Part shown: positions 1 to 64,000 of the stretch, piece after piece | Numbering within the stretch: position 1 is the first letter of the stretch | How the letters are laid out: every line of letters begins with the position of its first letter | Notes under the pieces: generated by a model | What the model was told of the DNA's origin: nothing | What the model saw: only the letters and a program-made list of their open reading frames with translations | Databases searched by the model: none | NCBI GenBank assembly: GCA_965644265.1 | Contig: OZ286470.1 | Location: 9,920,001-9,984,000 of the forward strand | Direction of reading: 5' to 3' | Length of the DNA stretch: 64,000 nucleotides | DNA from: Glycera tridactyla | Taxonomy: Eukaryota | Made by a program: the position numbers and the translations under genes

Positions 1-2
1 CA

Positions 3-65
3 GTGTTTGCCTTCTTGTGGGTTACCATGATGGGTCCTCCTCAAAGCAACGAAAATAGAATCCAG
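3..65 (+). CDS. Host gene exon (5' part may lie before window): VFAFLWVTMMGPPQSNENRIQ
   Basis: Open frame ending CAG|GTGAG (donor at 66). Phase 0, matching the phase-0 start of the exon at 2295. Hydrophobic stretch could be a signal/TM anchor. Confidence 0.6.
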
Positions 66-561
66 GTGAGCTGAATGACAATGTTCTCCCTTTTATCCAC
101 TCACTGCTCATTCTTTGTGAAATAATATTAATCATGTCCATTACAACATCCCCAGCAGGCACAATCCCACGGTGTCTGGGCATTGTGATATGGGTGACAA
201 AATTTGTTTCTACTCAAACCATTGGACGCGACTATCAGCTTCAATGGGCAGAGCCTAATACTCAGATATACATGAATGATGGTCTAAACGTTCATACAGC
301 TATTTCATGATATATATAAAAGAAAGAAGGTGGGAGTGTTCATCGACAATTTTGACATGCATACACTGGCAAGTAAATTCATATGAAATTGGAGACGCAG
401 TGAATTTTCCAGTACAAGATGTCTATATGATCCCCGGTATGGATATATTTTCTCAGGAGGCAGCTGATGTTAATTTCTTGACTCTCAATTTTCAGCTATT
501 CAGATTTTATCATATTGAAATGAAGAGCAGAACGTTTAAATCACTGACATTACCTTTATAA

Positions 562-1360
562 ATTAGAAAGGTCTCCATAGGACACGGATGCCTCTGCTGA
601 GACCCTGACCTGAGTGAGTGACACAGTTTTTGCACATAACATGTCGACTCCATATGGTGATCACTTGTACCAATTTGTTTGAAAAGTTATGGGCTAGACA
701 ATAATTGACCAATCAAAGGCCACCATTTGGTGGGAACTGACTGAAACATGGTGAATTGTGCATGCAAAACATCATCCTCATATGATGATCATTTGCACCA
801 ATTTATTTGAAAATCCAGTCATGCATGGCAAAGTTATGGGCCGGACATAAATCGACCATTTGGCGTGAAATCACTCAAGCATGATGGTTGTGATGATCTT
901 GTGTCCCAAGTCATAAGAGAATCCAGGCATGGATGGCAAAGTTATAGCCGGACATGAATTGACAAATCAGAGGCCACCATTCGGTGGAAAACCACTCAAA
1001 CATGACAGTTCTTGCTCATGACACATTGCCTCCATATGACGATCATGTGCACCAAGTTTTATGAAAATCCAGTCATGGATGGCAAAGCTATGTGCCGGAC
1101 AGGGATCAGCAAATCAGAGGCCAGCATTTGGCAGGGAATCACTTAAGCATGAGGGTTTTTGCTCATGACACATCCTTTTCAAATGATGATCATGTGTACC
1201 AAGTTTTATGAAAATCTAGGCATGGATGATGAAGTCATGGGCCAGACACAAAAATGACCTGACACACATACACACACAGACACACAGACACACACACACA
1301 CACATGAACAGGGTAAACACTATATGCCATCCGCCATGATATGGCGGAGGCATGAAAATT
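562..1360 (+). mobile_element. Non-autonomous Helitron/Helentron-like (HINE-type) element with internal tandem repeats
   Basis: About five diverged 110-150-bp units (ATGATCA..TG.ACCAA.TTT..GAAAATCCAG.CATG.ATGGCAAAG.TATG.GCCGGACA) over 651-1250, then a (CA/GACA)n tract and a terminal hairpin CCGCCATGATATGGCGG followed by GGCATGAAAA. Confidence 0.55.
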
Positions 1361-2294
1361 CTTGCACAATTGATGGGACACTGATGGTGATTCTAGAAAG
1401 CCACTAACTGGGTGGAGATGATATAACAAGGAAAGCAGTGAATGAAATGTTTGTGACAGCTGATGACAATATTCTGTTCATGATCAGCTTTCAAAGAGTT
1501 GCTCATGACATTTTCAGTATTCAGTAAATGTGTACTATTGTCATATTTAGGTCGATGTGCATTCTAGTTGAATTCAGCTGGAGTTGAACTCCTAAGTTTT
1601 CATAGATTTGATCATTTTATTTGGTAGCATGACTAGTAGGTGTCTTTCAATGACTGTGTCTGAGCAAGATGAAATGGGCAAGGGCTTTTTCACCAAGTGG
1701 TTGAATTGAATGAGATTGCTATTTTGTTACTGAATAAAATGCGATCAGACAATTTGATCTATCTGAAACTTGCAGATGTCAAACTTGCAGATTATGACCA
1801 TGGCTGCGCCAAAGAAGAGAATTTTAGTTATCATAGTTTCTGGATCATTATTTTTCAAATTACATTCCGGGTCACACATTAGTGTGAAATTGAATTGAAA
1901 TGAAATACACACTATTCTTATCAGAACACAATATTACCTCAAAGCCGTTCTGAAAAGTGATCTGGTGAAGTCGGCTCGATGCCAATGGACCAAAGATGAT
2001 GTCATGTTTCAAACAGCTGAACTCAAAATTCTAAGGAAACCACATAGGTGATAAGAAATGGAGCACAGCTCCAAGTGCACCTGGTCAATTAAAGCTATTA
2101 TCCAACTTGACACCTAACCAGGCATTCCATCATTTCTGATTCACTTGGACGGTGTCCAAGATGTCAACAATCTGTCACATGATGTAAACGACCCTTTGCT
2201 TGATAAACATGTCCATGAGTGACAAGACAAATATATTAAAATACATTACAGTGATTCTCATGACACTGCAGCGTTTTTCATTACCCTTCAACAG

Positions 2295-2403
2295 GTCCAC
2301 CTTATCTCTGACAGCATTCTCAAATACATGCCAACATTTGTGGAAGGATGTGAATTCACAGTGGATGCATATCCGGGTGCCAAGATTGATACAATCAAGC
2401 AAG
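2295..2403 (+). CDS. Host gene exon, SGNH-hydrolase-like blocks I-II: VHLISDSILKYMPTFVEGCEFTVDAYPGAKIDTIKQ
   Basis: ccttcaacag acceptor and G|GTAAGT donor. (G/S)DS block I and PGA block II as in SGNH/LINE-ORF1 esterase domains. Phase 0 to phase 1. Confidence 0.8.
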
Positions 2404-4324
2404 GTAAGTGTCCTATCATCTTGCCTTGAACACCGTTAGTACTAATTTTCAGAAACCAGGAGTTGCCTGTATATCATACTGGGAACTTTCCCCCCCCCCC
2501 CTTCCCCGCACACAGACACAAACACATTGAGAAATCAATAGGCCTATGACACCTGAGCTTATTGGAAAAGCAGTTCATCCATGATCTGCCAATTTTTGTT
2601 TGCTGAGTCTTGATATCGATTTCAATTAACAAGTTCACAACTGTTCATAATCATCCTTTTCAAACAATTACTGTGTGATGATGACAAACAATTTGTCAGT
2701 CGAAAAACAATGTATGAGAAAGGTAATAAGTGTCAAACTTCAAACTTGTGTCGTTAGGCAGTACTTTTGACGAGGACATCAAATATTGTCTCAGGGAGCT
2801 AATGAAGCATATACTCTGACCATAATATACTGACCCCTAGAGTTTGAATATCTACTTTCATTTAGGATCTATCAATAGGAAAGAAAGTATGAACACAAAA
2901 TTATAATTTGCTGTGAATGGTAATTTCCAATACCACCTATATTTCGTGATACAGCTTAAGTAACATTGGAGGGTTTAATTCAGGGAATTCAGGGCTCCAC
3001 GTTGTGAGCCACAGGTAACCAATCACAAGTGCATATGAAGGATGCTAGTGAAGAAATATTTTGGTTGCAAGCTTGTGAATACCAATCAAATTACAGACAA
3101 TTGCGATTGATTTCACAATAAACTAATGAATACCATGATGCGAACATATATTTCTCCTGGTGACCACCCTCTTGTCTCCTCAGAAAATGAACCATGTTCC
3201 CTTAGAAATTGCAGCGCATGAGCATGATATAGTTGTAGTGAATATGGAGCATGAGAAACCGGGATGCCTTAATGGCATGATCTAAAGATAGCTGTTCTCT
3301 GCATGAATTATGCAAATGAGGGTGTTTCCGTCTGAATCCATGCTGAATAATTGTGCCACGCATCTCTATTAGGTGTTTATTAGGCAAACTGTAATGATCT
3401 ACCATCGATTTGATGCGAGATCACATTGTATCATGAAACTAGGAATGTATGCCGAAAAGAAGGATGCCTGGTAGCTCACATCTCCTCTGCTAGTGAGTGT
3501 GAGAGAAATCAATTTGAATTTCCACATTCATTCAGTCCACCAGCTGCTCACTGTGTCGAAATGGGGATATCTTACTCTCAAAACCCAATCAATAAAAATG
3601 TAATTTCACTCATAAATCACTGAATCATACAATCATTTATGCCTCCCATGATTGAAATGCTTCAATGTATATCTAATGAACCATAAGTTCAAAATGAACA
3701 GAAAAAGGTAGAGACTATTCATATCATTAGCGATGTCAACCTGATGGCAAGCCAAAATCAATCATGAGCTGGCAAGAAATTTCTATAGGAAGAAACCATT
3801 TTCATGGAAGATAGACTCATAAAGAGCTATCCAAGAAATCTATGCAAAGCAGACAGGCTTTCACAACAACCATACAAGATTTCATGGAAATCCGAGCAGT
3901 TCATTCCTTTCAATCGGCAATCCCAAAAAAGTTTTAGAATTTGTTCCATTTTTTGTCATCTAAACTGCAGTCTCAAACAAGAGTGATAAGAGGAAAGATG
4001 CCTGCCTGAAAGCACAACTAAGTTATGGTGGAGAGCTTGAATGAAGGCATTTTGACAAATTTTAAACAGATATGTTAGTATTCAATATAGTAGACCATAA
4101 TGCAGTGACACAGAGGTCTATTTGTGGCTCACAGCAAGGACCGCATCCTGAGATTCCTAAAGGAAGGATGGTCACTAGCCATCTGATCCATGGTGTATTC
4201 ACATTGACAGCAGCCGAGGTGGGGACAATGTGTTGGTGGTGGTGGTGATGGTTGAATTATATGGACTAGGCCTGTGGGGCTGAAATGGTCAGCAGCAAGA
4301 GTGTGAACATTTGAGTGTGTAAGT

Positions 4325-4450
4325 GAGTGGCTGTTGGTGTGGGAAGTTGAGGGGAGGGGGGGGGGGGGGGTAGGTGGGGGGGTATGCTGGTTGGTAAGTG
4401 GTTGGCTAGGTTTGTAGATGGATGGGTAGGTAGGTCGTCGGGTAGGAAAG
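4325..4450. repeat. G-rich low-complexity tract
   Basis: Long G run plus GGT/GGTA repeats. Confidence 0.75.
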
Positions 4451-5918
4451 CTGTTTGTTGGGACTCCTAAAATCCGGGTAGGGACTCCTAAGTTGGAGAC
4501 CCTTCGAGTCCTTGGGGCTCTCAAATATTAGGCTAAAACATCTCAGCAGAACACAAACCAGGCTATATTCGGATACAATTTAAGATGTGATGAATGCATT
4601 TTGGCCAGAGCTGACTTGGCTACGAAATCATGAAAATTATCACCTCCAAGCTACCAAAGAAAAAAGAAGTGGCTAACAAAAAAGTAGCTTCCGTTTTTTT
4701 TCTAACCTAGAGCCCGGGGAATGGATGAAAATCGCTCAGATCATCTACATTCGAGGCACTATCTCATAAAACTGAAAACGATACTAGATATTATGTGTGA
4801 GCATTGGCTAATGGTCAAAATGAGAAAATAAATCATGAATGATACAGTTCGAGCAAACACAGCAAATCCAGAGAATCAGAGCTGCTGTCTCGGATTTCAG
4901 TCAAAAACTTCAGAGAGTGTGTCAATTTGACACATGACAGGATGCTTGTATCATCATTTGCTGCCAGCCTGTCCAGAATGCTATTAGAAATTGATGGAGC
5001 AAGGAAACAACTTTGCGCTCATGTGCAGTATCATATTCCAGTCAAAAAACAACTTCTATTAACAAATTATCAGACTTAGATTTGAATTGGTTGCAGCAGT
5101 GATATCTCACCTCCAATCCATGCCCCATGGTGCAAACAATGTCGTAACACACAGATACAACTTGCAGTGCCACACTGACATGAGACTTATGGTAGAATGC
5201 ATCCAGGAGCTAGCCATTGTCCAGTGTCCCATGGTTACCATCTTGGCTCCATTGAGATGGTCATGCAATGGTCATGAATGAGGTCATTCAAGACTACCCT
5301 TTCTTGGTTGCCAAGATAATGTGAACATATATAAAACTGACAGATGGTTGCTACATCTTGTTGGCAGCATGTTGTGTATTGAGATGCCCATCTAATGAGG
5401 ATGGGTGAAATTATTCATGACTACTACTTGCAGGGTCCACACTGAAGTTGAACTTTCATGAAATGCACACTCTCAAACTGTCATTTGTGACTGGACTCAT
5501 TGCTGTATTGCTACTGAGTCATTCGACTTTGGGAAGAGTACGAGGTAGTTGGTTGGTTGGTTGGTTCTGGTTTAGCGTCACGTCAGCACCATCTGGGCAT
5601 TATTGTGATACCCATGCAATAGGCATGGGTGGGACCTTCCAAGACTTCTTCTGGGTCCCCAATGGAAGATGAAATGATATGAAAATCAAAGACACACAAG
5701 GTGCCATCTGAGAGTATGACGTAAAGATATCCATCGGCTCATGTGTGTAAGACATGTATCATAGTCATGTGGGAGAGATGATGGATGATAGGAAGTTGGG
5801 GCCATTCTGCTCAGTCATATACTTCACTGGCTATGGTGCATCACCACAAGTTGATCAACATGGATGATATCTTACTTTGTGATATGCTCATTTAATATTC
5901 CAGCTGTATGTTCCTCAG

Positions 5919-6093
5919 CATATCACATCAACAATGGAGCTGATGTTATTTGGATACATATTGGAACCAACAACCTACCGGCTATTCTTCCCAATAAATT
6001 CGAGGATACTGCATGGGAACACATCCAGCTGGCGCAAGCACTTCACCAGAAGTACAATAGAATGGTCATCATTGGCGAGGTACTTGGAAGAAG
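5919..6093 (+). CDS. Host gene exon, SGNH block III: AYHINNGADVIWIHIGTNNLPAILPNKFEDTAWEHIQLAQALHQKYNRMVIIGEVLGR
   Basis: ttcctcag acceptor and AG|GTAAAT donor. IHIGTNN matches the G-x-N block III. Phase 1 start joins the previous exon (G+CA=Ala); ends in phase 2. Confidence 0.8.
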
Positions 6094-9000
6094 GTAAATT
6101 AGGATCTGTCTGCACTTTATGTTTTTTAAATGTACGAAGTTGTTCCTATTCAATGTAAGTTTATATATGTAGAAGATGAACATGGTAGGTAATGGTGCAT
6201 TGGATAAATGACTATATCAGATATAGTGAGAACATATTAGCCCATGCATTGGATGAATCCTATGATTTATACAGCAGCAAATAGGATTAATCTCTAATAT
6301 GCAGGCCTTGTCCAGCAATCATAGGGCTCCCAATATTGTCAAGCTGGTTTGCAGTTGACATTCTACAAATGAAGACGTTATTGAGGTATCTCTATAGTGT
6401 GTTGCATTTCCTCCCCAGCTTTGTTCGAGAGCATCACAATTAGCTACAAGTGTCAGCTTCGAGCTAGTATTATAACGTCATATGCCATCATTGTATTTAC
6501 AGGTCAATGATGAGTGTGTACTGATAGCTTGTTTCACAACATTTCAAGTTTCTCATCATATAATGTTTGTAGTTTATGAGAGTGATGCCATCAAAGGGCA
6601 GATCACACATCGTGCAAAGACCAAAAACACAACGGTGCTTTATCACACGATCTGATAATGCTGTTCAACCTCCATCAATTATTCTGACTTCAGAGACTGT
6701 TATGAGGTGTCGGCCAAGTTGTATAACTCACACCTACGGAAACTACACAAGATGGTTGCAGATCCAGAACAGATTCGCTTGGTCAGTTATGTTGCATTTG
6801 AACAGCCATGGTCAGACAGACTGCTTTCGTGAGTATTTCTCTCTATACATATGAGGAATTTGATTGTTTGCTTTTTAAGGGCTCTAGTAAGAAAGCTTGC
6901 CCTACTGGCATATGCTCAGGCAAGTGATTTTGCCCATACTCGATGGTTAAATCTTCAGTCCTCACCCACCAGGAAATCCACCTCACCTGGTTCAAACACA
7001 AAGTACCACCTGCTCTCTTAGATTGGCTCTACTGATGAGTGATAAGTATGATAATGGGAATTTAATATTGCTGTTTGCCTGATGCTCTATTGGTGCTTTG
7101 ACCAGAATACAACTTTCATGGGTTACTCAAGCAGTGAAAAGGTTTGGCACAAAACACAATGGTATTTCACATTTTATGTAGGACAAACATGATTGTAAAA
7201 ATTGTCTCAAGTTGGCAGCATGTGGATGAATGGATGTCTTTCCTGCACCCTTTCCAAAAGCATTCATATTGGGCCCATCTGTCAGCTTACAAGTGATATG
7301 GATATACCTGTATAGATTGATTGATTCATTGCTATTTCTTCATCTGTGTTTGTCTATAAATATACATACAATATATATAGTACATGGGAGAGTTTCTAGG
7401 TAGATAAACCAATGTCATTACTGCTTTGTATTTAATATGAAATTGATTTTCAACTAAAATAAATGATAGGTCAAACATATGAATGATTGAGAATGTGAAT
7501 TTGATGATATGTCAGCAAAAGATGAGTGATCATATAATATCGAAAAAATAATGACATATGATGTGCGAAATGGGTAGGTGATTGTTTGAGAAAATGAAAT
7601 AAGAACAATGAGGTATAACCACATTTATTGGACTTGGTCTTTGCTAAATATTCATATATATGTCCCTTGTTGATTAGAAGGGTCCAAGCACCATCATGAA
7701 ATCCATGGAAAGAGTGATCATTAAAGCATAAATACATGCATTTCTGTTGACAGCAAGGCCGATCAGTTGCATCCTTCTAGGCACGGCAATGAAGTTCTTC
7801 ATTCATTCATAGCCAAAGTCATAGAACATGAGATGGGGAGAAATTTCGAACTTGAACAAGCTGCATGGCATCAGTGAGTAGATCATAATGCTGATTTGTA
7901 GGCCAAATGCTCATATGCTGAGTAACTGACTTCAGGTGTTGAAATTGGTAACCAATATCACCAGTATTCATAGTGGATTGCATGAAAATTGATCTCTCCA
8001 AATCAAATCACTCACCAGATGATTCAGTATTGAACATATTGCAAAGAATCAGAAGATGCTTGTGAAATGCTGTGAAAAAACCATTGACAGTCCAAATGTG
8101 AGCATTTGGTCGAAGAGGACAGCTTTTTTGCAGTCTGTATGGTCCCTTGCGATTTATCTGCCAAAATGCAATTTCAGGAAAGGTCCCGTCGAACATTAAT
8201 CATGACCCAGGCTTCTGTTCCAGTTCATCGCATCATGACCACTCAACCATCCAACAATTCACATATCTACCCACTAATTCATCCATTCATTGTATCGTAT
8301 TTATTTGCTGAAGAAATGTGATCATGTACATGTTTAGGTAAGATACACCAAATCAAAATCGCATGCCAGTTTTGCAGAGGAGTGAGGAGGAATGACTCAG
8401 TTGTTGACACTTCTGCATGATTGTACATAAAGAAAGTATCATTGCATGATCAAGTCAAGTAGAACAGGGATATTGAATCTTTGTGAAAATCACTTCAAAG
8501 CTGTCCATTGTTATTGACATTGCATTAATAGCAACAGTGCCAAATAAACAGACAAACAGCATTTCAATGTAGCTAGCTTCTTACAGACCAGACCAGTAGT
8601 TGACTTGAGGTAGGCTTTCGCCCCCCCCCCCCTTCCATTACCAAAGTGGGAGGCTGAGGCCTTGATATTTATAAACAATCAATCAATGAACCTGATCAGA
8701 GTTGTCTTGTAGGTCCATCAAGACCAAGGTCCATTATACACTTTTACTTGCATTTTAGAATGTATATCTGTATGGTGTAGTGGTAGCGTATCAATACTTG
8801 ACCCGAATGTGAAACAGCTATGGCTGCAGCTAGTCATGGGATGGACAACCACAGCTGGGTTGTGAGAATGCCTCACCAGTGTGGGTGAACCATACACTAC
8901 CCTAATAGTCACAGACCACTAGAGTAGTCTCAGCCCTCAGTGTTGTATTCTGAACACAGGCATGAGCCACATCCCACCAGGGTTGGGGGATGGTGTGAGT

Positions 9001-9474
9001 GCCTATCTGAGATCTGAAAAGAATGGTCTTCAGTTACCAGTGGTGTTATGAAAAGTGGATACAAAAACCAGCTACACTGATACAACTCCTCAGCATACAC
9101 CCACACGCAAACACAAAAGATCAATCACAGGCAGAGGGTTGCACCTCCCAAGATTAGACCTGTTACCCATAAATAGCTAACAGCAGTACTGGAAAGATCA
9201 GAGCCTTCAGACTGACAGTGATATTGGACTAAGATCAGTCAAAACAGTCAAAGAAACGAACATCAGATACAGACATATGACTTTATAATAAAATCATTGT
9301 TGTTGGTGCTACCACTGCTGTTCTTGTTACATACATACTCATATATATCATATGAATATATATATACATAAATACCACATACATACATACATACACATAC
9401 ACACATGCACATATACATACACACATACAAATACACATAGATACTGAAGGTGCAATATTCTGTACCGCATACAG

Positions 9475-9549
9475 GTTCTTAATTGGGGAATGTTCGAGCC
9501 TTGAGAAGTCTCGACAACGCTTTGCACGTTATCTTCAACAGAAAAAAAG
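9475..9549 (+). CDS. Host gene exon: RFLIGECSSLEKSRQRFARYLQQKK
   Basis: catacag acceptor and AG|GTGAG donor. Only the phase-2 frame is open, matching the previous exon. 75 nt, symmetric. Confidence 0.6.
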
Positions 9550-11323
9550 GTGAGAAATTTCTTGACTTGTCATTGTGTTTTGATTGTGAGATCGATCCAA
9601 AGAGACCACCATGGGTGATATCAGGTGAAATCACCAATGAGATGGTCACATCTTACCCATGTTTTGGTCATGATTCAATGGAAAGGAATCTCAGAAAGAA
9701 GAATGGTCGTCGACTTATAGTGGAGAGGTGGTAATTTCGAAGGGAAAGAGAGAGAGAACAAATGCCTGAATATTTCAACATGTGTCGGTGGCGTGAAGAG
9801 TGGTCTCACCATGTTTTGTCTGCAACCCGGCGATGTACCTGCTCGACGATCCAGAGTTCGTGGGGACGCCAATTGTCACTTTACAGTCTGATTCTCATAC
9901 CCAGGTCTCAGACAACCCCCTAATTTGCCAACCTTAAATTTGTCAATTGAGCAGTGTTGGCCAATTGACCAATGCCACTCATTCGACCAACGCCTGAATA
10001 AGAGCAGATTTTCGCCGTTAGAAATTTGTTCCATTATGAAAAAGCTCTCCCAACTGGAGAGAAGGTGTAATGATCATTGAACATGAGGAATTTCGAGGAT
10101 ACCAGTCTCATTTATGAGTGCTGGTAACGAATTTTTCGAGTGACAATAATCCCGAAACTCAACCTTCCTCCAGTTTTTCCTCTGCGCACAAAATTGAGAA
10201 GGCCGCCACAATGAGATTTTTCATATGCATAAAGAAAACAATGATTGCATGTATTACATTTTGTATTCTATGTATTCATTGTTCTATATCATGGCCGTAA
10301 GTCGCCAGAATTGGATGTAAACAATCACTGCCGTCTAGCCTGTTAGGAATCTGTATACCGCATTTATAGCTTTAGCGATTGAGTGACATGATCAAAGAGT
10401 GAGCTGCTGATTCTAACCGTGGTCACCCGGCAAATTGGCGAAAGTCATGGAGGGAGTTCCCCAGTAAAGGCACTGTCTTAGACCACCATGTGTCGCTTCT
10501 CATAAGATATTTTTCCCCTCTCAATGTCCTCATGCAGTGTGTGAGTTGAATGTAGTCAAATTGCTCTACAAAAAAGCCACTCATCTGGCACATAATAGTT
10601 TCTCATGGGCAGAATACAATCACAGGGTATGATAATTCAACCAGGGATCGAACATGTCTCACATTGATCATTTCAAATCATTTCCAATTTTTGTGTCAAC
10701 CCAAAACCAATCAGACAGAAAAGTAGAATTCTGCTTTGAAGAATAGTGGTTACATAAGTAAATGTGATGATGTATATATAAATATCCGTAAATAGATGCC
10801 AAAGTCAAAATCGAAGTCAAAGCCAGGGCAACTGCAATACCTACCTCAATTTTGTTGAGTATAGGTTGAAAGCTGTTTTCCGACTAGTAGATGAACCTCA
10901 GAAGATATCATGGTCATCTTGACATTTTCATGAATAGAGAGAAAATGAGGATATAGCTGATTCAGTGCATGGTAAAACATATATTGTCTCTACTATTGTG
11001 CATTGCCCACGATTGGATGCTCCAAATATATGATTCGTCACATTTGACACAAATCACAAACTCATTTCACTCTGAGAACTCAGCCATGGCTAATGTCACA
11101 CATGACAAGCAAAATACTGATTGATTTCTCATAGCACTTTCAGCTCCCAGCGTTTTGTAAAATCTTTGACGTCATTAAGGTGACAATTCCTGCCATGAGA
11201 AATATTTCACTTTTTGTCACCACTATGTTTTAATGATATCTATATGGATAAAAGTAATCGATGAAGTGCATTGATTGGAACGAGGATGTCAAGAATGTGC
11301 TCAATGTCATGAATTCATTTCAG

Positions 11324-11396
11324 AAGACGGTTTGAGAGAAACTTCTCCACAAAGAAATACAAAGATCAGAATCGTTACAAGTCCAAAACAGTCAAG
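11324..11396 (+). CDS. Host gene exon: RRRFERNFSTKKYKDQNRYKSKTVK (alternative open frame EDGLRETSPQRNTKIRIVTSPKQS)
   Basis: ttcatttcag acceptor and AAG|GTGAG donor. Phase 2 to phase 0 fits the chain, but a second frame is also open. Confidence 0.55.
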
Positions 11397-14300
11397 GTGA
11401 GCGATACTTCATCATTTTCCACTCAGCAGTTCCATCAAATTCTTGCGGTTTCATCCATCTCTCCTATCTCCCATCCCCATAAACACTATCCATGTATGTA
11501 CTGAATGGTGTCAAGCCTAAATTCTTGATAGATAGTCTGTTGCTTAATTAATTATTTCAGTTTTGCCTCATTTCTGGATGCATTGATATGTGGTTGAATA
11601 GCTCAGAATATGGATACCCAAAAACAAATGAAGAAAAAAGAGCCATATATTAATATGAAAGGCATCGAAATGTCTGAATTATTGAACTGAGATGATGTTG
11701 TTACTTCAGACCCTCTGTCATGGCAAACAAATGTGAGAATGCAATTGATTCTTCATACTCAGGCCTCAGGCATCACCACTACCGCAACTCTGGGATCATG
11801 GATATGTCCTCCTATGAGGACAACATATTCTTTCATTGCGACATCACCAGTTAGTTGATATCTCTCAAGCAAAACCAAAATTTGTATGGAAAATAACAAA
11901 TATCCTGCCAGAAATTCCCCAAAAAACTGAATTTGAGAGAGAAACTGGTATGCATAGATCTCAAGGTTTGCACTGATCTCAACATCTGTGCACTGCAAAA
12001 ATGAGCTATTTATGAAATCACATGGTGAGACATGAGACAAGCCATCCTTAAGTTCATCAGTTTTATGAGTTGGAGTCAAACTGGGAGCCTTCCATGAAAA
12101 GGGTCAAGTTTGGTACTATATGATATAATTCAGCTTGATTATCCTATCAAATTTATTCTGCAATAGTTTTTCAATGTAGAGCTCCATCCATTCTTTGAAA
12201 TGTAGAAAATGTGTTATTTTCTCAATGATTGGCCGTCCTTCAAATCTGACATCCGAAGCACACCATACAATCAAATTATCATATTCATAGGAACAGCTAC
12301 TAGTTTCTTTTTTTCAGATTCCTGTAGCTCTGGGTGGGGAAAATGTTGTGAAACACAGTTCTCGTCTCCTGAATTAGATTGGTATGATACATGCTCAATC
12401 AAAGTTCAGCACTTTTATAAAAGAACGAGCTTAATGAAGGTGTATTACCTTCGAACCTGCAGTCAAGTGTCTTTTGCTTCTTTGACCAATAAATAGATAA
12501 CCTGCACATATCTCTCACTTGGAGTAGTATTTCCCATGATATTTCTGCGATATCAATTCTGAAGAACATGGGTCATACTGAAAGTAAAACTGACAATGCC
12601 AGTTAGGGGAGGAATATCCTTAGCAGATATTCAGGCAGTTATTTTTGGGGTAGTTGCATGTTAAGCACTCCGCATGAGTCCAGTCATGCAAAACCTATAC
12701 ATCCCAATTGTATTGACCTCTACTACAATCTTTGAATGAAATATTGTTTTATCACTTTGTCATTAGCCCCTGTGTTGTATGTGTAGAATCATTATTTTGC
12801 TCCGGGAAGCATTTGTATGAGCCATCTTTTGGAATAGACATGCTCGTGATACATGTTATGCAGCATATCTATCAGCATAGTCATCCACTTCAATATTGAC
12901 GTCTGATTCTATCCAGGCTAAATCAGCGAAACCTGTCAATCTACATAGCAGAAAGCCATCCCATAATGGGACCCAAGCAGAATCCAAAGTACCAACAAAG
13001 CTGGATGAGTGGAAGCTGCGGGTGAGTACATTTTGAACATCTATCCATGTTCTGAATGGCTCCACCTTTTGGTGTGTAAAATTGTTGATATTATCCAATA
13101 TATGATCTTGATTGTTGATTGTGTAGACATACAATGAGACAATCTGCTGTATCAGACTGACACAGAAGCTCAGATTGGAGACATATAGTAGAGATTCTAA
13201 ATCGATCTTTTTCAATTCATGATCTGGCATATGCACTGATTGGATGATTGGATTGATGTCTCAGGATGAGAAATGCAGTTTTCCCAGTGAACTGGGAATC
13301 TGCGAGTTTGAGGCATATTCTTGAAGTCATATCAATCCGACCCATTATGGTGAATATGTGAGGCTGTGTTCCCTACTCCTTGCAATTGATTCAATATTGG
13401 CTATAAGGACAAGCAAGACAACTGTATGATGCAACATAAAATGCGATTTATTGACCAGATGGGAGGGGAGACACTGAATTTGTTATCATAGTAGGAATGT
13501 CTTTACCTTATATGGGCTAATAAAATATCTGACACATGTTAGGATTTGTCATATGGATGTTACCACATAGATGTAATAATAAATGAAGAATATGGGCTAT
13601 ACTGAGAGGTCTTTCAATAATGTAATGATTAATGAAGTATATGGGCTATATTGGGAAGTCTCGTGATGATGGAAAAGAAAATGAAGTACATTCGCTATAA
13701 TGGGGAGATTTTTACCAAATGGCTATGCTGGGAGTAGGACGGGTATTTTTGACCATTTTCTGACCTTATAAAATGCCTATTCCCAGCGCACTCTCAAAGT
13801 ATCCGATAGCAGGATAAAGTGGAAATCCAGCCCCGTTGTGATAACTCATGTTGGTTACTTTGCGGCCTAGTCAGTCAATGGGAGTGAAACATACCCTCTG
13901 TATGCTCCCCATGATGTAATGCTATAACAGGTGTTTCTTGGGATAGAGGGACTGAGTGCCGTTGACTTGAAGCACACAACATGTAGTGTTTGTCTGCTCT
14001 ATGGCTTCATCACTTTTCGCCACATGATTGTAGCCAATCTGGTGTGGATAGAAATCAGGATAAATGTGATCTACTACATGTGTCTTCTCCAGGGGAGCCC
14101 ATGGAGTTGGTATCTCCGTCCAGTGAGTGTATCATGGCCTATCAATGGGATTACTTCATATTATGAAGGAATCACATTCTGCATCAAGACGTCCTTCATA
14201 CCAGAACATCAAAATAAGATACCTTCTGAGCCACACTGCATATCTCACTCCAAATATTCAAACATTTGAGAGATGGATGGGTCGATAGATTGACAGGTGG

Positions 14301-15720
14301 ACAGACAGACAAACATACAGGCAGACAGACAGACAGATTGCTTAATTACTTCATGACACTTATGATACAAAAGATATGATCATGACTGGATTCAAGTCAC
14401 AGGGAATATTGCTAGATTCCTGGTCAAGTGCAATCTATTTGCAGCTCTACATTCACTACAAATAGGATCGATTTTAATTGCATCCAATTGGTTCGAGTTG
14501 CAAATTTTGAATTGGCTGATAATTTATATCATGAAATTTAAACTTATCAACAGAAAGGTTTAACGAGAAACACCATGGCTTTTGCAAGTCATGATGATTA
14601 CTAGCCCTCATTAAGATTCCAACACAGTTTCATTCAATAAGTTGGTGTAAAGGGGAATTACATGCATTACCTCTCATGATCTACTCTGCAATGCAGATAT
14701 GTTCCATAGTGATGTGATATTCTTACCCCAAATGATTTCGGTTAGGTTTGTATTTTGAAACAATCATGTGTTGATGTTGAGCAGGTTGGTAAAGTGGATT
14801 ATATTCCCGAGTATGTATTATGTAAAGTATATCGAAACACTGTTTCAGCAGCATGCATGGTTTCGTTAGTTTGTTACTGTTTACATGTGTATTTGACTTC
14901 CGGTTTAGGTTTGAAATGAACATGACCCCTCAGAGTGGGAAGATCCAGGGTGTATGACACTTGATTCTGATATTAATGGACTGTTCAGATCAATTCATGT
15001 CTAGTTTGTACTGTTGAGGAGAGAGATGGGTCCTCCTGTAGACTAAAAACCTGTAATGCCATCACAGTCAATGTGAGGTATTGAAGGGCAAACCATTTTT
15101 TTCGTCACTGAGACAAAATATGCAATGATGTGGAAAACAATGTTTCTATGATTTCGTCGTTATCTTGCTCCATATTTGTGAGAACTTGCTGGACACTGAT
15201 GAAATGCCTATGCAATGAGTTTATGTGTGAACATAAAGACTTCCTCTGGGTCCCTAGTGGAAGCTGGAGATCTGAGGTGTCATTTCAGATTCATGTGGGA
15301 TGTGCCTAAACACTACTTGCATATGCAATGATTAAACTTCTCTCGGGTTATTTTGGTAAATTGGTAGTATGATATGAATGATGTGTATCATATTCCAAGG
15401 ACATATCAGACACAATACCTAATTTCCATAATCAAGATTACTTAGAACTATCGCTGTCATGATAATCATCTCCAAAATTTTGTGCGATCAATGATCCACC
15501 CATATCATTTGGTGATATTAAAAAGCTCATTCATTATCAAATATTAGCAATGAGAGCATCACAGATTCCCACATATATCATACTAAGAGTGGAATTATTG
15601 AAGAAAAGTGCTCGATATGTGCATCCATTCTTTATCATAAAGGATTTATCATCAAAGAGATTGTTTACGGATTGAGGAAAAAATGATATCGAGGCTTCAC
15701 CTTGATCATTTATTCTGCAG

Positions 15721-15734
15721 ATGCCCTCTGACAG
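15721..15734 (+). CDS. Putative 14-nt microexon: MPSD(R)
   Basis: tttattctgcag|ATGCCCTCTGACAG|gtaaat. Phase 0 to phase 2 bridges the exons at 11324 and 17843. Confidence 0.45.
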
Positions 15735-15759
15735 GTAAATTTGGACTCATGTCTGCCCT

Positions 15760-16032
15760 AGCTGAACGCTCTCCTAGGCCTCTTATTTGTGATCACGAAG
15801 AAACAATCAAAACCTGCCTGTAACCCGGTGCATCCTGACTGGGATATCAAAGGCCGGCCATGTATTTGGGAGCCTTTTCTTTTACGCATGTTAAAGATCC
15901 ACTGCTGTCTTTTGCGAAGAGTAGGGACGGCCCCCGGCAGGCAGTGACTCTTTTCTTCAGCATTTTAAGTTTTTCAGTCCGATATAACCTAAGTGGATTT
16001 AAGTGATGTTAAACTCAACCGAACAAACAAAC
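15760..16032 (+). mobile_element. Degenerate SINE with AAAC-repeat tail
   Basis: Body GCATGTTAAAGATCC...GAAGAGTAGGG and 3' end TAAGTGATGTTAAACTCAACCGAACAAACAAAC resemble invertebrate tRNA-derived SINEs. The head is not clearly resolved. Confidence 0.4.
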
Positions 16033-17842
16033 CAGCCTGTTTGTGCCAGAATTGTGGGCCTTATCGAAGAGCCGATGAAACCGATGATTATATGTATTAA
16101 ATTAGGATTTCAACTTTTGATGAAACATCCCTCAAACTGGTAATAATCCTAAGTATGGCGTGACAATAGGACCATGTGTCATTTGGGACAGGAAGTAGAT
16201 TACCCCATCAGGGTATTTCATATCATTGTGATTCTCATCAAGGATGAAGGTGAAACATTATTCCAAGTGTCATCAGTTAAGTATCAGCTGATAGACGTAT
16301 GAACCATGTTGATCTTAATTAAGATAATCCCATAGCCCATCACTCTGTCATGTGTTTATCATGTCTGAGACCATTGGCCAAAATATAGTATTTGTGATGA
16401 TGGAAATCACTTTCGAATTGGATATTTGAAATTGATCAATGATTCTATAATTCCACTAACACCAATCTTGCATAATGTTGTTCATACTAACAGTTCCAAT
16501 GTTTGTATTATAATTGAAAAAATAAATGATCTCCAGACCTTTTCATGCTCTCCAAAAAAATTAGAGGTAACCCTCACACAGTTTGAAGAGCCATTGGCCC
16601 GACAATTTCAGTCAGATTGAAACATCACATACATGTGAATGACACTCTATAAAGGTCTTTCTTAGATGTAATAAAAGCCAAGATATTGTCATTGTGCTCA
16701 GAAACTCTTTGAACCCTTACTATCAGAAAAAAACCTTGAATTCAGTGGAATCCATGTTTACTTCTAAAAATGATGAGTAGTTGAATGAAGGGATTGAAAC
16801 GAAGAAAGGGCGCATTTCGGAAATGTCATCATCCAATGCAATATTACACATCCAATGATAATTCACCTCGACGTTCAAAGCTGATGAGTGTCTGTTACCT
16901 CTCATGGACACTCCGACACCAGCAGGAGCATTTCAAACTAATACTTGCTCACGGGCTATTGTTTTTGCTAGAAAAGAGAAATCTTGACATAGCTGCAAAA
17001 ATTTAGGTACGGATTTTGGCATGCTGGGAAAATGTAGAAACTGTCTTGATTACTCATTTATCCAGGTGAATGACTTTCTGTGACATTGTCGATATAATGA
17101 GAGGATCCATATTGCTCTCAAAAAAGGAGGATAATTTGACCACAGCAATAATGATTACTAAAAATTTCTTGAGTGTGACTATTCAATAGCAGTCAAATTG
17201 ACTTCCTGGTGTGATCTAAATTCGAGTGCTCTAAATATGCATAATATCAAGATTTTGTGCAGCAGAATTGAATGAATTATGAATAAATATTAACCCAGAT
17301 AAGTTTATATGGGAATCAAGTCACAATATTCTCTTACTTCAATTCAAATACGACCTTGCTTCCTCCATCCTTACTTCCACAATACAACTCCAGTTTTTGT
17401 ACCCCGCTTCAGAAAAAGAGGGCTATCATAGTTTCACCGCCATTATCTGGTCACCGGTCATACGGTCATTCAGTCATCCAACCATCTGTTCAGTCACATT
17501 TCATTCAATAACTTTTGATTGGCTAGTCCAGTGTTCATCAAACTTGATAATTATGGTCTATATAGTTACGTACCCAAAGGCCGAAGGGCAAGGACATATA
17601 TTTGAAAATTAGTACATGTGAATCTCATGCACACAACCGCTCTAACCCACCAGCTCATACAGAAATGCAACATACACAAGCACACACACATACACACACA
17701 CACACACACACACTCATTTCCAAACATTTGTCATTCATTGTTTTGTACATCAAGATATGATTCCAACTTGGATGAGAATCAGATTATTGTTATAATACAT
17801 ACTCAAACTGAGGCAGTGAAATAATACTCTCTATTGTTCCAG

Positions 17843-17900
17843 ATTCAGTGATGTAAGCACAGCATTTCCATATCAGGTCATTGACAGCAGTGAGAAGAAG
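17843..17900 (+). CDS. Host gene exon: FSDVSTAFPYQVIDSSEKK
   Basis: ctctctattgttccag acceptor and AAG|GTACAT donor. Phase 2 to phase 0. Confidence 0.6.
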
Positions 17901-19245
17901 GTACATTTGTTTTTCTACATCAGATGGATGTTTATGCATGATGATGGTTGGGGTCATGTTATTCTCAAATGAATTAGGCTTGACTTGCCATCATTTGGTG
18001 TTCTCACATGATTGATATGAAAGCGGAAAATTCTGTGATGGGTGGTTGGTTCTTCTGGTTTAACATCAGCTCCATTTGTGCTTTATTGTCATGCTCATAG
18101 GAGTATACAGCATGAGAAAAGATATGATTATCCCAGCCAAAAGTGGCAAAGACAATCTGGTATGGCTATACATGTCATCATATATGTAATGTTAATGTCA
18201 TCCAAACAGTCAGCTCATTCAGACAAAAGTCCATACGTTTTCGACCACAATGATATTTTCTTGAACACTGACAATCTTGCTCGACATCATTAATGAATAG
18301 GTCGAGTATGGGGAATAAGTGGATGATGAAGATAAATACGAAAGCAAGGAGCAAGTCTCTGAATTGATGAGTAATCAAATTTCGGAAATTGAGTCGAAAA
18401 AGTCATCTGAATGATGTGAAACTGTCAAGAGCAAGTTGAACTTCCTCTTGAAAGTATTGAAGTTGGCCGAGAAATATGTATTAGGCATGAGTCAAATCTG
18501 AAGACACCCTCTGTGAATAATTTTTTTTTTTTTTTTGAATTTGTCCTGGATATATGATCATGACCAGGGTTACTATTTCTGCAATTCACCCTTCATTTTG
18601 TGACATGGATTTATTGGAGGCATGGCTGGTATTTTACTTCTTTGCCAGTTTTCAACAAATGCCATGGCCAATCATAGCTGACGGGTGTATGTAGCCTGCC
18701 AGGCAAATTCCTATCTTCACAGCTTGACCTATAGACAAGCATGTGATCAAGGTGTATTTGGGGTGAGCTGGCAGCTGGGGCCCATTTTATGACTCCAACC
18801 AACCTATCATAATAATGCACTCTGCAAGAAATCATGAAAGAAGTGAGGGGATGGAGCACTAAGAGTCTAAGGTGAGATGATACTAGAAGATACTGTAATT
18901 GATACCTCACCAAGAAGTCATCACTGAGATGCCTGTCTCAGTGGCCAGTTAAAGCTCTTCACTTTTGATTTTACCCTTCTCCTAGTTCTACTATAGCATT
19001 AAGTGTTGTTTGGCTACTTGCAAAGCTAATAGTTATTCATGACAACCCATGGATTTTAATGAGAATATAGTGAAAATGGCAAGACATTACCCTACAATCA
19101 GATAACTACCATGAGAGGTAATTTTCTACAAGAAAAAAACCCACATGATATTGATAATTTTGTAATTTATGTATATCCCTTCAGGAAAATTCTTGGTTTG
19201 ATTGAGTATTGTTGACACAGTTCAATGTGTTCATCACATACTGGT

Positions 19246-19361
19246 AAAGTGAAATCTCTTTTGCGAGACCGGCCCAAATGCCAACCACAAGCGGTCTGTC
19301 AAGAGAGATGGTCTCTCATTGTAGGTATTTTTACTATGCCGAATAGAAGAGGTTTCACTGT
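19246..19361. mobile_element. Small MITE (Tc1/pogo-like TIRs)
   Basis: Left AGTGAAATCTCTT versus right AAGAGGTTTCACT (12/13 inverted match), with internal GAGACC/GGTCTC. Confidence 0.5.
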
Positions 19362-19433
19362 TGTAGGAATAGTGCTGTGTTGAGCTTGAATACTTGTTAC
19401 CTGTAGTCTCTTTTCTTCTGTTGGGTTATAACT

Positions 19434-19435
<2 letters not shown>

Positions 19436-19470
<35 letters not shown>
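19436..19470. repeat. (TA)n microsatellite
   Basis: Direct inspection. Confidence 0.9.
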
Positions 19471-19472
<2 letters not shown>

Positions 19473-19978
19473 TGGATGTGATAGTTCCATGGACACATGG
19501 AAAGGCATGATTTGGTGAATATATTCATTCTCAGATCATTGGAATATAATGTGGTGGAGAGAACACAATATTTGCTGATTTGAAATGTTAGCATGATACA
19601 TTGTGGTATTTGAGGGCTCAATGTTCACTTCGAGCAAGTACCCATTCTCAATTTTGTTGACCACTGCTTGCTCCCTTCCATGCGTGATGTATGTATGTTT
19701 CTTAACAAAGATGCAAGAGAAAGGCCTGTCCTATCGGTATGGTCCAACACAGCGTACCCCATGTGGATTAGTTCATGACCTATTCAAACGTGATCAGCAA
19801 GTAAGATAATCTTGGTATCAAGGACAATACTGCAATGTGTGGTGAACAGTCCTAACTGGGTCATCTGACGTATCAACAATATACTGATTAATTGATTCAT
19901 CAGGGCTCAACCTTTCTTCAACCAGGGCAGGAATCTTTGAGACTGAACTACATACTAATATTTCCATATCAATTACAG

Positions 19979-20056
19979 GTACTTCCGAGCAATGATCATC
20001 GTAAATTGATGAAAAAGAAAATCAATCACAGTGCAAGACAGGAAAGTACTCCCAAG
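19979..20056 (+). CDS. Host gene exon: VLPSNDHRKLMKKKINHSARQESTPK
   Basis: aattacag acceptor and AAG|GTAAGT donor. 78 nt, phase 0 to phase 0. Confidence 0.65.
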
Positions 20057-20157
20057 GTAAGTTTATCTGGCTGTCATTTGAGCCTTTTCATTACTATTTC
20101 TCCAGAAGAAATACAATACTTTATGGAACAATTCATGTAGCAGACTGGTGGGTTTTT

Positions 20158-23150
20158 CAATTCAATTCAATTCAATTCAATAATCTTTCATTTCTTTCTT
20201 GCATGTTGATATAGCACATTTATTCAATTCAATTCAATTCAATAACCTTTCATTTTTTTCCTGCATGTTAATATAGCACATTTATTTCCCAGTTCTCAAT
20301 ATGCGTCTCATTCATACAGTCACAATGATTTACTCAACATTCATATCATGAAAAATAATGAGGTACTCACACATGCACACTCAATCTCACACAAATTGGT
20401 ACAAAAATATATACTCTAGTCCGTAAAGGGGGATACAAGGTGTATAAACCCATTTGATGGGTATCTGATGGAGGGGGTCTGGGACCAAGACCCACAGAGT
20501 ACATATATAATCCATACTTTAATGGACTCATATTAGGAATAGATTTCCCATGAAGTACTTCACTTTGTCATTCATGATATTCTTATGTGGTGGTGCCCAG
20601 ATCCCAGGGGTCTCTTGAAGACTTCCAAGAGAATGGCGTTCTTTAGATGCTCCCCAAGGGCATTCCACAGCTTTGGCCCCCTGTGAAAATAATTTACTCG
20701 ACATTTTGAAGGACGGGGGGCAAGATACTTGATGGTGGTGTGCCCTTGCACATGTATTTCTTCAGTGGCGCTTTGTAATATATCTGGACTTCTTTCTTAT
20801 CCAGGTGGAGTTTGATTAGAATTCAAGGACATATTCATAGACAATACCACAGTAGTCGTATATGGGGGCATCAGGCTTTTATGTTGGCTGATTCAAAATT
20901 GGTCGTAATCTGCCGAGGTACTTTACTTTGCCAATTGTTTTGGCCTTGATATAATTTGCATGCAGATCAAATTTGAGACAACAATCCAGTTTTACTCCTA
21001 GGTACTAAAATTTGTAACTCTATTTGTTTGCCACCGTATTTGACCACCACTTTATAAAATTTTCCTACCATTGCTGGGGTCTCAAAAAGCATAAACTGTG
21101 TCTTGTCTACATTTGACATGAGCTTATTGGATTCATACCAGCATGCTACTGAAGCCAGGTTCCAATTGAAAATCAGTTGCATATCTTGCATGGACGAGGT
21201 CAAATATGAGAGTGCCATATCGTCTGCATATTTTAGAACAAATTCGGCATAGCATTGATGTACATAGTGAACAGTAGCGGCCCCAGGACAGATCCCTGGG
21301 ACATTCCACAGGTAAAGTATCAGAAATAACATCATTCACATGTGTGTTTACTCATATATGACCTCATCCAATCCACGGCTTGGGTGCAGAGTCCAATTTT
21401 TTTTAGTTTGATACAAAGCACATCGTGATTAACTGTATCAAATACCTGCGTAGGTCCAGGAAGAGCAGTCCACTGAGGCAGCCCCCTCCATTTCAAGAAA
21501 AATATTATCAAGGAACTAAAGCAGGCATGTCACAGTCAAGTAGCACTCCCTGAACCCAAGGGCCTGCCTTGGTGGCTCAGTGGTAGCAAGCTGGGCGAGC
21601 GTGCAATGGGTCTGGGGTTCAAACCCTGGTCCTATCATGCAGGAATGTTTCACCCTTCATCTTCACTCCTTCTTGGCAGGAGGTCTGATTTAGCCTACTC
21701 AAGTGCCAAGAGTGGACCTAAAACCTCAACATTTCAATTTTTCCCTGAACCCAACTTGGACCAGGTTAAACCTGGTCAAGAAATCACTTAGCTGCTCATG
21801 GATTATTCTTTCAAATATTTTGCTCACTGGGTTGAGTACAGTAATCGGCCTATAATTAGATGGATTTGACCTTTCTCCATCTTTGAATAGAGGGTAAATG
21901 GTGCCATTTTTCCAATTTTTTGGGAAGACAGATGTCCGAATGCTAATGTCAAAAATGTGTTTCAGTATAGGCCCATTTGATGGCAGGATCCATTTCAGTA
22001 TGGTTGGTGGTAGACCACAATCACCATCACTTTTGGAGCTTGACATTTTGTTTATTATCATAGTAATTTCCATGAGGTCAGTCATACTTAAATCAAAGAT
22101 GTCGGCAAGGGTAAACTGTGTGAATGGTCTCATGTTCTGAGCCCCCGGGAAAGTATTATAATCTGGCCAATCATAATAAAATGTTAGTTCAAGTTGTTAG
22201 CAATCCTGGCTGGATCCATGAAGTCTTTTATTTTATTAATGGTAATCTCCTACATGACCAGAAGTCTTGAATGAGTTCCCAAAATAATTTGGGATTTCCA
22301 GAAGATTCTCAATCTTCATCTCCTCTGTACATACGCTGCGGCACCTTTTTAATCAATTTGTAGCCCTCTGAGCTGACTCTTTTATCGCTTAAATACTTTT
22401 TAGCTGATCACTATTGATCCAACTGCGTTGCACATCTCTAGACCGGATATGCTCCATGGACAATATATAACGCAGAATATTAGCATAAAATAAATTAGTG
22501 GCTTGGTCAACCATTTCACAATTATAGGAACTGGTCCAGGCAAGGCTACAAATATCGTTGTTAAACTAGGGAAAGTCAATGTCACAGTAATTTTCCATTT
22601 TCAATGTAATGTCCCTTTGACACAATTTCTGCTCTTTCCTTGTTACATAAACTAATGCATGATCACTTAGTCCCAGGTCTAAGATGCCATGTTCTCTGCA
22701 ATATTCATTCCTGTTAGTAACAATACGGTTGTTTCAGTGACACGGGTAGGCTCTTGTATCAATTGATCCAGAAGGAAGTTTTTTAATTTAGTTTCTTGAT
22801 TCCATACATCTTGCTGGTTGGACTGAAATAGTTATGGCTTGAACTGATTTATTCCACTCATATATGATAGAGGTATATATTTGATACACGTACCCACTAT
22901 TGAACAAGAAATATGTTTCGAGAAATCATTGAGTTGGCCTGAAATAGACGGCACTGGATAATTTATTGTATCATGAATGTACCTGGCCAGAGTACATCCT
23001 CCATCTCCTATGAATGTTTGTACCTTTATGGCATAAAAACACAATGACTCAAATTCTTGTTGTACTTGAACATCATAAGATATATGACATCGATGTAATC
23101 AAGCAAAAAGTCCATTCTGTCACTCACTATATTGACATCACTTTTGCATA
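20158..23150 (-). mobile_element. Decayed CR1/L2-group LINE (ORF2 remnant plus 3' tail)
   Basis: Minus-strand APE remnant (QLIQEPTRVTET, ~22740), FPKNWK...SNYRPITVL (21726-22133), GLLFLDL..FDTVNH, YADD (20967-21335), and a (TTGAA)n tail at ~20158-20245. Confidence 0.8.
21560..21742 (+). mobile_element. tRNA-derived SINE nested in the LINE, with 12-bp TSD
   Basis: Box A TGGCTCAGTGG (21573-83) and box B GGTTCAAACCC (21616-26). Flanked by CCCTGAACCCAA at 21548-59 and 21743-54. Removal restores Q-V-G-F-R in the host RT. Confidence 0.8.
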
Positions 23151-23199
23151 TGAAATTACTGGATCATAAAGTGTTAACTACCATTGATTTCTTTTCCAG

Positions 23200-23242
23200 A
23201 AATTCATCATGAGCTGGGGTTGTGCACTGGAAGAGGACAATG
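23200..23242 (+). CDS. Host gene exon: KFIMSWGCALEEDN
   Basis: tttcttttccag acceptor and G|GTGAGA donor. Phase 0 to phase 1. Confidence 0.6.
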
Positions 23243-23643
23243 GTGAGAACTTTCAGCTTTTTTTTCGAAATGAGACAAAGGTAGTTCACCCTGTTATTTG
23301 GATACATTTTTCACACAATACATCCTCACTAATCACATCACTAGCCTTTTCTTCCCCAATGAAATAATGCATGTACTTCCCAGGAATTAATGGCTTCTCA
23401 TGTCAACTATCTCATTTTATTAGGAATGGTTCGGTAGACAATGTGCATATCAGACAACCATTGGCATTGTTTTGCTTGGAATATGCGCCATGTGAATGGT
23501 CATGAATTATTTGAGATGTGCACTTCAAAATGATGCATTCTTTATTTTGCAATAAGAGTCGACATGAGCATTTTAATTGTGACTGTTTGATTGATATGGT
23601 GGCTTCTTTTTGATGGAATTTTACTGATTTTATTGCAAACCAG

Positions 23644-23759
23644 CATTGGATACCATCATGGGAAGTCGAGGACTGAGTGAGTCCACAAATGCACGATATA
23701 CTGGAGCGTCAACAAGTTCTGGAAATATGTCTAACCCTGGTGTCAACAATCACCCACAG
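23644..23759 (+). CDS. Host gene exon: ALDTIMGSRGLSESTNARYTGASTSSGNMSNPGVNNHPQ
   Basis: ccag acceptor and CAG|GTATGT donor. Phase 1 start joins the previous exon (G+CA); ends in phase 0. Confidence 0.6.
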
Positions 23760-24029
23760 GTATGTGATATCATATGCAGACTTTTTAGGATGAGTCTGAA
23801 CCTCCAGGATCTACCTGTACTCTCTTCCTCAAAATTACCACTATACAGGTGGAGAGGCATACGTGTAAAGAATGGAAACAAATGATTATCATTCACATGA
23901 TTGTACTGAAACTGCATCTTACAAGGTGGACCAGGCTATCCTAATAATTATGCAAGCATGAGCTTTTTGGCTCGAGAATGTATGCTATGACTGATATACA
24001 TAGTCATACATGGATGACGAATATTGGGG

Positions 24030-24480
24030 ATTCTTACCCAGGTTCACTTCCTATGTCTCATGATGTGCCCCAGGGCTCTATCATGGGGCCGCTATCATTC
24101 ATTAGTTACATGAATTATCTGGCTGAGGTACTTTGCTCTGCAAGATGTGGATGACTCCACTTTTGCTTTGTATGGTGATTCTAGAGAAAACTTACTGAGG
24201 ACCTCAAGTTTTTGACAGATTCATTCAGATTTCATCAATATTGACCGTAAACTTACAGAAATCAAATTTCATATTTCTTGGCACTCGATATAAGATATAG
24301 GATATTTGACCTATTTTTGCCATTCAATAGCCACCGAACTGAATGTGTTCATGTTTTAAATCACTTAGAGGTACTACAAGATGAAGCTCTCAGATCTATC
24401 TGCCTGATTTCTCCCTCACAGTCTGCATCCCATAAGCCAAAGTGCCTACTTGCAAACATTCCAACAGCAAAGATTACATT
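24030..24480 (+). pseudogene. Old LINE RT fragment
   Basis: DVPQGSIMGPLSFISYMN-like motif at ~24065-24115 and an L..LQ..ALR.I-like segment downstream; heavily decayed. Confidence 0.5.
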
Positions 24481-24584
24481 TAGAGGATCAGACCTCCATA
24501 CCAACTTGTCGTTCATCAGGTGGGGTAGTATACACAATTCATGAAGTGATTGCTCTTTATCAGTGTATTTTTAACTTTTCACAG

Positions 24585-24605
24585 ACCATGCTCGATGGAA
24601 ATTGA
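24585..24605 (+). CDS. Tentative terminal coding exon TMLDGN*
   Basis: tttttaacttttcacag acceptor; the phase-0 reading stops after 6 codons. A longer phase-1 frame (HARWKLKIYKEDIV...) also exists, so this is uncertain. Confidence 0.3.
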   Translation, partial: TMLDGN

Positions 24606-25049
24606 AAATTTACAAAGAGGATATTGTAACTGTTTCCCAAGGAATACTGTTGACTTTGTCTTCAGAGTGTATGCGAAAACGAAATTTATTTGAGATTGTT
24701 CATGATTTTATATGTGGCTTGAGTATTGAGATGACATAATGTTGGCTGAATGTAAATGTGAATGTAAATAACTCTATTTTATAATAACAAGTAGAGTTAG
24801 CTACTAAACTAGTCAGTATCAATTAACTTGATTAGTAGTAACAGCACATTCATGGTTAGTGTCAATACGATCGGCTTCAAACGGTAATAATGCAAGGAAT
24901 GCAAAGAAACACCTCAAACAATGATGTGTACTAACATACTCAGGGAACAGCTTGTGGCCTGAATATTCGTTTTAAAGATCTTTGGAAAGGATAAAAGTAA
25001 AGGTAGTTTGCGAAGAAGCTCACAAAAAACAAAATATTTATGAGTTTGA

Positions 25050-25753
25050 TAATTATGCTATTGAACAAGTAAGAATAATTTCAATTTTTTTTAAGTATTA
25101 GTTGGTGAGAAGACACTGTATCTGTTGCTGTGATAGTTCCACGTATCCGCTGCTGTGAACAAGAAATTACTTTCTTACTTGTTCAAGTTGACTTTTGGTT
25201 TTCCCAGATATATTTTATCTTGATGTCTAGCGAAAGATCACGAGATGCTACCCTCGTTCCACAATAGGTCTCAATATTTTGGGGGTTCATCATCTTGGAG
25301 AAACTTGCAGCTTTGCAAAAGGAGATGTTGCTCGTGTCTTTTATCAACTGTAATTCCTCATGGAGGGCTTCCATCCTATATAATCTGGGTTTCATTAATA
25401 AAACATTGAGGACATCATGTTGTACCCTATGGAGGGCAGCAGCGTCTTTCTGATTCATTCCTAAATATATGTGACATCACAGTAATCTATGATGGGTAAT
25501 ACTAAGCTTCAAAAGAGCATCATGGCTTTGTCTTTATTCGAGACAGATCTCAATCTACTTAAGAACTTCACTCTATCGCCAGCTTTTGTTCTAGTATATG
25601 AGACATGCTCATGCTCTACCAACTGTGAAACTTCCAGGTCTTTCAAGTTGTTTACAATTTCAATGTCTTCATTTTTCAATTGTACTTCAACATTTGTGCA
25701 TTTTGCAATCCTATCCTTATAGAGAGCCTATCTGCAGCCAACACTCTAGTTGA
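25050..25753 (-). pseudogene. Older antisense LINE, 3' half (split by the 9-kb element)
   Basis: Minus strand reads LAADRLSI...IEIVNNLKDL...KFLSRLR...SLVLPIIDYCDVTY...LHRVQ, typical of the post-RT ORF2 region. The distal boundary is approximate. Confidence 0.7.
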
Positions 25754-25862
25754 GATGAGATGATGGCCGAAGCACACTGATGTGCGGATAATCCGGGGAG
25801 AGCATTTTGTCATTTTCTACTTGGTTCGATCGCATCGATCAGCAGCTTTCCAGCACGAGAGC

Positions 25863-28800
25863 ATGGATAAAGGTTCTAAGAAGGGTGGGAGAAGAAAGTT
25901 GAATCGTGGAAGCCTCTTCAACACGCTAGGAATCCGATCGTTTTTTGCTAACTTGGGGAAGTCTGAGACGGGCAATATTGGGTTTGTTTACCCCGTCTCC
26001 AACGCTACAACGACAGCTTCCGCTACCGCTACCGGCACACCCGTGCTTTTCACCCCACCGGGCACCCGCAACAGAGTTACCCCCGACATGGTCTCAGTCA
26101 AGCCAGGTACGAGTGCTCAATCCTCGCACACGCCTTCACGCGTAGGCTCGTCTGCCCCATCTGCTCAGGGAAGTCCTGCAAACTTTGCTGACAAATGTCC
26201 CGCTAACAGTAATATTGTGATCAACAAATCGGCGCTTCTTGCATTACGAGTAGATGTTCCTGAGTCAATATCAAGCTGTGCAAATTTAAGTAGTGACGCC
26301 CACCCTCCCTTACCGAACATCTGCAAAAATGATGCTACGACGCTGTTACCGGAAGATGTTCGGCAGTTATCCCAACTGAGATGTTTGAAAAGTGATGATC
26401 CAAAATTATTATCTTCACCCAGTGTTATTGTTAAAAAGTTGGATTTTGATAGCCTACCAATTCCGTGCTCGAACACTGATGAGGGCATCAAGAGTGATGC
26501 CAGGCATAATACAACTGTTCCCCCAGTTATTACCTTTCTACAGGAGTCTGTGTTAAATGACAACCAGCCGTTTCACTTCGAAGCCACGAGTTCCCAATAT
26601 GCAAGTGGTGATCTGTCTGGCTACGCCTCTGATAGCAGTGTACTAATCATTGACACCCCTCAGCGCCGCCGGAAAACGTGGAAATCGTCACCATGTTTGA
26701 CTGACGATATGTATGATCCCTATGACAAATTGCTTCGCCCAATCACTACGGTTTCTCTGACTCGGACACAATCTGATTATTTCACAACTGAATCATTGCC
26801 AACCCCAGAACGCAAACGTGCCAGAGGTTCCCCTGACTTTGGAAGCGAGTCAAGGAGCCCAAAACGCCTAAACCGCGACAAAGCCACGCCCCCTCTGACA
26901 CAATCTAGTTCAGATCTCTCAAATGGTACATTGGTCACGGTTGAGTCACCTCTAGTTCCCCTCGACGGGGTCAACAAGCAAGCTCGGAATGAATCAGCGG
27001 TAGACTGTAATGAACTCAAGGCTGTAAATGACACGGGTATCCCCCATAATGACTCGTCCCCCGACAACACTGACCCTTCGGTCAGCACCGGAAGCCCGCC
27101 AGATGACGCCAATAACATGTCTGTCGATGAACCGATCAATCCGCTATCGCCGACAGACCTGTCTAATCATTCCGCCCCACCAGTGTCGACATCTCCGAAT
27201 CTATTACAGTCTGGTTCTAGGTGTCCAACACAAAATGAAGTTCCTACCCTAACAAATTCTGTACAGCAGCAACAGGAGCAGCAACCTTCGAAGCTGCTGA
27301 CAAGCGTGTCCACTCAAGCAGATCTAACTGACTCAATATCTGACTCAGTCCTACGTGCATTAAAAGTTGATATGCGACGTGAACTCCAAGACTCTTTGTA
27401 TGCCGTAATCAAGTCAGAAACTTCATCAGTCGAAAACCGGATTAAATCAGACACTCGTCGTGAATTCGAGAAATTTGTCATCAACACAGTCAAGGCAGAG
27501 TTTGCAACATCAGAAACCCGCATCAAAGACTCTGCCCGCCGTGAAGCACAAGAGTCTCTGTTTGGTGTTATTAAATCAGAAACCCTCATGGCAGAAGGTC
27601 GCATAAAGGAAAACCTACTCACCGAAGCAACCAAGGACATAGCTCGAATTGAACACCAGTTAGTGCAACTTCAGAGGGAAGTCAAATCTCTTCTGACCAC
27701 GCCGAAATATACGCCACCCCCCCAACCTCAGCAACCTGACAAAAGCTACCCTGAAGGCGAAGCTTCCCCGTTGGATCCGACGGTCAAAGAGAACAACAAC
27801 AGTCTCGAGGTCTCATTCCATAATTTTGTGACAAAAACTGAGAAGAGACTTGAAAAGACAGATTCACGTTTAGATGGTTTAGAGATGTCTGACAGAATGG
27901 ACTGTCTGATTGTGGAAGGGGCCGATATAGATCCTCACTTCTCAATTACCGAAAATATATTATATGCATTGAATGGCAGATGTGGGTTTAATCTGACCAA
28001 TTCTGATGTTATCAAATGTTCCTTTGTCGGAAGACATGGTCGCAACAAGCGTCCTGTGTTGATAAAATTCAAGGATGTAGATGTGAAAAGAGCAATCATG
28101 AAGAAAAAAGGCACTTTTATTGGCTCTAAGATATTTGTTAAAGAATATCTGATTTCAAACCAGACATCCCTATTTTATCAGGCACGGGAAGCTAAGCGCA
28201 GTGGCATTTTTGTCAAGGTATGGACTCATGATGGGGTGATTTGGGGTACCAGAAGTCATGTCAGTCTTCCCGAGGTAATCACAACTGATTTACTTGAGAC
28301 ATACCGCAAACAGTCACACAGTGAACACAAACAGCCTGACACAAGCAATAATGTGTCATCGGAACATACACCCAATACCAGAGTAGAACCACTCACCACG
28401 GCTGCTGCGCAGCCACCGGGTCAACATCAAACACCCGCCCTCGCACAGCAACCACCACCCTCAAGCGACACTCAATCATCAATACATCATCACAATCACA
28501 ACCAGAACCTAGGATACCAGCATGCTCACAACCTCACTCATGGGAACCATCAGGGATCATTTCAATGGAATCATCAATACAATCTGAATCAAGCCAGCCA
28601 TCTGAGACCGAATGCCCTACCCTTCTATCCACATCAGCCCCCGCCTTTACAGACCCACTCCTTCAGTCAGCTGAGACCACCTTTCTGGCAGTATAGCAAT
28701 AACCAACAATATAATCCAAACAATTACCAGCAACAGTTTCGATCTGTACATACCCAGCACATCAATGGCGCTTACCAACCTCATCAGCAACCACTCATGA

Positions 28801-28871
28801 ACAATCTGACGAATAACTATACAAACAGTCCTGCTGTCAATTCATGGAATGATAGTAATAATCAATCTTGA
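25863..28871 (+). CDS. LINE ORF1 protein (~1002 aa from first ATG): long disordered N-terminus, coiled coil, L1-ORF1-like RRM/CTD, Q/N/H-rich tail
   Basis: DRMDCLIVEG...RPVLIKFKD...KIFVKEYL...LFYQARE.K......VWT.DG.IW is the RRM+CTD pattern of L1/CR1-type ORF1p. The frame is uninterrupted (open from 25782). Confidence 0.8.
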   Translation: MDKGSKKGGRRKLNRGSLFNTLGIRSFFANLGKSETGNIGFVYPVSNATTTASATATGTPVLFTPPGTRNRVTPDMVSVKPGTSAQSSHTPSRVGSSAPSAQGSPANFADKCPANSNIVINKSALLALRVDVPESISSCANLSSDAHPPLPNICKNDATTLLPEDVRQLSQLRCLKSDDPKLLSSPSVIVKKLDFDSLPIPCSNTDEGIKSDARHNTTVPPVITFLQESVLNDNQPFHFEATSSQYASGDLSGYASDSSVLIIDTPQRRRKTWKSSPCLTDDMYDPYDKLLRPITTVSLTRTQSDYFTTESLPTPERKRARGSPDFGSESRSPKRLNRDKATPPLTQSSSDLSNGTLVTVESPLVPLDGVNKQARNESAVDCNELKAVNDTGIPHNDSSPDNTDPSVSTGSPPDDANNMSVDEPINPLSPTDLSNHSAPPVSTSPNLLQSGSRCPTQNEVPTLTNSVQQQQEQQPSKLLTSVSTQADLTDSISDSVLRALKVDMRRELQDSLYAVIKSETSSVENRIKSDTRREFEKFVINTVKAEFATSETRIKDSARREAQESLFGVIKSETLMAEGRIKENLLTEATKDIARIEHQLVQLQREVKSLLTTPKYTPPPQPQQPDKSYPEGEASPLDPTVKENNNSLEVSFHNFVTKTEKRLEKTDSRLDGLEMSDRMDCLIVEGADIDPHFSITENILYALNGRCGFNLTNSDVIKCSFVGRHGRNKRPVLIKFKDVDVKRAIMKKKGTFIGSKIFVKEYLISNQTSLFYQAREAKRSGIFVKVWTHDGVIWGTRSHVSLPEVITTDLLETYRKQSHSEHKQPDTSNNVSSEHTPNTRVEPLTTAAAQPPGQHQTPALAQQPPPSSDTQSSIHHHNHNQNLGYQHAHNLTHGNHQGSFQWNHQYNLNQASHLRPNALPFYPHQPPPLQTHSFSQLRPPFWQYSNNQQYNPNNYQQQFRSVHTQHINGAYQPHQQPLMNNLTNNYTNSPAVNSWNDSNNQS

Positions 28872-31409
28872 AATAGACTGTTCTAAGCACTGCCAACGTA
28901 AAGACACCTACGTCTCAGCTACATTCACCTTGAATGACCCCACCACTTCAAACAACACCACGATATCTAAACACATGCAGGCACCCCAACACAACCTTGA
29001 CCAGAAATCGACACATGTACATTGCACACGCCAATAGCTCAACGCTGTCTTATTTCTGTATATGTCAATATCACGGATCATGGTAACCATTTTAAAAATG
29101 CTTATATGGGCGCAGAATGTTGGCATTTGAATTCGACATGAACCCTCTTTTGGCCATAGGTTTATTTGAATATCATGCAAATTGTCGTGTGATTACATGA
29201 ATTCCCGCTTTTTCAGTTACACTTTTCCTGCCCGCTGCTTTTCATGGTTGTCATAACTGCTCAAGTGTGACAGGCCTGCGTGCCTTAATCACCCGCCGCA
29301 GACGTGTTTGACTTGACTGAGTTGTTGTTTTCTATCCTGTGTTTTGCACTAGTTTGTAATTTCTCGGGTTTCTGTTATAAGGAACATATAGACATCAGTG
29401 CATATCCAAGTAACTTAATATGACTCGAAATTGTTTATTTCAGTGTACCTATGACTCATCGACTATGAATGATTTCTCGAATCAGAGTGTGTATGTCCAT
29501 GGGGTGAGAGCGCCCAGACTTTTCTCTCAGCTGTTTCTCTATCTTCCATCTCCTCTCCTCTTTCACCGCATGATGATCTCACAACTCTGGTGGGAGCTCC
29601 CAAGCTTCTCACACCTATTTCTCTAATCTTGTCTCCTCTCTTCTTTCTCTGCATGATGATTTCATAACCATCTGCGTAGATAGAAACTATATTTTGCAAT
29701 ACGCATACACCTTTCTCACCAGGACAAATTATCAAGTTGAATTATCAGGATAGACGTGGTTAGTTATTATTAGACCCGGGTTAGCAACACGTCATGCAAC
29801 TTCGTAGGCGGTTCCAGATCCTACTTAGGCAAAGAAAGCAATATATGTGTAAATGGGGACCTCATCTCTGAAAGACTGACGGATTGCAGGGTGCCCATAT
29901 GTAAACAATATGGTTGCTTCGATATGATTTATATATATATTTTTGACACGATGTATATAGTTTGAATGATTTATTACTTATCTTAGTAGAATGACTGATT
30001 GAATCTTGACTCACTGAACATTTTCTTAATGTCCGTATGTTAACTGTATGATCACTTTGACTCGACTTATATAATTTCAACAACGTTTATATTGTTTTAT
30101 TGTACGATTGATTGAACCTCATGAGAGTATGCATGTGTGTGTGCCTCTGGTTTGGTCCTTTTACATGACTCATGCTCTACTATAGCGACTACTTGAATGT
30201 ACGTGATTATTCACAGCGTTCACCAGCCCTAACCTACTGCATATCACACGGTTCCAGAATAAGAACCTGGCCTCTATCGGGGGTGAAATTATACTGCAGA
30301 CGTGGGATTGTGGACCTTCATTGGATGTCATATCACGTCATTAGGATATTTTTGTACCAATTTTGTGCATGCTTTTATGTTGCTGCCGATAAAATTGTTG
30401 CATACCTGCTGTCTCTTTTGTCGGTCATTGGATCTATCCCGAAACCTGTAACGCCCATTCTGCTTAAATGTATATGCATATGTTCTTGTTGCAAATGTTA
30501 GTTGATTGGTAATAGTACCCGATTTGATCAAACTATTTGTTTGAGGACCCAACCTTAGGCCATCGCGCATTCTTTTACGGTGATTGTATATGGCCAGTTA
30601 CCCTATCTTCTTTGTCAGGAATACTCACGGCATTTCTTCTCATCCCAAATGACGATTGACGAATACGAACTATAGCTTGAAACCATCCCCGATAAGCTGT
30701 ATGTAAACACCACGTCAAAGGTGCATATGTCTCATGATCAGGTCTAAGTGAGAGTATTTGCAGTACATTATCTTATCCATCTATCATTTAGGGATCAGCC
30801 CAATTGCAGCAGATCTCTCATTTTTGCTACTGCGTATAGTCTAGCCTCCCTTAACGGTGACAGCATGTAACCAGTCTCGAGATACCTATATGAGGATCTC
30901 CTCGTATATTTCATCCATTCTCGCTATGACGGCCGTAAACTAGGAGCCATGTGTGAGAAAGCTCCGACAGACATATATGTATACAAATACGAAAGTGCTG
31001 TATGATATCCCATTTGCTCTACAAAACTACTGCATCAAGGTTGACAATAGCGCGTGGACATCCCACGCCTGAGGATGAAACACACCACCTACTGGATTTA
31101 CTCTGAATCTTTATTGCAACCAACAATCGCTATAATCATATCAATCACTGTGTATTTCTCCACCTTTTGAATGCCCATATGTTAACTAACATCATGCTGT
31201 CGTTTGAACCCTTTTAAACCCACACTTCGAAGCATACGGGATGTGAACCATCCTAATAAGTCTACATGTGTTTTATTTGTTGTCTTGCCCTCTCATATTG
31301 TATGTTATTAATCGAATTGGTAGGACAAAGTGGGAATGTCTCTTTATAAGCTCTCCCCAGAACCTCACTTACCGATCATCCACTTCATAATACTCATTTC
31401 ATCCAAACC

Positions 31410-34384
31410 ATGGCACCTAGGAAGGACAAGTTCGTCTTTCCGCTTGCAAGCTGTTTTGATGATAAGGACTATTGTTCGATGTCCTTATCAAACTTGCCAG
31501 GTATAGCAAATGCCTGTCTCAACATCCAAAGTTTGACACGTAAGATAGATGATGTTTCGAGCCTTCTAGCTTGCAGCAAAGTTGACATTTTATGCATCTG
31601 TGAAACATTCTTGAATTCATCCGTGAGTGACGAAGAACTTCATATCCCAGGATATTGTTTTCTCAGGTTCGACCGCACATCTGAGAGTGGCAAACTGTGT
31701 GGTGGAGGTCTTGGTGTGTATTACCAATCGCAATATGATATAGTTGTCAATGAAGACCTATGTAAATGTACCCCTGACATAGAAATCATGAGCTTCACTC
31801 TCAACCTGTATAGAGCCCGTCCAACCCACTACTTTTTAGTCTACAGGCCCCCAGATGGGTGTGTCACCAATGGGTTATCACTACTAGAATCTCTTATGTT
31901 AGACCCCTCCCTGAAGCTCCCGGCTGACGTCATCTTGCTTGGTGACACCAACATTTACACCCTCAAACCGGAGTGTCACAAGTCGAAATCTTATGCACTC
32001 TTTTGTGAAAAAGTAGGTGTCACTCATCTGATTGGTAGTCCGACACGAATACATCAAAATGGTGCAACATGTATTGACCATCTTGCAGTGAGCAGGCCCG
32101 AGTACTACTGGCGCTCAGGGATATTAGACCCATGTCTTAGCGACCATCACCTCATCTTCGTGGCTCGCAATCGTCAAAAACTCTCATCTGTCAAACATGA
32201 AATATCTTATAGATCATTTAAGAATTTAATGCCTGTACTTTTACTGACGAACTTGCGTCATCTGACTGGAGTCCTGTTTTTGGAAGTAGTGACGTCGAGA
32301 TAGCTGCCACTAATTTCACTACCACTTTCGTGAGTCTCATGAACAAAAATGCTCCTAAGAAAAACCTGCTGGCAAAAAGTGATCACCAGCCATGGGTGAC
32401 ACCTGAATATGTAGCAGCGATCGCATACTGTGAATCCAGATCAAAACGCAATAACGAACACCCGACTGACTACAACCGCGCTATGAAACGTGAATCCTTT
32501 CGCATCAAAACGAGGATGAAGAAACGCTTGAAACGCTCGTACATTTCTAATTGCTTACAAGATGCTGGAAATGATAGTAAGAAACTATGGAAGGAGATCA
32601 AGAGATTTTGGCCCTTAACACAGAAAGCACCAGTTACACCAAGCAGCGATAGTGATGACCAAGAGTCAATCCCGATTGAAGAGCAGGTCAATGAATATTT
32701 CACCAGCGTGGGTGCCCGACTGGCAGAGCAAATAAGTGCAGCGGGCGAGACTGACTTCCGTGAGCGAGATAATCGTACTAGACGTAATAATATTGATATC
32801 TCTCCGTCCTTCTCCCTAGTAGAAGTCTCACCCTCTGACGTCAGTGATTTCATTCTTGAGCTGAGCAACTCCTCTGCCTCAGGCATGGATGAAATCACAA
32901 GTTTCTTCCTGAAGATATCCTCTCAGGTGATTAGCCCCATATTAGCACACGTCTTTAATCTATCGCTCAGGCAAAATATCTTCCCAGCCAACTGGAAGGA
33001 AGCTGTAGTCACTATAATACACAAAGGTGGATCTTCAAAGGACTTTGGTAATTTTCGTCCGATTTCCCTATTGCCTGTCCTTGGGAAGCTCCTGGAGAAA
33101 ATTGTCCACGCTCAAATTACAAAATTTGTAAATGCACACGACATCCTTAACTCGGCTCAATTTGGGTTCAGGAAGGGGTTCTCCACTGGGTCGTGCCTCG
33201 TCAGCCTTCTGGATAAGATTTACCAGGGGGCTGACGAGGGTCGCCTCGCTGGAGTCCTCTTCCTGGACCTGAAAAAAGCCTTCGACACTGTCGATCACAA
33301 GCTTTTGATATCTGAACTTGAACACCTTGGCTTCAGTGACTCTTCTCTCTCATGGTTTATCTCATACCTCACCGACAGATCCCAAGCGACCAAGATAGGC
33401 AATTCAATCTCCACGCAGCTTCCGATTAAATATGGCGTACCCCAGGGGTCTATTCTTGGACCCCTCCTTTTTATACTCTATGTCAATGGTCTGAGTAACT
33501 GCCTGGAACACAGCTTCCCTTTCCTATATGCCGACGACACAGCACTACTTGTACTTGGTAAAAACTCTGATGAGGTTGAGGCAAAGTTAAACCTTGACCT
33601 AGCCCTGATCTCGGATTGGTTCAAAAGTAGAAGACTGACGTTAAATCTATGCAAATCGAATGTCATGGTATTTGGAACTGACCAGCGTCTCCGTAGATGC
33701 AGACAACTTGATATTAAATATAATGGCCAATCAGTTCATCAAGTTGACTGCTACAAATATCTGGGCATCCAACTAGATCCTGTTCTGTCTTTTAAGAACC
33801 ATGTTGATTATCTCGTGAAAAAAGTGAATTTTAGAAGGCGAGCGCTGTATTACCTCCGCCCCTCTATCAGCAGAGAAACTGCCCTTTTTCTGTACAATAA
33901 CCTCATTGACCCACTGTATACCTACAATGATTATGTGTATGATGCATGCTCGGAGACTCTAAGCAGTCGGCTCCAAGTGTCGCAGAACCGCTGCCTGAGT
34001 GTCGTTTGCGAGCAGGGGTGGGTTTACTCTGCCAGTGATTTACATTCGACACTTGGAACCGCCTATCTGAAAGAAACCCGTCGCTCGAATACCATCCTTG
34101 AGGTGTATCGTACTATGCATAATGCCAATGTACCCACATCTATTCTATTCTCATTAACAACACCGAGAGAAGAAGGTCCTGCCACCAGAGCTAACAGCCT
34201 GGTAAAGCAAAATAATATGTTGGACAAACCTTTCACACATCTCAAGTTTAGCGACGGGAATCTTCGGATCAGAGGTGCCAAGTACTGGAACTCGTCCAGT
34301 ACAGATATCAGAACATGTGACAGTCTGTCTGGCCTCAAACGTCTGTTGAAATCTTGCCAGCCCCAAACTCGACCAAACGCATGA
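31410..34384 (+). CDS. LINE ORF2 (APE endonuclease + reverse transcriptase), single -1 frameshift at ~32225-32227; ~991 aa if restored
   Basis: LNIQSL, ICETFL, YRPP, LLGDTN, SPTR, IDH, SDH (APE). FPANWK, FRPISLL, QFGFR, FLDLKKAFDTVDH, VPQGSILGP, YADD, KYLG (RT). Adding one T gives YRSFKNFNACTFTDELASSDWSPVF. Strong Kozak AACCATGG. Confidence 0.9.
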
Positions 34385-34631
34385 GTTTCTCCCTGTGAGA
34401 TATCAGTCACTGGATTTACCTAACTGTAGTTATTCATCACGTAGTGCTGTTCCAACAGCTTATCATAATCTACTATCTGATACGCAACAATATCTTGTAC
34501 ATAAATGTATTATTGATCTACCATGTACTGATGCTACTTTTATGCCTGGACTTATACTATGTACTTGTCAATATTGAATTTCAATGTAATTCCAGCATTT
34601 ATTCCGAGTACCTATGTCTTCTTGTATTTCG

Positions 34632-34728
34632 TTGCATAAGCACCTAATATGACCCATCTGGGTCAAGTGTAAAACTGTACTTCACTTCTTATGCAATAAA
34701 CATTTTCTGATTCTGATTCTGATTCTGA
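34632..34728 (+). promoter_or_regulatory. LINE 3'-terminal stem-loop, poly(A) signal and microsatellite tail
   Basis: GCATAAG/CTTATGC outer stem enclosing TGACCC/GGGTCA and AAGTG/CACTT hairpins, followed by AATAAA and (TTCTGA)4. Confidence 0.6.
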
Positions 34729-34730
34729 TG

Positions 34731-35070
34731 GATACTATCATGTCATCCTAATTTTTTCAAGTGATTCAACTGTTGGACTGTTGGATTGTGAATGCTATAT
34801 CATCGGCATATGAATTTAATGTCATGTTATTTAGATAATTTGGCATGTCATTGACATATTTGGTGAAAAGGAGTGGACCTAAAATTGATCCATGTGACAC
34901 TACTCTTGACGGTCTGGTGACTTGACAGGGCTCCTGAAATGATTTTATATGGCCATTTCAAGATGGAGAAGAGGAAGAAATGGCCGAGGATAATCCGCAA
35001 ATCAGTCATAACCCTGTGAATCAAATATCTATTCCCAGAGAATTTTGGGATATATTGTCCTATCAATCAA
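34731..35070 (-). pseudogene. Older antisense LINE, RT core (5' half of the split element)
   Basis: Minus strand reads VSHGSILGPLLFTKYVNDMPNYL...SYADDIAF...DDMIVS and continues in frame into 25751 when the insertion is removed. Confidence 0.75.
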
Positions 35071-36052
35071 ATCAGGTTGTGTCGGCATTGGAGGCAATCA
35101 ATGGATCCAGTCTGGTATAGGGCATGAATGGTACTCTTTATTCAGACACAATAGAGGTCAGTCTGGTGCACTAGACATTAAGATGGTCAGCTGAGGTGAC
35201 GTCTGCTCAGAGAATTTCAGTAGATCACACAATAGGAGGGTGTCCCGTCATGCAGAAGGGTATCGTGCTCCCATGCTCAGTGGACATGAGGGGAGACAAA
35301 TGACTTCTAGTCAATCCTTGAAATAACTTCTGGATCAAATGTTACTCAGGTTATAGCTTCACAATCACAAGTGGCAAGTCTGTCAACTAATTAGCTTCAT
35401 GTACATGGTCAGTTGTGACCAGAAATCAATACTGGATATCAGAAGTCATTGGAACTGCTGGGCCAAGCAATTCATGGGCTCTGGTGATGGTATATACCAT
35501 CTTCAGCTGATGGAAGAGGAGGTTGTATTGAGGTCCAATCATCTAAATCGAGAAAATCATGCAATGTTCATATCATTCTAAATGATTCATTCTTTGTTTC
35601 CTTAAGAGATTCATTTAATGCCATTTCAGAAATTAGATATTTTTATATATTGTTTGATTTTGAACTTAGATCCTACATAACTTTGGCAAAGCTATTCAGG
35701 ATTTTAGTACCGCATAGCACTACACTTGCCAATCTATGTTACAATATCACATGCGGTATCTCTGTGTCTGCTCAATTTCACTGTTGCCCCTTTGTGTACA
35801 TTCATCTTGCTTGGCAAAGACTGAAGTTGTGTAAGGAGAGACTGGGCCATCAATTAAAGGATATCTTACTATGGATTAACTGGTAAAATACCCATCAAAA
35901 GAGAGACTCTCTCCATCAATTCAATGTTCAGTGCGCCATGACTGCCAAGGCTCCAATTCATAGATTTATATGTATACAGATTTCTGTGAAAGCATGTGAC
36001 ACAGGGGCAATGAATTGGACTGGTACAGTTAGACATAGTGCTTGCCAAAATA

Positions 36053-37900
36053 ATAACGGTCAATAGACAATAGACAATAGAAACAAACTTTATTCAATTC
36101 TAGACTGGGTGGCCAAAATCTGACCATATTTCCCATTAAGAATACAAATATGATAACGTATATGCAGGAAGTGAAACAAACACAATACAAAGTGGCTGAC
36201 CATTCGCCCAACAAATTAATCAATCAACTCTGACATCAGCTTTCGTCCAACAAATTATTCGATCAGCTCAAAACATATCAGCTTGTAACGGAGTAGTAAT
36301 TGCCGTTCATCTCGAAGATAAAAAAATGTAGACCGATAAAAATTAACAAAGCCCCAAATTGTCCAAATACTTATTTGCCCTATCGGCACCATCTCCAAGC
36401 GTTAGTACAGTCTCAACCTAAAGATTATCAACTACCTCAGAAACCATAGTGCTGTACCTAGATGATAATTGGACAGCAGTTATGGCACACATCATGCGAC
36501 CAAATTTAATAGGACAATACTGATATCATGTAAGTTAGCACAGGTGAATTGATAGACAAGGCATAAAGGCACAAAAGGCTCGCATGCACGTCGCTTGTCG
36601 AAAGGGGATACATCTCTGTGTGTGTATGTGTGTGTGTGTGTGTGTGCCCCACCACCCCACCTTTCCCCCACTCACCCACCAATCTCCCCCACCCCAGGCC
36701 CAACCTCCCCCACCCTCAGACTCACCCCACCGATCCCCCCCACCCTTCCCCTCACACACACACCGACCCCCATATCTGCGGCCCTTCCCCACTCATCCCT
36801 GGCTCTTACCCCCCCCCTCACCCCCACCCATCCCTGGCTCTTACCCCCACCCCATCCTGGACCCACCCAACCAATCCCCACCAGCAACCCCCCCCCCCAC
36901 CCTGATCACCGATCCCCTACCCTCGCCCCACACCACCCCCTCCCCACACCCACCTTCCCCTACCCCTGCCCCCCCCCCCCCCACCCGGACAAACTTTTCT
37001 CCTCAACCCTGGCCCCACCCCCACCCATACATGTGTATGTATAAGAAAGCTCCCATGTTGTTATCCATTTACTGATGCATATGTATACCAAATTTCAAGA
37101 AAGTAGGTGCAATATTAGCCGAGTGAGGCTTCAAAGAAAAACTTTGACCAAAACCTTAACCTCAGACCTTCACGCCGACCAACTGGATGATTACAAAGAC
37201 TCGCATTTAGCTTCGCATGAAAAAAGAGTGACAGTACAAATCATCAGCTAATGTCACTTTCAGGCGGCAAAAAACACAAATGATAAACGAGAAGCTTACA
37301 ATTCAAAGCTTTTCAAGATGAGCTATTACGGGCACAATCAATGAACAATAATTATCTCTATCCTCTGTATGGTATCAATTTGCAGTGAGATGAAACAATG
37401 CGCACAAGTGCCAGTCCAAATATACAAGTAGATAAAGAATAGCTCTAAACACATCAGCTTGTATCAGAATAGTAGTTGCCGTTCGACTCGAGGATAAGTT
37501 AATGTAGACTAGTTGTCATCAACAAAACCCCAGATGGACCAGTTACTTGGTGGGGTATCCGGTTGAGGCTACTTAGTTGCCCTACCGGCACAATCTCCAG
37601 ATGTCAGTACCGCTAGAGTTAACATACAACTCAACCTAAAAACTGTCAAGTAGTTCAGTTACGAAAGCGCCTCGCTAGATCTAATAATAGTACTGATATA
37701 ATGTATGTTTCAATAAGCACTAGTAATTCAGCTGGAAAACGAGTGACAATACAAGTCATGAGTCAATGCCACTACGGGCAGCAAAAAACACAGATAAGAA
37801 AGAAGGAACATATAACATAAGCATCACAGATAAGAAACAAGAAACGTTAATTACAAGTATCTCAAGATAAGCTATTACGATCACAGACTAAGGCGGTAAT
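36053..37900 (-). mobile_element. 5'-truncated LINE 3'-UTR copy with (CTATTG)n tail and ~510-bp internal tandem units
   Basis: Minus-strand AATAAA plus tail at 36061-36095 is nearly identical to the tail region at 45352-45410. Internal units recur at 37228 and 37741. Confidence 0.5.
36551..37222. mobile_element. HINE-like non-autonomous insertion with (TG)n and C-rich core
   Basis: Interrupts one ~510-bp unit, whose sister copy is uninterrupted. Contains ATACCAAATTTCAAG motif, sub-terminal AG(G/A)CTCGCAT repeats and a low-complexity C-rich interior. Confidence 0.45.
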
Positions 37901-38074
37901 GCAACCTTGGGGAACATTTGTCATGCTGAGAAGCATCAAAGTATTGTGCTGACAATCACATCATACCTTCGCAGGGATCAGAACCGTTGTTTTCGGATCA
38001 GTTCAGGCAACTGACCGGGCAAATATCCGGGGAGTTCTGATATGACAGATGCTGGCTGGCTGGATGTATGTATG

Positions 38075-39430
38075 CATAACATAACATAACATAGCATAAT
38101 TTGATTAACGAGTCATAGGTCATTTACAAATATACGAGTGTTATATATGTGTGTTAGTTTGACCCCGACCCCTGACGGGCCTACAAGACTCGACAACCTA
38201 CATTTGAAATCAGTTGCATATGGTTTTAGTAATAGTTAGTTGGTATGTTTAGTGAGATATATACTTTGGTCATTCCCATTATAGAGTGCTGATTGCATGT
38301 TAGGTTGGATCTGACCAGTGTGAGGGGTTTGTCAAAATCTTTGATTTTGTATATACATTCGTAGTTTTGGCTTCCTACTGATCTCATCCACCTGTCCTTT
38401 CTGGCCTTGGAGTACAAACAGGTATATATGTTATCCAGGCATACTTGTGAGTCTGGTTCATATATCATGTCCAGCTCTTGGTGTATTGACAAAACATCGG
38501 AGAGCCAACCTTTACACTGTTGTGATCGATCCCATTGGTGAATTTTTTTTGGTATTCTGTGACCTTTCATAGCACTCAATCTATTGTGGTATGGGAGAAT
38601 GTTTACCCATCTATGGAATGCCATTAGGATGGCATCCATTTCTGTATGTGTGGCTGCTAATGGGGCAAATCGGTGAAGTCCTAGGTAAAATCTGATAATT
38701 CTGTTGTGCAATACCTGGGGTCCTGGGTAGTCTCTGTACCCCCACACTGCAGCGCCGTGGTTGGCCACCAGGAGGATGTAGGTATCGAATAGGGTATTGT
38801 ATGTACTAAATCTCATATCCTTTAGTGATGTGAACTTATTAACATTTCTCCCAAATGACCTACCCGTCGCTGCAGTGAGGGAGTTCACTGTTTTCTTATA
38901 ATTTAGAAACTCATTCACCCAGCACCCCAGGTATTTATAATTGTTGACAAACATTAATTCGTTCTCACCAAGGGTGAAGTTAACATTTCTTCTTGGTCAT
39001 TGTTTGTTTCTCACATGCACCACCTGGCTAGTTTTACATTGATACTCATGCACCAGGTGGTGCACCAGGAATTCAGGATATTCATCATACATTGCAAGTT
39101 GGATGGCGAACCACTCAGCAGGACAATATCATCAGTGTATACTAGAATACTCAATTGGTCATCTCCAATCTTCACACCTCAGTCGGCTCGGATAAACTCT
39201 TTTGCTAGGTTGTTAATAAAACATTGCAAAGAGCGTGGGGGAGAGAGAGTCCCCTTGTCTCACTCCTGCCAGTACCAAAAACCAATCCGTGAAAATTCCA
39301 TTTAGTCTGACACAACTGCCTATAAATGGCTCTGACCGCATTGTAGATGCTGCCTTCGATTCCGTTTTCTGAAAAATTATGGAACAGGAGCTCGTGGTTC
39401 ACATAGTCGAAGGCCTTCTGCATGTATGTA
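38075..39430 (-). pseudogene. 5'-truncated non-LTR retrotransposon (RT C-terminal half; possibly RTEX/RTE-group rather than CR1)
   Basis: QKAFDYVNHELL, LVYTDDIVLL, YKYLG, GRSFGR, AAVWGY, RFYLGLHRFAPLAA; (TTATG)n tail at ~38075-38098. Confidence 0.75.
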
Positions 39431-39820
39431 TGTAGGTAGGTAGGTAAGTAGGTAGGGAGGTATAAATGTGGGTAGGTAGGTAGGTAGGTTGTCTTTCGTG
39501 TGGATAGGTGGGTGGGTTGATAGGTCAGTGAGTGGGTGAATGGGTGAGTTGGGTGGTTGAATAGGTTGGTGGGTGGGTGGGAAGGTAGATGGGTAGGTGG
39601 CTGAGTGAGATTCTGGTAGGTAGAAAGTTTGGTAGATATATATGTAGGTAGGTGGTTGGCTAGGTGGATGGGTTGGTGGACAGATATATGGATGGATGGG
39701 CAGTTATGGAGGTGGGTGTGTGGGTTGGTAGGTGGGTGGGTGAATGGGTAGGTAGGCGGGTAGTTTGGTAGGTAGGAGGGTATGTGGGAGGGTGGATAGG
39801 TAGGTGGGTATATATATATC
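39420..39820. repeat. (GGTA/GGGT)n low-complexity microsatellite
   Basis: Visible tetranucleotide repeat tract. Confidence 0.85.
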
Positions 39821-40999
39821 AGTGTATTAGAGGTCAAGGTCATACCTCCAGGGTCAATGGGTCAGAGTGACACAGTAATCATGATACTGTTTCAGCCACT
39901 CTCCCATCAGAACAGCAGACTGGGATAATTACTCTCCCTAGAATCAATTCACTCTTCCGAATTGGTAAGAGGAAAACCATACATCAGATGGCCCTACTTG
40001 CATTTATCAGCATTTGCCTGGCTTCGCAATTCATATGTCCACCAGTTAGAGTTTTCTCAGGGCATCTCAGCCAAACACCTGGCATGACTAATTACGCAAA
40101 ACTAGGTCACTTTAACATTGCAGTCTTCCACTCATGTATCTTACCCATGAGGAGATTTTCTTGATTCTTCCCATGAATATCCTTCCCAAAATATAATGAT
40201 GGCAGAACATGAGTTATCTTTGTCCTAAAGCTGTGTGATATAACATTGTCTTATGCATGCAATTGATGGTATAAACATCATCTGTTTTCTCTCTTTTTTT
40301 CTTCTTCGTGTATTTGTCTATACATCGTTAAGAGTGCTTATGTGATACAATCTTTCTCTCCCACACATTTGCGGGGACCAAGCAAAAGAAGTTTCCCACC
40401 CATGTTCATTGCATGGACGTCACAATATAGCATTATTGAGCATCACATGAGTCACCGAAGAGAAAATGATGTATATCACATGTGATGCACATGTATTAGA
40501 GATGACTGGCCATATCCCGTGTAACACATGGATGTATTCTCTCCCTTTGCTCCTTTGAAGCATTCAAACAGAAAATCGTCAATGCAAATTTAAATTGTCA
40601 GTCGCATCTGTACTGGAAACCTTCTATCCTTCCTATGGGGGCCACTTGTGCTGATTGTTTGTTTGTCTGTTTGAATAAAACGTCACTTAAACCCGCTTGG
40701 GTTATATCGTACTGGAAAGAATGAAAATGCTATGGAAAAGAGTCACTGCAGTTGGCATGCACTGGGTTAGCATGCACATGATTCATATTTCTCTAAATAT
40801 TCCCAACTCATGCAAATGATCAAATATGTCTGTTGGATCGACTTTCATGAAAAGTTGTGTGAGGGGTGCTCTAGTCAGGTTTGGCTGTACACAATTTGTG
40901 ATTCTTACATTTAACTCAGATGACCTTTTTGAATGCAATATTTCTGGTGAAATGCTGCTTGTTGAATTGTCCTGGAATTGTTGTTTTACACAATTTTGA

Positions 41000-41180
41000 T
41001 AGAACCTCGATGCACAGACCACCTTTGGTCACATCAAAAACGGTCTTCATTGGTAGGTGGCCTTCATCGGGAGGTCATTTACTGTTGAAAATACTACCAT
41101 GCCAGTGTCACAGCTCAGGGTGGTCTCCATAGGGCGGTGTTCTTTATGGAGAGGTAATCTTTAGAGGAGGTTCGACTGTA
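41000..41180. mobile_element. Degenerate MITE
   Basis: Right end GAGGTTCGACTGTA is the reverse complement of TACAGTCGAACCTC; left remnant TAGAACCTC; GACC/GGTC-rich interior. Confidence 0.4.
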
Positions 41181-43049
41181 TATGCCAGCCTCTCAAATGC
41201 TTGCCCTTGTGACTTATTGATTGTCATGGAATATGCCAACAACAATTTGATGTTTCAATTATCTACAAACTGAGTGAAATTACAGTCAACGAATCAGGTC
41301 ACGCATGCTCACACCCACCCAAGCACACACACACACACTCACAGATGATGGGGATAAGGATGCAGCTATATATACCCCTTCTCTTCACTGTCATTTGTTA
41401 GGGTGGGTGGATGGGTGTAGACACGCTGATGCTGGTAGTCAGCTTATAGTCTGCCACACCCCTCTCAGCTACTGATGGTGCTGTGCCTACACCCGGCCAT
41501 TCAGTCAACCACAGCCACTCACTCACCCAAACTGGACTGTGCTTCACTGAGCCGAACAGGGCTCCATATGAAATATAGGAGCCGAGAGCGGCTTCCTCGA
41601 TTCTCAACAGTCAGTGGCTGATACGGACACGTGTGTTTGATGAGCCATGATTAAAAATGTCAGGGGAAGCCCAAATAAACTTCATGGGGAAGTGACAACT
41701 GAATTACCATGTGTATCAAACATTAATATAACCTTACCATGAACATATGGCACACCCCGGAAATAACACTAAATAATCATGTTCGAAATTGGGGAATTGG
41801 AAACAGAGCAGCATTTATTTATTCAATCATGACTGATCCTGTCAGGTCAGGAGATATAATCTCACACAATCAGCACCCCACTGTGGTGGTTTGTTGGTCC
41901 AGCGCAGATAGCCCAGAGAGCAGCACCCGGACGATCCCGGACGCTGACCAAGGCCGCTACCGACTACTTTTGTAGTTATGTAGTGCAGAGATTGAGCCTG
42001 CTTGTCCAGCTTAGTGCTTCAGATGCCCTCCCCCATCTAATTACCCTCATTCTGACCTACACGGCCACAGCTGGTTCCTGTTATTGATGCAAACATGTGC
42101 ATCAGAGGGAACAACACTGACAGTGACTCCAGGAGTAGACACAAGGCCCATCTCAAATAAAGCTGAGTTCACTGGCTAGGAGAATGGAGATAGTGGGCAC
42201 CACCATGATGTAGAATCTATGCAGATGACAGAGAGCTAGACAAGATTTCATGAAAAGTCATGGTCTCATGGGAACTATTTTATCACCAACCAGGATTACT
42301 CCTACCTCTGCCAGTCTCATTGACCATATTCTTACTGATAGACCAGAATATGATTCATTTAAAGGTACTCTCGATCCAACCCTAAGTGACCATAAACTCA
42401 TATATACCACCCGCCACAGACGCAAGCTGCCAAAAATCACCTCCTTTCATAAAGTCAGATCTTTTTGCAAGCTTACCACCAAACTACTAGCTGCCTCCTA
42501 ATTCCAGGAGACGATCACCAAGGTGCTTGACAATCTAGGCCCCATAAAATCCATGCCTATACGAAATGAGAGCCAACCCTGGATTGACTCTGACTATATC
42601 AGTCTTATTGATCAGAATATCACAGTAAAAAATACTCAGATAGTCAATCGATCCTGAACTTCAAACTCAAACGCGAAGCTCTCCAACTCAAGTCACATCT
42701 TAAACATGCAATCAAAAAATCTACTCTCCAAACATTAAGATGACCCCAAAAAACTATGGAAATAAATTAGAAATATCTGGCCTTTAGCTCAAAAGGCCAC
42801 CATCACTCCTTTCTTGACAAACGCACTTCTGATATCTCCCTTTTAGACCAAGCCAACTCATATTTTGCAAATATCGGTGAAAATCTTTCTGACGAATTCA
42901 ATAATATTTCTCATCCCGATGATCTCCCGCTTCCAGATGAAGCTAAAAAGATTTTCAGATTCAAATACATATCAATTGCTGATGTTGGAGAAAGTATCAA
43001 GAGTCTGAGTTCTTCTGGGGTACTGGCCCTGTTGGTCTATCCTCTTTTA

Positions 43050-43567
43050 CTTGCATTACTTACACTGGGAACATCCACCTCAAGCATCACCTCCTACTAT
43101 AGTACATACATCTCTGCATACACAGATGGCACACCAGAACCTACCACGGAAAGTGAAATTACTCACTTTGTTACTACCATATGGTGTACTTTTGTATCAC
43201 TTGCATGAATTGCAATAACTGCGCTACCTGTGTAAATACTAGCAGTAATTGCCACAATGCGATCTGAGCATGCCAGCTGTGATCATGTATCACTTGTATT
43301 ATTTGTATTAATTATGTTATATGTGTGAATATTAATATTAATCGCTATTGTATGCTCCGATCTTGCCAACTGTACTTATGTGTTACTTGTATCATTTGTG
43401 TCACCTGCATTAACCTTGCTACCTTTGTAAATAATTGACTTAATTGTTACTGTGCATTCTGAACATGCCAGCTGAAGTTATGTTTGCATAAGCATATTAT
43501 ACGACCCTAGTGGTGCATATGTAATCTTGTTGAACTTATGCATTAAAATATTTCTTATCTTATGTTA
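43050..43567 (+). mobile_element. 518-bp 5'-truncated retroposon (3'-UTR only) with 7-bp TSD
   Basis: TCTTTTA at 43043-49 and 43568-74. Removal restores GLSSFIVKM in frame. Ends in a hairpin, ATTAAA and a (TCTTA)-like tail. Confidence 0.75.
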
Positions 43568-45345
43568 TCTTTTATTGTCAAAATGTTCTGTCATGATGTA
43601 TTGTCTATCCTAATTGCCATACTCAACCTGACCATTGACAAATGTATATTTCCCTCAATCTGGAAAAATGCTATTGTTACTCTTATCCATAAAGGAGGTC
43701 CTACATCTGGTTTCGACAATTTTAGCCCGATCTCAATTCTACCTGTTCTCGGCAACGTTTTTGAGTGAATCATTCACTACAAAGCTATGATTTCATCTCA
43801 TCTCATGACATACTTCATCATAGGGAATTCGGGTTCAGGAGGGGTCACTCCACGGGGTCATGTCTCACTGGGCTCCTTGATAAGATTTATCTGGGAGCCC
43901 AGGGGGACTGCCTCACTGGGGTCCTCTTTCTAAACCATAGGAAGGCCTTTGATACGGTATGTCATGATCTCCTCTTAATCAAGCTTCCCCATTATGGCTT
44001 CCATGGAAATTGTAACTCCTGATTTCACTCTTACCTTAGCAATAGAAAACAAGCAGTGAAAATAGATAACCAAGTTTCATCCTTTGCTGATATAAACTAC
44101 GGATTTCCCCAAGGATCAATCCTAGGACCTCTTTTATTCATTATGTATACCGACAATTTGTATGTCAATATTAAATCCTGTGATAATTTCCTATATGCGG
44201 ACAACACTACCTTGTGCTACACAGGCCGTGACATCCGAGATATTGAATCCTGCCTCAGTGAAGATCTTGTCACCATCGCAGACAGGTTCAACAAAGCAAA
44301 ATTTATCTTAAACACCTACAAATCTTGTTCTATGTTGTTTGGCACCAGTTGTCGTATCCAGCAATCTACATCTCCAAATCTTTCCTATGCCAATTCACAA
44401 ATTTTGAATGTCAAAACATATAAATACTTAGGTGTCACTCTTGACCCAACTCTATATTTTTCTGAGCACATGAACAAAATTATTGATAAAGTTAAATTAC
44501 CACGATGTGCCCTCTTCTTCCTACGGCCTTCTATCGATCAAAACATGGCCATATATCTGCATAACTCTCTAATCAAACCTGTATTTGCATATTGTGACTT
44601 TATCTATGACGGATGCAATGTCTCTGACTGCTCTAATTTACAAGTTGCTCAAAATAGATGCATGAGTACCATCAAGATGAGTGGTTGGAGCAATTCTGCC
44701 ACCCAGTTACGTCAACAGCTCAAAATGGTGAAATTAGTCACCCTGAGATCTCTTTCTACTGCCAATGAACTACACAAAGCATTTCATGGACTCTCTCCCC
44801 GGACTTTTCAAATTTATTCTACATTTGAAATTCACCCCTTACCATTCAAACTCGCTCAGCTTGTAATGGCCATTTTCTTCTAGAAAGCCCCTTTAATCGC
44901 CTGTCCTTCTCTGACCAAAATATCCAACATAGAGGAGCATGCCTATGGAACTCCCTCCCCAACAAAATTCTGAATTCGCCCCGTCTGTCCACCTTCAGAA
45001 TTGAAACTGCTGAATTTTTTGGAATATCATTGAAACCACAATTTTCGATTTACTCATGCATCTCAAATTATTTCAATGCACTGACATATCATGTATCTAG
45101 CCGAATGATTCTCTTATTTGTGCACTCATTGTCTTCTTGTCGATGACTTCTATATATATATATATGCATGTATGTGAAAAAACTGTAGTACCATGCGAAC
45201 TCCTATACTTTCACCTCTACCTTCCCTCACATCCTTGCTGACTCTCCCCTATCTAATTCTTCCTTTCCACCTGTATTTGCTCATCCTCCATTTCACCCCA
45301 CGCAGTTCATCTTCTCATTTGCCACCCACTCCTCACCCCACCTAT

Positions 45346-47693
45346 ATAGACAATAGACAATAGACAATAAAAAAAACTTTATTTAATTTTAGACAGGGTG
45401 GCCTTACAAAGATAAACGACCTTTAAGAATACAAGTATAACCCAACATATATACACACAAAACAACACAAGCGGAACAGCTGACCCTACGTTACAACTAT
45501 ATAAGATAATCGTGGTTTACAGTCCATACCAGGATCCAAAATCCTATCCTTCCTGTGACGAGTACACATATAAGATTTCCGAGGTAATCATTGACCAACA
45601 AAATGAGATCATGACATACTGGGCGGTAGAGATAATTCACATATACAAACTTCACCATATCGAATAATATCCGTGGCGATGAATGAATCATATAATTCTG
45701 TCACAAAATTTCAGCGATCACAATAAATGTAAACTTTGAGCAGCTTCCGAGAAATAAAATATTTGAGTCAAGGATCTAGAATCTAGAAACTATAGTCCAG
45801 AGTCCAGAGTCTGGGGTCATCTGACAACACCATATGGCTTGTCAAATGACGATGCACAAGTTCCACTGATCAATTAAGTGAAAGATTGAGTAAATGACTG
45901 CTGTATCATATGACATTATGCCCGCAGTAAGAGTCAGAAGCCAGACGTCGATACCAAAATTAAAGACACCGATGATGCAAGGAACATATAAGATATCTTA
46001 GTCTAGGTTCACCTGACAACACCAAATGGCGTGTCACGTGGCGATGATCAATTCCCTCGAGTAAATGAGTGAATAAATGAGTGAGTGGCCGATGTCATAT
46101 ATAAAATACATTATCACCAGGTAAGTCTAAATCCAGATATGCAGCATTATCAAGAAAATCAGTGACATGGTAATACAAGGAAATTGGAGTCATGGAACCA
46201 AATGTGCCTGACTTATATTCGAATCACAAGAGTAGGCAATTAATGAGTGACCACAGAGGGCATGATGCCTAAGCACATGGTACACAGTTACGAGTTGGAC
46301 TGTCTCGAGAAGTATAGCCGATATTGCTTTCAAAAGTCATGAGTGGCGACCTCTAGAGCAGGATATAAGCAAAAGGATAGCCCGCAGCGCCATCTGTGGA
46401 AGCGAAGCCCTTTTCACACTCATGATGGGTAGTAAAAGGAATTATCTCTCATAGAACCTCTTTAGATTAGACTTAAAACTGGCAATTGAGCCGGCAGTCT
46501 GTATTCTAATGGGAGCTGGTTCCACATGGCACCACATGCAATGAAGAAGTTACTATCAACACTCCTCAATTTGGTCTTTGGGATCCTTAAAAGCTCAGCA
46601 CTATTAGATCTAGTGATGCGAGATGTTCTCATCTGGTAAATGAGAGTACTTAAACCTACTTAGTTCCGTGAGGCGCTTAGAGCAATTACCACTTGATATC
46701 TTATAAAGTTCGCAGAGTCCATGTATTTCCCTTCGTTTTGCGATATCAGTGAGGCTGCTTTCATCTAATAATTTGGCTGACGATGTGCGCATGTCTTCAC
46801 ATAGGACAGCCCGCAAGCAATTATTGTGAGAGACCTTGAGCTTAGTTTTCTGCTGATCACTGAGGCCCAGTAGTAGGATATCCGCGTAATCAAAGAGAGG
46901 CGTGATCAATGCTTGTGCCAGATGTTTAGCGAGCTTTGTGTCAATGTGGCTATGGACACGCCACAGAAGGCCAGTGCGATATTTAACTTTTTTAACGACA
47001 CTGTCAACATGATTCGAGAATGATATTTGGGATCAAGTTTAACCCATAGATATTTAAAACAAGATAATCTCTCGGACCCCAGGACATGATTGATATCAGA
47101 AGTCATACTAGCAAGCTTCTGTCGAATGCCAAACTGCATGTATTTAGACCTGTCCCGGTCCAGAGTAAGCCGATTGCATGAAAACCAGCGATCAAGTGCA
47201 AGAATATCTGGCTCCAATCTAGCAACAATTTCCTCTTCACATGTGCCTGTTGCAAGGATAGCGGTATCATCCGCATACATGTAGACTCGAGAATATTTGA
47301 CCAAATCCAGCATATCATTAATATATAAAACAAAAAGGAGGGGTCCAAGAATGGACCCCTGAGGCACTCCGATGTCCACAAGTCTAGAGTTAGAAGACTC
47401 AGAGCCAAACTTGGTGCACTGGCGACGTCCATACAGATAAGACTCAAACCATGAAACAGCAGAGTTTCTAAAACCAAGTAATTTTAGTTTCTTAAGAAGA
47501 AGATTGTGATCCACAGTATCGAAGGCCTTAGTCAGGTCCAGGAAGACCACACCACAGGCAAGCCCTTTATCCATGTTGTCATAAACGGTATTACAAAAAT
47601 CAATCAAACAGCCAACAGTGGAGTGGTTCTTTCTAAAACCCGACTGGGCCTCCGATAACAATTCATACTTAGCTAGGTAGGCACCTATTGCCT
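45346..47693 (-). mobile_element. 5'-truncated CR1/L2-group LINE (RT + C-terminus + ~1.1-kb 3' UTR)
   Basis: LSEAQSGFRKNHST, FLDLTKAFDTVDH, GVPQGSILGPLLF, YADD (46906-47661); PLFDYADIL (46610-46909); AATAAA plus (CTATTG)n tail at ~45350-45385. Confidence 0.85.
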
Positions 47694-48294
47694 TTCATCA
47701 CTCACCAACTTGAACTCTCACCCCCACTCTTTCAACTCATACCTCTCACACCCTCTATTCACTCCCAACTTCATCTTGTTCGTTGCTTTCAATGTTCTCA
47801 ATTGTTCAATATTCCTGCCAGTGATCTCTTCTTGAAAATTTTATATGAAAACATCAGCATGTAACTTGACCCTCGTCGTCTCATGTCTCTTGTTTGATAA
47901 AGCATATCTTATCTTATCTCATCTCATCTAAATATGGGGGTAATGGCTGCCAGTAGGTGCAAAAATTGGCACAAAGTTAATAAAATCTCAGCTTACAGAG
48001 CGCTTGCAGCAACCAAAAAAGTTTTTTTCCGTAGAAAGAAGAGTTTTGCTCAGAAAAAGACCAAGCAGGACCAAATCAGTTCGGCATGAGTGGAGATTCT
48101 GGCGCCACAACATTTTGGGGATCCGGTATCATATTATAGATTGTGTACCACCAATGGGTTACTTTCAAGTCCTACCTATCCCAACAACATTTGTGTTCAA
48201 TTTTATCAGATATGGATTGTTTTGGGTTTGCCTGGAATCACCATGCATGAATGTGAATTATAAATGTGTTATTTTTTCTGTTATATAGGTCAAA

Positions 48295-51200
48295 TTGCTT
48301 GGCGGAGGTAGAAGAGGGAGAGAAAGAAGAGTTCATTTGGAAGAGCTGGCAATGATCATCATTGCAACTTGCGAGGAAAATAACATCGTACACTTGAACA
48401 GCGACATGCTTATGGCTGATGTAGTATCACAATATAATTGCTTGAGTAGGGAGATGTATGCATTCAGGAAGCCCCTCACATTCAAGTATTTGAAGTTGAT
48501 GTATAGTAATAAATCTCATCCACTGCATGGTATAGTCAGAGATAAATGGCCCACAATCATGGATGATGTTGAACCTCTGCATCATTCACAAGATGATGTT
48601 GAAGGTTCAATCCATGGCATCAGCGTCAGTGAGGTGCCTGGTCATATACTGTGTGAAGCTGAACCTCACAAAGATAGGGCCTCTGACCCAAGTGATGCTG
48701 AGCATATTGAAAATCCTTGTGGAGATGCAGTTGCTCCAGCTGAGTACAACCAGCCACTGTTGCAATTGAATGAAAGCATTATGACCACTGGTTTTGATGG
48801 GGGGCAAGGTCATATGAATTTGAGGAGATCAAGTGTGACTGAGGGACAACAAGATCGCCAAACTGTGCATCATTGCTCACAGTATTGTGTTGATGCTGAC
48901 AATACCAATCAAAGGGAATTCTCTAGCAAAGTTGGGCAGTCATTTGGGAATATATTTTCATCGACACAGACCCCTCCCATTTCACCCATACCAGAGAGTA
49001 TACCTGGCCACATTTGTCACCCAAGTCACTCTAATTTTGGTAATTATGTTTCCTCGAAAACTGATCACTTGAAATTGCAGGTACATAAACTAAGAATATG
49101 CACTGGTTTCGATAGTGGCCATGGCCATTCATGCGAGTTTACTAGCAGTAGCAATTTGAATCAAGTACACCAGATTGGATCTATGCATGGATCATTCTCA
49201 TTGACTGATAATCGCAATTGCCAAGGTGGTGATATCCATGCTTTGCGTAATCACATAGTATTATCCAAAGTATGTGCTCCGACAAATAGGCAGAGAGGGA
49301 CTCATTCAAATGAGGTTTGTTATACTGCTCAAACTGATATACAATGTAATACCATGACAACCACTTCCGATTTGAATGTTCAGGCCCTGCATGATATCAT
49401 CTCTGACCGTAATGAGACAAATTTATCCTCCGAGTTTGCTGAACAAGATACTGCCCACACTGACATTGTTTGCAGCATCCCTTCAAAACCTATTGTGATT
49501 TCTAATCTTGGGCAGTCTCACACACATTCAGCTACATCATCAGAATCTTTGTCAATCAGTGGAAGTTGTACTGCCGATACACACAGTGTCAATCTGGATA
49601 TAGATAACTTATCCAATGATATTCCTGCCACAAGTAGTCTTGATAATATGGAGTTTAAGTCACATATAGATAAGAAAGAATTGGTGGCTGCTTCTATCCC
49701 ACATGGCATCAATTGTGTCATGAAGGAGAAAGCAGGTTTTCATGAGTGCAGCCTTCAGGTGGATTCACAAAGCAGTGACAATGTTGGTAAATCCATTGAC
49801 ACCCATGTGGATGATATCAGGTCAGTGCTATCAGGTGAATGTGATCGCACAAATGAGTTACAGGTTGATCGAAAGGAAGATGATACTGCCAACACTGACA
49901 TTGTTTGCAGCATCACCTCAAAACCTATTGTGATTTCCAATCTTGGGCAGTCTCACACACATTCAGCTACATCATCAGAATCTTTGTCAATCAGTGGAAG
50001 TTGTACTGCCGATCCACACGGTGTCAATCTGGATATAGATAACTTATCCAATGATATTCCTGCCACAAGTAGTCTTGATAATATGGAGTTTAAGTCACAT
50101 ATAGATCAGAAAGAATTGGTGGCTGCTTCTATCCCACATGGCATCGATTGTGTCATGAAGGAGAAAGCAGGTTTTCATGAGTGCAGCCTTCAGGTGGATT
50201 CACAAAGCAGTGACAATGTTGGTAAATCCATGGACACCCATGTGGATGATATCAGGTCAATGCTATCAGATGAATGTGATCGCCCAAACGAGTTACAGGT
50301 TGATCAAAAGGAAGATGATATCAAAAGATCTGAAGGCTTTATTGTAGGTAACACAATAACTCATCAGTCTGTTGGCTGTGTGCAGGTATTTAGCCAAACA
50401 AGGGAAAATATGATCGCTTTTTTATCAACTGGTTCCCTCAATACAGTCTTTGATATTGATGAGAGTTGTCGAATGATAGAAAATATCATAAGCCCAATCA
50501 AATCAAAGATGAGTGACAAACACTTTTCATTATTTACCCAACTTCGCAAAGTAGGTAGCAGATATTTGCCTCGAAGGAAATGGGAATTTATGTTCAGTGA
50601 GTTATTAGAGCAAAGTAATAAGCTCTGTACATTTTCATTCTGCAATCATTACGTTTCTGTTGCCAAAACAAATCAATCTCATCTTTTTACATGTCGTGCA
50701 AGATGTTCATATAGAGGGTGTGATGTTAATGCTAGTATGGCACTGAAAAATAATGGAGATATTGACATCGCATTCAAAGGTAGGCTTGGACATATTGACA
50801 AAAACGAAAGCATTACAGAAGCTGAATCAGTCACTCAATTTCAAGCATATTCCAACCATCCTGAGAGCGAGCATGTGGCCAAAGTTTCTCAGGGAACAAC
50901 TGGTGAATTACCTGTTGGAACTGATCATAATGCAATACCCAAGAATAAAAAAGATGCTCATGGTGATGAATTTCAATGTTCATCAGGGACACAGCCTTTG
51001 TGTTGTCCTGACCGAAATGTATTTGAAATGAAGCAGGTCGTTATTGAATTTCTTTCTACAGGCTGTTTCGACTATGGTATCATTATTGATGATGTTTTCT
51101 CGATAATAGAAAATGTTCTCCCCCTTGTTGTGACCCAGATGAAAAGAAAAGATCATGACTATCTCATGAGATCATTCAAAGGTCCTAGCTCATTTCACAT

Positions 51201-54200
51201 TCCAAAGGCGAAATGGCAATCAATAATTCACAGTCTTGTATTTGAAAGTAATACAGTATGTGATTTCTCTTTCAGCAGTTATCGAATGCCTACAGCACAA
51301 AGGGCTCATAACAATTTTATTTTAGAGAGTAGAGGAAAGTGTTCCATGAGGACATGTGGGGTTTCTGTATTGGTCAGAGTGAGAAAAGGAGGCCAGGCTG
51401 AGATCAGTTATGAAGGCAAAATTGGCCATGGGATTCCAAAACAAAGTGCCAGCTCAATTTTGCAGAGTCTTAGCTCCACAACAGAGAGATATTCCAATAA
51501 TAATGAAAGAAAATCACAGAGTGATCACATATCTGGTGAACTGTCCATCACTCATCAGAGTTGTGATGAGGTGGAAGCTGATAGTCCACCAACATCAAAA
51601 AATAAACTCGGCAGTATGAGAAAGATTCCTACAGATAATTCTGATATGGAAGTCTTGTCTCCACCTGAAGAAACAAATCAAACAACTTGTAAAGATATAG
51701 ATTCTAAAATGAAACAGGCTATGCTTGACTATTTGGCAACTGGACATATTGATGATAGCATTGATATCAATAACACTTTCTTGATGATAGAGAATCTAAT
51801 GCCAACCATGAAGACACAAGTTTCAGACATTGATCTAACAATTCTTTTGTCTTTGAGAAAACCAGGGAGCAGATATCTTCCTAGAGGGAAATGGGAGTAT
51901 ATGTTTGTTGAGCAGCTAAAAAAAAGTAATAAGTTGTGTTCCTTCATTTTCAAGGAAAATTATATATCAGTAGCAGTGAAGCAGAAAAAAAAGGTTATTT
52001 TCACATGTAAAGCTATTTGTAAGCATGGAAATTGCTCGGTGAGTGCTCTCATTCGTCTTTAAATGGATGGCACTGTGGATATATCTTACAAAGGCAGAAT
52101 TGAGCATGATAGTAAAGCTATTCATGCAAGACCCATTCGTTCTCCAGAGCGATTGAAACTATATTCAGAGTTCAAGTCAGGTATATCCCCAAGTAAAATG
52201 TATCATGATAAATTATCAAGAAAAGATGATGATGAATTGCTCCATGGTAATTTGGATGGAATAGGTATGACCCAATCGGTTATGCAGAAAATCTCATCAG
52301 AGTCAAAGGTCGATGGTCAAATAGATCAGAGCATCTTTTCACGGCTATGCATGATGAAACAGCAGTCAGAAACACTGTCGAAAGGGAGGAAGGTAATTGG
52401 AGATATCCAATATGTTTCTATGGACCCAACTATTGTGATAATTCTTAGTGAATCAGGTCTCAATATCTGGCATAATAATGTTAAAAATGATTATGTATTC
52501 CTTGATTCCACCGGAAGTGTTGCGAAGGCACTACCAAACAAGAGCAGTTTTCTTTATTATGAAATTTGTGTTCGCAATAGAGATATTAAACAACCCAACA
52601 TACCTATTGCGGGGATGGTTACAAATGACCAGTCAGAGTTTGCTATGACTCAGTTTCTGAATAAGCTTATTCATTGTCAGAAGAAGATGTTTGGATTTTC
52701 TGCAGTTAGGCTCCCATTACAAATCAGAATCGACAGATCATATGTCCTTCTAGCCTCTATTCTCAAAGCTTTCAATAATGAAACTATAACAGATTTTGCA
52801 CTGCGAAGTTACAGGATAATAACAGGATGTGCAGAAGGAGATGACCTCAAGAAAGTTAATCCTTCTGCATGCATTGCTCATACCATGAATTCTTGGAAAC
52901 ATCATTCCAAAACTCGTTACACTGGCGATATATCATTCATTATGTTTGCATTCAGTATATTGGCATCATCTACCTCCTTAATGGAATATAACACAAATTT
53001 GTACAATTTCTTTTATGTATTGCTCTCCGAATATAACACTCATTCAACAGCAACCTGTAGCCAAAAACTCTTATCATCAGGCAATGACAAAACACATCAA
53101 ATTTCGGAAATCATTGATAGCCATCAAGATGCTGAAGGAGTAAAAGAAGAAAACTCAGAAGAATCCTATATGAAACAGGATCTCAAGTCTCCATTCAGAG
53201 AGATGGCACAGAGATTGAAATATCAAGTATGTGCAGCGATTGAATCAGATAAAAGTGATGAGTTTCCAAAAAATGCGAGACACTGCCCAGACATGATTGA
53301 CTTTTTCATAAAAAACTGGTCAGCTTCGGCCCACTTTTGGTCAAATCTTGTCTGTGGGGATCTAGGCCGACATGGGAGTAATGAATTATACAAACAGTTC
53401 ACTTTTCCAATGAATGTTGGCGTACACTCATATAACGCTCATTGTGGCACCAACACTGCTGCTGAGCAGCGTTTCAATATAATCAAAAACATCCATGCAC
53501 TTGGAAGCAAAATTATGAGATTGGACGTCTTTATTCAAAATATGGTCAAACATTTCAGTGATGTCCACAAAAAGTATTTTTTTGATGATTTCAAACGAAG
53601 TAATACAAAATTATTAGAAGAGAAATGGGGTAAAAAGAAGACAAAAACAAAGCGTAAAATTGGATTTTATCAGGGCACTCCAAAGAATGTGAGCATTTTG
53701 AAACAAACAAAAAAGATCCGAATAGACTCAGATTCAATCAACTCGGAAGTGACTTGCATGCAGGGGTCAGATGTCAAGAGAGTTGCAGAAGATATTCCTC
53801 TCAGTACCAAAAAGCAACGGGTAACTCCCTCTGTGACTCAATATTTGGCACAGAAAAATATTACCACAGTTGGCAGCTCATCGCAACAGCGTTCAGAGCC
53901 GAAGTTCATACAGTTATGCAATATAGCACAAAATTGCTGGTTTAATGCCATATCTCAGGCATTCATTGGTACCACTTTGATAAAGACTTTTCTTGAGAGA
54001 ATCTCATATATGGTTGATTTAACCAGTCTGTTTCATATGAAATACAAAAAAGTATTCTGGCTCTGGAGTAATATGTTGAAGGGAAAACATATACCTGCTA
54101 GTGAGATGGAGAGCGTATTAGCAAGCCTTGCTGATAGAGGAATCATGGGTAACAATTATTTCAAATTTGGCCATCAACATGACGCACATGAAGTTGTAAC

Positions 54201-56733
54201 CACATTGATAGATCGCTGCATTGAAGAATGTGGTGAGCATTTTTCTCTTGACATTTTACACCAGTCACAATGTAGCACGTGTGAAACTCAATCAATACTT
54301 GATGTTCAGACTGTCAGTAATCTATCACTGACTATCCCTGTTCCAAGAAAAAATTTAAGAAAATTCTCAGTATCATCTCTTCTTGATGAGTATCTTTTGG
54401 AGAAAACACCTATGCAAACAAAGTGTAACATCTGCAATACACATTTGAAGAAAAAAATGAGTTTTTTGAATGCCCCGGAAATATTAATCTTCCATATTAA
54501 AAGGCATGATTTGGGTCCAACTGGGATACAGAAAAATCGGACAAGTGTGTATTTCGAAGAAATTCTGCCTATACAGGATTTTGAATACCGGATACATAGT
54601 GTTGTAAGACATAAAGGGACAGACCTACATAGTGGACATTATGTTTGTTATGTCCACCAAAATAATAATTTTTATAGATTAGATGATGACAGGCGACCTG
54701 AAATTGTGTCAGCATTAGATTCCATTTATGAGGAGGCATACATCTTGGTGTACACTAGATTTGATCCTGATCACAATCTGTCATCTTTGCCTAGCTCTGT
54801 TTCTTCTTTTCTATCGCTGGCATCATACAATAAACTAATCATTGAAGAAGTAGAATCTCAGTTGAAACATGGATGCCTGTCTCCAAATGTCACTGTCTTC
54901 TTACAATCTCTCTTTCATGGCAAGATTGAGATTGGACATTTACAATTTCTGTTAGGATATCATGGCATCCGTGACATCAAAAATCTGAACTTATGGACAT
55001 TTGTTGACTTCTTATTTACAAAGTTGCTACACAGTAGTAAGATTTTCACCTTTAAGATCCATCACAAAATATCTTGTCTGATTTGCGAATGCAAGCATGA
55101 TTTGATAGCAGCAATTTCTATGATATCATGCACAAACCTAGCTACACCACCAAGAGACTTTTTTGAGCAGCAAATCCGTACATCATCTAAACCCAATTGT
55201 CATGATGATTTCAAGATAATGGATTCATATTGCATAAGACCATCAAAAATGATTACGATCTATTATGAGACGATGGATAAGTTTGATATCTCAAATTTGA
55301 AGCAGCTGAATTTTAGTAATTTGTCACAAAATATGTATGAGGTATGTTATACACTTACAATGTGTCTCCTGTGTGAAATGGAATGTGTCAAGTGCTTAGT
55401 TGAAGAAAATGGTGAATACAAGGAATATGTCAATGGAAAGCTCAGCGATATTGAGATGTCATCTTTTGGTTCCAACAGTAGTGCCCTCCTATTTTATGAG
55501 TTGAATGAGACTAGTTGTTGCCATGACATTAAAGTAGAAATACCTATTGACATGAATGAGTATATTCGTGTATCAGAGGAGAATGTAGACCTTTTTACAA
55601 TCGATGAAAAGCTGTCAGCATTAACTGATGACTATGTTGATGAAATATGTGCATTTAACCAAACCATGTATTTCCATGATATGAAGATTCTGCTGTATGG
55701 GGGAGATCTCACCAGTAGCATCATCAACATGTTCATCACTTTTATTGCTTCGATTGCCAAACTAGACAGAATCATAGTATGTACATCTCTTGACTTTTCT
55801 CGATTACAACAACAAGAGTCTCCAAAGTATGAGCAGGGAGATTTTTGGATGAAAAGTGATTTTGTTTGCATCCCGGTTAATATATCACAAGGACAATTCA
55901 GGCATTGGGTCCTACTTTTCGTATGTCTGTCTGAGAGATATGTGCTGTACTTCGATTCGTTGTCTGGTTATGATGCTAGTATTTCTGAGGCCTTGTTCAA
56001 GCAATTGTCTTATGAAAAGTTTCTCATGAATGAGCAGTTTGAGAGGAATATGTGGAAAGTAATCAACATGTCAAAACATCCGACCTTCCCATTACAGAGA
56101 GATTCACACAGCTGTGGTGTTTATGTCTGCATGATTGCTGAATGTCTGTTGACATTTAAGGATTTCCCTTTGACCATCAGACAACAAGACTTGGATTCCT
56201 ATAGGATTAAAATACTATCCCTCTTAGTGAATCAGAGTAATTTACAAACCACTAAGCTAGTCAGGAATATCAAGGATATTTTCATGGTTGCAGAGTTTGT
56301 CGAATATCATTCGCACAAGATAGCAACACTATTCATTCCAAGCATTGCTGATAAGTATATTTCAAAAATAAAGCCATGGCATCAACGGCACAATATTATG
56401 ATGTCCAATCCTGTCCACTTCAGAAAAGCTAAACTGGAAGGCTTTGCCAAGTATTACATTGCCGATGATGTCATTGATACAATCGCTGACATCATAGAGA
56501 GATGTGTGACTCACAAATTTTCCAAGGGTATATTTTCATTAGCAACATCCCATCTCAATATCGATGGTTGTGATCTGGTTAATAACAGATTCACAAATGC
56601 AGAGTTTGCTTCCTACTTGACGGATGTCCTGACGAAAGAAATTTTGATCCTGATGTTTCGGGTGCAATGTGGCATACAGTATGTCAGGATAAACAATTTA
56701 TTTTGTGCATCTGAAATATCGCTAGCACAATAG
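48295..56733 (+). CDS. Giant NOF/Rehavkus-like (Mutator superfamily) transposase fused to USP (C19) and Ulp1 (C48) proteases; ~2812 aa, one in-frame TAA at 52060-52062
   Basis: LDSTG (D, 52504), IDRS (D, 52732), CIAH (52870), NTAAEQRFNIIK (E, 53464). USP: NIAQNCWFNA (C, 53935), QHDAHE, HKGTDLHSGHYVCY (H, 54637), LDDD, AYILVY. Ulp1: HWVLL (55903), YFDSL, QRDSHSCG (C, 56113). The two track ORFs are in the same frame, separated only by TAA. Confidence 0.8.
49447..50319 (+). repeat. In-frame 435-bp (145-aa) tandem duplication inside the giant ORF
   Basis: GATACTGCC.ACACTGACATTGTTTGCAGCATC starts at 49447 and 49882; the copies are highly similar throughout. Confidence 0.9.
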
Positions 56734-59700
56734 AATTGTAATGGGGTTCAACTTTATGTCGTCTCTATATTCTGTCTAATGAGAAGAGTATACCATCATG
56801 CATGACCACTTGCCAAGTAGTTTTCTCGCAAAAAAAGCCTTCACATTTATCATAGTGTGATGCCATGATATCGAGGCTGTCCTAACAAAGACAGTCCGGC
56901 TTTATTTCTGGATTAGCGTATACACAGCCAATCAATGAAAGGGAAGAAAGGGTAGGGAACTGCCAATGATGAAGATGATCACAGAATGAAACTGAAGCAG
57001 GAATCAAGATAAAATGAGACAACTTCAGGGACAAATCCATGATACATGACTTCCACTTTCTGTCATTACTGTTGAACCAATATTTCTTGATGCCATAGTG
57101 ACAAAGATCACATATGCTTCATCTGTGCTCAGTTTCATTTTAACTGGCTACAGATCAAAGCTTTTTCATCAAACACCTTTTAGGAATGTATGTCCATTCA
57201 GTCTTTCAAGTTCTAAGGATTTAACTATCTTTGACATCAGGTGGAATCATATTCCAGACCTTCAGATCATGTTTTCTGAAATTTATCCTATACATTTTGA
57301 GTCACTTGAGGGCTCCCAAACAGAAAATATCATGACTTCGCCCATGATCATGGCAAGGGTCTTTCAATATAGTGTGGGTGATGCCTATGAGACAGAAAAC
57401 CAACCATTCATTCTGCAAACAACCTCAAATTTCTCTGATGAGTATCAAACATTAGAATGTATTTATTTAACATGTGAGCGATTTAACATGTGACATGGAC
57501 ATCCATTATTTGGAATTCGCATGAATAATTCGATGTTTTGCCAGCTCAATTCATTGACTTTTGGATCTCAAATGTCAGTGTAAGTGGAATTTGTAACATC
57601 ATTATAGAGTGTAGTGTTTCATACTTGTTTTTAGGTGGTAGCTATGGCTATGGGATATTGCATGCCATCCTCAACAGCTAGAGTTTGCAATGGGTCTAGT
57701 AGGATATTCTTCAACACAGTGAAAAAATTGTGTCGAGTGATTGCATGCAATTCCAGCACGACTTCTGTGCCATATTTTAGATAAACGTTTCCATGGGGCA
57801 GGTAGAAATATTCCCATTCTTGACAAATCAATTTTTCTTTCTTTTGATGGATGGACAAAGGTGCTGTGCTTCTTGTCAGTTCGGACTACTGCCTGAAAGG
57901 CCTAATGTTGTGCCCTACCCAGTAGTTCACCTGATCAAACAAATTTCCAACAAATTTAGATCAGGCAAATAATGCCTCAAGATGTCTACACCTCTATCAG
58001 GCAATGCATACTGCTTGCATGACTCCTACGAAATGCTGTGGTCTCATTTTAGCTGTCCTGCATGTCTGAGAGAGATGTAGAAGAAGGAAAGCATGTATTT
58101 CTATTCATAGTCCACTCGAAGCTTCTGATTAAAACTACTTGATTAAAATTACTCATATCTTGTTTGAAATTATTTGGCACTTAGCTTGGGATATGTTTGG
58201 CCATGGACCCAAGAAAGTAGTACCCTTCATGCCTTTATAATGGCAGGTTGCTGACCAGATGGTCAATCCACATATGATTATAGCCCATTGAAGATATGCT
58301 TACTCTTCATCGCGTCAACTAAGCTTCTCTCTCCTACATATCATCAATAAAGTCAAATGTGTCAGGATTTACTGAAATATTGATACTGGAGAGCTATGGC
58401 ACCTGGATGGGTGATGCTGTGTAGAACCTGCACCCACTTTGGGTATAATGGACAAGTATGTTACTGAATATGATGTGTTGTACTTAACTGACATAATTCC
58501 CACTATGAGTCATCCACTCATATACTATTCCAAATGTATTGTTCCAAACATGGGTGTGTTGAAAATATTTGAGAATACCCTTCCTACTGATATTGGTCTA
58601 GGAATCCAGCAGGTCACAACTGAGATTTAATACTTTTAACCATGAAACAACTATGCCAATCTGTACAGTAAATCATGAACTTGTGATGACAGATGCTTGT
58701 TTTTTTCTAGATGTTCTGGAAGTGCACTACGAGCTGATAATTATTGAAATAATCTTTTCTCATTTTGCCAATCTACCATCTTTTCTCTTCTTTGCTTTCC
58801 CTCTTCATTTTCATTTATTTCAGATTTCAACAATTTTGATTATAAAAATTGGCCCAGTATTGAATGTTGTCCTGATGTGGAATCTGCAATTTTCCTAAAG
58901 GTAGTTGACAAAAATTGTGTTCATGACCCAGCCATTAAATTTTCCACCCCGGTTCACAGGATTGCTCAGTACTGCAATTTTCAAACACATATACATCAAT
59001 CAGTCTGCAGTCAACTGTGCTGAACTGTCCTTAACATCCACGATATTTTCCTTCTCTTTTTCATGACAGCGGGCTGGCAGGCAAACTGACATTTGACATC
59101 TGGTTACATATTTAAAACATATTTGACTTTCGAAAAAATATTCTACCCCAACTTTTCTATTGAGCTAGAATTGCAATGTTGATAATGTTCAAATTCAATT
59201 TGTCTGAGACCTCCAATGCCTTAGAGAGAGAAATTTGTGATTTTTTTACTCATCCATGATAGTTTATTTTTTTCTTTCACAAGGTACAGCAAAGTTGCTG
59301 GTATATCGATTCCAGAAGAGTTAGAGTCCTGGACAGACTCAAGGGTGTTTTGAGTGAAAAACCTCCCTAATGCTGTACAGGGCTCTCAACCTTTCCAAAT
59401 TTCAATTATTGTGACATTGTTCATGGTTATTTAGGTTTGATAGACTCAATGAAACTCCAGCGAGTCCAAAAAAAAGCTGTGAGAATAATAACATGCAGCC
59501 CAAGATTTACAAGTAGCTTGCAATTCCACAGTCAGTTGGTTTTGCCATTCCTGTCACACCTAGTGTTTTGCAAACAAGATTCTGTCCGAGATTATGCACA
59601 AGCGATATTTTGATTTGTCTGAGCTTCTTCCTGAGAATATTGATTACAAATTGAGAACCAGGAACTCTCTTTATGGGACGATGCAGCTCGATTGATTTAT

Positions 59701-61127
59701 ATGTGAAGGGAACATTTTGAAGTCTAAATTGAATAATATCCTTTACATTGGAAATGATTATGTAATCATCTATTCATGACTGAACATCTTACAAAGTGAT
59801 ATTAATCCAAATTGGTGCTTGTATTCGACTATCAAACATGACAATACCACAAATAATATCATAGTGGAATCCAAATTGAATGTAATAATGAACATGAGAA
59901 ACAGTTTCATGTTTCATGTGAATCACCCCTCCAATTGCTTTGTTTCATCTTCCATTTTATCATTCATCATTTTTCATATTAGTCAAGGTGTATTGAAATG
60001 AAGTCCTATTATCAAAGTCCGATTAATGTATGAAAATCATACTGATCAGCTTTCGACCCTATTCCTATTGTATGGTCACTACTGAGTGGCGTGGCAGGAT
60101 GTCATGTTTTGAATCAGATGACAGCATACAGGTGAAGTGAGTCTTTTCAGATGATGCCATTGTTCCAATGTTGACTGCATGGCAGTTACTATCTCAATTG
60201 CAATTGGACTGCACACCTAATAGTAATAGATACCTTATACAGGCCAACCTCCATATGTTGTTCTCATTCATTCTATAACATTTGTGAGCAGATCATGGTT
60301 ATATTTAATTAGATAATTGACATACCCCCTCAATACATTTACAATCAAACATGATCAGTCTCTGCATTGTTGACAGATCACACATAATCCTTGACATATT
60401 CTCAATTGAACATAACTCCTAATGCATCTATACAGTATAGCTCACCATTGTGTACCTGTATATTTTCACGACGGAAAACACCCAGTCATCAGCAGAATTT
60501 TATTCAGCATTTCAATGTTGGATGAGACGATGATATACATAAATATAGTTTTCCGAAGTGAGCTCCCTCCAAATTGATGACCTCTCTGATAGAAACTTGT
60601 CACACAATCAGTGATAGTGAGTGGGGTGATTGGTTTCAGTATCAAATTTCCATATATATATATGTATGCAAATCCTAATGAAAAGAAATATATACCCATG
60701 TTGGTGATTATGTATCAAAAATATCTCGAATGTGATGCTATCTTGCAGTTGAAGTGGAAGGTTGTGAAATTGTGATTGAGAACAAGTTTTCATGTTGTTC
60801 CCAATTTGGATAAAGAAATAAAACTCGAACATCATCTATATTCTATATTCTTCTCATTTTTCAAAACCTACACTGTGATGACAATAGGGGGAAGAAGTTA
60901 TTGACTGGCTTTCAATGTACTATCTATCGTTAGGGACTGGACCACCACATCCCTCCTCTAAATGATATGCCATGCGTATATCAAAGCAGTTGAAGACTAA
61001 ATCCAAATAGAATGATTGAGATGTGCTGGAGAACGCATTTTCTTACACTCATGAAATTGAGAAGATGATTGTTGCTGTGAATACCAAGTACAAAAGTGAG
61101 TGAAGATCATAAAGAGGGTCACATGAG

Positions 61128-61320
61128 GTTCTGAGAGCTTGTCCAACCCAGTGATGGGTCTTCCTTATGAAAGTGGTTCCCTACTATACACTACATACAT
61201 CTTCTATATGTGACTATCAGAGAAAATCCTAGCCATGTTTTTTTTCAAGAGGTGGGGTCCCAGGACCCTGTTGTACGTACATTTTCCCTACTTTCACTAT
61301 ATTGGGAAAGCAGACTAAGC
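61128..61320 (+). repeat. Isolated degenerate partial monomer of the downstream satellite
   Basis: GTCCAACCC, GAAAGTGGT, GAAAATCCTAGCC, CCCTACTTT.ACTA and AAGCAGAC occur in the same order as in the 317-bp unit. Confidence 0.6.
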
Positions 61321-61862
61321 ATCCATTTTTTTTCTGAACGTGGTTTCATGTATTAATAAAAAGAAACTTTTATTCAAACTCAACATGGAACAGTAACAAG
61401 ACATTGACATATTGTTTCCAATCAGACTACATGAGTGGAGAATTCAATACGATTACACATACATATAAAATACTATGAATATCGACACTACGTACGAAAG
61501 TTAACCTCACTACGTACTCACAATCATTCCCTTGCATACACCTATCATTCCACATTTCACTCACACTTTCATGCACTACTACTCACAAAATCATTTCCAC
61601 TGTGGTTGCTGATAGCTGAGTTCAGGGAGACATACATTGTCTGTGCTCTTTGCCTTATTACAGATACTAGTATCATATTGCCATACATTTAGAGCATTGA
61701 AAAGTACTTTCAAATGTCAGCTCTTGAAAGATCCAACAGTAGGTGCATCTTGTATATGTGAGCCAAGACAGTTCCAGTATCTGGAGCCTCTAATTATGAA
61801 GGATCAGTCAGTAATCTCAAGCTTAGTTCTTGGTATATAAACCAGGCTGCTAATGCTCATTC

Positions 61863-64000
61863 TGGTGGTTCTAGAGCCAACTGTGCAACTCCATATGCCA
61901 AGTTTGGGGAAAGTCCTAACCGTCTTTTTTTCTAGGGTTGAGGTCCCGGGGCCCCATTATACATACATGTGGCCTAATTTGACTATTTCAGAGGAACAGA
62001 CCGACTCCCATAATTCTTCTAAGGGTGCTTTCATTTATTCCCTGCCTGGGGCACTGTATATGTGCAGTTCGGTCCAGTTCTTAGTAACTTGAAATTCTTA
62101 GGACTTGTCCGACCCCATCATGGGAGGGGGTGATATTGCCCTCAGGAAAAAGATAAAGCATTCCTACTGAAGGTGGTTTCTTGCTGGGCACCTTATTGCT
62201 ACTCCATATGCCAAGTTTGGGAAAAAATCCTAGCCGTTCTTTATTTTCAATGTGTGGGGCCCCGGGGCCCCATATAACATGCATGTGCCCTACTTTGACT
62301 ATTTTAGAGGAGCAGACAAAGACTTGCAACATGGTTTTGAAGGTGGTTTCATGCATTCCCTGCCTGGGGCACTGTATATGTGCAGTTGGGTCCTATTCTG
62401 AGGGACTTGAAATTCTCGGGACTCTTTCAACCCCATCATGTTTTTGAGTGATATTGCACTTGGGAAAAAAATATTGCACTCCCACTGAAAGTGGTCTCTT
62501 TCAGGGCACCTCATAGCCACTCTATATGCCAAGTATGGGGAAAATCCTAGCCGTCGTTTTTTTTTCTAGGGGTTGGGGCCGAGGGCCATCTATACATACA
62601 TGTACCCTACTTTGACTAGTTTTGAGAAGCAGACAAAGACGTGCATGATGATTTTGAAGGTGGTTACATGCATTCCCCGCCTGGGGCACTGTATATGTGC
62701 AGTTGGGTCCTGTTCTGTGGGACTTGAAATTCTCGGGACTCGTCCAACCCCATTATGGTTCTGAGTGATATTGCACTTGGGAAAAAAATATTGCCCTTCT
62801 AATGAAAGTGGATCCTTGTAGGGCACCTCATGGACACTCTATATGCCAAGATTAGGGAAAATCCTAGCCGTAGTTTTTTCTCCAGGGGTGGGGTCTCATG
62901 GCCAGACTATACATACATGTACCCTACTTTGACTATTTTTGAGAAGCAGACAAAGACGTGCACAATGATTTTGAAGGTGGTTCCATGCATTCCCCGCCTG
63001 GGGCACTATATATGTGCAGTTGGGTCCTGTTCTGAGGGACTTGAAATTCTCGGGACTCGTCCAACCCCATTTTGTTTTTATGTGATATTGCACTTGGGAA
63101 AAAAATATTGCAATTCTTCTGAAAGTGGTCTCTTTCAGGGCACCTCATAGCCACTCTATATGCAAAGTATGGGGAAAATCCTAGCCGTGGTTTTTTTTCT
63201 AGGGGTTGGGGCAGAGGGCCATCTATACATACATGTACCCTACTTTGACTAGTTTTGAGAAGCAGACAAAGACGTGCATGATGATTTTGAAGGTGGTTAC
63301 ATGCATTCCCCGCCTGGGGCACTGTATATGTGCAGTTGAGTCCTGTTCTGAGGGACTTGAAATCTTCTCGGGACTCGTCCAACCCCATTTGGTTTTTATG
63401 TGATATTGCACTTGGGAAAAGAATATTGCACTTCTACGGAAAGTGGTTTCTTTCAGGGCACCTCATAGACACACTATATGCCAAGTTTTGGGAAAATCTT
63501 AGCCGTCGTTTTTTTCTAGGGGTGCAGGCCGAGGGCCAACCATACATGCATGTACCCTACTTTGACTATTTTTGAGAAGCACACAATGATGTGTACAATG
63601 ATTTTGAAGGTGTTTCCATGCATTCCCCACCTGGGGCACTGTATATGTGCAGTTGGGTCCTGTTCTGTGGGACTTAAAATTCTCGGGACTCGTCCAACCC
63701 CATTATGGTTCTGAGTGATATTGCACTTGGGAAAAAAATATTGCCCTTCTAATGAAAGTGGATCCTTGTAGGGCACCTCATGGACACTCTATATGCCAAG
63801 TTTGAGGGAAATCCTAGCCGTAGTTTTTTCTCCAGGGGTTGGGTCTCATGGCCAGACTATACATACATGTACCCTACTTTGACTATTTTTGAGAAGCAGA
63901 CAAAGACGTGCACAATGATTTTGGAGGTGGTTCCATGCATTCCCCGCCTGGGGCACTATATATGTGCAGTTGGGTCCTGTTCTGAGGGACTTGAAATTCT
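61863..64000 (+). repeat. ~317-bp satellite array (at least 6.5 monomers, runs off the window) with 950-bp higher-order repeat
   Basis: GGGCACC anchors at 62186, 62504, 62821, 63138, 63456 and 63771 (spacing 315-318). Diagnostic variants recur at +950 (62711/63661, 62821/63771). Confidence 0.95.

Follow-up and report, generated by a model that had tools for sequence, protein, structure and literature searches.

Reviews still list the translation of ORF2 of LINE retrotransposons from a bicistronic RNA among the open questions of the field (PMC3894237, PMC5381506). A locus of Glycera tridactyla raises this question anew: within the 64,000-nucleotide stretch of DNA analysed here (the window) lies a two-ORF LINE whose ORF1 and ORF2 are separated by more than two and a half kilobases of non-coding sequence, and it is not obvious how ribosomes might reach the second ORF. 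A first-pass annotation of the window had proposed that both ORFs and the spacer arrived as a single unit, and that the element either needs another route to ORF2 (internal promoter, splicing or IRES) or carries in its spacer a structured or cargo RNA. The element and its immediate surroundings comprise the following features:

25480..25750, minus strand: continuation (TRVLAADRLSI...) of the decayed host reverse transcriptase (RT) that the element interrupts
25751..34729, plus strand: LINE copy of 8979 nt, slightly 5'-truncated, delimited by sister copies at 93-100% identity and by flanks that rejoin as one RT
25863..28871, plus strand: ORF1, 1002 aa from its ATG, characterized by predicted structure, PDB matches and Ka/Ks
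28872..31409, plus strand: non-coding spacer of 2538 nt, T-rich, G-poor and fast-evolving, with 66 sense ATGs
31410..34384, plus strand: ORF2 (APE endonuclease and RT), ATG at 31410, characterized by Ka/Ks and domain matches
34631..34697, plus strand: conserved 3' structure, from an alignment of 9 copies of 6 subfamilies
34705..34729, plus strand: (TTCTGA)n microsatellite tail, n=4 in this copy, the same tail being present in all subfamilies
34730..35060, minus strand: N-terminal part (...SILGPLLF...YADD...DDMIVS) of the interrupted, decayed host RT

The nesting of the element in an older antisense RT, on which the proposal of a single unit had been founded, was borne out. Translated on the minus strand, the right flank ends in ...YADDIAFT...DDMIVS and the left flank begins with TRVLAADRLSI. 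The spacing between YADD and RLSI/RLTL agrees between the rejoined flanks and the element's own ORF2 (30 versus 31 residues), so that the two flanks are neighboring halves of a single decayed antisense RT. The ends previously placed at 25754 and 34730 were right as to location but 1-3 nt off, as they join the flanks out of frame, whereas 25751-34729 restores the frame. There is a microhomology of 3-5 nt (gttga) at the 5' junction, and no target-site duplication is evident at this copy or clear at two other copies, L021 and L026. The 5' truncation is slight, with copies L031 and L032 reaching at least 111 nt further 5'.

The window copy belongs to a young, recently active LINE family of the APE type, with two ORFs, a 3' stem-loop and a microsatellite tail. 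Copies of the element are variably truncated at the 5' end, starting at element positions 1, 1653, 1752, 2523, 4036, 5481, 6813, 7223 and so on, and have a common 3' end, all of them terminating at the tail. Every sister copy that reaches the spacer region carries the spacer (8/8, at 93-100% identity), and a search of the 2-Gb genome found the spacer sequence confined to copies of this family. ORF1, spacer and ORF2 are thus one arriving and propagating unit, as had been proposed; with no sister copy lacking the spacer, its secondary insertion into the element is not borne out, and a known nested element was likewise discarded as its source. In four subfamilies the spacer measures 2538, 3047, 3274 and 2853 nt, without any alignment between the four sequences; synonymous sites are saturated between these subfamilies (pS ~0.7), and both ORFs are under purifying selection. 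For four further families, coordinate matching gave distances of 2.6-3.8 kb from the RRM domain to the start of ORF2, which suggests spacers of about 2.1-3.3 kb. An ORF1-ORF2 spacer of 2.5-3.3 kb is an inherited, clade-wide component of the element in this genome.

The AlphaFold model of ORF1 has a low-complexity N-terminal half, a coiled coil, an RRM-like domain, a C-terminal domain and a Q/N/H-rich tail; in it a long helix leads into a β-α-β RRM-like domain and then an α plus β-hairpin segment, at a pLDDT of only 66. When this model was compared with the PDB using Foldseek, the top 10 matches were all to the human L1 ORF1p trimer (2YKP, 2YKO, 2YKQ; probability 0.98-1.00, E 1.9e-4 to 4.2e-3). 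The predicted succession of coiled coil, RRM and C-terminal domain is that of an L1-type ORF1p (type II of Khazina and Weichenrieder). No Pfam match was obtained for ORF1, a word-based protein search with it found nothing, and exact-protein look-ups with both ORFs were equally empty; a Baculo_FP-like feature match was dropped, as Pfam gave no confirmation. ORF2 combines an N-terminal AP-endonuclease (PF03372, E 6.8e-9) with an RT (PF00078, RVT_1, E 1.5e-34), the arrangement of APE-type LINEs. Its frame is broken in the window copy by one frameshift near 32222-32303, from which the sisters are free, and is intact over 991 codons in L031, L032 and L006. Ka/Ks between subfamilies is 0.14-0.19 for ORF1 and 0.04-0.055 for ORF2. 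The RT scores equally against L1 ORF2p and R2 (about 1e-16), and the database proteins nearest to ORF2 are unnamed and at most 40% identical. Beyond ORF2, an invariant 10-bp stem (34631-34640 with 34688-34697) encloses a hairpin, GACCC-N4-GGGTC (34651-34664); there is no covariation in this stem because it never varies among the 9 copies of 6 subfamilies. Over the final ~110 nt the subfamilies are 83-88% identical to one another.

The spacer itself presents a very different picture. Its length of 2538 nt, as first annotated, is confirmed by the ORF coordinates, and its divergence is ~1.7-2x that of the ORFs. No conserved island was found within it; tandem and inverted repeats are absent, none of its ORFs exceeds 110 aa, neither Pfam nor Rfam gave a match, and its folding shows no excess stability (mean z -0.32, range -1.44 to +0.39). 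The first-pass annotation had likewise noted no TSD-bounded insert, tail or recognizable ORF in it. A tblastx comparison among the four spacers yielded one marginal match, and 20 ORF pieces had no Pfam match; for this family a hidden or decayed gene, esterase included, was rejected on these grounds. Esterase matches are common in this genome. Judged from its divergence, the spacer sequence is evidently almost unconstrained. With no sign of coding, of nested repeats or of excess folding, no match in Pfam or Rfam, and a fast divergence, the idea of a structured or cargo RNA is unsupported. Splicing fared no better as a route to ORF2: among the copies none was spacer-less or spliced, and no conserved splice sites were found, nor an acceptor after the motif that precedes ORF2. 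On the other hand, with 66 sense ATGs in 2.5 kb, and a layout kept through synonymous saturation, the inference that ORF2 must be reached by some non-standard route was sound.

What is conserved lies only at the two ends of the region that would have to be bypassed, namely a tiny upstream ORF (uORF) and a 9-mer in the 5'UTR, and a complementary 9-mer before ORF2. In the window copy these are:

25763..25780, plus strand: uORF of 5 codons plus TGA, ATG context A(-3)/G(+4), its stop 14 nt before the 5' motif
25795..25803, plus strand: 5'UTR motif GGGGAGAGC, 59 nt before the ORF1 ATG
31350..31358, plus strand: pre-ORF2 motif GCTCTCCCC, the exact reverse complement of the 5'UTR motif
31359..31409, plus strand: leader of 51 nt from the pre-ORF2 motif to the ORF2 ATG, with 3.9% G and no ATG

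The pre-ORF2 motif GCTCTCCCC is shared by at least 10 families whose leaders cannot be aligned, at a distance of 51-126 nt upstream of the ORF2 ATG, and its pattern had 110 matches in the genome against 2 in the control (72+33+5 versus 1+1+0). It is the sole conserved element of the spacer, being the only positionally conserved 8-mer common to the four spacers, and occurs once per locus. Its counterpart GGGGAGAGC is found 57-60 nt before the start of ORF1 (ATGGAYAA) in dozens of families (120 genome matches versus 4 in the control), and a second, distal 5'UTR copy exists that truncation has removed from the window copy. The two occurrences of the 9-mer in the 64-kb window both fall in this element (0.21 expected), and at least 5 families have both 9-mers within one element. 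A uORF of 4-6 codons precedes the 5' motif in all of about 24 families or sequence types (57 matches versus 0 in the control), its stop lying 11-17 nt before the motif, or 23 nt in one family. TGA, TAA and TAG are all used as stops and TGG never appears in their place, while the peptide is variable. The leader has a G content of 4-12%, as against 15-21% upstream, in 8/8 representatives of the closer subfamilies; in the '70% group' it is by eye not G-poor and contains several small uORFs. Relatives of the element in other species were detected through 460 profile matches for ORF1 and ORF2 matches reaching 40% identity; the exact 9-mer was not found in their 5' regions, in contigs that were all 1.5-4 kb long. 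The conserved 9-mer before ORF2, its reverse complement before ORF1 and the preceding uORF are new here, and this combination may provide a route to ORF2 translation.

The reading we tentatively favor, as a substantial possibility rather than a probability, is that ORF2 translation proceeds on the full-length bicistronic RNA by way of a uORF-dependent ribosome shunt. Scanning ribosomes would translate the 5-codon uORF in the 5'UTR and terminate 11-17 nt before GGGGAGAGC, which would pair with GCUCUCCCC at the spacer end across about 5-6.5 kb (9 bp, about -18 kcal/mol). Some of the post-termination 40S subunits would cross this helix to the leader, landing 51-126 nt ahead of the ORF2 AUG, and the remainder would reinitiate at the ORF1 AUG ~80 nt downstream, the expected outcome being much ORF1p and little ORF2p. 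As such a shunt would pass over the spacer, the length and sequence of the latter would not matter to ORF2 translation. In favor of a shunt are the exact complementarity of the 9-mers, the placed stop of the uORF just upstream of the predicted helix base, the G-depleted leader of the close subfamilies, and the fact that neither spliced nor motif-started ORF2-only copies were seen. Against it, the helix has only 9 bp (duplex energy -18.2 kcal/mol) without family-specific extension, and offers no covariation because both arms are invariant; furthermore, two motif copies in the 5'UTR are more than pairing needs, the leader features of the '70% group' do not fit, and in the local fold the 5' motif is unpaired with a probability of only 0.22. 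The shunt of cauliflower mosaic virus (CaMV) bypasses a leader of roughly 0.5 kb, and the 5-6.5 kb bypass envisaged here is far longer. Finally, the module GGGGAGAGC...AAGATGGCC resembles the human L1 5' end with its YY1 site, and this resemblance suggests a promoter role. That the whole animal-LINE clade reaches ORF2 by a virus-like shunt, with a 9-bp helix between 5'UTR and spacer end, is conceivable, if somewhat doubtful.

That promoter-like resemblance leads to the main rival, in which GGGGAGAGC is a transcription-factor or core-promoter site, present in the 5' promoter and, inverted, in a second promoter at the spacer end; ORF2 would then be translated from a monocistronic mRNA with a short leader, and the spacer would act as promoter or insulator space. 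We regard this as somewhat less likely, while noting that the two 5'UTR copies of the motif adjoin a AAGATGGCC-like box, that L021 and L026, two independent copies, have their starts within 6 nt of each other (-525 and -531 relative to the ORF2 ATG), hinting at a discrete internal RNA 5' end, and that the 178-nt tandem array present in one subfamily's spacer recalls promoter monomers. The start sites of the other spacer-truncated copies are scattered. No copy begins at or just after the motif, and there is no pile-up of ORF2-only copies among about 30, though a subgenomic RNA would share the recognized 3' stem-loop; besides, no CpG island or promoter-like composition was found, nor any conserved promoter element near ORF2 other than the 9-mer, and neither the strictly inverted orientation nor the conservation of the uORF stop would be explained. 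The orientation might instead point to an antisense promoter, as the motif on the antisense strand reads exactly as it does in the 5' promoter region: the inverted 9-mer would then start a transcript back through the spacer and ORF1, like the L1 antisense promoter, with ORF2 expressed otherwise. The spacers have no conserved antisense ORF or sequence, however, no YY1-like box follows the antisense copy of the motif, and it is hard to see many families keeping a feature that invites RNA silencing, so that this proposal seems improbable.

Little credence can likewise be given to a stand-alone IRES, in which the last ~100-150 nt of the spacer, comprising the pyrimidine 9-mer and an unstructured leader, would recruit ribosomes without 5'UTR pairing, as proposed for long vertebrate L1 intergenic regions. 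This model would suit the conserved pyrimidine-rich 9-mer and the G-poor leader after it that stand directly before ORF2, and predictions of this kind exist for L1 intergenic regions (PMC5381506), but neither folding z-scores, nor Rfam, nor the island search revealed a conserved or unusually stable structure before ORF2, and the complementarity to the 5'UTR and the placement of the uORF become coincidences. The spacer could also be tolerated junk, left over for instance from a third gene since lost (an esterase, say) or from an old nested insert, with the 9-mers serving unrelated roles. Its neutral-like evolution and the abundance of esterase matches would agree with such an origin; we nevertheless hold it to be quite unlikely, as the four spacers contain no esterase or other coding remnant, the spacer is not an independent repeat, and its length has been kept at 2-3.3 kb in all families even though synonymous sites are saturated and 5' truncation makes upstream sequence costly.

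In mammalian models there is almost no ORF1-ORF2 spacer to study, and the present clade supplies a natural case where it is implausible for ribosomes to scan, or to reinitiate, across the gap. Comparison among the families reduces the candidate cis elements to three features that are short and mutable, the 5-codon uORF and the two complementary 9-mers, and the question is therefore directly testable with compensatory-mutation reporters.

Among known elements, those of the L1 clade have a poly(A) tail and an ORF2p of about 1275 aa. The element described here does not fit that description, with its (TTCTGA)n tail, its 991-aa ORF2 and an RT no nearer to L1 than to R2. It nonetheless recalls the vertebrate L1 elements with long intergenic regions (fish, frog, lizard clade 2, afrotherians), which likewise have two ORFs, a coiled coil-RRM-CTD ORF1p and a non-coding intergenic region that cannot be aligned between families. 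Their intergenic regions are reported as 26-1032 bp (PMC5381506), whereas the spacer here reaches 2.5-3.3 kb, and a microsatellite tail with a 3' stem-loop stands in place of poly(A). With the CR1/L2-type 'stringent' LINEs it shares the 3' stem-loop and short tandem-repeat tail, APE and RT in an ORF2 of ~1000 aa, and frequent 5' truncation; ORF1 differs in being L1-like, about 1000 aa long, and kilobases away from ORF2 instead of overlapping or adjoining it. The 5' end may be likened to that of human L1, which has a G-rich 9-10-mer followed by a AAGATGGCC-like (YY1) box in the 5'UTR; here, in contrast, a conserved uORF of 5 codons begins with ATGGC and has a copy of the G-rich motif on either side, and an inverted copy stands before ORF2.

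The remaining parallels are viral. The pararetroviral shunt combines a short uORF ending before a stable helix with an unstructured landing site, and in duck hepatitis B virus (DHBV) ribosomes shunt past the core ORF to translate Pol (PMC5902531). In the plant pararetroviruses CaMV and RTBV a short 5' uORF likewise ends just before one helix arm, and the other arm closely precedes the unstructured landing sequence and the next start codon; in DHBV an RT ORF beyond a long upstream ORF is reached by shunting, as would be predicted for this LINE. The putative stem differs from these in being a single long-range helix of 9 bp that would enclose a 3-kb ORF and a spacer of 2.5-3.3 kb, rather than a compact leader hairpin. 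The geometry of uORF and 9-mers nonetheless appears similar to that of a uORF-dependent ribosome shunt, and if such a shunt does operate here it would represent a convergence between retrotransposons and pararetroviruses.

A single LINE copy occupies window positions 25751-34729 on the forward strand, and its features are as follows.

Features of the LINE copy in the window
25763-25780, + strand: short upstream ORF (uORF) within the 5'UTR, which is itself short
25863-28871, + strand: ORF1, 1002 aa counted from the ATG
28872-31409, + strand: spacer of 2538 nt, with no ORF longer than 110 aa
31410 (ATG) to 34384, + strand: ORF2, with AP-endonuclease (PF03372) and reverse transcriptase (RT, PF00078) domains
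Thereafter, + strand: 3'UTR of 320 nt, followed by a (TTCTGA)4 tail

The minus-strand flanks of this copy are the adjoining halves of an RT that predates it and has decayed (...YADD...DDMIVS / TRVLAADRLSI...), in which the spacing from YADD to RLSI equals that in the element's own ORF2; hence, the argument of the first-pass annotation that the LINE is nested in an older antisense RT, whose halves rejoin on its removal, holds. The ends it had proposed, 25754 and 34730, need slight correction to 25751 and 34729 for the join to be in frame. The 5' junction shows 3-5 nt of microhomology, and no target-site duplication is evident at the ends of the copy. Its ORF2 is broken by one frameshift; the sister copies L031, L032 and L006 possess an unbroken frame of 991 codons.

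A search of the whole genome (2.04 Gb in 207 contigs) recovered two more copies spanning the entire length of the window copy, with 99.5% and 98.1% identity. Both reach at least 111 nt further 5', indicating that the window copy is slightly 5'-truncated, and further copies are 5'-truncated with starts within ORF1, the spacer or ORF2. The spacer is present in all 8 sister copies that reach its region, which rules out a secondary insertion in the window copy alone, and when used by itself as a genome query it matches solely these LINE copies (9 candidates in total), so that it is not a nested independent repeat either. Thus, the earlier proposal that ORF1, spacer and ORF2 constitute one unit is borne out: neither spacer-less sisters nor a nested element were found. 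One sister copy, L007 (G000 C40:37521034-37525208, with L017), is missing element positions 5916-7950 through an internal deletion within ORF2. In the longest sister copy, the 5' region (L031:9466-9961) extends ~600 nt ahead of ORF1, and is 80% identical over 215 nt to L037:2743-2957, a stretch that precedes ORF1 in a diverged subfamily.

Related subfamilies in the same genome share 72-76% nucleotide identity in ORF2 and 56-58% amino-acid identity in ORF1 with the window element, and their homology to it ends abruptly at the ORF2 ATG. In three of the five subfamilies whose upstream DNA was examined, ORF1 (or its 3' part) is followed by a long gap and then ORF2, the gap measuring 3047 nt in L034, 3274 nt in L037 and 2853 nt in L035. 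These three spacers and that of the window element show no mutual alignment by blastn or tblastx. The saturation of synonymous sites between subfamilies (pS ~0.7), the low Ka/Ks (0.14-0.19 for ORF1 and 0.04-0.055 for ORF2) and the intact ORFs in several subfamilies together indicate that active lineages have long carried the two-gene, long-spacer layout. We also paired ORF1-domain matches by hand with ORF2-start matches by genome position, and found the ORF1 RRM/C-terminal-domain (CTD) match to lie 2.6-3.8 kb from the ORF2 start in ~40 copies from four further families of the clade.

RRM/CTD-to-ORF2 distances in the further families, tallied by hand
'70% group': 3311-3368, 3527-3551 or 3807 nt
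'73% group': 3528-3781 nt
'65% group': mostly 2901-2916 nt
'58% group': 2599-2616 nt

As the ORF1 tail beyond the domain match is 530-560 nt in the three directly measured subfamilies, spacers in these families should, from coordinates alone, be ~2.1-3.3 kb. For L1, the intergenic regions published so far span 26-1032 bp (PMC5381506), and a review places those of non-LTR elements at 'hundreds of bases' at most (PMC3894237).

ORF1, whose conserved part exceeds 90% identity in the RRM region between subfamilies, has 460 profile-level relatives and no match in Pfam. Its structural model predicts a coiled coil, then an RRM-like domain and a C-terminal domain, and the ten best PDB matches of this model are the human L1 ORF1p trimer. 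Assignment of the element to L1 was rejected, given its hexamer-repeat tail, 3' stem-loop and 991-aa ORF2, and an RT equally distant from L1 ORF2p and R2. By its 3' stem-loop and repeat tail, the element behaves like the 'stringent' LINEs of the CR1/L2 type. Genome-wide, there are at least 12606 candidate loci for the ORF2 N-terminus and at least 4133 for the L1-like ORF1 domain, the latter mostly in open frames of ~900-1060 aa. The SGNH-esterase domain (PF13472) has at least 2387 candidates, some of them within frames of ~1000-1180 aa, others alone in frames of 250-330 aa. Outside this genome, the nearest relatives of both ORF1 and ORF2 (ORF2 identity at most 40%) lie on L039, L040, L042 and L043 from ENA metagenome ERZ23486739, short eukaryote-like contigs of one sample that are too short to reveal any spacer. 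The protein-atlas feature clusters nearest to ORF1 residues 640-820 (window 27780-28322) are those of baculovirus FP (Baculo_FP, Baculo_FP_2nd; score 0.90), a likeness of the RRM/CTD region that is unconfirmed by Pfam. Two truncated LINE copies are preceded by long ORFs on the reverse strand, 511-1062 aa in length (L035:4184-5716 and L038:1743-7749, given in + strand coordinates), which are probably parts of other transposable elements.

The first-pass annotation had offered a structured or cargo RNA as one explanation of the spacer, and this is not supported. Among sister copies the spacer diverges 1.7-2 times as much as the ORFs (5.4-5.6% vs 3.1-3.3%, 2.4% vs 1.25% and 16.5% vs 8.5%), accumulates indels and contains no conserved island. 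Folding of 300-nt spacer windows is no better than that of dinucleotide shuffles (z -1.44 to +0.39, mean -0.32), and Rfam has no match in the spacer. Pfam has none for ORF pieces out of the four spacers. The window element's spacer contains 66 sense ATGs, and neither internal repeats nor a CpG island. A positive control for non-coding conservation is provided by the final ~110 nt of the 3'UTR, which are 83-88% identical in all subfamilies; directly 5' of the (TTCTGA)n tail (window 34631-34697), all subfamilies share an invariant 10-bp stem that encloses a GACCC-N4-GGGTC hairpin (5 bp), which is probably the RT recognition structure. Functional non-coding parts are therefore visibly kept in this family, unlike most of the spacer. 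The L018/L034 subfamily spacer includes a 178-nt x 3.5 tandem array (L034:7485-8126), the copy number of which appears variable, to judge from overlapping matches in several copies.

The only positionally conserved word common to the four spacers is GCTCTCCC(C), situated 60-94 nt from their 3' ends. The 9-mer GCTCTCCCC ends 51-126 nt upstream of the ORF2 ATG in six subfamilies, with a G-to-C change in one copy and a CpG-type C-to-T change in two. All three 5'UTRs examined carry the exact reverse complement of this 9-mer, GGGGAGAGC, twice: once 59-60 nt upstream of the ORF1 ATG, and once 108-137 nt upstream of it. Within the 64-kb window the 9-mer is found twice, both times inside this LINE, versus 0.21 expected. 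Genome-wide, GCTCTCCCC-N(45-137)-ATGNCNCCNMG has 72+33+5 matches versus 1+1+0 for the control, the reversed pattern; among these matches are the '70%', '73%' and '65%' groups, together with several new families, and the leaders downstream of GCTCTCCCC do not align between them. Likewise, GGGGAGAGC-N(45-75)-ATGGAYAA has 120 matches versus 4 for its control, with a spacing of nearly always 57-60 nt across dozens of families that differ greatly in the sequence between. In at least five families both words are placed within one element, ~5-5.6 kb apart.

Between the two GGGGAGAGC copies, the three 5'UTRs examined have an ATGGC in an A(-3)/G(+4) context, the frame of which comprises exactly five codons and a stop. 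The pattern ATGGC-N(20-34)-GGGGAGAGC-N(50-65)-ATGGAYAA, which makes no demand for a stop, has 57 matches genome-wide versus 0 for the control. The matches printed for this search, read by hand, represent ~24 distinct sequence types. In every type the frame closes at codon 5 (3 types), codon 6 (20) or codon 7 (1), with TGA (14), TAA (6) or TAG (4) and never TGG in that place. The uORF ends 11-17 nt, once 23 nt, before GGGGAGAGC, and its peptide shows no conservation beyond Met-Ala. Since a stop in that interval is expected for about 1/3 of random sequences, the comparison indicates that selection acts on the length and stop position of the uORF, not on its peptide.

The main rival to an RNA-level role for these words is a DNA-level one, in which the 9-mer and an adjoining AAGATGGCC-like box would form a promoter module and the inverted copy an internal sense or antisense promoter. 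The 9-mer and box together resemble the human L1 5' end and its YY1 site. In favour of this rival, two independent copies, L021 and L026, start 6 nt apart, ~0.53 kb before ORF2. However, among ~30 copies there are no starts at the motif, no pile-up of ORF2-only copies and no spacer-less copies, even though a subgenomic RNA would share the 3' recognition structure. Measured from the ORF2 ATG, L021 and L026 start at -525 and -531 (L021:980 and L026:966-972; G000 C39:9163143 and C1:21019218), and the flanks upstream of these starts are unrelated. The L023 subfamily has no other spacer-truncated copies than these two, whose neighbouring starts may correspond to an RNA 5' end internal to the element.

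We favour uORF-dependent ribosome shunting, which would carry ribosomes to ORF2 over a 9-bp long-range helix of GGGGAGAGC with GCTCTCCCC (-18.2 kcal/mol), and which, if true, would account for the free drift of the bypassed spacer in sequence and length. The leader between GCTCTCCCC and the ORF2 ATG is G-poor in 8/8 close representatives; that of the '70% group' is not G-poor and contains small uORFs. The putative helix is short, never varies and has no family-specific extension, and its arms, both being invariant, offer no covariation. Among the titles and abstracts listed by a literature search, none links ribosome shunting or uORFs to LINE ORF2 translation, which is not proof that no such link has been published. 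Our preference stems from the arrangement itself: a well-initiated short uORF with its stop a few nt before one potential helix arm, then the other arm, a G-poor leader and the next start codon, the same layout as reported for the ribosome shunt of plant pararetroviruses (PMC5902531). Ribosomes gain access to the polymerase ORF of duck hepatitis B virus via a shunt over the core ORF (PMC5902531).

What the first reader, a model, noticed from the sequence alone, without database searches (positions are those of the whole stretch)
28596..28631. PAM2 (PABP-binding) motif in LINE ORF1p
Seen: SHLRPNALPFYP. Established: PAM2 consensus xxLxxxAxxFxP (Paip2/Ataxin-2 type S.LNPNAKEF.P; eRF3 type LNVNAKPFVP) binds the MLLE domain of cytoplasmic poly(A)-binding protein, and PABPC is important for L1 RNP function. 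All key positions (L3, N6, A7, F10, P12) match, and the motif lies in a disordered tail. Inference: ORF1p may directly tether PABP and hence its own polyadenylated RNA, a possible cis-preference or translation-control mechanism I do not know to be described for CR1-group ORF1.
Basis: partly seen in the sequence, partly recalled or inferred. Interest (0 to 1): 0.7.

Follow-up and report, generated by a model that had tools for sequence, protein, structure and literature searches.

The report
PAM2-like peptide in LINE ORF1 tail
The RNA-binding protein of a jumping gene (a LINE retrotransposon) carries in its floppy tail a 12-residue peptide that closely resembles the docking motif cell proteins use to bind poly(A)-binding protein; this could tie the element to the tail of its own messenger RNA, but binding is untested and one conserved position is wrong.

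Summary
The peptide SHLRPNALPFYP is encoded at 28596-28631(+), as aa 939-950 of a 1029-aa ORF1 (25782-28871). ORF1 lies upstream of an APE and RT ORF2.

- **Fold:** ORF1 has an L1-type (type II) core of coiled coil, RRM and CTD. It is followed by a 180-aa Q/N/H/P-rich tail predicted to be disordered.
- **Motif match:** the peptide meets the structure-based PAM2 definition --Phi-(P/V)-A--F-P at every specified position. About 0.0008 chance matches are expected in the tail, and this is the only match in all six frames of the window.
- **Against it:** position 4 is Arg, not the usual Asn/Ser, and the Pfam PAM2 model does not report it. The nearest tail-bearing relatives (about 27% identity) lack the A-x-x-F spacing. 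No other copy of this family could be fetched.
- **New support:** a second clade of LINE ORF1 proteins (P0022, P0072, P0107) has a PAM2-type island in its C-terminal tails. Ala7, Phe10 and Pro12 are invariant there, and 0.002 canonical matches are expected by chance.
- **Literature:** no paper found describes PAM2 in an ORF1p. Human L1 is reported to bind PABPC1 through ORF2p instead.
- **Earlier notes:** two other first-reader notes report PAM2-like motifs in other LINE ORF1 tails of this genome. I could not check them.

Verdict: a plausible MLLE ligand, about 45% likely, and unproven.

The parts
25782..28871 (+). ORF1 (longest ORF from GTG; the likely ATG is at 25863, MDKGSKK...). 1029 aa including the stop codon span.
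   Evidence: the only copy in the window by tblastn
27777..27896 (+). Coiled-coil helix next to the RRM (ORF1 aa 666-705)
   Evidence: AlphaFold2 model helix 27-66, pLDDT above 90; matches the human L1 ORF1p trimer
27903..28145 (+). RRM-like domain (aa 708-788)
   Evidence: model strands and helices 69-149; Foldseek hits 2ykp/2yko/2w7a; 327 phmmer relatives align here
28155..28325 (+). CTD-like domain (aa 792-848)
28326..28868 (+). Q/N/H/P-rich tail predicted to be disordered (aa 849-1029)
   Evidence: pLDDT mostly below 50; composition Q 27, N 27, P 21, H 19 of 184; only open frame; no tandem repeat
28596..28631 (+). PAM2-like peptide SHLRPNALPFYP (aa 939-950): L3, R4, P5, N6, A7, L8, P9, F10, Y11, P12
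28665..28688 (+). Second, degenerate unit SQLRPPFW, 23 codons downstream. It shares a 15-nt direct repeat with the start of the motif but lacks N-A-L, so it has no Ala7.
   Evidence: (D1, 87% identity)
31410..32303 (+). ORF2 part 1: apurinic-type endonuclease
   Evidence: Pfam Exo_endo_phos E 6.8e-9
32330..34384 (+). ORF2 part 2: reverse transcriptase, in a different frame from part 1
   Evidence: Pfam RVT_1 E 1.5e-34; frames; jockey-like neighbours
34695..34729 (+). AATAAA (34695-34700) followed by about 4 copies of TTCTGA (34705-34729), which end the element. There is no genomic poly(A).
   Evidence: read directly from the sequence

Best explanation
The peptide is a PAM2-type short linear motif. 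The disordered C-terminal tail of an L1-type, trimer-forming ORF1p uses it to dock onto the MLLE domain of cytoplasmic poly(A)-binding protein. Shown: the sequence match, the predicted disorder, the ORF1p fold, and a conserved PAM2-type island in the tails of another ORF1p clade. Inferred: each ORF1p trimer offers three copies of the peptide. These would bind, with avidity, the PABP molecules lined up on the poly(A) tail of the element's own Pol II transcript. An AATAAA lies just before the 3' repeat, so the transcript is probably polyadenylated. The likely benefits are loading ORF1p onto its own mRNA, and shielding that mRNA by competing with other PAM2 users (PAN3, TOB, GW182, Paip2, eRF3). 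Genomic copies end in (TTCTGA)n, so PABP would act at the mRNA/RNP stage rather than in poly(A)-primed reverse transcription as in L1.
For: (1) All positions of the refined definition --Phi-(P/V)-A--F-P are met. Ser1, Asn6 and F-Y-P also occur in ataxin-2/Paip1 peptides, and Pro9 occurs in eRF3 PAM2-N. (2) Chance expectation is 0.0008 in the tail, and this is the single match in six frames of the window. (3) The tail is predicted disordered, the usual setting for such motifs. (4) The host is an RNA-packaging protein with the human L1 ORF1p fold. (5) In P0022, P0072 and P0107 (29-46% identical cores; P0022 lies upstream of an RT gene), the tails share an island [LQ][NS]..A..F.P with Ala7, Phe10 and Pro12 invariant. 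Two of these are canonical LN..A..F.P, against 0.002 expected in all tails and 0.025 in whole proteins; reversed patterns give 0. The P0107 peptide scores 12.8 bits on Pfam PAM2. (6) PABPC1 is part of human L1 RNPs and is proposed to be bound directly by ORF2p (PMC7617806). (7) Unkempt has a PAM2-like motif that differs from the ELM pattern at one position, and its deletion still releases PABPC (10.1101/2023.09.20.558714).
Against: Position 4 is Arg. Asn or Ser there stabilises the beta-turn and is part of the LNxxAxEFxP consensus. Pfam PF07145 does not report the window peptide, even when a 30-aa piece is scanned alone. The nearest relatives with tails (P0003, P0044, about 27% identity) align here with A-x-F spacing, so the motif is not ancestral to that group. 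No other copy of this family could be obtained, so conservation within the family is unknown. The P0022 clade is a different lineage and probably represents one origin. The tail is rich in P, N and aromatic residues. The start of the motif is part of a short internal repeat whose second copy lacks the Ala.
Confidence: 0.45

Rival explanations
1. Chance look-alike. The tail is a prion-like low-complexity region whose job, if any, is condensate or RNP-granule formation through aromatic 'stickers' (F, Y, W) among Q/N/P/H spacers. The PAM2 resemblance has no binding consequence.
For: 29% of the tail is Q+N, and it holds 16 aromatic residues in 184. Arg at position 4 is non-canonical. There is no Pfam PAM2 hit. 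P0003 and P0044 do not conserve the spacing. Many windows and many motifs were screened, so rare matches are expected somewhere. This copy has a split ORF2 and may be decaying.
Against: The match is 0.0008 expected per tail, and much lower still if Ser1 and Asn6 are counted. PAM2-type islands are conserved in other ORF1p tails, so this kind of protein does use the motif. The tail frame is still fully open.
Confidence: 0.4
2. A different linear motif. The real unit is the repeated S-x-L-R-P...P-F-[YW] element, or the overlapping proline-rich L-P-x-Y / PPP stretch. It would bind another partner, such as a WW or SH3-type domain or an importin, and not MLLE.
For: A 15-nt in-frame repeat gives SHLRP...PFY and SQLRP.PFW, 23 codons apart. 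LRP occurs twice although only 4 Arg are in the tail. LPFY fits the loose LPxY form of WW ligands (from my own knowledge, not tested).
Against: Two-copy 15-nt repeats are often chance (tool note). [LP]P.Y is expected about 0.15 times in this tail by composition (my own estimate from the counts), so it carries little weight. No relative was found that shares the unit.
Confidence: 0.1

Closest known systems
Canonical PAM2 motifs of Paip2, ataxin-2, Paip1 and eRF3, bound to the MLLE (PABC) domain of PABPC1
   Same: 12-residue peptide in a disordered region. Leu3, Pro5, Asn6, Ala7, Phe10 and Pro12 are as in ataxin-2 (STLNPNAKEFNP). F-Y-P is as in Paip1, and Pro9 as in eRF3 PAM2-N.
   Different: Arg replaces Asn/Ser at position 4, and there is no Glu at position 9. 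The host is a retrotransposon protein. Binding was not measured, and Pfam PF07145 is silent.
Human LINE-1 ORF2p PIE element binding PABPC1 RRM1 (Ghanim et al. 2025, PMC7617806)
   Same: A LINE-encoded protein proposed to hold PABPC directly, with a suggested role in cis-preference and protection of the poly(A) tail.
   Different: That site is in ORF2p, is a longer helical linker segment, and targets RRM1. Here the candidate is a short motif in ORF1p that would target MLLE, and the element has a repeat tail rather than poly(A) in the genome.
Unkempt PAM2-like motif (bioRxiv 10.1101/2023.09.20.558714)
   Same: An RNA-binding protein with a coiled coil for self-association and a disordered region. 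Its PAM2-like peptide deviates from the ELM pattern at one position yet is needed to hold PABPC.
   Different: It is a cellular regulator, a dimer rather than a trimer, and its binding is supported by experiment.
Type II (L1-type) ORF1p: coiled coil, RRM and CTD, known in L1, CR1, L2 and R1 clades (PMC4120745; PDB 2ykp)
   Same: The predicted fold matches the human L1 ORF1p trimer structures at E 3e-7, and the gene lies upstream of an APE-RT ORF2.
   Different: There is no Pfam Transposase_22 hit. It has a roughly 650-aa N-terminal extension and a 180-aa Q/N-rich C-terminal tail, which that literature does not discuss.
ORF1 proteins P0022, P0072 and P0107 from marine and other metagenome contigs
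   Same: They have the same core fold family (phmmer E 1e-9 to 1e-5), a disordered C-terminal tail and a PAM2-type peptide in that tail.
   Different: They belong to another lineage (about 26% identity to the window core; ORF2 30% identical). Their motif is canonical at position 4 (Asn/Ser) and is followed by a shared STP.P block that the window lacks.

Membership tests
PAM2 motif (MLLE ligand) | Hydrophobic residue, usually Leu, at position 3 | tested here: met
   Leu941; definition from PMC2854688
PAM2 motif (MLLE ligand) | Polar Asn (less often Ser) at position 4, stabilising the beta-turn | tested here: not met
   Arg942; requirement stated
PAM2 motif (MLLE ligand) | Pro or Val at position 5 | tested here: met
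   Pro943
PAM2 motif (MLLE ligand) | Invariant Ala at position 7 | tested here: met
   Ala945
PAM2 motif (MLLE ligand) | Invariant Phe (Trp in PAM2w) at position 10, three residues after Ala7 | tested here: met
   Phe948
PAM2 motif (MLLE ligand) | Pro at position 12 | tested here: met
   Pro950
PAM2 motif (MLLE ligand) | Lies in an intrinsically disordered region | tested here: met
   AlphaFold2 pLDDT is about 40-50 across aa 850-1029, against above 90 for the core. This is a prediction only.
PAM2 motif (MLLE ligand) | Match to Pfam PF07145 (PAM2) | tested here: not met
   No hit for ORF1, its tail or a 30-aa piece at E up to 10. The P0107 peptide gives 12.8 bits, below the 20-bit cut-off.
PAM2 motif (MLLE ligand) | Conserved among relatives while the flanks drift | tested here: inconclusive
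   No copy of the same family could be fetched. Distant P0003 and P0044 lack the spacing. A separate clade conserves a PAM2-type island.
PAM2 motif (MLLE ligand) | Physical binding to an MLLE domain | not testable with these tools
   No complex prediction or assay is available here.
Type II (L1-type) ORF1p | Coiled coil followed by one RRM and a CTD | tested here: met
   Model; Foldseek 2ykp_A E 2.9e-7, TM by target 0.61
Type II (L1-type) ORF1p | Match to Pfam Transposase_22 (PF02994) | tested here: not met
   No Pfam family at E up to 1
Type II (L1-type) ORF1p | Encoded upstream of an APE-RT ORF2 in one element | tested here: met
   Exo_endo_phos and RVT_1 lie downstream on the same strand, though after a 2.5-kb gap
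CR1/L2-like LINE (Jockey superfamily) | 3' end made of a short tandem repeat instead of poly(A) | tested here: met
   (TTCTGA) x about 4 at 34705-34729
CR1/L2-like LINE (Jockey superfamily) | RT groups with CR1/L2 in a phylogeny | not tested
   Only feature-based neighbours named 'jockey-like' and 30% identity to the L001 ORF2. No reference set of clades was available.

The most novel reading that the evidence does not exclude
LINE ORF1 proteins of several non-L1 lineages have repeatedly acquired PAM2 mimics in their disordered C-terminal tails. The ORF1p trimer would then act as a three-pronged clamp on the MLLE domains of PABP on the element's own mRNA. This would be a second route, separate from the ORF2p PIE-RRM1 contact of human L1, by which retrotransposons take hold of PABP. 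It could displace deadenylase adaptors or eRF3 from the element's mRNA.
Probability: 0.3. Interest if true: 0.75.

Novelty: new variant of a known kind. Interest (0 to 1): 0.55.

Why it matters
How LINE proteins pick out their own mRNA (cis-preference), and how PABP enters LINE RNPs, are open questions. So far they have been addressed mainly for human L1, where the proposed direct contact is ORF2p to RRM1. A PAM2 peptide in ORF1p would give a simple handle that can be mutated and tested by peptide binding. It would apply to LINEs that do not prime on poly(A). It would also add retrotransposons to the users and mimics of a host motif that controls translation, deadenylation and termination. The conserved PAM2-type island in a second ORF1p clade makes the idea testable on more than one protein.

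Tried and rejected
- **Word-index protein searches.** I tried the ORF1 C-terminal region, a 473-aa piece and a 42-sequence profile. They gave nothing, or three distant hits, because low-complexity words swamped the candidates.
- **The exhaustive phmmer search.** It found only core-domain relatives of 40% identity or less, and no family copies.
- **The search for related loci.**
  - The accepted one gave two distant loci in metagenomes (L003 is the contig of P0004).
  - It gave nothing in viral or prokaryotic contigs.
- **Exact look-up of ORF1.** It is not on record.
- **Sequencing runs.** Only three weak holders turned up, and their contigs stop at 28584, 12 nt before the motif. They give no information on variation.
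- **Pfam PAM2.** It does not report the window peptide.
- **Deep mutational scan of PABC ligands (PMC12102759).** This could have shown whether Arg is tolerated at position 4. The relevant sheets are cut off in the stored supplement and the figures are not held.
- **Findings look-up by sequence.** It was blank.
- **A tandem-repeat origin for the tail.** I rejected this because TRF finds none.
- **An ALIX-type YP(x)nL reading.** I rejected this because the spacing is too long. This judgement rests on my own knowledge, not on a test.

Full report
**1. Observation**

window:28596-28631 on the + strand translates to SHLRPNALPFYP, and the opposite strand has a stop. The peptide is aa 939-950 of a 1029-aa ORF at 25782-28871. 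The first ATG is at 25863, giving MDKGSKK....

**2. The host gene**

- Two ORFs lie downstream on the same strand. One has an apurinic-type endonuclease domain (31410-32303, Exo_endo_phos, E 6.8e-9). The other has a reverse transcriptase (32330-34384, RVT_1, E 1.5e-34). They are in different frames, so ORF2 of this copy is split.
- The element ends with AATAAA (34695-34700) followed by about four TTCTGA units (34705-34729). There is no poly(A).
- The RT's nearest clusters by features are named 'jockey-like'.
- A CR1/L2-like LINE of the Jockey superfamily is therefore a fair label. I did not make a clade tree.

**3. ORF1 fold**

- ORF1 has no Pfam hit.
- An AlphaFold2 model of aa 640-1029, built on 42 relatives, gives a long helix, an RRM-like domain and a small C-terminal domain, all with pLDDT above 90. 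From about aa 850 onward pLDDT is mostly below 50.
- Foldseek places the core on the human LINE-1 ORF1p trimer (2ykp, 2yko, 2ykq; E 3e-7 to 3e-5).
- This is the type II ORF1p layout, which the literature already reports in L1, CR1, L2 and R1 clades (PMC4120745).
- The search by shape against the Atlas finds the same fold in mollusc, arthropod, chordate and annelid clusters, some of which carry the Pfam Baculo_FP_2nd family.

**4. The tail**

- Residues 846-1029 hold 27 Q, 27 N, 21 P, 19 H and 16 aromatic residues out of 184.
- There is no tandem repeat.
- The reading frame is the only open one of six.
- Relatives such as P0002, P0003, P0007, P0008, P0044 and P0127 have tails of similar make-up after the same core. 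A long disordered tail is therefore a family trait.

**5. How good is the motif?**

- Kozlov & Gehring (PMC2854688) refine PAM2 to --Phi-(P/V)-A--F-P. Position 3 is usually Leu, position 7 is always Ala, and position 10 is always Phe and is the main determinant. Position 12 is usually Pro, and positions 6 and 8 are exposed. [quoted passage not shown] Grimm et al. give LNxxAxEFxP.
- The window peptide has L3, P5, A7, F10 and P12, so it meets the refined definition. It also shares Ser1 and Asn6 with ataxin-2 (STLNPNAKEFNP), F-Y-P with Paip1 and Pro9 with eRF3 PAM2-N.
- It fails at position 4, which is Arg. An ELM-style pattern that I wrote from memory rejects it for the same reason.
- Pfam PF07145 reports nothing for ORF1, the tail or a 30-aa piece.
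- Composition predicts 0.0008 matches to the refined pattern in the tail and 0.0037 in ORF1. The pattern occurs once in all six frames of the window.

**6. Relatives**

- No other copy is in the window.
- The word-index searches failed.
- The exhaustive search found 327 relatives. All match on aa 680-835, and the best is 40% identical.
- Among the 150 listed plus two more, none matches the refined pattern.
- The closest ones with tails, P0003 and P0044, align to the motif region with some similarity (H-[LI]..., PHQP.P) but have A-x-F spacing. The motif is not shared at that depth.

**7. A second clade with PAM2**

- P0022 (GGLNAGASSFAPS) and P0107 (SELNIDASVFKPV) carry canonical LN..A..F.P in their C-terminal tails.
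- P0072 is 46% identical to P0022 and has GQSPNAPQFAPR at the same place.
- In an alignment of the three tails, Ala7, Phe10, Pro12 and a downstream STP.P block are invariant, while the rest has drifted. P0107 is only 29% identical to P0022 in the core.
- P0022 sits upstream of a 235-aa ORF and an RT gene, so it is a LINE ORF1. Its ORF2 is 30% identical to the window's.
- Expected numbers of canonical matches are 0.025 over all 152 proteins and 0.002 in the 4,860 tail residues. For the ELM-style pattern they are 0.144 and 0.018. Two matches are observed in each case, and reversed patterns give none. A looser score gives 7 hits against 2.8 in shuffles.
- Only 38 of 151 representatives have 40 or more residues after the core, and three of them carry the island.
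- The three are related, so this is probably one origin that was kept, which is what a working motif looks like.
- The P0107 peptide scores 12.8 bits on Pfam PAM2, below the 20-bit cut-off.

**8. Literature**

- No paper in the library joins PAM2 with ORF1p. Only one paper holds both words, and each occurs there once.
- None of the papers that hold PAM2, MLLE and retrotransposon together describes such a motif.
- Human L1 is proposed to hold PABPC1 through a linker element of ORF2p (PIE) that contacts RRM1, with a suggested role in cis-preference and tail protection (PMC7617806).
- Unkempt has a PAM2-like peptide that breaks the ELM pattern at one position, yet its deletion releases PABPC. It also self-associates through a coiled coil.

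**9. Reading**

The most likely single explanation is a PAM2-type MLLE ligand presented three times by the ORF1p trimer. I put it at about 45%.

- In favour: the rarity of the match, its setting, and the fact that other ORF1p tails keep PAM2.
- Against: the Arg at position 4, the lack of the motif in the nearest tail-bearing relatives, the aromatic- and proline-rich background, and the absence of any data on family copies.
- The start of the motif (SHLRP) recurs 23 codons later as SQLRP-PFW, through a 15-nt in-frame repeat. The second unit lacks N-A-L and so lacks Ala7. This may hint at another kind of unit, or it may be chance.
- Genomic copies end in a hexamer repeat. Any PABP contact would therefore serve the polyadenylated transcript and its RNP rather than poly(A)-primed reverse transcription. 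This step is inference.

**10. Earlier notes of the scan**

- One note on this window describes the 9-kb LINE and its 2.5-kb spacer (s1-340458). I saw the spacer, the split ORF2 and the repeat tail.
- Two notes on other pieces of the same genome report PAM2-like motifs in prion-like LINE ORF1 tails (s1-328276, s1-320806). I could not read those sequences. They count as leads, not as support.

**11. Limits**

- The sequencing runs found hold only scraps, and none covers the motif.
- No complex could be modelled.

Noticed in passing
window 28595-28609 and 28664-28678: A 15-nt in-frame direct repeat (87% identical) gives SHLRP...PFY and SQLRP.PFW, 23 codons apart. The second unit lacks the three codons N-A-L that supply the PAM2 alanine.
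   Followed up: partly
window 28872-31409: A roughly 2.5-kb stretch with no ORF of 110 aa or more on the + strand lies between the ORF1 stop and the first ORF2 ATG. The element of P0022 (L001) also has a gap of about 770 nt after ORF1.
   Followed up: no
window 32303-32330: The endonuclease ORF and the RT ORF are in different reading frames, so ORF2 of this copy is interrupted while ORF1 is fully open.
   Followed up: partly
P0003, P0044, P0007 and P0008 (C-termini): Four relatives end their disordered tails with a shared N-[RQ]-F-x-x-L motif (NRFDCL, NQFGAL, NRFEVL). It is absent from the window ORF1, and its partner is unknown.
   Followed up: no
P0022 aa 445-453, P0072 aa 386-392, P0107 aa 301-309: A second conserved block, (A)STP.P, follows the PAM2-type island in all three tails.
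   Followed up: partly
window 25863-27700 (ORF1 aa 28-640): A long S/T/P-rich N-terminal extension of about 600 aa with no family hit lies ahead of the coiled coil. The helical part contains internally repeated segments (…IKSETSSVENRIKSDTRREFE… / …IKSETLMAEGRIKENL…).
   Followed up: no
P0136, P0152: Some relatives fuse the ORF1 core to a NADAR-type domain (PF08719), and Atlas clusters also show PHD fusions.
   Followed up: no

Follow-up and report, generated by a model that had tools for sequence, protein, structure and literature searches.

The gene at positions 48295-56733 of the window (the whole 64,000-nucleotide stretch of Glycera tridactyla DNA that we analysed) is very probably the coding part of a Mutator-superfamily DNA transposon from the NOF/Rehavkus (Foldback-type) branch, and it encodes two proteases, a C19 USP and a C48 Ulp1, in frame behind its transposase. 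This order of zinc finger, transposase, USP and Ulp1, often with a PHD finger first, is how full-length members of a deep metazoan clade are normally arranged. An earlier sequence-only reading of the window had put the architecture forward as a candidate for an undescribed system; we found that it is no one-off and recurs across this widespread clade, unannotated in public proteomes.

A single reading frame broken by one nonsense codon

The locus is a single reading frame that comprises 2,811 sense codons and is broken by one TAA. Its domains run from a repetitive N-terminus through three WRKY-like modules, a DDE + CxxH core, a USP and a USP-like region to an Ulp1.

48295-52062, + strand: first half of the frame, 1,255 codons, first ATG at 48352
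52060-52062, + strand: in-frame nonsense codon TAA, inside WRKY-like module 3 and followed immediately by ATG
52063-56733, + strand: second half of the frame (ORF2), 1,556 codons with no stop inside, containing the transposase core, USP, USP-like region, Ulp1 and tail

Both ORFs share the same frame, and the TAA is all that separates them. The sequence-only reading was right that one frame runs throughout and made no mention of this stop. In an alignment of the modules, the TAA site of module 3 is an ungapped sense codon in copies 1 and 2. The transposase core, USP and Ulp1 all lie within the uninterrupted ORF2. A frame this long in DNA of about 38% GC cannot have arisen by chance. The coding frame has no introns, and a pyrimidine tract ending in AG, similar to a splice acceptor, lies at 48275-48291. 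We also observed LINE debris on the 5' side of the gene.

DNA-binding modules and transposase core

The features from the N-terminus to the end of the core region are as follows, with residues here and below in ORF2 numbering.

48352-50403, + strand: N-terminal region of about 680 residues, low-complexity
49441-50320, + strand: 435 bp (145 codons) duplicated in tandem and in frame, the two copies sharing 96% identity
50404-50811, + strand: WRKY-like zinc-finger module, copy 1, a helical part and a four-stranded sheet with conserved W, N, C, C, C and H
51022-51447, + strand: WRKY-like zinc-finger module, copy 2, 28% identity to copy 1
51703-52197, + strand: WRKY-like zinc-finger module, copy 3, adjoining the transposase core and interrupted by the TAA
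52333-53604, + strand: RNase-H-like DDE transposase core (family alignment, AF2 model, fold searches)
52504-52506, + strand: D148 (DSTG)
52732-52734, + strand: D224 (IDRS)
52870-52881, + strand: C270 to H273 (CIAH)
53464-53466, + strand: E468 (AEQRF)
53620-53658, + strand: basic stretch EKWGKKKTKTKRK after the core, with E and W invariant in the family

The repetitive N-terminus is probably disordered; we found in it no Pfam domain, no PHD finger and no match to any family member. Copy 1 of the WRKY-like module was modelled by AF2 at pLDDT 87, and the best Foldseek matches of the module model in the PDB were WRKY DNA-binding domains (probability 0.99-1.0; TM by target 0.5-0.68); their E-values, at 0.03-0.2, were weak. 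Copy 3 is the one matched by relatives. In the Mutator superfamily, a zinc-finger DNA-binding domain of the WRKY/GCM1 type precedes the core, and the model and Foldseek matches place a WRKY-like zinc finger of this type upstream of the core at this locus. The zinc fingers would bind the repeat-rich ends of the element and the DDE core would cut and paste it, with the basic stretch as a putative nuclear localisation signal.

HMMER found 526 relatives of the core. D148, D224, C270/H273 and E468 are invariant or almost so in a 45-sequence family alignment and in 15 long members, and the DSTG, IDRS, CIAH and AEQRF motifs picked out earlier proved to be its conserved catalytic columns. The AF2 model of the core (pLDDT 83, pTM 0.81) shows a beta-sheet/helix core. 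Its nearest fold was an unnamed, mostly arthropod Atlas cluster (TM 0.71), followed by the Atlas cluster named after the NOF-FB 120.7 kDa protein (TM 0.64 over 370 residues), in which 45% of members have a C48 domain and 34% a PHD finger. Several PF10551 MULE Atlas clusters matched at TM 0.50-0.56, and no superfamily other than MULE and NOF was among the Atlas fold matches listed; a language-model search of the core agreed with the fold search. Against the PDB, ISCth4 (of the bacterial IS256 type) matched with probability 0.99 and RAG1, P element and Hermes scored similarly, all with E > 1e-3.

The window core did not match Pfam MULE (PF10551) or Transposase_mut (PF00872) even at E 10, the comparison with MULE profiles that the sequence-only reading had itself proposed, and none of the 45 family cores matched any Pfam family, these two included, at E 0.01. 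The link to Mutator comes from the predicted fold and the WRKY-like DNA-binding domain, not from Pfam MULE. The earlier description of a Mutator-type, NOF-like transposase agrees with both of these lines and finds no counterpart in the MULE profile.

Two proteases with intact catalytic residues

The remainder of ORF2 contains the following features.

53914-54753, + strand: C19 USP domain (Pfam UCH PF00443, PDB sequence matches, motif table)
53935-53937, + strand: USP catalytic C625
54637-54639, + strand: USP H859 (His box)
54760-55632, + strand: linker with the USP-like region, no Cys or His boxes
55651-56217, + strand: C48 Ulp1/SENP-type protease domain (Pfam Peptidase_C48, SENP1 alignment, motif table)
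55903-55905, + strand: Ulp1 H1281
55954-55956, + strand: Ulp1 D1298
56113-56115, + strand: Ulp1 C1351
56218-56733, + strand: C-terminal tail of about 170 residues, with weak similarity only to the tail of relative P0004

The USP matched Pfam UCH at E 1.2e-26 (94 bits) over ORF2 residues 618-897 and profile positions 3-254 of 254, and its sequence matches in the PDB were USP36, USP21 and USP15. Its motifs comprise the Cys box (N620/C625), QxD at 705-707, the His box at H859 and DDD at 874-876, together with two CxxC pairs at 737-740 and 788-791, a feature of the fingers zinc ribbon. The window copy has all of them, as do 12-13 of the 13 USP-bearing members, and the motif table and Pfam UCH bear out the intact Cys box, QxD, His box and Asp that had been read from the letters.

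The Ulp1 matched Peptidase_C48 (PF02902) at E 4.8e-16 over ORF2 residues 1259-1384. Residue-by-residue alignment with human SENP1 (E 4e-12) placed H1281, D1298, Q1345 and C1351 on its catalytic residues, which confirms the H-D-(Q)-C set reported earlier, and all 10 family members whose domain is complete keep this set. Judged by these residues, the USP and the Ulp1 both look catalytically competent. In Ulp1/SENP proteases, a pair of tryptophans forms the Gly-Gly tunnel. The window Ulp1 has the tryptophan beside the catalytic His (HW), and at the upstream position, where the alignment is of lower confidence, it has D/L; SENP1 and relatives P0019, P0022, P0024 and P0029 have W there. This first tunnel tryptophan appears to be missing, and the substrate of the window Ulp1 may be something other than SUMO.

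The linker between the two proteases probably holds a degenerate second USP-like domain, which we treat as a lead only. It has no Pfam match; an Atlas feature search returned UCH clusters only (0.92-0.94), and hhalign aligned it to the family USP with a probability of 78% over 77 columns. The C-terminal tail contains no Pfam domain.

The layout recurs among relatives

Among database relatives whose sequence continues for 800 residues or more beyond the core, 13 of 13 have the USP and 11 of 13 also have the Ulp1. Members with both are scattered across the transposase tree, and both Pfam protease domains are present in P0108/P0169 and P0084, which were left out of profile building. Relatives are named from Clytia, Adineta and Holothuria; most members in the databases are singletons, and their spread is patchy. 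Because all three enzymes retain their catalytic residues among relatives with only about 20-25% identity, the proteases are, by this measure of conservation, selected parts of the element and not passengers. A PHD finger is present in relatives P0004, P0024, P0029, P0033, P0042 and P0145, and in P0038 a Macro domain replaces the proteases. At two related loci the gene is flanked by inverted arrays, of 195-bp repeats in L002 and of 177-bp repeats in L005 (Clytia hemisphaerica), and the gene in L003 has a 24-bp minisatellite close on its 3' side.

A USP and an Ulp1 in one transposase polypeptide had been considered uncharacterised. This held up in the literature, which was the scope of our search: we found no paper describing the transposase+USP+Ulp1 layout or the role of its proteases. 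Family proteins are filed as 'ubiquitinyl hydrolase 1', as 'Ubiquitin-like protease family profile domain-containing protein' or as hypothetical, and one is binned in a bacterial MAG.

State of the window copy

We found no terminal inverted repeats or target-site duplication of the 9-11 bp typical of Mutator around the gene in the window, and no minisatellite within it, nor a second gene copy by which the ends could be defined; a 317-bp array begins 5.1 kb downstream of the gene and has no inverted partner. Neither ORF contains a PHD finger by Pfam, and tblastn with relatives found none elsewhere in the window. The earlier reading had looked to other copies to define termini and 9-bp duplications, and its picture of a self-contained element is not supported by a copy with a nonsense codon, no PHD finger and no recognisable termini. 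The window copy is most likely young but dead. The locus very probably belongs to a DNA transposon, with its own mobility putative, and as a broken example it adds little alone.

Possible roles of the proteases

Domain content leads us to favour, tentatively, a role in which the proteases strip host ubiquitin and SUMO marks on chromatin. Inside the nucleus, the USP and Ulp1 would work on host conjugates located at the element or close to it. SUMO- or ubiquitin-dependent factors of heterochromatin and piRNA-type silencing, or break-signalling marks, are the candidate targets, and their removal would allow continued expression of the element or create permissive conditions for its excision and repair. 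The PHD fingers and the Macro domain of P0038 give the family a chromatin-modification theme, and there is precedent for transposon-borne counter-silencing enzymes (PMC12730594). More speculatively, an animal-wide foldback-type Mutator clade may carry a modification-removing toolkit that strips ubiquitin, SUMO or ADP-ribose from host chromatin or break-signalling factors, most members having USP and Ulp1, one lineage a Macro domain instead, and many a PHD reader. If so, SUMO-dependent silencing would be disarmed or repair at the excision site steered, and a DNA transposon would encode counter-defence at the level of protein modification.

The proteases could, in place of acting on host chromatin factors, protect the transposase in cis, removing ubiquitin and SUMO from it and so sparing it proteasomal degradation or SUMO-dependent inhibition. 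Every full-length member has the proteases fused into one polypeptide, as cis action needs, and the protein is huge, with long low-complexity regions. However, the PHD fingers and the Macro domain of a relative suggest the reading and erasing of marks on other proteins or chromatin, and we consider self-protection rather unlikely.

Processing of a giant precursor, as by the adenain-type C48-like proteases of Polinton-like elements and adenoviruses, would suit a very long, multi-domain protein with long linkers. USP and Ulp1/SENP enzymes, however, cut after the Gly-Gly that ends a ubiquitin-like fold at its C-terminus, and Pfam detected no ubiquitin-like domain in any segment, which makes this the least supported of the three roles that the sequence-only reading had put forward. 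The Ulp1 is also nearest to SENP1, not adenain, and we regard polyprotein processing as very unlikely.

It is highly improbable that the proteases are role-less fragments of captured host genes, as in Pack-MULEs. Mutator elements are known to capture host sequences (PMC6446971) and some family USPs are degenerate, such as that of Adineta P0102, which lacks the catalytic Cys. But the proteases share the frame of the transposase and keep a constant order, the family USPs share an unusual Cys box (C-W-F/L-N), and catalytic residues persist between such divergent lineages, a combination that points to one old acquisition followed by purifying selection.

We give similarly little credence to a domesticated host gene, that is, a transposase-derived chromatin regulator. 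The long, almost intact frame and the lack of termini or target-site duplication at the locus would agree with domestication; the nonsense codon within a DNA-binding module, the intron-free setting among LINE debris, the relatives lying between foldback arrays and the patchy singletons in databases argue against it. Least probable of all is membership of Zisupton/KDZ, animal DNA transposons that likewise have an Ulp1-type protease and a zinc finger, since no family core has a SWIM or KDZ-type Pfam match, the nearest folds are the NOF and MULE clusters, and the DNA-binding module has a WRKY fold.

Significance

SUMO and ubiquitin are central to animal transposon silencing and to DNA-break signalling, and viruses carry deubiquitinases and SUMO-type proteases as counter-defence. 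In DNA transposons, to our knowledge, such protease domains have been listed and never explained. Here both proteases are catalytically intact in transposase fusions across cnidarians, rotifers and lophotrochozoan-like genomes, and this retention argues strongly for their importance to the element. The family, of which public genomes contain intact members, is a tractable system for asking whether transposons counter host silencing at the level of protein modification. It is also relevant to annotation, its proteins now standing under protease or hypothetical names.

Comparison with known systems

As a whole, the gene is probably best explained as that of a Foldback-type transposon, whose USP and Ulp1 may act on host conjugates. 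Rehavkus elements have long inverted termini with subterminal tandem repeats, or a minisatellite ahead of the 3' end (PMC6446971; 10.1101/2024.12.02.626372), and their transposase protein has a PHD finger (PMC6446971). The inverted arrays of L002 and L005 and the minisatellite of L003 match this published structure. Drosophila FB-NOF and the Rehavkus group of Repbase, foldback-type relatives or an outgroup of MULEs, also share the DDE + CxxH core, and the C48 and PHD domains of the NOF-FB-named cluster recall the Ulp1 of the window gene and the PHD fingers of its relatives. By contrast, the window gene has a C19 USP and the probable degenerate USP-like region between transposase and Ulp1, a triplicated DNA-binding module, and neither PHD finger nor termini that we could find. 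No UCH domain is listed for NOF or Rehavkus in the literature or cluster annotations examined.

Canonical MULE/MuDR elements (PF10551) resemble the window gene in their RNase-H-like DDE fold with CxxH, their N-terminal WRKY/GCM1-type finger and, in some lineages, a C48 domain, as in plant ULP1-bearing MULEs such as Kaonashi. The window core differs in missing Pfam MULE and Transposase_mut and in having no SWIM finger, and its protease lies in frame downstream of the transposase, not in a separate or captured gene, with a USP added.

The name Zisupton stands for zinc finger and SUMO protease, and an Ulp1-type protease is part of its transposase polypeptide, a point of likeness between the window gene and these animal and fungal DNA transposons. 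Pfam found no KDZ-type or cysteine-cluster match in the 45 family cores or the full ORFs, whereas Zisupton, an animal DNA transposon, and KDZ are marked by KDZ-type cysteine clusters and 8-bp duplications (PMC12062965; PMC12730594). Helitron-like elements, for which UCH, Peptidase_C48 and OTU domains are reported, are likewise DNA transposons of eukaryotes in which deubiquitinase or ubiquitin-like-protease domains are stably present, but they use an unrelated rolling-circle Rep/helicase, and the domains are listed separately with no USP+Ulp1 fusion (PMC11417382). Finally, the fungal TET/JBP-carrying transposons and the VANDAL anti-silencing proteins are element-borne enzymes or regulators that reverse repressive marks of the host (PMC12730594); their target is DNA methylation, whereas the candidate targets of the window proteases are ubiquitin and SUMO on proteins.

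Results

The gene is intron-free and comprises 2,811 sense codons (window 48295-56733, plus strand), divided between two open reading frames that share a frame and are split by a lone TAA (52060-52062) with an ATG immediately after it. The surrounding DNA is eukaryotic in character (about 38% GC) and contains satellites and LINE fragments. The parts of the gene are as follows, residue numbers below being those of ORF2.

Parts of the transposase gene
48295-52062 (+): ORF1
52063-56733 (+): ORF2
50404-50811: WRKY-like module, copy 1, upstream of the core
51022-51447: WRKY-like module, copy 2, 28% identical to copy 1
51703-52197: WRKY-like module, copy 3, 45% identical to copy 1, adjoining the core and holding the TAA
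53620-53658: conserved basic stretch past the core
54760-55632: linker between the two protease domains

Each WRKY-like zinc-finger module spans about 130 residues and has a conserved Trp, Asn, three Cys and one His. The relatives have a single module each, which aligns to the core-adjacent copy 3. A search of the PDB with a model of copy 1 (pLDDT 87) ranked plant WRKY DNA-binding domains first, with probabilities of 0.99-1.0; the TM scores by target were 0.5-0.68 over about 60 columns, and the Foldseek E-values were weak (0.03-0.2). The WRKY fold class is what MULE transposases use to bind their own ends. When the three copies were aligned, the column holding the TAA was a sense codon, with no gap, in copies 1 and 2, and the TAA is therefore a plain nonsense change rather than a splice artefact. 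The N-terminal approximately 680 residues are low in complexity, matched no relatives and contain an in-frame 435-bp duplication (96% identical); three fetched loci of relatives (L002, L003 and L005) also have in-frame tandem duplications, inside or adjoining the 5' part of the gene. Splice-acceptor-like sequence lies directly upstream of the window ORF. However, a tblastn search of the window for a PHD finger or upstream exon, with all 150 relatives as queries, found no match outside 50400-56733.

Pfam gave no match to the DDE core (residues 75-576) even at E 10, and none of 45 aligned family cores matched the MULE profile or any other transposase family. An exhaustive HMMER search recovered 526 relatives of the core with E-values up to 0.001, of which 20 reached E 1e-30 or better. 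Identity was about 32% in the best full-length matches and reached 52% in one 142-residue fragment. D148, D224, C270, H273 and E468 were among the invariant or near-invariant columns of the 45-core alignment, and these five correspond to the DSTG, IDRS, CIAH and AEQRF motifs that the sequence-only reading had picked out as a DDE core. From the 45-core alignment AlphaFold gave a confident model (pLDDT 83, pTM 0.81), whose closest ESM Atlas neighbour was a mostly arthropod cluster without a name (TM 0.71). Next came a cluster named for the Drosophila '120.7 kDa protein in NOF-FB transposable element' (TM 0.64; C48 in 45% and PHD in 34% of its members), and then several PF10551 MULE clusters (TM 0.50-0.56). 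A language-model search gave the same picture. Fold matches in the PDB were all DDE transposases but weak, with every E above 1e-3: ISCth4, an IS256-type enzyme and bacterial relative of Mutator (probability 0.99), then P element, RAG1 and Hermes. Sequence search of the PDB with the core returned nothing meaningful, and a word-index protein search with the ORF2 region and both family alignments (cores and long members) gave either two host USPs or no match at all; the family is too diverged for the index, so these negatives are uninformative. We would place the core in the Mutator superfamily broadly defined, in its NOF/Rehavkus part and beyond the reach of the canonical MULE profile. The earlier Mutator-type, NOF-like assignment thus holds as far as the nearest named folds are concerned, but not at the level of the Pfam MULE profile.

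Past the core, Pfam identified a UCH/USP domain (residues 618-897, E 1.2e-26) and a Peptidase_C48 domain (residues 1259-1384, E 4.8e-16). The USP has the oxyanion Asn (N620) and the catalytic Cys (C625, in an unusual C-W-F-N context), and it also keeps the QxD motif, the His box (H859), a DDD motif and the two zinc-ribbon CxxC pairs of the fingers, in agreement with the intact Cys box, QxD, His box and Asp claimed before. The solved structures closest to it by sequence were USP36, USP21, USP15, USP8 and USP2. The Ulp1 domain aligned with the SENP1 catalytic domain over 189 residues (E 4e-12), with the His, Asp, Gln and Cys claimed as intact all in register; yeast Ulp1, SENP2 and SENP5 came next in the PDB sequence search. 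The upstream tunnel tryptophan of SENP1 and some relatives seems to be missing from the window sequence, at a position where the alignment is less certain. No NEDD8-specific enzyme appeared among the matches at E 0.01 or better, so the 'SUMO/NEDD8-type' label survives in its SUMO half, and by sequence the C48 domain is SUMO-protease-like.

The 290 residues between the proteases had no Pfam match, and an Atlas feature search with them gave UCH clusters only (0.92-0.94). In hhalign, the linker columns of the family matched its USP fingers region (probability 78%, 77 columns), and the window linker keeps a fingers-type CxxC region without a Cys box or His box. As a lead only, we take it for a probable second USP-like domain that has degenerated. 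Three database relatives (P0019, P0022 and P0043) also had a second partial USP match.

Profiles made from the family USP and Ulp1 columns were run against the 150 best transposase hits. All 13 hits with at least 800 residues past the core had a USP, and 11 of these had both proteases. Two proteins with both, P0084 and P0108, had been left out of profile building; Pfam found UCH and C48 in P0084 and in P0169, the longer member of the P0108 cluster. The L003 locus has the same layout spread over two ORFs. Catalytic residues were retained almost everywhere despite identities of about 20-25%. In the core tree, proteins with USP and Ulp1 were scattered within the 27-row clade of the window, some also lying beyond it, which makes the fusion an old one. 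A subclade carries PHD and transposase only, which is the classic Rehavkus description, and the P0038 lineage has a C-terminal Macro domain in place of the proteases. P0038 itself (ENA metagenome, 1,721 aa) matched Macro, an ADP-ribose-binding/hydrolase domain, at E 8e-9 and is a tree neighbour of the window on a long branch. Weak matches were seen to DUSP in P0147 and to SprT-like in P0024.

Family members with named hosts
Clytia hemisphaerica, XP_066922078.1 / A0A7M5UQC9: annotated 'ubiquitinyl hydrolase 1'
Adineta steineri, CAF0914832.1: C48, and a USP from which the catalytic Cys is gone
Holothuria leucospilota, two proteins: PHD-only type

The other hits looked up came from metagenome or read-archive assemblies. 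A PHD and transposase member (P0042, NCBI MES9880808.1) is filed under a Sedimenticola sp. MAG, where it is probably eukaryotic contamination of a bacterial bin.

Repeat structures around the relatives point to a mobile, foldback-type family and fit published descriptions of Rehavkus. One account gives Rehavkus a PHD finger, duplications of 9 bp, 26-400-bp terminal repeats and, ahead of the 3' repeat, a minisatellite (PMC6446971); another speaks of 'foldback DNA transposons' with tandem repeats within long inverted termini (10.1101/2024.12.02.626372). At L002, the gene for P0024 (2,086 aa) sits between arrays of a 194-195-bp repeat in inverted orientation, with arms reaching 479 nt at 91-97% complementarity. 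At L005 (Clytia, CACVBU010000681.1), a 177-bp repeat forms inverted arrays of 16 and 9 copies around the XP_066922078.1 gene, and inverted similarity begins at AATTTAGATG on either side; the flanks of this element had no direct duplication as a target site. At L003, about 30 copies of a 24-bp unit form a minisatellite that starts about 360 bp past the gene.

Repeat arrays at relative loci
L002:1-457 and L002:21852-26261: 194-195-bp repeat arrays, each running off the fetched locus
L005:2960-5786 and L005:19701-21277: 177-bp repeat arrays, foldback-type ends of an element of about 18 kb

Reverse-transcriptase fragments lie between the L002 arrays, and the L005 gene model contains a 199-bp array (14281-15592).

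For the window locus, an inverted-repeat search of 42-62 kb and of the whole window found no terminal repeat, blastn with the 47-59 kb interval as query found neither a second copy nor a terminal repeat in the window, and short-word inverted matching out to 6 kb from each end of the gene gave no terminal repeat. None of the copies, termini or target-site duplications through which the sequence-only reading hoped to define the element was found in the 64-kb window, nor was a minisatellite. Upstream of the gene, at 0.6-4 kb, are LINE reverse-transcriptase fragments.

Repeats near the gene
44056-44880 (+): LINE fragment, RVT_1 E 7e-10
46909-47661 (-): LINE fragment, RVT_1 E 1e-24, about 70% identical to part of a LINE at 33250-33490
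61888-64000: 317-bp satellite, at least 6.7 copies, about 85% identity, beginning 5.1 kb downstream and running off the window end

The 317-bp array was considered as a foldback arm, its distance from the gene being like that at L002, but was dropped because it had no inverted partner when compared with everything upstream in the window. A 147-bp tandem repeat (693-1240, about 2.3-3 copies) shares with it a short motif, CCAAGTTT..GAAAATCC, in the same orientation. A G/T-rich degenerate short-period repeat of about 400 bp (39418-39812, GGTAGGTG-like) overlaps a 212-codon ORF (39205-39843, minus strand). The description that best suits the window copy is an element, dead or truncated, whose coding region is almost intact.

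Discussion

We propose that the WRKY-like modules would bind the repeat-rich ends of the element, that the DDE core would carry out cut-and-paste, that the basic stretch may act in nuclear import and that the proteases would strip chromatin-bound host proteins of ubiquitin and SUMO. We tentatively favour this action in trans because the family has also picked up PHD, a reader, and Macro, a further eraser, because both transposon silencing and break signalling rely on SUMO and ubiquitin, and because transposons with enzymes that undo repressive marks are documented (PMC12730594). The main rival, that the proteases protect their own transposase in cis, seems to us rather doubtful. Processing of a polyprotein is unlikely because Pfam found no ubiquitin-like fold after which the proteases could cut.

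Our literature search, with Repbase and Dfam outside the comparison, found no published description of a DDE transposase fused to both USP and Ulp1; only a paper on Helitrons and unrelated work surfaced, and the MULE surveys examined nowhere mention proteases. The earlier view that this combination is uncharacterized agrees with the papers searched, but the layout recurs in 11 of 13 long relatives, and the window copy is only a broken representative of a USP and Ulp1 transposase family. Some plant MULEs carry Ulp1. For NOF-type proteins, Ulp1 is already documented in Atlas cluster annotation, and UCH, C48 and OTU domains have been reported in Helitron-like elements (PMC11417382).
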